Below, piece by piece: positions 1-32,000 of a DNA stretch of 32,000 nucleotides. The notes beneath the pieces are model-generated. The model searched no databases. It was not told the DNA's origin and worked only from the letters and a program-made list of their open reading frames with translations. The translations under genes and the position numbers were made by a program. Numbering within the stretch: the first letter of the stretch is position 1; every line of letters starts with the position of its first letter. Origin of the DNA: Seinonella peptonophila (GTDB lineage: Bacteria; Bacillota; Bacilli; Thermoactinomycetales; Thermoactinomycetaceae); the NCBI RefSeq assembly GCF_900129355.1, contig NZ_FQVL01000001.1, positions 541,753 through 573,752 of the forward strand, in the 5' to 3' direction.

Positions 1-809
1 TTTTGTTGATGGGCTTGTTCAACAATTGAACTTAACTGAGCCAATGGAAAAGGTGAGTGTTTTGTCAGACCTTTTCGGAAATAACCTAGAAATTCAATAT
101 TCCCTTTCCCACCAAGTATAGGAGAAGGAATGAAATCTAATGGAATTAAGTCATAATCCATAACAACTTGATAAATTCTTTGCAAAACCTGTAAATGTAC
201 CTTTGGATCGCTAATAATGCCTTTATTGCCTACTTGATTCTTTTCTGCTTCAAATTGAGGTTTGATTAAAGCAATAATATCTCCTGGTTCCGCTAATAAC
301 TGCAAGAGATTGGGCAGAATTTGACGAAGCGAGATAAAAGAGACATCAATCGTCGCTATATCGGGTTGTCCTACTGCCAACTGCTCAGCGGATAGATAGC
401 GAAAATTAGTTCGTTCCAAGATGACAACCCGTTCATCTTGACGTAACTTCCATGCTAACTGTCCATAGCCTACATCAACTGCATAGACATAGTTTGCTCC
501 ATGTTGCAATGCACAATCGGTAAATCCACCTGTTGAAGCCCCAATATCTAGAACAATCCGGTTTTCAATAGAGAGATCAAAAATGGATAACGCCTTTTCT
601 AATTTTATCCCGCCCCGACTTACATAAGGATGCTCCGGTCTTTTGACCAAAACATCTACATCGAGAGGATATGACATTCCGGGTTTATCTGCCACTTCCT
701 GATTGACGAAGACTTGACCTGCTTTAATTAAACGATTCGCTTGATCAAGGGTTTCAAATATTCCACGTTCAACTAATAACTGTTCAAGACGTTGCCTCTT
801 TTTAGACAT
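1..809 (-). CDS. tlyA: TlyA-family rRNA 2'-O-methyltransferase (partial; C-terminal end runs off the window)
   Basis: Minus-strand frame is open from ATG 807-809 to the window edge. It reads MSKKRQRLEQLLVERGIFETLDQANRLIKAGQVFVNQE (S4-like N-terminus), then RIVLDIGASTGGFTDCALQHGANYVYAVDVG (SAM-binding motif of FtsJ/TlyA methyltransferases). It lies directly downstream of dxs, as yqxC does in B. subtilis. Confidence 0.85.
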   Translation of the reverse strand, partial: MSKKRQRLEQLLVERGIFETLDQANRLIKAGQVFVNQEVADKPGMSYPLDVDVLVKRPEHPYVSRGGIKLEKALSIFDLSIENRIVLDIGASTGGFTDCALQHGANYVYAVDVGYGQLAWKLRQDERVVILERTNFRYLSAEQLAVGQPDIATIDVSFISLRQILPNLLQLLAEPGDIIALIKPQFEAEKNQVGNKGIISDPKVHLQVLQRIYQVVMDYDLIPLDFIPSPILGGKGNIEFLGYFRKGLTKHSPFPLAQLSSIVEQAHQQ

Positions 810-818
810 CATGATCCC

Positions 819-2711
819 TCATGCCCTTTGTTTTCGTTTTACCGTAATCCCTCTAATCTGTTGAATTATTCCATCTGATGTGAGCCCAACTTCTTTTAAC
901 TGCTCTTGAATGGAACCATGTTCAACATAATAATCCGGTACGCCCATTCGACTTACAAATGCTTGTACTCCTTGTTCCTCATAAAATTCCAGAACAGCAC
1001 TTCCAAAACCACCTGCTAATGAAGCCTCTTCAACTGTTAGAATGGGCAATTTTTCTTCAGCTAGTCCTAATAATAATTCTTTATCGAGCGGTTTAGCAAA
1101 TCTAGCATTAATTACACGTATATTTAAACCCTCTTGGGCTAAAAAGTCAGCTGCTTCAAGTGCTGGAGAAACCATTGTTCCAAAAGCTAATATAGCAGCA
1201 TCATTTCCTGAGCGGAGAATCTCAGATTTCCCAATCGGAATCTTATTCCATTCTTGATCCATCGCAATGCCAGTTCCTGATCCTTTCGAATAACGGATCG
1301 CAATCGGACCATCATCATACTGAGATGCAGTATAAAGCATTTGACGAAGCTCATTTTCATCTTTAGGCATCATAATGGTTAGATTAGGCTGATTTCGTAA
1401 GAAACTAATATCATAGATACCTTGATGAGTTTCCCCATCTTCACCTACAAAACCTGCACGGTCAATAGCAAAGATAACATTTAGGTTTTGGCGGCACACA
1501 TCATGAATCACTTGATCATAACCGCGTTGTAAAAATGTTGAATAAATTGCTAAAACCGGTTTCAACCCTTGCGTTGCAATCCCAGCTGCAAAAGTAGTAG
1601 CATGCTGTTCCGCGATTCCTACATCAAAACAGCGTTCTGGAAAATGCTTAGCAAAATCTTCTAATTTGGAACCTGTTAACATAGCTGGAGTGATAGCTAC
1701 AATCCTTTGGTCCTGCTGAGCTAATTCGATCATCGTTTTACCAAAAATGGATGGATACTGTGGTGCAGAACTTGCTTTTTTCTGAAATGCGCCAGATTCA
1801 ATCTTATATGTCCCCACACCATGATAATTGACAGAATCGTTTTCAGCAGGTTCATAACCTTGCCCCTTTTTCGTCACAACATGAACCAAAACAGGGCCTT
1901 CTGTATCTCCTGCTTGTCGCAATATTTCCATTAGTTCTTCCAGCTCATGTCCATCAACTGGACCTAGATATGTAAGTCCCAACTCTTCAAATAAGACACC
2001 ATCAACCACCAAGTATTTCAAGCTATCTTTTACTCTTTCTAAAGTCTTTTTGAAAGGCTGCCCAGCTACTGGGATTTTTGCAAGCAACGCTTCCATCTCA
2101 TCTTTAATCTTATTATAATGACGATGAGTTCTTAATCTTCCTAAGTAATTATGCAAAGCACCCACATTTGGACTGATGGACATTTCATTATCATTTAAGA
2201 TAACAATTAAATCTTTCTTTTCGACACCAATATGGTTAAGCGCTTCCAGTGCCATCCCACCAGTTAAAGCTCCATCACCAATTACTGCGATCACTTTATG
2301 ATCCAATTGCTGCAAATCACGAGCAACGGCCATACCCATCGCCCCTGAGAGAGAGGTACTACTATGTCCTGTCTCCCAAACATCATGCTCACTTTCGCTC
2401 ATTTTGGGGAATCCACAAAGACCATGATATTGGCGCAATGTTGGAAACTGTTCTCGTCTCCCCGTTAGAAGTTTATGTACATAGGCTTGATGTCCGACAT
2501 CCCATAAAATCTTATCTTTCGGACTTTCAAATAGATAGTGCAGAGCAAGCGTAAGCTCCACTACACCAAGATTCGAGGCAAGGTGCCCCCCCGTTTCAGA
2601 TAAACTTTCAATCAAAAAATTGCGAATCTCTTTTGCCAATTTGGGTAAATCTTCAATTGATAATTTTTTTAATTCATCAGGAGAATGAATCTGCTCAAGA
2701 AGCAACAACAA
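819..2711 (-). CDS. dxs: 1-deoxy-D-xylulose-5-phosphate synthase
   Basis: 630-aa ORF with [18 protein letters not shown] near the N-terminus, the TPP-binding [15 protein letters not shown]...NDN block, and transketolase-like middle and C-terminal domains. Three consecutive TTG codons (2711/2708/2705) follow an AGAGAGG SD, so the start is uncertain by up to 6 nt. Confidence 0.95.
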
Positions 2712-2798
2712 CCGCCTCTCTTTCTTTTCATTGCATATAAAAGGAATATATTTGTATGCAATTGATCGCTTTTTTCAAAAGTTAGCTAAAGTAAACTC

Positions 2799-2807
2799 AT
2801 TATAACA
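2799..2807 (-). promoter_or_regulatory. Candidate extended -10 element (TGTTATAAT) for dxs
   Basis: The reverse complement of 2799-2807 is TGTTATAAT, about 90 nt upstream of the dxs start. There is no good -35, but the TGn extension could compensate. Confidence 0.35.
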
Positions 2808-2862
2808 CATGCTTAAAAAAATTCTATATTTCAATGTGTAAAACTATTAAATCAGATGATGA

Positions 2863-3753
2863 TTATCGTTTACGAGTTAATAAATAATCAGCAATATCGA
2901 GTAACCTTTGTGGGTTAAGTTCAGTTGTTTTTAACAGTTCCTCCTTGGCGGTATAGGTCAAACGTGCTAATAATTGTTGTGACTCTTCTAATCCTAAAAG
3001 TGAAGGATAAGTCGACTTTAAGTTTTCTTGATCACTTCCAACTGGTTTACCGATTAATTCTGGATCACCTATTATATCTAAGATATCGTCCTGGATTTGA
3101 AATGCAAGCCCTAAACGATAGGCAAATTGTGTCAATGAAGTGAGTGCTTCTTCTGATGCACCACCAATTCGAGCTCCTGTGCGAACCGAAAATGCAATTA
3201 AATCACCTGTTTTACGACGATGAATCGCTTCTAGCTCTTCGACAGTAATCTGTTTATCCTCACTGAGTAAATCATCCATCTGTCCACCAATCATTCCAAA
3301 GGCACCAGCATGCTTAGCTGTCTCTTCAATAATGGCTAATGAATCATCAAAAGATAGCTTAGCAGCTCGAACACCCTTGGACATTAAAGTGAAGGCTTCT
3401 GTTAAAAGCGCATCACCCGCTAACACAGCCGTTGCTTCATCAAATTTTTTATGGTTTGTTAATTTCCCTCGTCGATAATCATCATCATCCATACATGGAA
3501 GATCATCATGAATCAGTGAGTAGGTATGGATCATCTCAATAGCACATGCCAAGGGATAAGCTAACTCTTCCGGTTTATCACAAGCTTCTACAGTTGCTAA
3601 TACAAGAATAGGACGAAGACGCTTACCGCCTGCCATTAACGAATATTTCATCGATTGGTATAGCCGATCAGGCACTTCACGATAATGATTTAAATAATCT
3701 TCTAGTTTCGTTTCAATTATCTTGCCTTTCTCATGGATGTACGTCTCAATCAT
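2863..3753 (-). CDS. ispA: Farnesyl diphosphate synthase (polyprenyl synthetase)
   Basis: Both aspartate-rich motifs are present: LIHDDLPCMDDDDYRRGK and FQIQDDILD. It overlaps xseB by 8 nt, and the xseA-xseB-ispA order matches B. subtilis. Confidence 0.93.
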   Translation of the reverse strand: MIETYIHEKGKIIETKLEDYLNHYREVPDRLYQSMKYSLMAGGKRLRPILVLATVEACDKPEELAYPLACAIEMIHTYSLIHDDLPCMDDDDYRRGKLTNHKKFDEATAVLAGDALLTEAFTLMSKGVRAAKLSFDDSLAIIEETAKHAGAFGMIGGQMDDLLSEDKQITVEELEAIHRRKTGDLIAFSVRTGARIGGASEEALTSLTQFAYRLGLAFQIQDDILDIIGDPELIGKPVGSDQENLKSTYPSLLGLEESQQLLARLTYTAKEELLKTTELNPQRLLDIADYLLTRKR

Positions 3754-3988
3754 TTGAGTCCTCCTCAGGTTGAAATGGTTTTTTTACAAATTGGTTATTC
3801 TCCTCTATTAGCATTTCAATTTTTTGCTCTGCCCAATCCAATTTGTAACCACAATGTTGTGCCAATTTCATCCCTTCGTTAAATAAACGAATCGACTCCT
3901 CCAATGAAATATCGCCCTTCTCCAGTTCTAATACTACTTCTTCTAGTCGTTCCATTGCGGATTCAAACGATAGTTCCTGCCTCTCCAT
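3746..3988 (-). CDS. xseB: Exodeoxyribonuclease VII small subunit
   Basis: 80-aa helical protein (FESAMERLEEVVLELEKGDISLEESIRLFNEGMKLAQHC), typical of XseB, immediately after xseA. Confidence 0.92.
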   Translation of the reverse strand: MERQELSFESAMERLEEVVLELEKGDISLEESIRLFNEGMKLAQHCGYKLDWAEQKIEMLIEENNQFVKKPFQPEEDSND

Positions 3989-3995
3989 TTCATTG

Positions 3996-5351
3996 TCACT
4001 CCTCTGTAGACCATACTTGACATTTTACTGCCCCATCACTTAATCGAACACGCAAGAGATCACCCGATTGTACATTTTTAACTGAGGTGACAAGCGATTG
4101 GTCATGATAGCGATAAGCGAGAGAATAGCCTCTCTGCATTACTTTTAATGGACTAAGAGCTTCTAATTGAACGATTTGTTTCATCAATTGCTCACGATAC
4201 CTCTCTAACTGGTGATTCATTGACAATTGCAGACGATTCTTCAATCGTTCCAACCGTTCTTGATTGGTTATTAGCTTACCCTTTGGACTCAAAAGACGAA
4301 GTTTCGACATGAAATGTTCAAGACGTTGCTTCTTAATTTGCACCTGTGAATCCAAGCGATCTCGAATCATGGAGCCCCACTGATCCACTTGCTGAACATA
4401 CTGTTGGATCTTTACTTTTGGTCCACTATATTGTAATCGTTCTTGCCAATTGGTTAAAGTTTGTAATCTTTGATCGAGTACGCGCCTTTGTGCTTGAATC
4501 AAACGATGCTGAAGTAATCTTAACTGTTCTCTTAATTCAATCTGATCTGGTACGATCATCGCTGCTGCTGCAGTTGGTGTTGCAGCTCGATGATCAGCTA
4601 CATAGTCACTAATCGTCGTATCTGTTTCATGACCTACTGCAGAGATAACTGGCAAAGTTGTGCGAAAAAGACTATCCGCTACTTGACGTTCATTAAAGGC
4701 CCAAAGTTCCTCTAATGAGCCTCCCCCTCTCCCTACAATCAGTACATCTACATCCCCTTGTTGTGTTAAGATTTCTATACCCTCTGCAATTTCATTAGCT
4801 GCATTTGTCCCTTGAACAGCGACTGGAAAAAGCAAGATCTCTGTTAATGGAAAGCGTTGCCTCATTGTTATGATAATATCTCGAATAACAGCTCCACTTG
4901 CCGAAGTTACAACACCTACTCGGCGTGGGAAACGTGGCAACGGCTTTGCTGGAGCTGAAAAATAGCCTTCCTGCTCTAATTGTTCCTTTAAGCGAACAAA
5001 ACGAGTGTATAAATCACCAATACCACTCATTTGCATTTCTTGAACATATAGTTGTACTTGACCTTCACGCTCATACATGGAAAGTCTAGCAAGTGCAAAT
5101 ACCGAATCACCATTTTGCGGACGAAAACGCAATCTTCGATTTTGACTTGAAAACATAGCAGCTTTAACACGTGTCTGCTCATCTTTTAATGTAAAATACA
5201 TATGTCCACTGCGTTCATGCAGGGTAAAATTGGTAATCTCGCCCTTTACCCAGAGTGTTTGTAATTGAGGGTCCTCATCGATCTTGGAACGAAGATGTGC
5301 AACGAGGTCAGAGATTGTCCATATTTTGGTTTGCTTTTTCCTACGCCTCAT
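3996..5351 (-). CDS. xseA: Exodeoxyribonuclease VII large subunit
   Basis: 451 aa with an N-terminal OB fold (VKGEITNFTLHERSGHMYFTLKDE), a catalytic core (GRGGGSLEELWAFNE, AVGHETD) and a long C-terminal coiled coil. Confidence 0.93.
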   Translation of the reverse strand: MRRRKKQTKIWTISDLVAHLRSKIDEDPQLQTLWVKGEITNFTLHERSGHMYFTLKDEQTRVKAAMFSSQNRRLRFRPQNGDSVFALARLSMYEREGQVQLYVQEMQMSGIGDLYTRFVRLKEQLEQEGYFSAPAKPLPRFPRRVGVVTSASGAVIRDIIITMRQRFPLTEILLFPVAVQGTNAANEIAEGIEILTQQGDVDVLIVGRGGGSLEELWAFNERQVADSLFRTTLPVISAVGHETDTTISDYVADHRAATPTAAAAMIVPDQIELREQLRLLQHRLIQAQRRVLDQRLQTLTNWQERLQYSGPKVKIQQYVQQVDQWGSMIRDRLDSQVQIKKQRLEHFMSKLRLLSPKGKLITNQERLERLKNRLQLSMNHQLERYREQLMKQIVQLEALSPLKVMQRGYSLAYRYHDQSLVTSVKNVQSGDLLRVRLSDGAVKCQVWSTEE

Positions 5352-5352
5352 A

Positions 5353-5769
5353 TTAGTCTGTCACCTGACCTTCTTGGTTCTCTCGAACCCATTTCCCTAA
5401 ACATCCATTAATAAAACGACTCGCTTCATCTCCACTATATGACTTAGCAATTTCAACAGCTTCATTAATAACCACTTTAATTGGGGTCTCCTGTTCATAG
5501 AGCAACTCATAGAAGGCAATTCGCAGTATTGCCCGATCAATAGATGCAATCCTGTCAATGCTCCACCCAGACTTTAGACATTTCCCTATTACTTGATCTA
5601 TTTCATTTAAATGTTGTTGGATTCCATTAACTATTTGTTGATAGAAGAGAAAAGTCTTTCGATCCAATTTTGTTCTTTGTCTATGGATTATTTGGCTTTG
5701 TTCATCAGGTTGAAACTCAAGCTGATAGAGTGTAGTTAGTACGCTCTCTCTAGCCAATCTTCGATTCAT
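5353..5769 (-). CDS. nusB: Transcription antitermination factor NusB
   Basis: MNRRLARESVLTTLYQLEF... and ...AILRIAFYELLY are NusB-like. The track's TTG at 5784 lies inside the SD GGAGGGAG, so ATG 5769 is the likely start. The stop is 1 nt from the xseA ATG. Confidence 0.9.
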   Translation of the reverse strand: MNRRLARESVLTTLYQLEFQPDEQSQIIHRQRTKLDRKTFLFYQQIVNGIQQHLNEIDQVIGKCLKSGWSIDRIASIDRAILRIAFYELLYEQETPIKVVINEAVEIAKSYSGDEASRFINGCLGKWVRENQEGQVTD

Positions 5770-5782
5770 AATATCTCCCTCC

Positions 5783-5814
5783 AATAAAAGAACCCAGCCT
5801 TATGCTCTGGCTGG
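5783..5814 (-). terminator. Candidate intrinsic terminator after the Asp23/AmaP/DUF2273 cluster
   Basis: The minus-strand RNA reads CCAGCC-agagcataa-GGCTGG followed by GUUCUUUUAUU. Confidence 0.45.
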
Positions 5815-5830
5815 ATTCTAACAATACACC

Positions 5831-6061
5831 TTATTTTCGCATAAACTTATCCAGAAGTATATTGTCTATCATCTGCTTTACATCTTCTTTTCGATCGAAT
5901 TGAACACCGATTAAATAACTAAGCCCCAAAATAATGGAAAAAAAGAGCATCTTCCAAAAACCAAACCACAGATAAATAAAACCGAGTAAGAGGCCCAATA
6001 AAATACCAAAAGTCTGACCTTTATGCTGCTCAACAAATAACCATATTCTCTTTATATCCAT
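5831..6061 (-). CDS. Small integral membrane protein (DUF2273-like)
   Basis: Two hydrophobic helices (FGILLGLLLGFIYLWFGFWKMLFFSIILGLSYLIG). It follows the Asp23 and AmaP-like genes, as in the S. aureus asp23 locus. ATG 6061 has a GAGG SD 9 nt upstream. The track's TTG 6076 overlaps the upstream stop. Confidence 0.7.
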   Translation of the reverse strand: MDIKRIWLFVEQHKGQTFGILLGLLLGFIYLWFGFWKMLFFSIILGLSYLIGVQFDRKEDVKQMIDNILLDKFMRK

Positions 6062-6072
6062 CGCTTGACGCC

Positions 6073-6630
6073 TCAATTCACTCGAACTCTAGCACGATCA
6101 GATTTTATAGCAGTCTGAATAATGTTGACAGAAACATCATCGACATCGATTCCAGCAATGGTTTCTACTTGATTTTTGACTGTAGTTTGTAATTCATTGG
6201 ATAATTCTAGAAAAGGGCGATCTCCATCTACTGTGATACGAAAGCCAATATGAACAGCTCCTGTATCAGCATGTAAATGGACCCTCGCTGTTAACTCCCG
6301 AATCCCCTTAATTCGATCTGCTGCCTTTCTTGCTAAAGATTCAAGTGTTTCAATAGAGATTCTTACTTGACCAATCTCCGTCTCGTGATCAACACCAACA
6401 GCTCCTCTACGGGAACGACTTACACTCACCCATAATAAACGCAAAGCGAGTAAAAATAGAAGAACTGCGATAATCGCAACAATTACTTGCATTTGAAAAT
6501 CGCCTTCAAGAAATTGAAAAGGCGTCTTTTCAATCAAGGAAGGCATATATGCTGCCCAAGCAACAAATATCGCCAAAAACCCCACGATCACACTTGTTAG
6601 TAACAAAAGTGAACGATCCAATAAACGCAT
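6073..6630 (-). CDS. amaP: Alkaline-shock-response membrane anchor protein (AmaP-like)
   Basis: Two N-terminal TM helices followed by a soluble domain, located between an Asp23-family gene and a DUF2273-like gene. ATG 6630 (MRLLDRSLLLL) has a GGGAGG SD 7 nt upstream, so the track start at 6675 is probably an over-extension. Confidence 0.65.
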   Translation of the reverse strand: MRLLDRSLLLLTSVIVGFLAIFVAWAAYMPSLIEKTPFQFLEGDFQMQVIVAIIAVLLFLLALRLLWVSVSRSRRGAVGVDHETEIGQVRISIETLESLARKAADRIKGIRELTARVHLHADTGAVHIGFRITVDGDRPFLELSNELQTTVKNQVETIAGIDVDDVSVNIIQTAIKSDRARVRVN

Positions 6631-6702
6631 CAACGGACCTCCCATTTCTTCATTCAACACACAACTTGCTGTCATGACCGATTGATTGTTGAGTGAGGGC
6701 CC

Positions 6703-7098
6703 CTACCTTACACGTTGCACAGGTGTTGATTCCTGTGTCTCCTCTGTTTGTGGAAACTTTAGTCCAGCAATCCGTACTACAATTCGATCGATTGGTAAAC
6801 CTGTCATTTCTTCCACTCGCTCTTTCACCTGAGACTGAACGAGCTGACCCACTTCGACTACTTGCTCACCGTAGTGAACAATGATGGCAACATCAATTTC
6901 AATTTTATCGCCTAATTCTACTTTTACACCTTGACGTAAATTTTTCCTGCCTAGCCATTGATTTAAATCTCCTACTACTCCACCTTTTAATCCTGCAACA
7001 CCTTCTACCTCTGTTGCCGCTAACCCACTGATTAATTGAATAACTTCGGGTGAAATATCAACTCTTCCTGGAACTTTCGTCTCTTCTTGTGGAGCCAT
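6703..7098 (-). CDS. yqhY: Asp23/Gls24-family envelope stress protein
   Basis: 131 aa; the pattern ISPEVIQLISGLAATEVEGVAGL...V.V.L....I.VD..I is typical of Asp23/Gls24. It lies immediately downstream of accC, as yqhY does in B. subtilis. Confidence 0.85.
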   Translation of the reverse strand: MAPQEETKVPGRVDISPEVIQLISGLAATEVEGVAGLKGGVVGDLNQWLGRKNLRQGVKVELGDKIEIDVAIIVHYGEQVVEVGQLVQSQVKERVEEMTGLPIDRIVVRIAGLKFPQTEETQESTPVQRVR

Positions 7099-7103
7099 TT
7101 ACC

Positions 7104-8456
7104 CTAACTCCCTTCATACAAATCTACTTCTTCTAAAAATTGATTGTGAAAATCACCTTCTCGAAATCGTGGATGTTTCAACAGACGTTGATGGAATGGG
7201 ATGGTTGTATAGACACCATGAATCACATATTCTGCAAGTGCTCGCTCCATTCGCTCAATCGCCTCTTGACGGGTATTACCCCATACAATTAATTTTGCGA
7301 TCATCGAATCATAGTGCGGAGTAATTTGGTATCCTTGATAACATGCGCTATCAACTCGAACACCGATCCCTCCAGGTGTTAAATAGCCTTCGATCGTTCC
7401 TGGTGAAGGTCTAAAATTCTTTTCTGGATTTTCTGCATTGATACGGCATTCAATCGCCCATCCATCAAACTCAATCTCTGCTTGTGTAAAAGTCAGCGGT
7501 TCCCCAGTGGCAACCCGAATCTGTTCTTTTACCAAATCGATTCCTGTGATCTCCTCAGTTACAGGATGTTCAACTTGAATACGGGTATTCATTTCCATAA
7601 AATAAAAATTCCCATCACGATCTAAAAGAAATTCAATCGTTCCAGCTCCTGAGTAGTCAACAGACTTAGCAGCTTTCACAGCAGCTTGTCCCATTGCTTC
7701 ACGTAACGATGAATTTAATGCAGGTGATGGTGCTTCTTCCACCAACTTCTGGTATCTGCGCTGAATAGAACAATCCCTTTCCCCTAGATGAACAACGTTT
7801 CCATGATTATCGGCCAATACTTGGATTTCAATATGCCGTGGTTCTACTAAGAATTTTTCCAAATAGACTCCTGCATTTCCAAAGTTAGCCTCTGCCTCCT
7901 GTTGTGCCAAGCGGATTGCTTTGGTTAGCTCTTGCTCTGAATGAACAATTCGCATCCCTTTTCCTCCACCACCGGCAGTCGCTTTTACAATAACAGGATA
8001 CCCAATTTCCGCTGCAATTTGCTTTGCTTGATCCATATCTTGGATGATACCTTCAGTCCCTGGTACAACTGGTACGCCTGCTTGCTTCATTGTCTCTCTC
8101 GCGGTCGTTTTATCGCCCATCTGAGCGATCGCGTTCGGTGGTGGGCCAATAAATGTAATACCGCAAACAGCACAAAGCTCAGCAAAATCTACATTTTCAG
8201 CCAAAAATCCATACCCTGGATGAATCGCATCGACTCCAAGCAGTGTCGCCGTACTCATTAAATTCGTCATATTGAGATAGCTATCCTTGGCCATAGCAGG
8301 TCCAATACAAAAAGCCTCATCAGCTAAGGTTACATGAAGTGCTTCACGATCAGCTTCTGAATAGACGGCAACGGTTTGAATCCCAAGTTCACGACAAGCC
8401 CGTATGACGCGAACGGCGATTTCTCCCCGATTGGCGATTAGGACTTTTTTAAACAT
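7104..8456 (-). CDS. accC: Acetyl-CoA carboxylase, biotin carboxylase subunit
   Basis: [26 protein letters not shown], the ATP-grasp glycine loop [14 protein letters not shown], and [14 protein letters not shown]. Confidence 0.96.
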
Positions 8457-8476
8457 GATTCCTCCCCTTCCCGTCT

Positions 8477-8956
8477 TTAAGTCGTTCGTACCAAGAATAA
8501 TGGTTGACCAAACTCAACCAATTCTCCGTTTTTGACAAGAATTTTTTCAATCGTTCCATTTACTTCTGCTTCAATTTCATTCATGAGTTTCATCGCTTCA
8601 ACAATGCAGACTACCGAGTCGACAGATACTGTATTTCCTTCTTGTACATATGGATCTGCATCAGGAGAAGGGGATCGATAAAATGTACCTACCATTGGTG
8701 ATTCAATTTTATGTAAACCCGCGTCCTCCACCTCTTTTGTCTCTTGTGTAGGTGCAGGTGATTGAGTAGTTACCGTACTGTTTTGTGCAGTAGGCGGCGG
8801 TAGTTGTACCACAGGCGCTACTGGTTGAACAGCTACTTCTCCAACCGCTTTCTTAATTGTAATTTTGGTTCCCTCATGCTCCATATGAAATTCAGCAACT
8901 TCTGCTTTTTCGACTAATTGAACTAATTCATGAATATCCTTTAGCTCTAATGCCAC
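8477..8956 (-). CDS. accB: Acetyl-CoA carboxylase biotin carboxyl carrier protein
   Basis: C-terminal biotinyl domain with the [11 protein letters not shown] biotin-lysine motif, and a Pro/Ala/Thr-rich linker. GTG start with a GAGAGGAG SD. Confidence 0.95.
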
Positions 8957-9064
8957 TTGCTTCCACTCCTCTCTAAAGACATTTTATGTATCCAAAATAC
9001 TACCGCTTTTATGATAATGTTTTTTTACAACTTTGGCTAGTCTGCTAGCAGGATTCCAATCATG

Positions 9065-9093
9065 AAAACAAAAAAGCCCCCTGAGGGGAAGCT
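9065..9093 (-). terminator. Intrinsic terminator ending the spoIIIA operon
   Basis: The minus-strand RNA reads AGC-UU-CCCC-UCA-GGGG-GCU followed by UUUUUGUUUUC. It begins immediately after the spoIIIAH stop codon. Confidence 0.6.
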
Positions 9094-9633
9094 TTAAGAA
9101 CGATATCCTATCGAGATCATGGTGGGATCGACTCGGAAGTGTTGTCCAACCATACTAATTAGATGAACTGCTTCAGTACTTGTTAAGCGTTCGCCTTGTA
9201 CAATTACATCTACTTTATTTTGATGATTCATGACCACGACATCCCGATACCCTTCTTTTCGAATTGCTTCCTCTAAGGAAGACTCTTGTTGATCCACCTT
9301 CATTAATTGATTTACTTTTTGCTCTGCTACCTTTAGTTCTTTTTCTGATGCTCGCGGATTAGAAAGTGTACGCATGTATTCTTCAGTCAACTTCGAACGC
9401 AGTGTATCTCTTTGTAAGTGGTAATTGACAAAATAATCATGTTTACCCATTTGCTTACTTACTGGTTTTCCTTGTTCTACTTCTTTCATTTGCAAATCAA
9501 GCTTAGGCTTTTGCATCATTTGATTTGCTTGTTGTACAGGCTGTGATGGCCCTGTCACAATATAATATGCGGATAATGCTACCATCAATGTTAGCATGGA
9601 GACGAGCCAGACTGTTTGTTTATTCACTGTCAT
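9094..9633 (-). CDS. spoIIIAH: Stage III sporulation protein AH
   Basis: MTVNKQTVWLVSMLTLMVALSAYYIVTG resembles the B. subtilis SpoIIIAH N-terminus (KKQTVWLLTMLSL..SVYYI). It is the last gene of the operon. ATG 9633 has a GAGGAGG SD, and the track's TTG 9651 lies inside that SD. Confidence 0.88.
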   Translation of the reverse strand: MTVNKQTVWLVSMLTLMVALSAYYIVTGPSQPVQQANQMMQKPKLDLQMKEVEQGKPVSKQMGKHDYFVNYHLQRDTLRSKLTEEYMRTLSNPRASEKELKVAEQKVNQLMKVDQQESSLEEAIRKEGYRDVVVMNHQNKVDVIVQGERLTSTEAVHLISMVGQHFRVDPTMISIGYRS

Positions 9634-9647
9634 TTTCAAATTCCTCC

Positions 9648-10277
9648 TCAACCTCTTGGTAAAACTGAAATTCGGTGTAATGGAACATCGAGTGTTCGTT
9701 GAATTGCTTCTATTACAACTGCTTTTACTTGTAAATTCTCTACCCCCTCAGCAACGACAAGCACACCACGCACCTTTGGCTTGAGTCGTTTTACCACTAA
9801 TGGTTGCTCACCATTGTTATTACGATAAAAGGTTGGTTTTTTATCATCGGTACCTTGGCGAATTGATCGATTGCCCCCCTTGGTGTCCATCTCTGTCGTC
9901 ACTTGCTCAGAATGATGTTCATCAATTTGAACAACATCCTCCTCAGTTGAATCTAAGTTAACTATGACAGAGACATCATCCACACCTACTATACGGTCTA
10001 ATACTTGCTCAAGATCGCGTTCATATTGCCTTTCATATGTTTCCATATTTGTATGTGAATTTGATGCTGAATTGACAGATGAAGCTGATTTGGAGGTAGT
10101 TGGTGTATTAGATGGTGAAAATGATATAGGCTCTTCTTTCATCTCAAACAGAGAAGAAAAGAATAAAAGTCCAACTCCCAGTAACCCCAAAAATAGAATA
10201 CGACGGTAAAGTTTTTTTTGTGTTGGATTTTCACGCCATCTCTTTTCTACTTCTGCCCACCACTCTTTTAACACCAT
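9648..10277 (-). CDS. spoIIIAG: Stage III sporulation protein AG
   Basis: N-terminal TM helix, a low-complexity S/T-rich linker, a C-terminal ring-building domain (VRGVLVVAEGVENLQVKAVVIEAIQRTLDVPLHRISVLP), and the expected operon position. Confidence 0.88.
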   Translation of the reverse strand: MVLKEWWAEVEKRWRENPTQKKLYRRILFLGLLGVGLLFFSSLFEMKEEPISFSPSNTPTTSKSASSVNSASNSHTNMETYERQYERDLEQVLDRIVGVDDVSVIVNLDSTEEDVVQIDEHHSEQVTTEMDTKGGNRSIRQGTDDKKPTFYRNNNGEQPLVVKRLKPKVRGVLVVAEGVENLQVKAVVIEAIQRTLDVPLHRISVLPRG

Positions 10278-10289
10278 ACCTCACCCGCT

Positions 10290-10895
10290 TTACTCAAACT
10301 CCATTTGTACTTTTTTTGGGTCAATACCCCAAAATTGTTGAAGATCTTTTTGGATTAAATCTTTCAAATGTTGTTGATTTCTTTTCTGTTCTACATTATC
10401 TCTTTGGATAAATGGATCTATTTGAATTGGATCAACTTTCTGATTGGTTGAATTAGGATTTCGTAAAATGAATAAAATTTGATTTAAATGTGGTTGCTGG
10501 TCTTTCCATTCAACCGATATCTCGATCTGTCTGACGAGCTGTGGATAACGTTGATCCAATAATTTTTTTAATTGCTGCTCGAAGTTACTTTTCCAAGTTT
10601 TTATCCACTCATGTTGTTGATTACTTTTTATCTCCTCTGCTTGTCGCTGAATCGTGGCAATGGAAGGTATCGCTGCTTCCTTACTGGCATTTTGATCTCC
10701 TTTTAACAATTGATCTACTGACAATTGATCTGTAAGCAGTTGAAGAATTGGCTGTAAGATTGCTAGAATAATCAATAATCCCAACACCAACTTTACATAA
10801 CGCGATAACGACTGTTGAGGTAGTAATAGATCTATAAAAGTAGCGATCAAGACAAGTAGAATAATCTGCTTTAACCAATCACTGATCCACTCCAT
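10290..10895 (-). CDS. spoIIIAF: Stage III sporulation protein AF
   Basis: The N-terminus MEWISDWLKQIILLVLIATFIDLLLPQQSLSRYVKLVLGLLIILAILQPILQLL parallels B. subtilis SpoIIIAF, and the gene is in the expected operon position. Confidence 0.88.
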   Translation of the reverse strand: MEWISDWLKQIILLVLIATFIDLLLPQQSLSRYVKLVLGLLIILAILQPILQLLTDQLSVDQLLKGDQNASKEAAIPSIATIQRQAEEIKSNQQHEWIKTWKSNFEQQLKKLLDQRYPQLVRQIEISVEWKDQQPHLNQILFILRNPNSTNQKVDPIQIDPFIQRDNVEQKRNQQHLKDLIQKDLQQFWGIDPKKVQMEFE

Positions 10896-10908
10896 TCATT
10901 ACACCTAC

Positions 10909-12096
10909 CTACCGCATCATCACTGCTATGTTTCCAGCACTTACCATGATCGTAATTGCCAAAAAGAACATCAAACCAACGGCGGCTAAAGCCGCAAAGA
11001 CATAAACAAGTGTCCGCCCTATTATTCCAAGACTTTCGATAATGGGGCTATTTCCTAATGGCTGAAGAACAGCGGCAGAAAAATGATAAATCAACGCAAG
11101 TGACAGAATCTTCAGAGCTGGGAAGGCGCAAATCATCAAAAGAATGATAACACCAGCTAAACCTAGCGTATTTTTCACTAACAGCGATGCACCAAGTACA
11201 GTATCTGCTGCATCAGAAATGGTTCGACCGATAACTGGAATAAAGTTTCCTGTTACATATTTAGCGGTACGAATCGCAATCCCATCGGTAACAGCAGCAG
11301 TCGCACCTTGAATCGAAAGGACACCTAAAAAAATCGTTAATGAGCCTCCCAGTAAGGTAATACTGAACTTATTCATCAAGCGTGCCAATTGATCTACTCT
11401 ATATTTATCAGAAATGGTGCTTACAATGCTTAAAATCGTAGAGAAAAAGAAAAATGGTAAAATGACTAAGTAGATCAATAGACTGACAATATGAATCATG
11501 AAGATGATGAAAGGATGAAATAATGCGACTGATGCCAAGTTGCCCATTGAAGCTAATAGTGTTAGTAATAGTGGCACAGAAGCAACCATAAAATCGACCA
11601 TTTGTCCGATTGCTGCCTTCGCTGCGGTGACTGCACTCGAAAAACTTTGGATGGCTAAAATTAATATCACCATAAATACTACAGCATAAGCCACCCGACT
11701 TACTTGGTTTTGTTCAAATGCGGTCTGTAATGTCTGTAAAATCATGCTTAAAACTGTTAGGACAATAATCATCCCTAAAAGCTTGCCATTGTACAAGACT
11801 TCATGTAAAAAATACCGCAGCAAACCCTTTCCAAACTCCGCTAATGAAAATTCTTTACTGTTCATCGATTGTAAGAAGGTAAATATATCCTGGGGTAGTC
11901 CTGCCGAGAAAAACTGTTGGTATTCTTGATGAAAGCGATCCCAAAAATGTTTCATTTCCTGAGTTGGTAAATGATCAAACTGGGAACGGATAAGCGGATC
12001 AATCATTGATTTTCCATCAACTGCTTCGACTGATGCTGGAAATATCAAACTGATGATAAAGAGCAAACCTATTATTAGATTCTTCAAGCTGCTCAT
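10909..12096 (-). CDS. spoIIIAE: Stage III sporulation protein AE
   Basis: 395 aa with a signal peptide (ASVEA) and a polytopic membrane body, in the expected operon position between AD and AF. Confidence 0.9.
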   Translation of the reverse strand: MSSLKNLIIGLLFIISLIFPASVEAVDGKSMIDPLIRSQFDHLPTQEMKHFWDRFHQEYQQFFSAGLPQDIFTFLQSMNSKEFSLAEFGKGLLRYFLHEVLYNGKLLGMIIVLTVLSMILQTLQTAFEQNQVSRVAYAVVFMVILILAIQSFSSAVTAAKAAIGQMVDFMVASVPLLLTLLASMGNLASVALFHPFIIFMIHIVSLLIYLVILPFFFFSTILSIVSTISDKYRVDQLARLMNKFSITLLGGSLTIFLGVLSIQGATAAVTDGIAIRTAKYVTGNFIPVIGRTISDAADTVLGASLLVKNTLGLAGVIILLMICAFPALKILSLALIYHFSAAVLQPLGNSPIIESLGIIGRTLVYVFAALAAVGLMFFLAITIMVSAGNIAVMMR

Positions 12097-12102
12097 CCTT
12101 TG

Positions 12103-12489
12103 TTACGGCAGAATATTAATAATGGTTTCGATGATTGTAATAATAATCGGGATCGCCATGACCATAATTAAAATCTTTCCAGCTAGTTCAATCTTTGCTG
12201 CAATTGTTCCTTGACCTGCATCTCTGGTAACTTGCGCCCCAAACTCAGCAATATAAGCAATACCAATAATCTTCAGGATGGTCTCTAGGAAAAATTGATT
12301 TACCTTTGCTTGATTCGCTAAGTGTGCTAGGACTTTCAGTATTTCAGTTATTTTACCAATCACTGTGAGAAAGATAACAATTCCGACAAAAGTGGCTAGT
12401 AAGAAAGCAAACATCGGTTTTTGCTCTTTGACTAAGAGGATCAGGATGGTGGCCACCACACCCAAACCAACCACCTGAATCATCTCCAA
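12103..12489 (-). CDS. spoIIIAD: Stage III sporulation protein AD
   Basis: VKEQKPMFAFLL...ETILKIIGIAYIAEFGAQVTRDAGQGTIAAKIELAGKILI is near-identical in pattern to B. subtilis SpoIIIAD. Confidence 0.93.
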   Translation of the reverse strand: MEMIQVVGLGVVATILILLVKEQKPMFAFLLATFVGIVIFLTVIGKITEILKVLAHLANQAKVNQFFLETILKIIGIAYIAEFGAQVTRDAGQGTIAAKIELAGKILIMVMAIPIIITIIETIINILP

Positions 12490-12501
12490 GTGATACTCCC
12501 C

Positions 12502-12708
12502 CTAAGAATGAAACAGAAAAACATTCTTAATTGTCTGGAATAAATCGCGAATGAGCATTGCAACCATGAAAAGTACAATGATAAAACCGATTAATGTGAC
12601 CCAATGGGCCCAATCTTCCTTACCCATTTGTTTTAAAATTGTGTGAATCATTGCGACAATGATCCCAATCCCAGCAATTTGAAATACTGCGTCTACATTG
12701 TAAGGCAT
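12502..12708 (-). CDS. spoIIIAC: Stage III sporulation protein AC
   Basis: 68 aa; VFQIAGIGIIVAMIHTILKQMGKEDWAHWVTLIGFIIVLFMVA matches the SpoIIIAC pattern. Confidence 0.92.
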   Translation of the reverse strand: MPYNVDAVFQIAGIGIIVAMIHTILKQMGKEDWAHWVTLIGFIIVLFMVAMLIRDLFQTIKNVFLFHS

Positions 12709-12720
12709 GGGCTCTCCTCC

Positions 12721-13239
12721 TCAATAAAGCAATATCACAACTAATACGCCGCCTAGAACGCCCATTGTTCGAAACATCTTTTCATATTGTTCTTGCTCTA
12801 ATCGAGCCTTCTCTTCTACAACTTGTAACTGCTCTTTTGCACGGTCTATATGTTGAATTTGATCCAATCGATCTGATCGACCTAATACAGAGCATAAATC
12901 AAGAAAAATCTCTTTCTCAGTCCCTTTCAAAGATGTCTGACCCCATACTTGACGAATCGCTTTATGAAAACAATGATAAGTTGTGTCGCCTTCGTTTTTT
13001 TGAAGCTCTTCATAACTAAATCGAAAGATATCCGCAATCTTGTCGATCTCCCGCACGGAAATTAGTTTACAAATTTCAAATAGCGGACGATTTCCATACT
13101 GAATCTCTGATCGTAATAGTGAGAATGCGGTTAGCAATTGGCGTATTTGCTTTGGTCTTTGTCGCACCTGCATGGCCAGGTGAAATCCAAGCCAAGTGCT
13201 AGTAAGGACTGTAATGAAAGAACCGACTAGTTTCAGCAT
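12721..13239 (-). CDS. spoIIIAB: Stage III sporulation protein AB
   Basis: MLKLVGSFITVLTSTWLGF...RPKQIRQL...LRSEIQYG parallels B. subtilis SpoIIIAB. It overlaps spoIIIAA by 7 nt. Confidence 0.9.
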   Translation of the reverse strand: MLKLVGSFITVLTSTWLGFHLAMQVRQRPKQIRQLLTAFSLLRSEIQYGNRPLFEICKLISVREIDKIADIFRFSYEELQKNEGDTTYHCFHKAIRQVWGQTSLKGTEKEIFLDLCSVLGRSDRLDQIQHIDRAKEQLQVVEEKARLEQEQYEKMFRTMGVLGGVLVVILLY

Positions 13240-14234
13240 GATTGACTCACCATCGTTTGAACGTATTCAATCTTTTGTAGCTGATTGTCATAAATGGTCG
13301 AGATGGTTCCAGGTCCTTTGGAACGATCCAAAAAGATATAGTAAGAGAATATCCTCTCTGCTATTAAAGAGCGTAATATAGGTCGTTTTGTTACATCAGT
13401 AATTCTTGAGCCATGGAGTGTTGCAATGAGACGAACGCCTGTGTATACAGCCTCTTGAATTGCCCGTCCATCTTCTTCACGACCCAATTCATCGACAATT
13501 AATAGATCAGGTGACATGGAACGAATCATCATCATCATTCCCTCAGCTTTTGGGCAAGCATCTAACACATCAGTTCTTAATCCTACATCAAATTGAGGAA
13601 CGCCATGAAGACATCCTGCAATCTCCGAACGTTCATCAATAATGGCTACTTTATGATGGTTGCCCACTATTCTTGCTAAATCGCGAATACAAGTTGTTTT
13701 CCCGCATTGAGGCGGAGCTACTATCATAATATTCTGCAATCCATCTTTATTATAGATGTAAGGAATGAAATGCTGCCCAGCTCCCTTTACTTCACGAGCG
13801 ACTCGAATGTTAAAATGCGTAATATCTCGTAAATGGGTTACCTTGCCATCTTGCAAAATGGCTTTCCCAGTAATCCCTACTCGATGACCTCCTGAAATGG
13901 TGATATATCCCTTCTGCAATTCTTCTTCAAGAGTATAGAGAGAATGTTGGCTTACTAAATTTAGAAATCGCTGACATATTTCCGGTGTCGCAATCATGGC
14001 ATCGATAGGTGATTGGGAGAGTATTCGTTGATCTTGCTTGATATAAAAGACACCATCTGTGAAGATCAGTTCAATCGGTCGAAGCTGACGGAGCCGCACT
14101 TCTTCTAATTGTTGCTGTTTTCCTTTTTCGAGGGATAAAATCACATGTCGGACAACTTCTGGAAAAATCGCAACTAACTGTTGATTGATGATTACACCCC
14201 CTGTCCACCTTTTACCTCCAATCTTATGGAGCAT
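13233..14234 (-). CDS. spoIIIAA: Stage III sporulation protein AA (secretion-ATPase-like)
   Basis: Walker A motif APPQCGKTT and Walker B-like motif LLIVDELG. It is the first gene of the spoIIIA operon, with an AAAGGAA SD before ATG 14234. Confidence 0.9.
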   Translation of the reverse strand: MLHKIGGKRWTGGVIINQQLVAIFPEVVRHVILSLEKGKQQQLEEVRLRQLRPIELIFTDGVFYIKQDQRILSQSPIDAMIATPEICQRFLNLVSQHSLYTLEEELQKGYITISGGHRVGITGKAILQDGKVTHLRDITHFNIRVAREVKGAGQHFIPYIYNKDGLQNIMIVAPPQCGKTTCIRDLARIVGNHHKVAIIDERSEIAGCLHGVPQFDVGLRTDVLDACPKAEGMMMMIRSMSPDLLIVDELGREEDGRAIQEAVYTGVRLIATLHGSRITDVTKRPILRSLIAERIFSYYIFLDRSKGPGTISTIYDNQLQKIEYVQTMVSQSC

Positions 14235-14283
14235 GTGATTCCTTTATTCCATTAATTGTGATAATTATTCCCATTTTGTGCAT

Positions 14284-14313
14284 TTGCTTCAATTCTCAAT
14301 TCAGTAGTATAAT
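14284..14313 (+). promoter_or_regulatory. Candidate sigmaA-type promoter reading into the GC-rich cassette
   Basis: TTGCTT (14284-14289), an 18-nt spacer, then TATAAT (14308-14313). It lies in AT-rich host-like DNA, divergent from spoIIIAA. The predicted transcription start is near 14320. Confidence 0.4.
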
Positions 14314-14325
14314 AAATTCAAACCA

Positions 14326-14475
14326 ATGTCCATTTCTGCCCGTACACAACAGCGTCATTGGACGATGGTAACCAATGTTCGTCTACCGGGTAGAGCCAAG
14401 CATACACGCTTGATGCTACCAGAATTGGAGGTCTTTGACCGAATCTTAGGGCATTTTAACGATCAATTCATTTAG
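14326..14475 (+). CDS. Candidate 49-codon sORF in the leader (hypothetical; below the ORF-track size cut-off)
   Basis: My own translation is MSISARTQQRHWTMVTNVRLPGRAKHTRLMLPELEVFDRILGHFNDQFI, with a TAG stop at 14473-14475. There is no SD, and the ATG is only ~5 nt from the predicted transcription start (near-leaderless). Coding status is unproven. Confidence 0.2.
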   Translation: MSISARTQQRHWTMVTNVRLPGRAKHTRLMLPELEVFDRILGHFNDQFI

Positions 14476-14501
14476 TCAATCAGTTTCAACGATGGGAAAA
14501 C

Positions 14502-15017
14502 ATGTCATCCTCTTACTACGACTTCTCGGAGAATCCGGGATCCCAACAACAGGGTCGTCTGATGCCCTCGCCCATCCGTGAGTGGGCGGGTCGCATCTGG
14601 AAGAGCCTTCAACCGCTCGCCAACAGGCAGATGACGCTGGAGGAGTTCACTCTGGTCACCCGTCAACTCTACCCGTTTCCTTGCGGGCACGAGCTGACGG
14701 AGGCAAAAAAGCAGAGCATCTCCGGTGAACTCAAGAAGGAGCCGCTGCGGGAGTTCTACCAGGGACAGGAGTGGATCGAGTTCGACCCCAACTGGAAGCA
14801 GGTCTCCCCGAGCCCGCTCACCTATGAAGTGGGTGAGCTGCGATTCGGCTGGAAGTGCTGCCAGGAGGTGAATCTGAAGGTCGTCATCCACCTCTCCCAG
14901 AAGAAGCTGACGATGAAGGTCACCTCCGAGGTCGACGGGGAAGAGCCGTACCTCCCCCAGATCTACGAGGTCACCAAGGAGGAGAAGGGAAACATCTCCT
15001 TCGATCTGACGAACTGA
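14502..15017 (+). CDS. Orphan 171-aa hypothetical protein with foreign, G/C-ending codon usage
   Basis: The long ORF has codon third positions that are almost all G or C (CTG, GAG, AAG, ATC, GTC, ACC, TTC, TAC), unlike every neighbouring gene. A 128-aa antisense shadow ORF is typical of GC-rich coding sequence. No signal peptide, TM segment or motif that I recognise. The RBS is weak (GGGAAAAC before the ATG). Confidence 0.7.
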   Translation: MSSSYYDFSENPGSQQQGRLMPSPIREWAGRIWKSLQPLANRQMTLEEFTLVTRQLYPFPCGHELTEAKKQSISGELKKEPLREFYQGQEWIEFDPNWKQVSPSPLTYEVGELRFGWKCCQEVNLKVVIHLSQKKLTMKVTSEVDGEEPYLPQIYEVTKEEKGNISFDLTN

Positions 15018-15037
15018 TCAACTGATCGCCGCCCATC

Positions 15038-15075
15038 CGACCGCCCCCCGGAGCAGCTGCTCCGGGGGGCGGTCG
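15038..15075. terminator. 38-nt perfect GC-rich palindrome between convergent genes (likely bidirectional terminator hairpin)
   Basis: CGACCGCCCCCCGGAGCAG|CTGCTCCGGGGGGCGGTCG is exactly self-complementary (verified base by base). It lies 20 nt after the GC-rich ORF's stop and 3 nt from the stop of the minus-strand zinc-ribbon gene. Only a weak T-tract (TCTTTAT) follows on the plus strand. Confidence 0.6.
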
Positions 15076-15078
15076 TCT

Positions 15079-15444
15079 TTATGATTCGCTATCTTTTTTG
15101 TCCTCCTCTGGAAAAAGCTCATGATGACAATTGGGACAGAGGAGCGCAAGATCATCATCCTCTAAGTCATCCTCATCAACCAATACCTCTTCTCCACAAT
15201 TTGGACATGTAATTGAATATTGATCATCATAAATCTCTAATTCAAGTTCGTTTAAATCTTCATCGATTGCCTCTGTATACTCTTCTAGTTCAGTTTGTCG
15301 CAATTGTAAGTGTTCCTGTTCCTTGACAAGTTCCTCCTGTAAATCAAGCAAACGTTTTAATATGAGGTATTCATGGCTTTCCTTATTCTTACATCCTGCT
15401 AACATCCCTTGAAGATAGGCAACCTCTCGCTGTAAATGTTGCAA
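15079..15444 (-). CDS. Coiled-coil plus C-terminal zinc-ribbon protein (resembles the family annotated 'CD1247 N-terminal domain-containing protein')
   Basis: N-terminal VAYLQGMLAG motif, an acidic coiled coil, then CPNCGEEV...CPNCHHEL (CxxC...CxxC). TTG start with an AAAGGAG SD 9 nt upstream. Confidence 0.7.
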   Translation of the reverse strand: MQHLQREVAYLQGMLAGCKNKESHEYLILKRLLDLQEELVKEQEHLQLRQTELEEYTEAIDEDLNELELEIYDDQYSITCPNCGEEVLVDEDDLEDDDLALLCPNCHHELFPEEDKKDSES

Positions 15445-15621
15445 ATGAGACCACTCCTTTGCACTTCATCGATATTAGGAATAGTGTCACCGCTTATTCC
15501 AGAAACAGTCGAAACAATTATTGGCAAATTGATTTTAAGAGAATTTGATGGTCGTTATTTTATTTGCATTGGATGAAAAAATGGGGAAATGGGGCAAGCT
15601 ATGGCAAAAGGAGGAAGCTTT

Positions 15622-16890
15622 ATGGAGCAAAGCGTTAAACAATCAACTGGATCACCAAAACCGGTCACTCTGTGGATTTTAAGTATGATTCCTATCTTAA
15701 TGGTATTGGGCAATTCTATGATTATCCCAGTACTTCCTACTATTCGTTCGATTTATCATGTTAGTTCTTTTCAAGTAAGCCTATTAATCACGCTTTTTTC
15801 AATTCCCGCTGCATTCATTATTCCCATTGCTGGAATTCTTTCAGATCGAATTGGCAGAAAAAAAGTGATCATTGTTAGTCTGATCATTTACGGTATAGGA
15901 GGGTTATTCTCGGCTGGTGTTGCGATCTGGAGTAAAGATTCCTTTATGCTTTTGCTGCTTTCAAGAATTATACAAGGGATTGGAGCAGCAGGAACAGCAC
16001 CCGTTGCAATGGTTTTAGCAAGTGATCTCTACAAAGAGGAAGAAAGAGGGAAAGCGCTTGGAATCATAGAAGCTGCCAATGCAGCAGGTAAAGTGCTCAG
16101 CCCCATTGTTGGTGCTCTCTTAGCCACATTGATCTGGTATGCCATGTTCTTTGCTTTTCCCATTTTAACGATCCCTTTGGTTTTTCTCCTGATCAAATAT
16201 GTAACAGATGCACCGCTAAAAAATGTTCCAAAGCTAGCCCAATATCGGAAATCGATTCAGAAAATTTTTTATCGACAGGGACGCTGGCTTTACGTTGTCT
16301 TCTTTGTCGGACTCGTCACGATGTTTACCATGTTTGGTGTACTCTTCTACTTTTCTGAATACCTAGAACAAAAATTTAAGTTAGCTGGAATGATGAAGGG
16401 ATTTATTTTAGCCATTCCATTACTTGGATTAGGATTTACAGCTTATTGGACAGGGTCACATATAAAAGAACGAACTCGAAAAATGAAACATATAATTTGG
16501 ATTGGGCTTCTTCTATTGACAATCTGTACGACTCTACTAATCTGGATTCATCAGTTTTATTTATTACTTGCTATTTTATTAGGTATTGGGATTAGTAGTG
16601 GACTTATTATGCCTTGTCTGAATACGTTGATCACTTCTTCTATTGGGATGAAAGAACGCGGTTTAATCACTTCTTTTTATAGTAGTGTCCGTTTTCTTGG
16701 TGTTGCTCTAGGACCTCCTATCTTTGGTGCATTGACAAAACATCCTTACTTGCTTTTTCTAGGTACAGCTTCTGCACAAGTGATCGCAATCCTGCTCGTT
16801 CTATTTCGTTTACGGCAACCTCAAAGATTACGGGGAAAAGGAGAACGATCTCGTCTTTATCTCCATAAAAATCATTTTCAGTCAACTTAA
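15622..16890 (+). CDS. MFS transporter (12-TM drug/solute exporter type)
   Basis: Polytopic hydrophobic profile, with MFS motif [13 protein letters not shown] between TM2 and TM3. ATG 15622 sits 7 nt after a perfect AAGGAGG, so the in-frame track start at 15589 is probably an over-extension. Confidence 0.85.
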
Positions 16891-16955
16891 TATTACTAAA
16901 CTTGTCCGCGCTCGCATACTCCTATATGGAACGAGGAGAATTGGAGGAAATAGAG

Positions 16956-17411
16956 ATGCGCGGAGAGCTTCTATTAGTCATTTTAATTATAATAGGTCTC
17001 GTGGGTCGATCACCCTTGATCGCTACTGCTGCGAGTCTCTTACTCATTCTTAAACTCGTTCATCTGGAACATTATTTTCCATCTGTCGAACGACGTGGTC
17101 TAGAGTTAGGCCTACTTTTTTTAACATTAGCTGTCCTCGTTCCCTTCGCTACAGGGCGTATTACATGGAATGAAATCTATACTGTCTTTACTTCAATACC
17201 TGGAATTCTGGCCCTCTTAGGTGGTGCAATCGCTACATATATGAACGGCAAAGGGCTTGACCTATTAAAAATCGATCCACAGTTAACCGTAGGAATGGTT
17301 CTGGGATCGATCTTTGGCATCCTTTTTTTGCGCGGGATTCCAGTTGGGCCATTGATGGCGGCTGGATTAACCGCACTATTTCTAAAACTAGCCTATTACC
17401 TTTTCGAATAA
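16956..17411 (+). CDS. UPF0756/DUF441 family membrane protein
   Basis: 151 aa with four hydrophobic helices. [30 protein letters not shown] is typical of the YtwI-like DUF441 family. ATG 16956 is preceded by GGAGG 8 nt upstream. Confidence 0.75.
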
Positions 17412-17423
17412 AACAGAAACGAT

Positions 17424-18566
17424 TTATTGTTCAGGATTTGCTTGTTGACGACTGCGAGTCATCTGTTGCCAAACAGTTCCACTCGCTGCCTCACCTTTTT
17501 CAATCCGTTCCAATGCGATTTGAGTCTGCATCCTGACCTCAAATTCGGGGTCTTCTAAAGCCTTTTGTAATGCTGGAATCGCTCGTTCATCCCCCACTTC
17601 AAATAAGAATCGTGCTGCTCGCCAACGAACCAATTTATTACGATCAGACAAGGCATCAGACATAGCAGGAACAGCTTTTGGCGAACCTAAGTCTGAAAGG
17701 CAATCTCCTGCCGTTCTTCTCACCATTGGTGATGAATCGGTTAATGCTTGACAAAGCAATGGAAGAGCAATCTCATCCTCAAAATAGCCTAAAATCACAA
17801 CAGCTTGGCGACGAATTGACATCTTCTGATCCTTTAATGCTCGTTCTAAGACGGGCATTGATGCAGGCTCTGGTTCTAATTGATCAAGAGCGCGATATCG
17901 AGTCTCCCAATCAGGCGCATCCATCGCTGCTTTGATTTGATCCAGAGTCATTTTAGGTTCTGGTTCTACATTCTGCTGTGCTGATCGTATAATTAATTGT
18001 TGTAGCCGTGTATCATTATATGTAGCTTCCAATTCAGCGACTACTTGCTCACCAACTTGTTCTAAATCGCCATAACGAGGTCGTTGTACTACCCATTTTC
18101 GTTCAAAAATATGATTCGATACATTCTTTTGCACTTCCAGCACAGCTTCTGTAAATCGATTTGATAATCCAAATCGGCGTTCCTCATCACTTCGGCGTAA
18201 TTTCACTTGTAAAGGAATTCCCTTTAACTGTTGTACCTCAACCGTGATTTCAAGATATGATGGATCTATTTCAGTTTCCTTTGCATCGGTTTCAGTCGAA
18301 CGGTGTTCTACATCACCTAATGCGTTTCTTGCTGCACTCAGTATCTGTTGCCAATCTGCCTTTGGATGACGTTCCAATGATATAAAATCAAGCACTTGAA
18401 ACACACCTGTAACTCCATCAATCTCTAATAAACGCCGTAAGTAATCGGGAGCACCATCTTTCTCCTGCTTCTGGAACTGAAGATTTTTCCCTTCAGGTAG
18501 GGATTGATCAAGGTTTAGCTTCATTGCATTTGGACTTGGCGTTGGTTCAATGGATAGAATCTTCAA
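17424..18566 (-). CDS. Nfu_N-domain / HEAT-repeat protein (conserved 'virulence factor C' family, YpgR-like)
   Basis: The N-terminus MKILSIEPTPSPNAMKLNLD resembles the scaffold Nfu/NifU N-terminal domain. The C-terminal half has repeated HEAT/PBS-lyase-like units (MSIRRQAVVILG, SPMVRRTAGDCLSDLG, NKLVRWRAARFL, EFEVRMQTQIAL). Confidence 0.7.
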   Translation of the reverse strand: MKILSIEPTPSPNAMKLNLDQSLPEGKNLQFQKQEKDGAPDYLRRLLEIDGVTGVFQVLDFISLERHPKADWQQILSAARNALGDVEHRSTETDAKETEIDPSYLEITVEVQQLKGIPLQVKLRRSDEERRFGLSNRFTEAVLEVQKNVSNHIFERKWVVQRPRYGDLEQVGEQVVAELEATYNDTRLQQLIIRSAQQNVEPEPKMTLDQIKAAMDAPDWETRYRALDQLEPEPASMPVLERALKDQKMSIRRQAVVILGYFEDEIALPLLCQALTDSSPMVRRTAGDCLSDLGSPKAVPAMSDALSDRNKLVRWRAARFLFEVGDERAIPALQKALEDPEFEVRMQTQIALERIEKGEAASGTVWQQMTRSRQQANPEQ

Positions 18567-18598
18567 TTCCCCACACCTCCCATAAAAATCAGTCGATA

Positions 18599-19156
18599 TT
18601 ATGCCCTTGAAATATAGTCACCACTTCTAGTATCGATGATTAAACGATCTCCTATATTGATAAAAAGTGGAACCTGAACTACATAACCTGTTGATAGCGT
18701 TGCCGGCTTACTACCTCCTGTTGCCGTATCACCACGAATCCCAGGGTCAGTTTCAACCACTTCAAGTTCTACAGAATTGGGTAACTGAACCCCTAAAATT
18801 TCATTTTTAAAGATGACAAGACTTACATTCATATTTTCTTGTAAAAAATTAAGTTCATATTCAAGTTGTTCACGAGACAGTGTAGTCTGCTCATATGTTT
18901 CATTATCCATAAAAGTATATTCGCCGCCACTTTCATAAAGATACTGCATTTGTCTTGTTTCAACTAGTGCTTTTGGCACTTTTTCCCCTGCACGAAAAGT
19001 ACGTTCAGCGATATTACCATTACGGAGATTCCGTAACTTTGAACGTACAAATGCAGCTCCTTTACCAGGCTTTACGTGCTGGAACTCGATTACTTGCCAG
19101 ACATCTCCATTTAGTTCAATTGTTAATCCTGTTCGAAAGTCGTTTACGCTGATCAT
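18599..19156 (-). CDS. efp: Translation elongation factor P
   Basis: [47 protein letters not shown] is canonical EF-P. ATG 19156 follows GGAGGAATAAAG, and the track start at 19177 is an over-extension. Confidence 0.96.
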
Positions 19157-19173
19157 CTTTATTCCTCCATCAA

Positions 19174-20250
19174 TCAAATCGCAATAAATTCTTTTGTTGC
19201 TTTTGTTAATCGAATGGCACCTGACTCTGTTATCAGTACATCGTCTTCAATTCGTACGCCAAATTCATTTGGAAGGTAAATACCTGGCTCTACAGTTACC
19301 ACCATACCGGGTCTTAGTACTTCCTCACTCGTTAATCGCAAAGAAGGCGCTTCATGAATCTCTAAACCGATCCCATGTCCTGTTCCATGACGAAAGAAGT
19401 CACCATAACCATAACTCTCTATCACATCACGCGCAATCTGATCTACTTCTTTCCCAGTCATTCCAGGGCGCATTGTCTCTAAAGTCTTCTCTTGTGCCTC
19501 TAATACAATACCATAAATTTCACTATGCTTCTCATCTGGCTTACCTAAGAAAAATGTTCGTGTCAAATCAGAAACATAGCCATCTACAAAACAACCGAAA
19601 TCAAAAGTAATCATTTCGTTATGATGAATGATTTTCTCACTTGCAATGCCATGTGGAAGTGAAGAACGATGTCCAGAGGCAACAATTGTAGCAAACGAAG
19701 GGCCTGACGCTCCCATCTTCCTCATTAAAAATTCAATGCGTGCTGCAATTTCCTGTTCAGTATTTCCCGGACGAATCTCTTCTAACATTTGTTCATATAC
19801 CTGATCTACAATCCTCATCGCCCGTTGATGTGCTTGTAATTCTTGATCATCTTTTATCAACCGAAGTTCCTCAACAAAGCCCTTGATTGGAACAAGTTGC
19901 GTTTCATGGCATAGGTGTAACAAGATACGATACTCAGCATATGTTAAATGCTCTTCCTCAAAAGATAATATTTGAACCGACTCCTGCTGGCATAGCGCCG
20001 CTACACGCTCAAATTCATTCCCGTCGTGCATTTCAACTTGAAAATCAGGTGATTGTTGACGCGCTTGCGTCATATACCTTCCGTCAGTGACTAAGAATGC
20101 TTTGCTTAGAGTAATGAGTAAGATTCCAGCCGTGCCTGTAAATCTACTTAGATATGTTCGATTTGGTATACTCGTAATCAAAATACCTTCAATCTGTCTT
20201 TCCCTCATCTGAGTTCTTAAAGTTTCTAAGCGCTTTTCCAATCCTTTCAC
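19174..20250 (-). CDS. papA: Xaa-Pro dipeptidase/aminopeptidase (M24B family)
   Basis: Creatinase-like N-terminal domain and an M24 pita-bread core with metal ligands ([31 protein letters not shown]...RIED). The aroQ-papA-efp synteny matches B. subtilis yqhS-yqhT-efp. Confidence 0.85.
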
Positions 20251-20702
20251 ATCCTCTCAATCTCCTCTAAAGCAAATAGCTGCTGAAAAGCTAGTAAGGC
20301 TAATTCATAACTAGCACTTCCAAACCCACTAATCTGACCTTTGGCAACACCAGCTATCACTGAATGATGACGAAACGAGTCCCGTGCATGGATGTTCGAT
20401 AAATGAACCTCAATCACTGGGACTGTAATAGATGCAACTGCATCACGCAGTGCATAGCTATAGTGGGTATATGCACCTGGATTTAAGATAATCGCATCAT
20501 AATGTGTATCCGCTTCATGAATAGCATCGATTAACTTTCCTTCATGATTTGATTGAAAAGCATCAAGCTCCCACCCCAATGTAGTAGCCTTCTCTTGTAA
20601 TTGCTGATTAATCTGTTCAAGTGTTAAATGCCCGTATATATCTGGTTCTCGGTTTCCTAAACGATTGAGATTTGGACCATGTATTACATAAATTTTTTTC
20701 AT
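20247..20702 (-). CDS. aroQ: Type II 3-dehydroquinate dehydratase
   Basis: MKKIYVIHGPNLNRLGNREPDIYG, NHEG, and NPGAYTHYSYALRDA...EVHLSNIHARD are type II DHQase signatures. Confidence 0.93.
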   Translation of the reverse strand: MKKIYVIHGPNLNRLGNREPDIYGHLTLEQINQQLQEKATTLGWELDAFQSNHEGKLIDAIHEADTHYDAIILNPGAYTHYSYALRDAVASITVPVIEVHLSNIHARDSFRHHSVIAGVAKGQISGFGSASYELALLAFQQLFALEEIERM

Positions 20703-20806
20703 GATGGATAAACCCCTCTCAGTACATACGTTACATTATATCATTGATTTGTTTTTACCATTCAATGTCTACATGAACATCAAAGATATCGTTTCATGTG
20801 TGACTT

Positions 20807-20815
20807 TGCTATACT
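20807..20815 (+). promoter_or_regulatory. Candidate extended -10 (TGCTATACT) for yqhQ
   Basis: TGn plus TATACT lies ~35 nt upstream of the yqhQ start in the divergent intergenic region. There is no convincing -35. Confidence 0.3.
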
Positions 20816-20848
20816 AGGTATGAAAGAATAAAGGTGGTGCCAAATTCC

Positions 20849-21790
20849 ATGTCAGAACAGATCACTCAATATGGTGGTCAGGCTGTAATTGAGGGTGTGA
20901 TGTTTGGTGGAATACACTCACAAGTAACAGCGGTCCGCCGTCAGAATGGAACAATCGAAACATACGAAGTTTCAAAAAAACAAATCTCATGGGTCGATAC
21001 ATTAAAGAAAATCCCAATTCTTCGTGGCATTGTCGCTTTAACTGAATCAAGTGCAACAGGAGCAAAGCACTTACAATTTGCTAGTGACAAATTTGCTGAA
21101 GATGAAGAAGGGGAGCCCATTTCAAAATCCCAGTCATCATGGGCTTTATATCTAGGTGTTGCTGTAATTGGTGTGATCTCACTCATTATCGGTAAAATGA
21201 TCTTCACAGCCTTGCCTGCTTTTTTAGCCAGTATAATTTTTGATCCTTATGTTAAAAATTTAATTATCCAAAACTTATTAGAAGGCGCGATTAAAACGAT
21301 TTTACTGCTAGCCTATCTACTCATTCTCGTTCAAACTCCTATGATCAAGCGACTGTTTCAATATCATGGAGCTGAACATAAAGTGATTAACGCTTACGAA
21401 GCAAGACTTGAGTTAACAGTAGAAAATGTTCAAAAACAGTCCACCCTTCACTACCGTTGTGGCAGTAGTTTTATGATTTTAACCATTATCGTAGGGGTTT
21501 TCGTCTATTCATTTTTTAGTTATGACAGTGTTTGGGAAAGAATATGGATTCGCTTATTGCTGTTACCACTAGTCATCGGACTCTCTTATGAGTTATTGCG
21601 TATTACAAATGCAGTACGTGAAGTTCGTCTTTTAAAATACCTTGGTTATCCAGGTCTGTGGTTGCAAAAACTTACAACAAGACAGCCTAATGATGATCAA
21701 GTTGAAGTAGCCATCGCAGCCTTTCAAAGGATGCATGAATTGGATCAGCAAAGTGAGAATGTTACATCTCAAGTGGCGCAACCCTGTTAA
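20849..21790 (+). CDS. yqhQ: DUF1385 family membrane protein (YqhQ-like)
   Basis: MSEQITQYGGQAVIEGVMFGG and YHGAEHKVINAYE are hallmark DUF1385/YqhQ motifs. The gene is divergent from aroQ, as in B. subtilis. The track's GTG 20834 lies inside the AAGGTGG SD. Confidence 0.88.
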   Translation: MSEQITQYGGQAVIEGVMFGGIHSQVTAVRRQNGTIETYEVSKKQISWVDTLKKIPILRGIVALTESSATGAKHLQFASDKFAEDEEGEPISKSQSSWALYLGVAVIGVISLIIGKMIFTALPAFLASIIFDPYVKNLIIQNLLEGAIKTILLLAYLLILVQTPMIKRLFQYHGAEHKVINAYEARLELTVENVQKQSTLHYRCGSSFMILTIIVGVFVYSFFSYDSVWERIWIRLLLLPLVIGLSYELLRITNAVREVRLLKYLGYPGLWLQKLTTRQPNDDQVEVAIAAFQRMHELDQQSENVTSQVAQPC

Positions 21791-21815
21791 ATCTTTCAAG
21801 AAAAGAGGGAGATGG

Positions 21816-22109
21816 ATGTCTACTTTTTCAACGACTCAAAAAGGTTGGCACTTCCTTGTCTTAGCCCTATTCGCGATTGGATTTATAGTTGAATTGATTC
21901 AACACCCCATTTCCATCATTCTTCCTTTAGTTCTGATAGGGGTCATTTATTATCTATACAAATTCCCGCCTGCATGGCTGATCCGATTAAGTACACGTAC
22001 AGATAGAAGGTTTATCCATCCGAGATCACAACCCCAAAAAGCAATAAACAAGCGAGCAAAAAAACACTCGTTTCGAGTGATCAATGGCAAGAAAAAACGC
22101 TCTCTTTAA
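21816..22109 (+). CDS. Small two-TM membrane protein with a basic C-terminal tail (hypothetical)
   Basis: MSTFSTTQKGWHFLVLALFAIGFIVELIQHPISIILPLVLIGVIYYLY, followed by a Lys/Arg-rich tail. ATG 21816 follows AGAGGGAG. The track start at 21735 overlaps the yqhQ 3' end. Confidence 0.6.
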   Translation: MSTFSTTQKGWHFLVLALFAIGFIVELIQHPISIILPLVLIGVIYYLYKFPPAWLIRLSTRTDRRFIHPRSQPQKAINKRAKKHSFRVINGKKKRSL

Positions 22110-22156
22110 GCCCTGATTGAAAATAAGCCCATTACCATTGTTGAAGTTGTTCATAA

Positions 22157-22187
22157 TAAAACCAGTTCATATGTGAACTGGTTTATT
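22157..22187. terminator. Bidirectional intrinsic terminator between convergent genes
   Basis: An 11-bp perfect stem (AAACCAGTTCA / TGAACTGGTTT) with a 4-nt TATG loop, with A-rich flank upstream and T-rich flank downstream. It overlaps the stop codon of the minus-strand gene. Confidence 0.6.
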
Positions 22188-22533
22188 CTTGTTCTAACCA
22201 TTCCACCATAACAGGTTGATAAATCTCTAATAACAAGTAAGGGCTTATCACAATTTGCGGAAAAACCATGCCTTTCTGAGGATGAGATTCTTTTACATAA
22301 ATGATGGTACCATCCTCCGTTTCCTCCTGTCGCATAATCTCTAATTTATAACCAGGATTAGGCCGCTCGCCTAAAGCAATTAACAAATATTCAAGATTTG
22401 GCAATTGGAAACGATGTTGACCTTGTTGTGTTTTCTTCTCCTGCATCCATTCAAGTACAGCACTGGGCAATGAGCGATGTTCGACATGCGGTATGAGTCG
22501 GTAATTATAATTCTTCGGTTGATGTAAGGACAT
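22183..22533 (-). CDS. PrcB C-terminal-domain-like protein (hypothetical)
   Basis: 116 aa. LPSAVLEWMQEKK...EYLLIALGERPNPGYKLEI...IYVKESHP...FPQIVISPY fits the PrcB_C pattern as I remember it (G-x-x-P-x-x-GY core). No N-terminal signal sequence is present. Confidence 0.5.
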   Translation of the reverse strand: MSLHQPKNYNYRLIPHVEHRSLPSAVLEWMQEKKTQQGQHRFQLPNLEYLLIALGERPNPGYKLEIMRQEETEDGTIIYVKESHPQKGMVFPQIVISPYLLLEIYQPVMVEWLEQE

Positions 22534-22740
22534 GTGTTTTCCGCTACAGAAGTATGCTCCTGTAAACGGACTTCCTCCTTTCTAGAAGCAATGGGGTCGT
22601 GTTTTCGACATCCCACATTCGATTATTAGTCTCTTTTTTAGTGTAACCTATTCGCACATACTTTTCCCTCAAGAATATTACCAAAGTTAATTCTTTTTTA
22701 GGTTAGCGATCACCATTCTTTTTAGTCCGTTATGGAATAG

Positions 22741-23673
22741 TTAGATTACTTTGTCTTTTGCAACCGGCTGATAGCGTGTCTGAATATATTTTTCAATTGT
22801 CCAATTATCAAAGAAAACCTCAGCAGCTTTTACACCAGAGCGAAATAACTGTTCCTTCTTTTCTCTCGATATTGAAAAGTCAGTTAATTTCACTTCCAAT
22901 GAAGGAACTGTAATGGTACGTAACTGATCCTTCTTATGAATGTATAAATTATCATGAGCATCCATCATCGTCAAGAACATCGATGTAAACATGCTAATCG
23001 GACCATGAATTTCATGAAAATGATGTTTCTCCTTTGAAAATAATCGAAGCCCAAAAGTAGGACGTTCAGGCAAATCATCAAATATCCAAACTGGAAAGTT
23101 ACTTAGGACTGCCCCATCAACTACATAACATTCTTTTGTTGTTTCTCGATTTAAAATTTTGGTTGGTTCAAAAAAGAATGGGATACTACAACTCATTCGT
23201 ACTGCTTTTGCAACTGAAAAGTTGGCTGGGTCATAACCGTAACGAGGCAAATCACGTGGTAGAACCATTAAATTCCCTGTTGTAATATCAGAGGCGATAA
23301 TGTTTATCTCCATTTCATGATTCAAATCGGCAAAAGTGCGAACCCCCTTCCGAGCAAGTAAAGAATCAATCCATGCTTCTAAGGGAGATGCAGAATGCAA
23401 ACCTTTAGATAGCCAAACTTTCAATGCAGAACCAATATAAGGAATACGCTGGATAGGCGACTTATGAATCAGTTGGCTCATATCAAACTCTAATAACAAT
23501 TTATATAGTTCATCTGCACGAAAACCCGCTGCTAAAAGCGTTGTCACGATTGATCCAGCTGAAGTTCCTGCTACTCTTTTCCATGTAAACCCTTTCTTCT
23601 CTGCAACAAGAAGCGCTCCCACTAAACCAATCACTTTCACACCGCCGCCCTCGACGACTAAATCAGCATCCAT
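22741..23673 (-). CDS. Patatin-like phospholipase
   Basis: Oxyanion motif EGGGVKV, nucleophile elbow GTSAGS (GxSxG) and catalytic DGA (VVDGAVLSNFP). Its position next to mntR matches B. subtilis yqhO. ATG 23673 follows GGAGGGG, and the track's TTG 23694 is an over-extension. Confidence 0.88.
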   Translation of the reverse strand: MDADLVVEGGGVKVIGLVGALLVAEKKGFTWKRVAGTSAGSIVTTLLAAGFRADELYKLLLEFDMSQLIHKSPIQRIPYIGSALKVWLSKGLHSASPLEAWIDSLLARKGVRTFADLNHEMEINIIASDITTGNLMVLPRDLPRYGYDPANFSVAKAVRMSCSIPFFFEPTKILNRETTKECYVVDGAVLSNFPVWIFDDLPERPTFGLRLFSKEKHHFHEIHGPISMFTSMFLTMMDAHDNLYIHKKDQLRTITVPSLEVKLTDFSISREKKEQLFRSGVKAAEVFFDNWTIEKYIQTRYQPVAKDKVI

Positions 23674-23796
23674 CTTTTCTACCCCTCCATCCAAACTGGA
23701 CGCTAGGAGGTCTTCTTATCTGAGGTAGAAATATTGTGCATAAGAACTCCTAGTCAATTTTCCATTAACCTCCTCTTTATGTTATGTGAAAAATGA

Positions 23797-23826
23797 CAAA
23801 AAAACCCCTAGAGTTCATCCCAAGGG
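23797..23826 (-). terminator. Candidate intrinsic terminator after mntR
   Basis: The minus-strand RNA reads CCCUUGGG-AUGAA-CUCUAGGG (7 pairs with one U:U mismatch), followed by G and then seven U residues. Confidence 0.5.
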
Positions 23827-24270
23827 CTACAATGTGTTTATGTCCTTCTCCAACGAATTGGATGCATCTTTAAGTGAATGTAGTTGTTGAATCAAGGATG
23901 GATTCTTTTCTAGACAATCAACTAAGTTTTCAATGCAATGGATCGAATCCCAACTAAGATGATGCTCAATCCCTTCGACATCTTTATATATTAATTCCTC
24001 GCTGACACCTATCAGTCGAAGAAATTGTTCTAATAGTAAATGACGGTCCACCAACTGCTTACCCATTTTTTTCCCTTTAGAGGTGAGGACTAAACCACGG
24101 TATTTTTCGTATACCAAATATTGTCTTTGGTCTAATTTTTGTACCATCTTTGTAACGGACGAGGGGTGAACTTCCAACGCCTCTGCGATATCTGATACAC
24201 GAGCATAACCTTTTTGATCAATAAGCTTATATATATTTTCCAAATAATCTTCCATACTCGGTGTTGGCAT
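23827..24270 (-). CDS. mntR: Manganese transport regulator (DtxR family)
   Basis: [47 protein letters not shown]... is highly MntR-like in both its winged-HTH and dimerisation domains, and the synteny fits. Confidence 0.93.
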
Positions 24271-24303
24271 AGGTGCCCTCCCTATTCTCTTTTCATCCTC
24301 TAT

Positions 24304-24332
24304 ATTTTACATTACATGTAACCTATAGGTAA
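24304..24332 (-). promoter_or_regulatory. Candidate sigmaA promoter of mntR, overlapped by two palindromes
   Basis: The minus strand reads TTACCT, a 17-nt spacer, then TAAAAT. The -35 and spacer contain the abutting perfect 10-bp palindromes ACCTATAGGT (24321-24330) and TTACATGTAA (24312-24321). Confidence 0.4.
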
Positions 24333-24459
24333 ATATCGAGAAAAGTCCGTTCATTATCATCGACAATCATCTAGATATTACCAATCAAATGTATGTTTGT
24401 CAACTAATTTTCTGAAAAAGACAGGTTTTATGAAGGGTTTCCTTCTTGTTTATTAATAT

Positions 24460-25206
24460 TCAATTATAAAGCCACTGTGTCAAATCAAGTGGTGCAAATT
24501 TTAGATAATCACAAGCAACCAAGCATAACTGTACCTCATCTATGTTACCTTGAATCGCATCGTAAGCAGACGAGCCATGTAAATGACCAAAAAGGCAGAG
24601 GCGAACTGAAAATTCTTTTAACAGCTGAAAAAAACCTGATTCCGTACATCCTTTTGTCAATGGCGGATAATGTAACATGCAAATAATCGGTCGATCAGGA
24701 TGATGTTTTCTAGCATCAGTTAAAGCAAGTTGTAGTCGACCCACTTGTCGTTCATAAATTTTGCGATCTGTTTGTTCCTGGAATGAATAATCTCCTGGTA
24801 AATTCCAACCTCTTGTCGCTACTACAACATAGTCCTCCACTAATGTCCAGTCTGCATCGATCCATTCCATGCCTTCTGGAAGTGCTTCACGAACTTTCTT
24901 TTTGCTATGTGCATAATAACAATGATTTCCTGGAGATAGCACTTTGTTACCTGGCAATTGGGCAATCCAGTCAAAATCCCAAACAGCTTCACTCAAACGT
25001 AGTCCCCAACTTATATCTCCAGGAATGAGAACAGTATCAGATACCCCCACGTGTTCGACCCAATGATCTCGGATCAAATCAAAGTAGCGTGGGTTCCAGT
25101 CAAATATATCCATTGGTTTTTCGATATCCTGTTTGGGATCAATCTGATAAAGATTAACTTTATGTCGAAAAGATAAATGTAAATCACTTAACCCAAAGAT
25201 TGCCAT
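24460..25206 (-). CDS. Calcineurin-like metallophosphoesterase
   Basis: Ordered metallophosphoesterase motifs: SDLHL (DxH), GDISW (GDxx), GNHCYY (GNH), HYPP and GHLHG. Confidence 0.85.
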   Translation of the reverse strand: MAIFGLSDLHLSFRHKVNLYQIDPKQDIEKPMDIFDWNPRYFDLIRDHWVEHVGVSDTVLIPGDISWGLRLSEAVWDFDWIAQLPGNKVLSPGNHCYYAHSKKKVREALPEGMEWIDADWTLVEDYVVVATRGWNLPGDYSFQEQTDRKIYERQVGRLQLALTDARKHHPDRPIICMLHYPPLTKGCTESGFFQLLKEFSVRLCLFGHLHGSSAYDAIQGNIDEVQLCLVACDYLKFAPLDLTQWLYN

Positions 25207-25292
25207 ATTCCCCTACGCTCCTCTGTTGATCAATACACAGTTTCCATTATTCATCTTTATCTGTAGAAGCGCAACTGATTTGTAAGACCGCT

Positions 25293-26999
25293 TCAATATA
25301 ATATGGTTTTCCCTTCGACATTGAGCGTTACTCTTTGAATAATGGGAGCGATCTGTCTAGAATAAGTTAAGTTTTTCTGTTCATTTCCATCATAAAATTG
25401 AATCATAGAACGTGTATGAGTTGTATAAATATGAACCTTTATCAATTTACTTCCTTGCTGAATCCAATCTGTTTTTTTCACGGCCATTTTCTTCAATTGC
25501 TCCTGTAAATAAAAAAGCTCAAGTCTTGATTTTGCATTCCAGTAAGCTTTCCATTGTTGATGATCAGTAGTGAGTAGATTAATAGAAAACGGATATTGCA
25601 TGGTTACCGGACGAATCATAAACGACTTTTTCAAATGAAGCTGTTCCACTGTTGAACCTGGAAACAAAACGGTTTTATTATTCATGATTTTCCCTTGACC
25701 GAAAACCAACCGCCAAGGAGTCGGATATAAATAAGAGATTGAACGATTGACTCGTTTTTTAACCAGTTCAGTCCGCGGCTGTTTTACCACAACCATTCCT
25801 TTACCTTCTATCCGCACAATAAAAGAAGATGCTATGGGTAGAGTGCCAATTCCTATCCATTTTAGCTTTGATCCAGATTCTTGAAGCTGAACCGCCAAAG
25901 GTTTCCCTCGCTCATATTCAATGATATAATGATATATTTTTCTTGGTTTCACGCGAAACTCCGATGAGATCAACATCGGCAACTGCCGTTTTCCTGACCG
26001 TTGATATAGAATAATCCGCCCATTCGAAGAGACTGTCAAGCCATATTGCTTTTCTTTATCTTTTTTTGATTGTAATAAAAAATAAAAAGTAGAACCTTTA
26101 CCCATCGAAAAACTACCTGTAATACGAGAAAATCGATCCACACCCACAGGCAATTGGTATTCCCTGTCTCTGTTTCGAAGATCGAACCAAGCAGGATTCG
26201 TGTAAAAATGATCGTTTGCTTTATCTTGCTGTGGCAGGCAAGTATGATAGGTACTTGTACTTTTCACTATGAAAATGAACATCATGAAAACTCCACACAG
26301 AACCACCCATTTCCAATGAGGCTGTTTTTGTATCGTCTTTTTCCAATATTCATCTAAATAATCATTCAATATTTCCATAAATGTTTGCATGGTCATCTTA
26401 GAGGTGATGACCTGTTTAATCAATTTAGATATCGATGAAGGGATCTTATTTACTTTCAACTGAATAAATAAATCTTCTACTCCTGAATCATAAAATTGAC
26501 CAGTTAGTAAAAAAGGTAATAATTTTCTCCAACTCTCATGCTCTTCTTCAAGATGTTCCACAGAAAAAAACAGTAATAAGGGATCACCTTCCCGAACCAG
26601 TATTTTTTTTGGATCACATGCAATGTGTAGAGGAAGATTCGTTTCTTTTACATACACGATCACTTGCAAAACTTTAAGTACAAATTGCATTGCTTGATAC
26701 AGTTCCATAGGACGATTCGGATTTACTTCTAACAATAAAGGTTCCCCGGTATTTGGAGGATGCACCAAAATCAATTGATTATCTTCAAGAATCATATCAA
26801 GAATCGGAACGATATAAGGATGTTGTAACTGCTGCATTAGCTGGTTTAAACTCATCTCTTTTATCGTTAAATCATATAAAGGAATTTTTTGAAGGCAAAG
26901 AGAGGTACCATCTAATGACCTTGCTTGAATTAACTGCCCTGTTATAGAGTCAATTACATCTTCAACAAAAAATCTTTGATCATACTGAGAATGTAACAA
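25293..26999 (-). CDS. Membrane-anchored pseudokinase-like protein, paralog B (hypothetical)
   Basis: The N-terminal ~210 aa show the order of protein-kinase subdomains with degenerate catalytic residues (LCLQKI; HPYIVPILDM..LILVH; LHIACDPKKILV in place of HRDxKPxNIL; no DFG; SWRKLLPFLLTG). One TM helix (WKWVVLCGVFMMFIFIV) precedes a ~300-aa beta-rich C-terminal region. TTG start with an AGGGTG SD. Confidence 0.6.
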   Translation of the reverse strand: MLHSQYDQRFFVEDVIDSITGQLIQARSLDGTSLCLQKIPLYDLTIKEMSLNQLMQQLQHPYIVPILDMILEDNQLILVHPPNTGEPLLLEVNPNRPMELYQAMQFVLKVLQVIVYVKETNLPLHIACDPKKILVREGDPLLLFFSVEHLEEEHESWRKLLPFLLTGQFYDSGVEDLFIQLKVNKIPSSISKLIKQVITSKMTMQTFMEILNDYLDEYWKKTIQKQPHWKWVVLCGVFMMFIFIVKSTSTYHTCLPQQDKANDHFYTNPAWFDLRNRDREYQLPVGVDRFSRITGSFSMGKGSTFYFLLQSKKDKEKQYGLTVSSNGRIILYQRSGKRQLPMLISSEFRVKPRKIYHYIIEYERGKPLAVQLQESGSKLKWIGIGTLPIASSFIVRIEGKGMVVVKQPRTELVKKRVNRSISYLYPTPWRLVFGQGKIMNNKTVLFPGSTVEQLHLKKSFMIRPVTMQYPFSINLLTTDHQQWKAYWNAKSRLELFYLQEQLKKMAVKKTDWIQQGSKLIKVHIYTTHTRSMIQFYDGNEQKNLTYSRQIAPIIQRVTLNVEGKTILY

Positions 27000-27031
27000 A
27001 TGAATTCACCCTAATCTATTGATACATTTAA

Positions 27032-28747
27032 TTATTTATTTAATATTCTCAAAAGATATTTGTCAGTTCTAATATGAATATACTGAAAAATCATCGGCTG
27101 TTTTAGTTGATAGGTTAAGTCCCTGCTCTTTTTATCTTGTTGAATGGTAAATCGAAGCCGTTCTCCTTGGTTCATCATGACCAGTTCCGTTTCATCTTTA
27201 GGATTCCATTTCTTGGGCAATGGGATAGAAGATAATCGTTTCATTTGCGTAGTCACTTGTACTAATTCGATTGAATGGCTTGGATGATAAAAGAGAATAA
27301 ATCGCTCAGAAGTTAATGACTCTAATTCAATCAGAGGTATACTCTTTTCATCATCTTGCCCCTGCCACCGGTAATGAAAAGTTGGACAATATGGATACTG
27401 AAATTGGGATTGTTCCATCAATATGATTTGTTTAGACTGCTCTACCAGATTTCCATGTACTAATTGCCCACCATCTTTCTGTCTCCATAATAATTGAGCC
27501 CTATTATTTTTTGTTACTTTCACTTGTTGGATATGGGTCATCCAATTCCCAAGAAAAAAGAGCTGGTACTCCTTTTCACTTAACACCGGTCCCACGATCA
27601 ACCACTTTTGATCTTGTGAAGATACATTTATGTAAAGGGGCTTATTGGGCTGAAAGATCAATTGAAATTTATATTCCTGCTTTGGCTTTAAATGAAAGGT
27701 CGAACTGGCGCGATCTTGCGTGGAAATCTTTTTCTTATGCCCAGCAATGATATAGGGATATCCTTGATGATCAAAATGTAGACCAAAGCGCTCCTTATCA
27801 GGAGTAACAAAAAAAGCAGAAAAAGGCGATACTTCTTTCTGAATAAAGGAGAATTGCACCACTGTTGGTTGTTTTAAGGTTTGATTCATATATAAGCTAC
27901 TAATCTTTTGATCGTGAAAAGAGATTTGAGGAATGGTGATAACATCAGCATGTTTATTCTGCTGAACGCTTGTAGAAGAGACTGGTTTTAGCCAATCATT
28001 AACAAAATGTAAGCTCAAGCCCATTCCTAACATAGAAAATGCTGTAATCCCAATCCACCAATACTTTTTCCCCTTTCTTGAATGAACCTTTCGTCTAGGA
28101 ACGGTTGCAAAATGAGCTTGTTCACATAGTTGTAGCATATCTTCGGGTGTAATCAATGGCTCAAAACTTCGGTAAAGTAACTCTCTAATCTGGATGGGTA
28201 AACAACTTTGTAAGGATGAGATAGTAGCATCTTTTTTCCCGGTTAAAAGAAAAGGAAATAAGCCTCTCCAACTATTCTCAAATTGTTCAACAGCTTCTCC
28301 AACTGAACTGCAAAGTTTTACAAACAAAAGATAAGGTTGGTGAACCAAGAAAATATCTTCTGGCTCCATATGAACAACCATAGGGATCTCATAATGAAGC
28401 AGATGAATCGCTGTTCGTAGCAGATTTTGATATAGCTTGATCGCTTGATCTGGTAGCATCGGTTTTTTTATTGTGACTAACTGAGTTAAAGGGCGAAGTT
28501 TCATATATGGATGAACCAAAATCAATCGATTCCCAGACTGTATCACTTGTTTGATAGGGTATAAATATGGATATGTAAGCTGTGCCATCAATTGTTGCAC
28601 ATGGTTGATATCACGATATGGATTATAAATCTCTTGAAGATAAACTTGTTCCCCTTGGGTTGAATTAGACAAGATAAGCTGACCTTTTGGATACCGTATC
28701 ACATCCTTTACCTGAAAAGTCTCGTAATAGTGCTTTTCCTCACTCAA
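27032..28747 (-). CDS. Membrane-anchored pseudokinase-like protein, paralog A (hypothetical)
   Basis: It aligns block-for-block with paralog B (VKDVI, YLQEI, LMAQLTYPYLYPI, LILVHPY, VVHMEPEDIFLV, SWRGLFPFLLTG). One TM helix (YWWIGITAFSMLGMGLSL) precedes a beta-rich C-terminal half. TTG start with an AAGAGGAA SD. The gap to paralog B is 32 nt. Confidence 0.6.
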   Translation of the reverse strand: MSEEKHYYETFQVKDVIRYPKGQLILSNSTQGEQVYLQEIYNPYRDINHVQQLMAQLTYPYLYPIKQVIQSGNRLILVHPYMKLRPLTQLVTIKKPMLPDQAIKLYQNLLRTAIHLLHYEIPMVVHMEPEDIFLVHQPYLLFVKLCSSVGEAVEQFENSWRGLFPFLLTGKKDATISSLQSCLPIQIRELLYRSFEPLITPEDMLQLCEQAHFATVPRRKVHSRKGKKYWWIGITAFSMLGMGLSLHFVNDWLKPVSSTSVQQNKHADVITIPQISFHDQKISSLYMNQTLKQPTVVQFSFIQKEVSPFSAFFVTPDKERFGLHFDHQGYPYIIAGHKKKISTQDRASSTFHLKPKQEYKFQLIFQPNKPLYINVSSQDQKWLIVGPVLSEKEYQLFFLGNWMTHIQQVKVTKNNRAQLLWRQKDGGQLVHGNLVEQSKQIILMEQSQFQYPYCPTFHYRWQGQDDEKSIPLIELESLTSERFILFYHPSHSIELVQVTTQMKRLSSIPLPKKWNPKDETELVMMNQGERLRFTIQQDKKSRDLTYQLKQPMIFQYIHIRTDKYLLRILNK

Positions 28748-28847
28748 GTTCAGTTCCTCTTTTCTAAAATATACTATCGCTTCCGAATGATGAAAAAGTC
28801 TATTACCAATTATACTAAATTTTTTCTAATCTTCCATCTTTAGATTT

Positions 28848-29669
28848 TTATCTATGAAAAGTCCAATTCGAATGTGCATATTTTTCCTTAACTAACCTTT
28901 CCGCAAGATCCTCTTCATACTTTGATAACGCCCCTTTTCTAAACGAAACACCTAACCCTTCTGAAAACCCGTTCAAAAGTGCATTTTCAAGCTCCAATAT
29001 GGTAGGTAGTGGATGTAACCATTCTGCCAATGATGTGGATCTTCTTTGAAAATCGATTTGTAAATTTTGACGTTGTCTCTCTGAACGAAAATTTAGTAAC
29101 TGAAATAAAACATGATCATGCGATGCTAAAAGCAATGAACCATGTTGCAGCAACATATTATTTTGACGAGTTTGGGCACTTCCAACTAGTTTTCGTCCAT
29201 CAATCTCAATTTCATATGAGGAGGAAGTATCAAAACAAGCTGCCGATGTTAGAGATCCTTTTGTGATTGCCTTTGAATTTGTTTTAGATAGAGGCAAATC
29301 GAACTGTTTTAAGGCTACAACCAATCCTTGACTAATCCATCGGTGAGAATCGGTTATAGATTTTGGAACCATTTCATTTTCAAGCGGCGAGATTAAACTA
29401 TAAGTGACCTCTTGATCATGTAGGACAGCTCTTCCGCCTGTTAGTCTACGAACCATTTCTACATTGTGTAGCTTTAATTGATCCTTCTTTACTGCTTGCT
29501 CCGCTTTTTGAAAATAACCTATCGAAAGACCAGCAGGTTTCCAACCATATAAGCGTACAGTTGGTGGAACAAGACCTTTCCGACAAGCAATCATCATCGC
29601 CTCATCAATCGCCATGTTAAGCGCAGGATGAAATCTTTGATAAGTAAGAAATCGCCATTTCTTCCCCAT
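28848..29669 (-). CDS. lipM: Octanoyltransferase / lipoate-protein ligase family protein (LipM-like)
   Basis: LplA/LipB-type catalytic domain (LRLYGWKPAGLSIGYFQ, RRLTGGRAVLHD.EVTYS, GRKLVGSAQTR) with a Cys in AACF where LipM has its acyl-thioester Cys. Synteny matches B. subtilis yqhM near gcvPB. The ATG overlaps the upstream stop (TAATG). Confidence 0.8.
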   Translation of the reverse strand: MGKKWRFLTYQRFHPALNMAIDEAMMIACRKGLVPPTVRLYGWKPAGLSIGYFQKAEQAVKKDQLKLHNVEMVRRLTGGRAVLHDQEVTYSLISPLENEMVPKSITDSHRWISQGLVVALKQFDLPLSKTNSKAITKGSLTSAACFDTSSSYEIEIDGRKLVGSAQTRQNNMLLQHGSLLLASHDHVLFQLLNFRSERQRQNLQIDFQRRSTSLAEWLHPLPTILELENALLNGFSEGLGVSFRKGALSKYEEDLAERLVKEKYAHSNWTFHR

Positions 29670-30160
29670 TAACGATCCTCCTCATATTCAATTCGATGCT
29701 CAACTTGCTTTGGCAAATGATGAATACTCGTTCGAAGAAACGCTGGATAGAGTGGTGCATCTTTCAGTTCATCCAAAGGAATCCATTCAAATAGAAACTT
29801 GGAATCATTTTCTTCGATGGTAAATCTTGTTTGATCTAAAATCGGATTCCAATTGACCGGTTGAACTAAATAATAAAAGCACAGTTCATGAAAATTTGTG
29901 CCTTTATCCAGAAAAAAATTCTCTACTATGTAACATAGCCGATTAATCTTCACTTCAATCCCTAATTCTTCCTCCATTTCTCGAATGACCGTTTTGGTAG
30001 ATGGCTCAAACCATTCACACCTTCCGCCTGGCAACAACCATGTTTCCCAGTCAATAAATCGGTGTAAGAGAACTTTCTGTTGATGAATCAAGATTGCAGC
30101 TACCCGGTAATTAAAACGATCTTTTTCTTGATGAAATGATATCAATTTTGTACGCTCCAT
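29669..30160 (-). CDS. NUDIX hydrolase
   Basis: Nudix box GGRCEWFEPSTKTVIREMEEELGI (GX5EX7REUXEEXGU). The start is ambiguous: the track start at 30220 overlaps the upstream gene by 79 nt, and internal ATGs at 30181 and 30160 are more plausible. I chose 30160. Confidence 0.75.
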   Translation of the reverse strand: MERTKLISFHQEKDRFNYRVAAILIHQQKVLLHRFIDWETWLLPGGRCEWFEPSTKTVIREMEEELGIEVKINRLCYIVENFFLDKGTNFHELCFYYLVQPVNWNPILDQTRFTIEENDSKFLFEWIPLDELKDAPLYPAFLRTSIHHLPKQVEHRIEYEEDR

Positions 30161-30771
30161 TCTTGTTCGAGTTTTATGCATCGTCCATGAAATTGCTGAA
30201 CATCTGTGCCATATGTCCAATCTAATAACTTTGGTTGTAAATGATCTTCGTATGCTTGATACTCCATTTCACCCCTCCAACGTGTCACGACAAGGAAGCG
30301 ATCACGATCAATCTGTTCTTCAGCAAAAAAGCCTCCCAACATTCCAGGCGCATGTGACATGCTAAGATTCCAAACACTCTGCTGAACTAGCATAAATTGT
30401 TCTCTTTGCCCTGTTTTTACGCGAATATCACTAATTTTCATCAGGCTATCTTCATTTATAGGCCCAGCTAAGAAATCCTCGTCGACTTGTCCAGGTATAT
30501 CAATAATTTTTTCATATTCCTGGGTAGAGCAATAACGGACGAGATGTTGGGAAACACATATAGACTGATATTGATGATAATTTTGTTCGTAACTGTGCTG
30601 GTCTTTCCAACATGTTAAAATTGATGCCTCACTTGATTTCTCTACATTCCAACCACCTAACTGCCCTATTAATCCAGCGATCTGCAAATCTTGAATTCTA
30701 TTTGCTTGCGCTTCCGAAAAAGCTTGCCGCTGTGAAATGGGCACTTTACAAATTGTCCATGTCACAATCAT
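30142..30771 (-). CDS. Tandem ABM/dimeric alpha-beta-barrel protein (DUF4937-like)
   Basis: MIVTWTICKVPISQRQAFSEAQ...GLIGQLGGW resembles the DUF4937 N-terminal pattern, and a second similar half (KISDIRVKTGQREQFMLVQQSVW...GMLGGFF) follows. ATG 30771 follows an AAGGGGA SD. The track's TTG 30804 has no SD. Confidence 0.55.
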   Translation of the reverse strand: MIVTWTICKVPISQRQAFSEAQANRIQDLQIAGLIGQLGGWNVEKSSEASILTCWKDQHSYEQNYHQYQSICVSQHLVRYCSTQEYEKIIDIPGQVDEDFLAGPINEDSLMKISDIRVKTGQREQFMLVQQSVWNLSMSHAPGMLGGFFAEEQIDRDRFLVVTRWRGEMEYQAYEDHLQPKLLDWTYGTDVQQFHGRCIKLEQEWSVQN

Positions 30772-31000
30772 GTCAGGGTCCCCTTTATCAGAGAAAATCA
30801 CCAAAATAATCCATAAACACCATTTCTGTTTCTCTGTTTATTTGCTTTTTCCTTTTTCATTCGTTGATAATCAGATATGAAGTCAAAGTAACTATTTCCA
30901 CATTTTCTTTTAACAAAAACCCATTCACTCAAGATAATCCAATTAAGATTCTTATGCATATTAAAATAATTTGTTTCTGCATTCTAATAGATAAACTGTA

Positions 31001-31037
31001 AATAAAAAACTCCAGTGTTTGATCACAAACCTGGAGT
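31001..31037 (-). terminator. Intrinsic terminator downstream of gcvPB
   Basis: The minus-strand RNA reads ACUCCAGGUUUG-UGAU-CAAAC(A)CUGGAGU (12 bp, one bulge), followed by UUUUUUAUUU. Confidence 0.75.
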
Positions 31038-31120
31038 CAATTCGTAAACAAAGATCATTCTATTTCTTAGTCATTTTCTACATTGAATATACATATCTAA
31101 AGTTATCTGCATTGATAGAA

Positions 31121-32000
31121 CTAGTCCTCTTTTCTCCATCGTAAAACTGGCTTTCTAGCTGCTCGCACTTCATCTAATCGCTTCACAACTGTCGTATGTG
31201 GAGCATCTTGAACAAGTTCTGGCTCATGTTCAATCTCCTTGGCAATTTGCAGCATCACATCTATAAATTGATCTAATGTTTCTTTGCTCTCTGTTTCTGT
31301 TGGTTCAATCATCATAGATTCTTCTACGATTAACGGAAAGTAGATGGTAGGTGGATGAATTCCAAAATCGAGTAAGCGTTTTGCGATGTCCAGTGTCCGA
31401 ACGCCTTGCTCCTTTTGTCTTTTACCAGAAAAGACAAATTCATGCATACAGTAACCTTTATAAGGAACATCATAAGCTTCTGCTAGAGATGCCAGTAAGT
31501 AATTTGCATGAAGCACTGCATTTTCCGATACTTTTTTCAAACCATCTGAACCCATCGTCCGAATGTAAGTATATGCACGAACAAGAATTCCAAAGTTTCC
31601 ATAATAGCTCTTCACTCTGCCAATAGACTGTAATAAGCCGTCTTTCAAATGATAGGTGCCATCTTCATTCTGTTCAATTATGGGTGAAGGAAGGAATGGA
31701 ACTAATGCATTTTTTACACCAACTGGTCCCGCTCCTGGTCCGCCGCCACCATGAGGGGTTGTAAATGTCTTATGCAAATTGAGATGAACAACATCAAAAC
31801 CCATATCTCCCGGTCTTGAAATTCCCAAAATAGCATTTGCATTTGCCCCATCATAATAGAGCATACCGCCAGCTTGGTGAACAAGGTTAGCTATTTCGAT
31901 TATTTCCCGTTCAAATAATCCTAGTGTGTTTGGATTGGTTAACATTAAAGCAGCAGTATCTTCACCTAACACTTGACGGAGATGCTCAATGCTTACAAGC
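31121..32000 (-). CDS. gcvPB: Glycine dehydrogenase (decarboxylating) subunit 2 (partial; N-terminal part lies beyond the window)
   Basis: [40 protein letters not shown] (PLP-lysine region) and the C-terminal KPVLRW. The frame stays open upstream of the track's GTG at 31972 (..[15 protein letters not shown]), so the gene continues past 32000. Confidence 0.95.

Follow-up and report, generated by a model that had tools for sequence, protein, structure and literature searches.

The locus described here can best be compared with the morons of phage genomes, for which criteria were given by Hendrix and colleagues (as summarised in PMC2920897). In a 32-kb stretch of the Seinonella peptonophila chromosome (the window, analysed at its full length), we found, as with phage morons, one extra ORF between conserved and otherwise adjacent genes, neither of which was disrupted. 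The similarity extends to a factor-independent terminator of its own, to a composition unlike that of the neighbours (GC 0.606 versus 0.390) and to a recurrent entry site, with other inserts in relatives. Unlike phage morons, the ORF is flanked by core chromosomal genes (the spoIIIA operon, a zinc-ribbon gene, an MFS transporter and efp) and gave no PHROGs match; all 32 kb around the insert are occupied by housekeeping genes. As for the transcriptional control that morons carry with them, a strong terminator (15038-15085) is present here, with a lone TATAAT (14308-14313) upstream on the + strand. In addition, morons typically occur in several phages, whereas this gene was found in one genome only.

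Another relevant concept is the amelioration framework of Lawrence and Ochman, in which compositionally atypical ORFan islets are reportedly acquired by horizontal transfer. Like such islets, the S. peptonophila ORF has a codon-position composition far from that of its host, is absent in relatives, lacks homologues and shows no amelioration. Unlike them it is much GC-richer than its host, as well as unusually compact (a gene plus a terminator) and devoid of any mobility gene; bacterial ORFans and recent acquisitions are mostly AT-richer than their host. Isolated ORFan islets of atypical composition are well known, and the present case, though very clean, is an ordinary one. Integron gene cassettes resemble it in size, in having one apparently promoterless ORF and in the 3' inverted repeat, but here attC cores are absent, a T-tract follows the repeat, which forms a perfect palindrome of the terminator type, and the window contains no integrase. 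With its 17-bp, nearly all-GC stem, the palindrome is similar to the I-shaped or long perfect-palindrome terminators of high-GC Actinomycetota. Codon usage fitted a Mycobacteriales-type pattern best (by ~8 log units), and there is a sub-threshold Rfam match to Scr6925. It should be noted that S. peptonophila, a soil bacterium, carries a diphtheria-toxin homologue, otherwise characterised in Corynebacterium and Streptomyces (PMC9018708).

We consider it quite probable that the locus represents a recent, un-ameliorated, moron-like acquisition of one gene by the S. peptonophila chromosome, through illegitimate recombination, from an unsampled donor of ~60-65% GC. Judged from the sequence, the foreign DNA would comprise ~560 nt that are certain (14519-15077) and up to ~760 nt (14320-15078) that are extra relative to the empty site, and the acquired unit appears to be one protein-coding gene with its own GC-rich intrinsic terminator. 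The features are listed in Table 1.

Table 1. Features of the spoIIIAA/zinc-ribbon interval and its flanks (positions in the window)
Feature	Position	Strand	Evidence
spoIIIAA, first gene of the spoIIIA operon, host DNA	13233-14234	-	Pfam Spore_III_AA E 1.4e-90; TIGR02858 E 1.5e-104; GC3 0.327
Ancestral spoIIIAA control region, left limit of ancestral DNA	14195-14249	-	Alignment A1
AT-rich host-style spacer, GC 0.23-0.30	14251-14319		30-nt GC windows
Intermediate-GC (~0.45) stretch upstream of the ORF	14320-14501	+	GC windows; missing from the empty site
GC-rich orphan ORF, 171 aa	14502-15017	+	ATG 14502; GC3 0.825
GC-rich, putatively foreign block, maximum-likelihood extent	14519-15077	+	Two-state likelihood segmentation
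Tandem duplication of 8 nt, AACTGATC x2	15012-15027	+	Tandem Repeats Finder, 100% match, score 32
Perfect GC-rich palindrome of 38 nt, then TCTTTATGAT	15038-15085 (palindrome 15038-15075)	+	Terminator scan, inverted repeat I1
Zinc-ribbon gene, CD1247 N-terminal domain, host DNA	15079-15444	-	NF045650 CD1247_Nterm E 2.1e-13; Zn_ribbon_4 E 6e-6 (under the Pfam cut-off)

A by-eye estimate in the first-pass annotation had placed the GC content in the high-50s % against the high-30s for the neighbours, and the computed values were 58% and 39%. The ORF itself had a GC content of 0.581 (GC1 0.556, GC2 0.368, GC3 0.825). Its codon composition had been called foreign to the host, and its GC3 indeed fell outside the host range, which was 0.25-0.41 for all remaining real ORFs of 90 aa or more in the window; no comparable GC3 bias was observed in any other gene across the 32 kb. 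Along the sequence, GC in 300-nt sliding windows climbed from ~0.39 to 0.58-0.59 at the cassette and then dropped again, and in 200-nt windows the cassette peak (0.62) was 6.1 SD over the rest of the window (maximum of the rest 0.51). Two-state segmentation delimited a block with GC 0.606 against 0.390 outside, whose right end is the sharp edge formed by the terminator hairpin. GC1 and GC2 of the ORF were 1.1 and 1.6 SD under the expectation for its GC3, respectively (regression on 1,048 Bacillales genes), and thus its amino-acid composition is consistent with a donor of high GC. CpG was not depleted (observed/expected 0.78). A synthetic or eukaryotic gene, for which a decoupled amino-acid composition would be expected, was rejected based on these GC1/GC2 deviations, the CpG content and the bacterial type of the terminator.

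The NCBI annotation of the ORF (SAMN05444392_101550 / WP_073151522.1) starts at M21 (ATG 14562) and gives a product of 151 aa. GC3 was 0.60 in codons 1-20 and 0.85 in codons 21-171, and the GC-rich block starts 17 nt into the 171-aa frame, that is, 43 nt upstream of M21. The frame is intact across all 171 codons, and a high-GC3/low-GC2 periodicity runs in a single frame from ~14514 to the stop codon without a frameshift, which shows that the sequence evolved as coding DNA. An antisense ORF of 128 aa (14505-14891) is the expected shadow of such a GC3-rich frame; together with the frame-specific GC3 it had been taken as a mark of real coding sequence, and both the antisense ORF and the one-frame periodicity were recovered. 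A direct count also agreed with the position given for Cys61, one of three Cys codons in the ORF. Shine-Dalgarno pairing at the two candidate starts was weak to moderate (-6.4 and -3.9 kcal/mol), and no sigma-70-type promoter was detected by the promoter scan ahead of the ORF on its own (+) strand. With regard to synonymous codons, the log-likelihood over 151 codons was -116 for Mycobacteriales-type usage, -123 to -132 for the other high-GC styles tested (GC3 of at least 0.71), -163 for uniform usage and -231 for host usage. Host usage was therefore ~115 units below the best high-GC usage and ~68 below uniform usage. On the other hand, the Mycobacteriales type surpassed other high-GC phyla by only ~8 log units and the Rfam match was sub-threshold, so that any assignment of the donor to a phylum is tentative.

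The product is predicted to be small, acidic and cytoplasmic, with helices making up its N-terminal half and a beta-meander the C-terminal one. AlphaFold2 run without an alignment gave two to three helices followed by six to seven strands, with a pLDDT of 47-48 for the 171-aa and 151-aa versions; such low values are expected in any single-sequence prediction. Foldseek searches of PDB and BFVD with both versions returned no match at E <=0.001, and scattered matches to a START/SRPBCC-like fold (probability <0.3) were disregarded. An internal-repeat origin of the beta-rich half received marginal indication at best: Tandem Repeats Finder detected no array, and the autocorrelation at lag 39 had z = 2.9 over 30 lags.

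Sequence searches pointed to an orphan protein without detectable relatives in any collection searched, in line with the orphan status proposed earlier, as sequence and profile searches yielded self-hits only and no known family, and Foldseek no match at the threshold given. Neither the ORF nor its antisense ORF nor the upstream 49-aa ORF matched Pfam, NCBIfam, PHROGs or PADLOC at E up to 1, and comparison with PDB sequences (E up to 10) gave no match for the ORF. Among 5.8 billion protein clusters, searched by word index, the self-hit alone was recovered. Exhaustive phmmer (HMMER) comparison with 1.84 billion representatives added three giant or artefactual repeat proteins and no accepted homologue; these three were rejected because their scores sum motifs of 23-24 residues over many repeat copies. 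A He_PIG or cadherin-like Ig repeat was likewise dismissed, as the giant repeat proteins concerned (P0002 and P0003) match just 23 residues (91-113) at ~25 bits per copy; in HMMER no stretch of either match passes alone and a full-domain match is absent. A link to polymorphic toxins through P0004 was also discarded, since this 24-residue similarity reaches 43.6 bits only by summing seven identical artefactual repeats; no PT-VENN, toxin or immunity family was matched in Pfam, NCBIfam or PADLOC at E up to 1, and there is no adjacent partner gene. Phage and plasmid collections gave one chance-level 45-nt match (E 0.02) and nothing else by tblastn and blastn, and viral and metagenome contigs, scanned by pattern and by tblastn, contained no relative of the ORF.

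On the right, the edge of the block is well defined. As RNA, the palindrome, with its 19-nt arms, would fold into a 17-bp stem (15 of the 17 pairs being G-C in the terminator scan) with a 4-nt loop; the inverted repeat is 100% complementary, its sequence being its own reverse complement. It is by far stronger and GC-richer than the host terminator candidates within 20 kb, and its motif occurs once in the window. The terminator lies 20 nt past the ORF stop, and the palindrome ends 3 nt short of the stop codon of the zinc-ribbon gene, which is convergent with the orphan ORF and lacks the AT-style terminator present in the closest relative. Together with TCTTTATGAT, the palindrome forms an intrinsic terminator that belongs to the orphan ORF, and the foreign block ends with it on the right. 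The sole Rfam match (E up to 1) was terminator-like and below threshold, linking 14967-15075 to the Streptomyces sRNA Scr6925 (28.4 bits versus a gathering cut-off of 50, E 0.04).

On the left, the spoIIIAA control region comprises a sigma-E-like -35 element (GAATAAA, 14249-14243), a 14-nt spacer, a -10 element CATAAGAT (14228-14221) and a conserved ribosome-binding block TGGACAGGGGGTG (14207-14195), and the alignment with seven relatives gave the common block GTCATATT..CATA..TGGACAGGAGGTG..ATG. By comparison with the published Bacillus consensus, the spoIIIAA promoter is probably of the sigma-E type. The AT-rich spacer that follows did not align with relatives and may be either ancestral or inserted; its perfect TATAAT has no acceptable -35 element, the nearest candidate (TTGCTT) lying at a spacing of 19 nt. 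Since the stretch 14320-14501 is intermediate in GC, the left boundary of the insert is fuzzy. This stretch matched no Rfam family and displayed neither codon periodicity nor a structure signal (folding versus shuffles, z = -0.41). It includes an orphan 49-aa ORF (14326-14475), for which just a Logan self-hit was obtained and Pfam, PHROGs and PADLOC were blank, and it may represent either the upstream region of the donor or unrelated filler DNA.

To place the insert in an evolutionary context, we compared 80 related loci collected by a contig scan with SpoIIIAA, among the matches listed, and one fetched later (L081), 81 in total. L081 belongs to the closest relative, whose SpoIIIAA is 64% identical, none closer being found in the protein-database search. 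In this locus the order is likewise MFS, zinc-ribbon, spoIIIAA, with a 171-nt spacer that has its own terminator and promoter, and tblastx of 14235-15100 gave chance-level matches only (best E 0.034). No relative of the ORF was encoded in the 80 other loci, among the matches listed. The empty-site check suggested by the first-pass annotation thus had a clear outcome, as the insert was missing from the closest relative and from other Thermoactinomycetaceae among the matches listed. Zinc-ribbon orthologues lie directly upstream of spoIIIAA in at least 22 related loci, and the spacer measures ~60-120 nt in L001, L002, L007 and L012. In L006 this spacer is occupied by a split BacA gene, and in L019, L022 and L024 by a GT2/HTH-TPR/DoxX block of 4.8 kb; L023 has the zinc-ribbon gene in the same position. 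The interval between the zinc-ribbon gene and spoIIIAA is therefore a recurrent insertion site, at which other DNA has been taken up in related genera. With one genome of the lineage and such a distant nearest relative (64% in SpoIIIAA), the time of the gain is loosely bounded, and loss of the gene in all other lineages would be a formal alternative.

Several other explanations have to be weighed against horizontal acquisition. A chimera created by assembly, contamination or library preparation, with a high-GC contaminant spliced into a host contig, possibly at the palindrome, would fit a gene known from one genome project. Logan contigs (SRR5187778; k=31, assembled by another method than the GenBank assembly, probably from the same read set) matched the window at 100% over 11502-15067 and 15046-18444; they break in the palindrome, and no Logan contig joins the ORF to the zinc-ribbon gene. 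However, both end 11 nt beyond the palindrome centre with a 22-nt overlap, which is the symmetric break that a perfect palindrome of 38 nt is expected to cause in a de Bruijn graph, and there was no sign of a mis-join. The left AT-to-GC junction (~14500-14520) lies within one unbranched 107-kb contig and the right GC-to-AT junction (15075-15079) within a separate, also unbranched, 24-kb contig, two different assemblers produced base-identical sequence, and the join restores the expected gene order because the flanks are adjacent in all relatives. A chimera is thus highly improbable, and the assembly or engineering artefact offered as an alternative in the first-pass annotation is weakened. Very little credit can be given to an old native gene whose GC-rich third positions were kept by selection or by local mutational or conversion bias. 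GC1 (0.556) and GC2 (0.368) are near host gene values, and the spacer is variable in the family, with lineage-specific genes occurring there; but, among the matches listed, none of the 81 related loci has the gene, closest relative included, the bias occurs nowhere else in the 32 kb, host codon usage predicts the gene ~68 log units worse than uniform usage, and the non-coding terminator is likewise GC-rich, which selection on codons cannot explain. Delivery by a dedicated mobile system (an integron cassette, a MITE/IS derivative or a tRNA-targeting island) is extremely improbable, even though a promoterless-looking ORF with an orphan product and a following inverted repeat, ~0.6-0.8 kb in total, superficially resembles an integron cassette. 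The attC cores R'' (RYYYAAC) and R' (GTTRRRY) are absent from both strands of 14200-15250, and the palindrome is perfect, by eye without the extrahelical bases that attC sites typically carry; moreover, integrons are rare in Bacillales. Around the block there are no terminal inverted repeats and no target-site duplication, and flanking direct or inverted repeats did not exceed chance (short, low-identity repeats only). ARAGORN detected no tRNA or tmRNA in the 32 kb, and no integrase, transposase or recombinase was present among the ORFs of the window, so that features of IS/MITE elements and of classical genomic islands (tRNA/tmRNA site, integrase, direct repeats) were lacking there, as first noticed by eye.

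A more serious competitor, although still unlikely, is that the DNA is truly foreign and arrived as an unexpressed, non-functional remnant, such as the 3' portion of a larger donor gene with its terminator; the open frame, ATG included, would then be fortuitous, and the DNA would simply not have decayed yet. The undetected sigma-70-type promoter, the modest Shine-Dalgarno pairing at both starts, the beginning of the GC-rich block 17 nt inside the frame with the lower GC3 of codons 1-20 (0.60 versus 0.85 in the rest), the ease with which GC-rich DNA yields long frames (the antisense frame alone has 128 aa) and the pLDDT of 47 are consistent with such a fragment. On the other side, with the M21 start the block, which begins 43 nt upstream, has the appearance of a complete gene with its own leader, 171 intact codons with a canonical terminator 20 nt past the stop have the layout of a whole gene, and a low pLDDT is normal for single-sequence prediction. 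Because the block (from a few dozen nt before M21 to the last hairpin base) has nearly the limits of a mature mRNA, we also considered that the insert is a reverse-transcribed and integrated foreign transcript (a bacterial retrogene) or the product of some other, unrecognised mechanism by which exactly one transcription unit is captured and, separately, that its product is the founder of a family or fold, a combination that has a very slim chance as a whole. If true, the 151-171-aa product would found a family and a fold with no sampled relatives among ~15 billion predicted proteins. The recent acquisition of an orphan gene, already proposed from the sequence, is supported by the empty site, the high-GC codon fit, the lack of relatives and the lack of mobility machinery.

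Under recent acquisition, the gene would have evolved in an organism, or its mobile element, with ~60-65% genomic GC, and an illegitimate, non-site-specific recombination would have put the insert between the zinc-ribbon gene and the spoIIIAA sigma-E promoter. The insertion would have displaced the original terminator of the zinc-ribbon gene; transcription of the + strand would end at the hairpin, and the convergent zinc-ribbon transcript would now have the palindrome at its 3' end as well. The lack of amelioration suggests a recent arrival, and as no donor or homologue was found, we infer the transfer from composition and synteny alone.

This case alone opens no new mechanism and settles no long-standing question. 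It is unusually clean, lying at a core sporulation locus, its right edge resolved to within a few bases and its left edge to within a few hundred, and could serve as a natural specimen of gene gain by illegitimate recombination in spore-forming soil Bacillales. It may also bear on the co-option of foreign terminators between convergent genes, and it suggests that donor lineages absent from present databases still exchange DNA with cultured organisms. The annotation of WP_073151522.1 should be marked as horizontally acquired, with an uncertain start codon. A minor feature of the ORF is that the 8-nt tandem duplication at its 3' end overlaps the TGA stop.

The GC-rich cassette was the strongest compositional outlier of the window, as the first-pass annotation had judged by eye. 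Window GC is 39.4%; in 300-nt windows it climbed to 58-59% over ~14500-15080 and dropped back beyond. With 200-nt windows, the cassette peak (0.62) lay 6.1 SD over the rest of the window (maximum 0.51), and two-state likelihood segmentation delimited a foreign block with a GC of 0.606 vs 0.390 outside. The orphan ORF (GC 0.581, GC1 0.556, GC2 0.368) had a GC3 of 0.825, outside the host distribution of 0.25-0.41 seen in all other genuine window ORFs of at least 90 aa. From ~14514 to the stop codon, third-position GC was high (0.95-1.00 in the last third) and second-position GC low in one single frame, a periodicity which identifies an intact coding sequence with an evolutionary past under GC-rich mutation. 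The long antisense ORF reported previously (128 aa) is a shadow of this frame. The only other window ORF with raised GC3 (0.62), a 106-aa frame antisense to accC, was considered as a second foreign gene and rejected as a shadow ORF of accC. The orphan ORF corresponds to SAMN05444392_101550/WP_073151522.1 of Seinonella peptonophila (Thermoactinomycetaceae), located on a 917-kb contig and annotated by NCBI as a 151-aa protein starting at Met21. Coordinates are shown in the table.

Coordinates of features in and around the orphan ORF and elsewhere in the window
Feature	Position	Strand
106-aa shadow ORF of accC	7941-8261	+
spoIIIAA (annotated ATG at 14234)	13233-14234	-
In-frame ATC codons of spoIIIAA	14192, 14189	-
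Conserved promoter/ribosome-binding block	14249-14195	-
Sigma-E-like -35	14249-14243	-
Sigma-E-like -10	14228-14221	-
Ribosome-binding block TGGACAGGGGGTG	14207-14195	-
TATAAT	14308-14313	+
Segment of intermediate GC (180 nt)	14320-14501	
Candidate promoter TTGACC-17-AACGAT	14435-14463	+
Orphan ORF	14502-15017	+
Foreign block (segmentation)	14519-15077	
Weak terminator-like site	14712-14724	-
8-nt tandem duplication	15012-15027	
38-nt palindrome	15038-15075	
Zinc-ribbon gene (stop codon 15079-15081)	15079-15444	-
Tandem paralogue 1	25293-26999	-
Tandem paralogue 2	27032-28747	-

The window spans a conserved stretch of housekeeping genes. Its spoIIIAA side carries dxs, polyprenyl synthetase, xseA, nusB, Asp23-family genes, accC (named as called in L081, a syntenic Logan contig) and spoIIIAA-AH, and the other side carries the zinc-ribbon gene (CD1247_Nterm), an MFS transporter, DUF441, an Nfu/HEAT protein, efp and an M24 peptidase. 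At least 22 related loci have the zinc-ribbon gene on the strand of spoIIIAA and upstream of it (mostly immediately upstream among the matches listed); in Thermoactinomyces, Hazenella, Polycladospora and Melghirimyces the spacer measures ~60-120 nt. L081, the closest relative found (SpoIIIAA identity 64%), has the same order of MFS, zinc-ribbon and spoIIIAA genes, and its 171-nt spacer is equipped with a terminator of AT style, a sigma-E-like promoter and a ribosome-binding site, GGAGGTG. Alignment of the upstream region from eight genomes revealed a conserved GTCATATT..CATA..TGGACAGGAGGTG..ATG block, whose version in the window is retained, so that the sequence from ~14251-14319 through 15078 is not ancestral. 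No relative of the orphan ORF is encoded in the first 80 related loci (among the matches listed), and tblastx of 14235-15100 against these loci and L081 yielded chance-level similarity only (best E 0.034). This empty-site comparison, together with the composition and the self-hit-only protein searches, supports the horizontal acquisition proposed at first reading. In addition, the same spacer has received other inserts of host-like GC. In Thermoflavimicrobium dichotomicum (L006 4846-5657) the insert is a BacA/UppP gene divided into two ORFs, either by a frameshift or as a pseudogene, and Croceifilum, Baia and Thermoactinomyces sp. DSM 45891 (L019, L022 and L024, ~1300-5850) share a 4.8-kb block encoding a GT2 glycosyltransferase, an HTH-TPR regulator and DoxX. 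Such independent invasions in other genera indicate that the spacer is a tolerated insertion point.

No function, family or fold could be assigned to the product. Pfam, NCBIfam, PHROGs and PADLOC gave no match at E up to 1, a PDB sequence search returned nothing, a search of 5.8 billion protein clusters returned the self-hit only, and phage, plasmid, viral and metagenome collections held no relative. Exhaustive HMMER comparison with 1.84 billion representatives retrieved the self-hit and three further proteins: one with a seven-fold artefactual repeat, whose unit has 10 of 24 residues in common with residues 51-74, and two giant repeat proteins sharing a 23-residue W-x-FD...VG-L motif with residues 91-113. 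All three scores were sums over many repeat copies with no single significant stretch, and these matches were thus regarded as spurious. AlphaFold2 without an alignment (pLDDT 47-48) predicted an N-terminal part of two or three helices and, C-terminally, a six- or seven-stranded meander; Foldseek found nothing credible. The strand region has a weak 13-residue periodicity (z = 2.9) that TRF does not back. The protein is acidic, and inspection predicted no signal peptide or membrane segment, as would fit a small cytoplasmic protein of the alpha+beta type.

The perfect palindrome, CGACCGCCCCCCGGAGCAG and CTGCTCCGGGGGGCGGTCG on either side of its centre, begins 20 nt past the ORF stop and, with the TCTTTATGAT that follows, forms a strong intrinsic terminator of the + strand. 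It occurs once in the window, and none of the host terminator candidates over 20 kb resembles it. Only 3 nt separate its end from the stop codon of the convergent zinc-ribbon gene, whose own terminator, of the AT style still present in L081, was removed by the insertion. On the zinc-ribbon strand no U-tract lies downstream of the palindrome, so that this transcript may read antisense into the orphan ORF. The weak terminator-like site within the ORF (a 5-bp stem, then CTTTTTTGCC) is the only candidate stop for such read-through ahead of the spoIIIAA promoter. A + strand scan upstream of the orphan ORF detected no sigma-70-type promoter; by eye, a perfect TATAAT has a poor -35 at 19-nt spacing, and TTGACC-17-AACGAT matches at just 8 of 12 positions. 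Shine-Dalgarno pairing energies (-6.4 kcal/mol at ATG 14502 and -3.9 at ATG 14562) fell inside the host range, toward its weak end. The preceding segment of intermediate GC showed no RNA structure signal or Rfam match and holds a 49-aa ORF, also orphan. A perfect 8-nt tandem duplication (AACTGATC AACTGATC), for which a rough estimate gives about one chance occurrence in 100 regions of this kind, overlaps the TGA stop of the orphan ORF and may have arisen by slippage or be the footprint of recombination; deletion of either copy leaves the stop codon the same.

Synonymous codon choices of the 151-codon version were scored under codon tables derived from fetched sequences. Log-likelihoods were -115.7 for Mycobacterium phage L5, -115.8 for Rhodococcus pRHL1, -123.4 for Sinorhizobium pSymA, -124.3 for Paenibacillus caseinilyticus, -125.9 for Thermus pTT27, -128.5 for Streptomyces phage phiC31 and -130.0 for Deinococcus MP1, as against -162.6 for uniform usage and -230.8 for Seinonella host genes. 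The codon style is clearly high-GC. Mycobacteriales-like usage (GTC over GTG; TCC and CTC frequent) fitted best, by a margin over other phyla too small to name a donor, and the Gly (GGT/GGA) and Arg (CGT) preferences fitted every table poorly. The combination of high GC3 with host-like GC1 and GC2 was rejected as an anomaly, the latter lying just 1.1 and 1.6 SD under a regression from 1,048 Bacillales genes. Since GC3 tracks genomic GC, a GC3 of 0.83-0.85 points to a donor of ~60-65% GC, and its un-ameliorated composition within a 39% GC genome suggests that the gene arrived recently. S. peptonophila is a soil bacterium which also carries a homologue of diphtheria toxin, otherwise characterised in Corynebacterium and Streptomyces (PMC9018708).

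An assembly artefact had been offered as the alternative to acquisition. In the Logan assembly of SRR5187778, a 107-kb contig with the 171-aa ORF matches window 11502-15067 exactly and a 24-kb contig with the zinc-ribbon gene matches 15046-18444 exactly; both end 11 nt past the palindrome centre and overlap by 22 nt. A break at this very point is expected, because a k=31 de Bruijn graph doubles back on itself at a perfect 38-nt palindrome. Both assemblies were probably built from the same reads. Considering that the AT-to-GC and GC-to-AT transitions each lie within an unbranched contig and that spoIIIAA and the zinc-ribbon gene are neighbours in relatives, a chimera is unlikely. CpG is not depleted and the terminator is of bacterial type; both speak against the gene being eukaryotic or synthetic.

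With regard to the route of acquisition, the window contains no tRNA, integrase or transposase, as noted at first reading, and neither attC cores nor terminal inverted repeats or a target duplication were found at the block. This leaves illegitimate recombination of incoming DNA as the most likely route. Foreign DNA might have arrived by, for example, natural uptake or transient carriage on a phage or plasmid, joined the spacer, and later been pared by selection or deletion to a gene and its terminator. Like phage morons (PMC2920897), the orphan gene is an extra gene of deviant GC that brings its own terminator and separates two conserved genes, at a site holding different inserts in relatives; however, its flanks are not the phage genes that define the context of a moron, and it was not found elsewhere, and hence we consider it moron-like rather than a moron. 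Features of integron cassettes, IS/MITE elements, tRNA islands, polymorphic toxins and Ig-repeat proteins were each sought and not found. Horizontally acquired ORFan islets of atypical composition form a broad, well-known class to which the gene belongs, although it is unusual among them in being far GC-richer than its host and very compact. It represents a tidy example of an ordinary process rather than a new kind of system. It is very improbable that the transcript-like limits of the insert reflect a single transcription unit captured through a mechanism not yet recognised, for example one based on reverse transcription, or that the protein is the founder of a family with a new fold.

Elsewhere in the window, two adjacent ORFs of ~570 aa each, lacking Pfam or NCBIfam matches, form a pair of divergent tandem paralogues (25% identity and E 1e-23 across 511 columns) with a GC of 0.355-0.368, a little under the window average. 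The zinc-ribbon gene encodes a CD1247-type N-terminal coiled-coil domain and a C-terminal CxxC...CxxC ribbon. Its synteny with spoIIIAA, seen in Thermoactinomycetaceae, Tepidibacillus and some further Bacilli, suggests a role, so far uncharacterised, in connection with sporulation. Finally, the annotated spoIIIAA ATG sits between the sigma-E-like -35 and -10, so that transcription probably starts downstream of it. Past the conserved ribosome-binding block only ATC codons occur in frame, where relatives have ATG and L081 (1950-2020) has ATT at 2014. Translation of SpoIIIAA in this lineage may begin at a non-canonical ATY codon, and the annotated 333-aa product is probably ~15 residues too long.

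What the first reader, a model, noticed from the sequence alone, without database searches (positions are those of the whole stretch)
25293..28747. Tandem paralogous membrane proteins with degenerate kinase-like N-terminal domains and unrecognised extracytoplasmic halves
Seen in sequence: two adjacent co-oriented ORFs of 571 and 568 aa, separated by 32 nt and both starting at TTG, share block-wise similarity. Examples are VKDVI/VEDVI, YLQEI/CLQKI, LMAQLTYPYLYPI/LMQQLQHPYIVPI, LILVHP in both, and SWRGLFPFLLTG/SWRKLLPFLLTG. The motif order mirrors Hanks-type kinase subdomains: a beta3 Lys position, an alphaC/HPxIV segment, a hinge LV, a catalytic loop and the xLTG helix. The catalytic residues are missing, however. 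The glycine-rich loop is absent, HRDxKPxN is replaced by HIACDPKK or HMEPED, and there is no DFG. Each protein then has one TM helix and ~300 aa of beta-strand-like sequence that looks like two jelly-roll or LamG-like modules (low-confidence inference). There are no PASTA repeats. Established knowledge: bacterial pseudokinases are rare and mostly uncharacterised, and a duplicated transmembrane pair suggests a heteromeric sensor or scaffold. I could not match them to a named family.
Basis: partly seen in the sequence, partly recalled or inferred. Interest (0 to 1): 0.6.

Follow-up and report, generated by a model that had tools for sequence, protein, structure and literature searches.

The report
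Paired membrane pseudokinases, lectin-like ectodomains
Two neighbouring genes encode membrane proteins with a catalytically dead protein-kinase domain inside the cell and two lectin-like beta-sandwich domains outside; they belong to an unnamed, fast-evolving family seen only in Thermoactinomycetales, with untested function.

Summary
Two co-oriented minus-strand ORFs (27032-28747, 571 aa; 25293-26999, 568 aa) start at TTG, lie 32 nt apart and are paralogues (BLASTP E=1e-23, 25% identity).

- The N-terminal ~215 aa is a Hanks-type kinase fold. A family profile hits Snf1 and DAPK in the PDB at E=4e-6, and Foldseek of an AF2 model (pLDDT 80) hits kinases at E~1e-7.
- Across 33 family members the beta3 Lys is Gln, the HRD Asp is Thr/Ala/His, the DFG Asp is an invariant Phe, the Gly-loop is gone, and ~30 aa of the activation segment are deleted.
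- One N-in transmembrane helix follows, then two beta-sandwiches that match LamG, galectin and ConA-like folds.

New findings:
- The family is restricted to Thermoactinomycetales among the genomes searched (41 of 53 genomes) and is annotated only as "hypothetical".
- It sits in a conserved position after the lipM-like gene.
- A and B are old paralogues, not a recent duplication.
- The pseudokinase domain resembles EssB/YukC (hhalign E=3e-6) as well as true kinases.
- The family is not tied to type VII secretion genes, and its ectodomain is all-beta, not helical.

The most likely function is a non-catalytic membrane receptor or scaffold. The partner and ligand are unknown. I class it as a new variant of a known kind, of moderate interest. 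An earlier scan note covers this same stretch.

The parts
27032..28747 (-). Gene A: 571-aa bitopic membrane pseudokinase (upstream paralogue)
   Evidence: ORF. Family membership. In the tree it groups with the upstream gene of the Lihuaxuella/Paenactinomyces pairs (support 100/98).
28103..28732 (-). A, cytoplasmic pseudokinase domain (about residues 6-215)
   Evidence: Pkinase sub-threshold hit at residues 52-145. Family alignment. The catalytic-loop relic is VVHMEPED: His at the HRD-Asp position, Glu at the Lys position, Asp at the Asn position.
28001..28057 (-). A, transmembrane helix (residues 231-249)
   Evidence: The only hydrophobic window in the protein. Seven K/R residues on the N-flank versus one on the C-flank.
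27035..27955 (-). A, extracytoplasmic half (residues 265-571), two beta-rich modules
   Evidence: Aligns with the ectodomain profile A4 (E=5.9e-83). Domain fold is inferred from the model of paralogue B.
25293..26999 (-). Gene B: 568-aa bitopic membrane pseudokinase (downstream paralogue)
   Evidence: ORF. AF2 model with a 33-sequence alignment has mean pLDDT 79.7. In the tree it sits in the core clade (support 97/93).
26355..26987 (-). B, cytoplasmic pseudokinase domain (about residues 5-215)
   Evidence: Foldseek hits to AMPK, CDPK1, CDK2 and CaMKII at E~1e-7, with TM-score normalised to target up to 0.55. hhalign to the genome's own PrkC-like kinase. Key residues: Q37, A127, D129, K132, F144.
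26262..26315 (-). B, transmembrane helix (about residues 229-246)
   Evidence: Kyte-Doolittle 19-residue window peaks at 1.95. K/R count is 4 versus 1 across the flanks. The model has a helix at 229-245.
25764..26192 (-). B, first extracytoplasmic beta-sandwich (residues 270-412)
   Evidence: About 10 strands with pLDDT ~90. Fold matches to LamG, galectin and ConA-like proteins. This module is also present in the short (~430-aa) family members.
25299..25715 (-). B, second extracytoplasmic beta-sandwich (residues 429-567)
   Evidence: About 11 strands. Weak internal similarity to module 1 (hhalign E=1.7e-4). Absent from the short family members.
28809..28817 (-). Promoter-like -10 element (TAGTATAAT) in the 100-nt gap between the lipM-like gene and gene A
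   Evidence: Sequence. The same TTTAG(C/T/G)AT block, 16-17 nt after TTGATT or TTGCTT, is conserved upstream of orthologues in 12 or more relatives. In the window the -35 element is poor. This is an inference only.

Best explanation
A and B are two old paralogues of an unnamed family that, in every search run here, turned up only in Thermoactinomycetales. Each is a bitopic membrane protein with three parts.
- A cytoplasmic, catalytically dead Hanks-type pseudokinase domain of the truncated EssB/YukC kind. It has no Gly-loop, the beta3 Lys is Gln, the HRD Asp is lost, the DFG Asp is Phe, and the activation segment is deleted.
- One N-in transmembrane helix.
- Two extracytoplasmic concanavalin/LamG-like beta-sandwiches.

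Shown here: the architecture, the fold, the loss of catalytic residues, the lineage restriction and the conserved genomic position.

Inferred: the proteins do not phosphorylate anything. They act as a non-enzymatic receptor or scaffold. The lectin-like ectodomains would bind an envelope component, most plausibly a cell-wall glycan. The well-conserved pseudokinase domain would serve as a dimerisation or docking surface for a cytoplasmic partner, for example one of the three true Hanks kinases of the genome. This parallels how EssB/YukC and the MviN pseudokinase work. Homo-oligomers are probably the ancestral state, and an A/B hetero-oligomer is possible but optional.
For: Paralogy.

Kinase homology: E=3.8e-6; E=1.3e-8.

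Kinase fold: on a model of pLDDT 79.7.

Catalytic residues absent in all 33 aligned members:
- beta3 Lys position: Gln in 31, His in 2.
- HRD Asp position: T26/A2/S2/H1/V1/P1.
- DFG Asp position: invariant Phe.

EssB/YukC-like character:
- hhalign E=3e-6 over 193 nearly gap-free columns.
- Shared T-x-x-x-P-x-N relic of the catalytic loop.
- Shared short activation segment.
- YukC was shown not to bind ATP and to act as an interaction hub (PMC9600267).

Topology.

Ectodomain fold: Gas6 LG pair, E=6.8e-7; galectin, LamG and ConA-like hits, E=1e-9 to 1e-7.

Constraint is strongest on the pseudokinase domain. Mean pairwise identity is 48% there, against 32% and 26% for the two beta modules. This fits a conserved intracellular partner and a variable outside.

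The ORFs are intact, have RBSs, and lie downstream of a promoter-like element conserved among orthologues.

The family was found in 41 of 53 genomes of the order, in a conserved position after the lipM-like gene.
Against: - No partner, ligand or phenotype is known, and no expression data could be obtained (tool unavailable).
- The gene neighbourhood gives no functional clue. Neighbours are lipM-like, metallophosphoesterase, mntR, class II RNR and aminotransferase genes.
- The ectodomain fold rests on one AF2 model with whole-chain Foldseek hits of low TM-score. No sequence-level match to any lectin or LamG family was found.
- The family keeps a conserved Asp-Pro-x-Asn in the catalytic-loop relic and a Glu at the alphaC position. 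Some ligand binding in the pocket therefore cannot be excluded for relatives.
- A and B themselves have lost that Asn and sit on very long branches, so they may function differently from the rest of the family.
Confidence: 0.6

Rival explanations
1. The domain is an atypical but active enzyme. It would use non-canonical residues to bind nucleotide and catalyse phosphorylation or another transfer, as WNK, POMK, SelO or SidJ do.
For: The family conserves D129, P130 and N132 in the loop relic, Q37 in beta3, and a Glu at the alphaC position. The review PMC12599244 describes bacterial 'pseudokinase' families (DYD, DLHK) that are predicted still to bind ATP.
Against: - All three canonical catalytic or metal-binding residues are missing, and so is the Gly-loop.
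- An invariant Phe replaces the DFG Asp. Together with the FFSG segment it probably fills the pocket, as in MviN and YukC (PMC12599244, PMC9600267).
- The activation segment is deleted.
- A and B have even lost the conserved Asn.
Confidence: 0.08
2. A and B are divergent EssB/YukC orthologues, that is, membrane subunits of a type VIIb (or similar) secretion machine.
For: They share the architecture of cytoplasmic pseudokinase, one TM helix and an ectodomain. The profile-profile similarity to YukC is significant (E=3e-6).
Against: - The Pfam YukC model does not hit A or B. It hits a different 469-aa gene on another contig of the same genome.
- YukC was found in only 8 of 31 relatives, whereas this family was found in 41 of 53.
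- No T7SS genes lie in the window.
- The YukC ectodomain is all-alpha (PMC9600267). Here it is all-beta.
Confidence: 0.04
3. In this genome the two copies are under relaxed constraint and are on the way to becoming pseudogenes. Their intact frames would be a remnant rather than evidence of function.
For: - Terminal branches are 2.2 and 2.14 substitutions per site, against a median of 0.33. Composition is deviant.
- A and B are the only two of 33 members that lost the conserved Asn.
- Some paralogue copies in relatives carry in-frame stops.
Against: - Two uninterrupted 1.7-kb frames in ~36% GC DNA, each with an SD sequence.
- The family's invariant core residues are retained: G31, P87, L88, P130, L143, F144, L160, L164, G167, F305 and Y356.
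- The whole family evolves fast. Laceyella versus Baia is 32% identical for this protein, against 64-80% for neighbouring genes. The long branches are therefore partly a family trait.
Confidence: 0.1

Closest known systems
EssB/YukC, the membrane pseudokinase of the type VIIb secretion system of Firmicutes (Pfam PF10140; PDB 4ANN, 4ANO, 6Z0F as cited in PMC9600267 and PMC12599244)
   Same: - Bitopic, N-in topology.
- An N-terminal pseudokinase of ~210 aa with all catalytic motifs degraded, the Gly-loop degraded and the activation loop shortened.
- One TM helix, then an ectodomain.
- Profile-profile similarity of E=3e-6 over 193 columns, with a shared T-x-x-x-P-x-N loop relic.
- EssB/YukC is non-catalytic, dimeric and an interaction hub, which is the working model adopted here.
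   Different: - A and B fail the Pfam YukC model. The genome has a separate YukC gene.
- There is no T7SS gene context.
- The phyletic pattern is uncoupled from YukC.
- The ectodomain is two beta-sandwiches rather than an 8-helix bundle (PMC9600267).
MviN (MurJ) pseudokinase of Mycobacterium tuberculosis, ActPs3 family (Gee et al. 2012, as summarised in PMC12599244)
   Same: - An intracellular pseudokinase with all motifs lost and an activation-loop deletion.
- Bulky aromatic residues in the ATP pocket.
- A TM helix C-terminal to the pseudokinase, followed by an extracellular carbohydrate-binding-like beta domain.
- It acts as a scaffold, not an enzyme.
   Different: - MviN is fused to a 14-TM lipid II flippase. 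A and B are not.
- MviN is actinobacterial, not from Bacillota.
- MviN works through PknB phosphorylation and recruitment of the FHA protein FhaA. No Pfam FHA match was found in this genome, though that test is insensitive because the models also miss B. subtilis YukB.
- No sequence-level link to MviN was tested.
PrkC/PknB/StkP-type transmembrane Hanks kinases with PASTA ectodomains
   Same: - The same overall layout: kinase-fold domain, TM helix, wall-facing ectodomain.
- The strongest profile similarity of the N-domain, E=1.3e-8 to the genome's own three kinases. StkP hits the family profile at E=9e-4.
   Different: - The true kinases pass Pkinase at ~200 bits and carry K, HRD and DFG. A and B score 16-17 bits and lack all of these.
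- A and B have no PASTA repeats.
- About 30 aa of the activation segment are missing.
LamG / concanavalin A-like lectin-glucanase superfamily (for example the Gas6 LG-domain pair, PDB 1H30)
   Same: A tandem pair of ~140-aa jelly-roll-like beta-sandwiches. Foldseek gives E=6.8e-7 to 1H30, and E=1e-9 to 1e-7 to viral galectin, LamG and ConA-like proteins.
   Different: There is no sequence-level match to any Pfam LamG, CBM or galectin model. One relative gave CBM_4_9 at E=0.001, and nothing was found in PDB by profile. TM-scores are low because the whole chain was the query, and no ligand-binding residues could be identified.

Membership tests
Hanks-type (eukaryote-like) Ser/Thr protein kinase, Pfam PF00069 | Match to the Pkinase model above the gathering score (31.7 bits) | tested here: not met
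   15.7 bits (A) and 17.4 bits (B), covering only profile positions 50-139. The best score among 23 relatives is E=1.7e-4.
Hanks-type (eukaryote-like) Ser/Thr protein kinase, Pfam PF00069 | Bilobal protein-kinase fold | tested here: met
   Foldseek of the AF2 model of B gives kinases as top hits, at E~1e-7, prob 1.0, with target-normalised TM-score up to 0.55. Viral kinases also hit.
Hanks-type (eukaryote-like) Ser/Thr protein kinase, Pfam PF00069 | Catalytic residues: Gly-rich loop, beta3 Lys, HRD Asp, catalytic-loop Asn, DFG Asp | tested here: not met
   From, with register taken:
- Gly-loop is replaced by FFSGQL.
- beta3 Lys is Gln (31 members) or His (2).
- HRD Asp is Thr, Ala, Ser or His.
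- DFG Asp is an invariant Phe.
- Asn is kept in 31 of 33 members, but is Lys in B and Asp in A.
EssB/YukC (Pfam PF10140) | Match to the YukC model above its cut-off | tested here: not met
   No YukC hit for A or B at E<=1. A search of the genome itself hits only a 469-aa gene on contig C40.
EssB/YukC (Pfam PF10140) | Architecture: N-in truncated pseudokinase, single TM helix, ectodomain | tested here: met
   (193 aligned columns, E=3e-6).
EssB/YukC (Pfam PF10140) | Encoded within a T7SSb cluster (EssC/YukB, EsaA/YueB, WXG100), with an all-alpha ectodomain | tested here: not met
   Window neighbours are gcvPB, DUF4937, NUDIX, a lipM-like gene, a metallophosphoesterase, mntR and a patatin gene. 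YukC was found in 8 of 31 relatives, against 41 of 53 for this family. The ectodomain is all-beta, whereas YukC's is all-alpha (PMC9600267).
MviN-type (ActPs3) pseudokinase module | Fusion to a MurJ/MviN flippase, and dependence on an FHA partner | tested here: not met
   There is only one TM segment. No Pfam FHA or Yop-YscD_cpl match was found in the genome. The control genomes show that this test misses B. subtilis YukB-type FHA domains.
PASTA kinases (PrkC/PknB/StkP) | PASTA repeats in the ectodomain | tested here: not met
   No PASTA hit for A or B. The genome's own PrkC-like protein does hit PASTA at E=3e-18.
LamG / concanavalin A-like superfamily | Jelly-roll beta-sandwich fold | tested here: met
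   Foldseek hits to the Gas6 LG pair (E=6.8e-7) and to LamG, galectin and ConA-like viral proteins (E=1e-9 to 1e-7). The model has pLDDT ~85-95 in these domains. This is predicted structure only.
LamG / concanavalin A-like superfamily | Sequence-profile match to a curated LamG, CBM or galectin model | tested here: not met
Annotated bacterial pseudokinase families (ActPs1-3, GLW, CP1, DYD, DLHK; PMC12599244) | Family-specific motifs: GLW in place of HRD; beta3 Arg plus DYD; DLHK; and so on | tested here: not met
   The family's motifs are V-x-L-Q, T-T-L-D-P-R-N and L-F-Y. None of the motif signatures quoted in the review fits.

The most novel reading that the evidence does not exclude
This is an undescribed, order-specific class of EssB-like receptor pseudokinases. 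It has been freed from the type VII secretion machine and fitted with tandem lectin-like ectodomains. It would read the state of the cell envelope (glycan) and pass it to a cytoplasmic partner through a non-catalytic kinase fold, possibly governing hyphal growth or endospore formation in thermoactinomycetes. In sequence terms the family also bridges EssB/YukC and true Hanks kinases. It scores E=3e-6 against YukC and E=1.3e-8 against true kinases, while YukC against true kinases reaches only E=3e-3.
Probability: 0.25. Interest if true: 0.6.

Novelty: new variant of a known kind. Interest (0 to 1): 0.45.

Why it matters
Bacterial pseudokinases are now recognised as common, but almost none has a known function. 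EssB/YukC and MviN are the only well-understood membrane examples.

This family pairs an EssB-like dead kinase with lectin-like ectodomains, a combination I found no description of in the papers searched. Among the genomes searched it occurs only in Thermoactinomycetales (41 of 53 genomes). It has one to four copies per genome and occupies a conserved genomic slot.

It offers a clean system for asking how a kinase fold without chemistry transmits information across a membrane. Sequence comparison also places it between EssB/YukC and true Hanks kinases, which bears on the origin of EssB.

It is not a surprise in kind, and no phenotype is attached to it yet.

Tried and rejected
- Word-indexed homologue search, with gene A and then with a 23-sequence alignment, returned only the query. 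The family is too divergent for shared 5-mers.
- The search for related loci with the 23-sequence alignment failed because no stretch was conserved enough. It worked with a 10-sequence subset.
- Single-sequence AF2 of A was useless, at pLDDT 37.
- A profile of the ectodomain found nothing in the PDB.
- NCBIfam gave only an insignificant MADS6 kinase hit.
- The basic charge of B's ectodomain (+29) looked like a clue to binding of an anionic polymer. It is not conserved in the family, so I dropped it.
- I considered linkage to the downstream metallophosphoesterase as a phosphatase partner. In most relatives a class II RNR gene and an opposite-strand aminotransferase lie between them, so I dropped it.
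- The NUDIX gene two genes upstream recalls the NUDIX gene in the M. tuberculosis mviN operon (PMC12599244). I treat this as coincidence.
- MviN-like FHA recruitment: no FHA match in the genome, but the test is insensitive.
- Sporulation-sigma promoter motifs were not evident by eye in the conserved upstream block. It looks sigma-A-like.


Full report
**Observation**

One search confirms two minus-strand ORFs: A at 27032-28747 (571 aa) and B at 25293-26999 (568 aa). Both start at TTG and lie 32 nt apart.
- BLASTP of A against B gives E=1e-23 and 25% identity over ~510 residues, so they are true but old paralogues.
- Both starts have SD-like sequences 7 nt upstream.
- Homologues begin within a few residues of the same position.

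**N-terminal domain**

Single-sequence searches give only sub-threshold but consistent kinase hits.
- Pfam Pkinase scores 15.7 and 17.4 bits against a cut-off of 31.7, over profile positions 50-139.
- phmmer against the PDB returns only kinases, at E=0.01-0.2.

Profiles make the homology significant.
- A 23-sequence family profile hits Snf1 at E=3.8e-6, DAPK1 at 5e-5 and StkP at 9e-4. Family 'VfLQeI' aligns on VALKII, and 'TTLDPrNI' aligns on HRDLKPEN.
- hhalign of the N-domain profile against the genome's three true Hanks kinases gives prob 95.6% and E=1.3e-8. It shows a gap of about 30 residues where the kinases have the activation segment.

An AF2 model of B built on a 33-sequence alignment (mean pLDDT 79.7) retrieves protein kinases as top Foldseek hits in the PDB. 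These include AMPK, CDPK1, CDK2 and CaMKII, at E~1e-7, prob 1.0, with target-normalised TM-score up to 0.55.

Column counts over the 33 members are as follows.

| Canonical position | State in the family |
|---|---|
| beta3 Lys | Gln in 31, His in 2 |
| HRD Asp | Thr 26, Ala 2, Ser 2, His 1, Val 1, Pro 1; never Asp |
| Catalytic-loop Lys | Asp in 31 |
| Catalytic-loop Asn | kept in 31; Lys in B, Asp in A |
| DFG Asp | invariant Phe |
| Gly-rich loop | FFSGQL |

The domain is therefore a kinase fold without the catalytic machinery. The refuting condition 'catalytic residues present on proper alignment' is not met.

**Relation to EssB/YukC**

A 2025 review (PMC12599244) and the YukC structure paper (PMC9600267) describe EssB/YukC as follows.
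- It is a Firmicute bitopic pseudokinase with all motifs degraded and an attenuated activation loop.
- It cannot bind ATP.
- It acts as the interaction hub of the type VIIb secretion system.

The profile comparisons here gave these results.

| Comparison | Result |
|---|---|
| N-domain profile vs an 8-sequence YukC profile from relatives | prob 88%, E=3e-6, 193 almost gap-free columns |
| N-domain profile vs true kinases | E=1.3e-8 |
| YukC profile vs true kinases | E=3e-3 over 45 columns |

The YukC relic 'TVFHPLNFF' aligns on 'TTLDPRNIL'.

Even so, A and B are not EssB.
- The Pfam YukC model misses them and hits another gene in the same genome.
- YukC was found in 8 of 31 relatives, while this family's ectodomain was found in 41 of 53 genomes of the order.
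- The window holds no T7SS genes.
- YukC's ectodomain is an 8-helix bundle (PMC9600267), whereas this one is all-beta.

**Membrane and ectodomain**

Each protein has one hydrophobic segment with a clear positive-inside bias. The model shows two beta-rich domains, at B 270-412 and 429-567, with pLDDT mostly 85-95.
- Foldseek finds the Gas6 LG-domain pair at E=6.8e-7.
- In BFVD it finds galectin, LamG and concanavalin A-like proteins at E=1e-9 to 1e-7.
- The two modules are weakly similar to each other (hhalign E=1.7e-4).
- Short family members of ~430 aa have only the first module.
- No curated sequence model matches, and no PDB profile match exists.

The LamG-like assignment therefore rests on predicted structure alone.

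**Distribution and evolution**

- An exhaustive HMMER search of 1.84 billion representative proteins finds only 43 clusters at E<=1e-3, about 30 of which are family members.
- All named loci are Thermoactinomycetaceae: Marininema, Kroppenstedtia, Melghirimyces, Laceyella, Thermoactinomyces, Hazenella, Lihuaxuella, Baia, Croceifilum and others.
- In 301 genomes sampled from the class, full-length matches occur only in the same order. Outside it, only ~85-residue matches to ordinary ~660-aa kinases appear.
- Within the order, 41 of 53 genomes and 22 of 30 genera have the family, with one to four copies each.
- Sources name the members 'hypothetical protein'.
- An earlier scan note names the organism as Seinonella peptonophila. 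My data show only that its relatives are Thermoactinomycetaceae.

Synteny is conserved: the lipM-like gene, then one or two family genes, then in many genera an aminotransferase plus class II RNR (or MrfA/MrfB), then the metallophosphoesterase, mntR and a patatin gene.

The tree places A with the upstream gene of the Lihuaxuella and Paenactinomyces pairs (support 100/98). It places B in the core clade (97/93). The duplication therefore predates these genera.

The family evolves fast.
- Laceyella versus Baia is 32% identical for this protein, against 56-80% for neighbouring genes.
- The window's copies sit on branches about six times the median length.
- The pseudokinase domain is the most conserved part, at 48% mean pairwise identity. 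The two beta modules are at 32% and 26.5%.

**Regulation (inference only)**

Orthologues share an upstream TTGATT/TTGCTT-N16-17-TAG(C/T/G)AT block that looks sigma-A-like. The window keeps TAGTATAAT (28809-28817, minus strand) but has a poor -35. No terminator-like site separates A, B and the downstream metallophosphoesterase gene. RNA evidence could not be obtained.

**Mechanism**

The best-supported reading is a non-catalytic, bitopic receptor or scaffold.
- Lectin-like modules face the wall.
- A conserved dead kinase fold serves as a dimerisation or docking surface, by analogy with YukC/EssB and MviN.
- Because many relatives have a single copy, an A/B heteromer cannot be obligatory for the family.
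- An MviN-like FHA route finds no support, since no Pfam FHA match was found. That test also misses B. subtilis YukB, so it is weak.

Rivals and their confidences: an atypical active enzyme (0.08), an EssB orthologue (0.04), and decaying copies (0.10).

**Verdict**

The family is undescribed, but it is a variant of a known kind (membrane pseudokinases). Its function remains untested.

Noticed in passing
L039:4093-6996 (+), i.e. G000 contig C28 about 94092-96995, outside the window: A third paralogue in the same genome. It is a 967-aa protein whose first ~220 residues are the same kind of pseudokinase domain (hhalign prob 97%, E=2.4e-11; YLQS, KDLHNI) but whose C-terminal ~740 aa are unrelated. 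It lies next to a Spo0M-family gene. N-domain-only relatives of 300-1060 aa occur in most genomes of the order. This fits an earlier scan note on another Thermoactinomycetaceae pseudokinase operon.
   Followed up: partly
L021, L022, L033, L024, L025, L034, L031, L020, L027, L030, L037, L038, L016, L019: about 60-110 nt upstream of the family gene: A conserved promoter-like block, TTGATT/TTGCTT-N16-17-TAG(C/T/G)AT, followed by a ~70-80-nt leader and a GGTTAGGGG RBS in the Thermoactinomyces/Laceyella group. It suggests the gene has its own sigma-A-type promoter.
   Followed up: partly
G032:C3:14166-15926 (= L010 2658-4547); G038:C8:122354-123667; G029:C152:1955-2434: Extra paralogue copies in relatives carry single in-frame stops (TGA, TAA, TGA). 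This suggests ongoing birth and death of copies in this family.
   Followed up: no
window 28848-30804 (-): The genes for DUF4937/ABM (220 aa), NUDIX (183 aa) and the LplA-B_cat lipM-like protein (273 aa) overlap or abut on the same strand upstream of gene A. No terminator-like site lies between the lipM-like gene and A, so read-through transcription into A is possible.
   Followed up: partly
G000 contig C40: 72946-73455 (L054:799-2208, -): The genome has a bona fide YukC/EssB homologue (469 aa; Pfam YukC 55 bits). It presumably belongs to a type VIIb secretion system, which only about a quarter of the sampled relatives possess.
   Followed up: partly
window 24460-25206 (-): The calcineurin-like metallophosphoesterase directly downstream of B is highly conserved across the family (about 63% identity). 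It is adjacent to the pseudokinase gene only in this genome and in the Baia/Croceifilum group. Elsewhere a class II ribonucleotide reductase and a class IV aminotransferase lie between them.
   Followed up: yes
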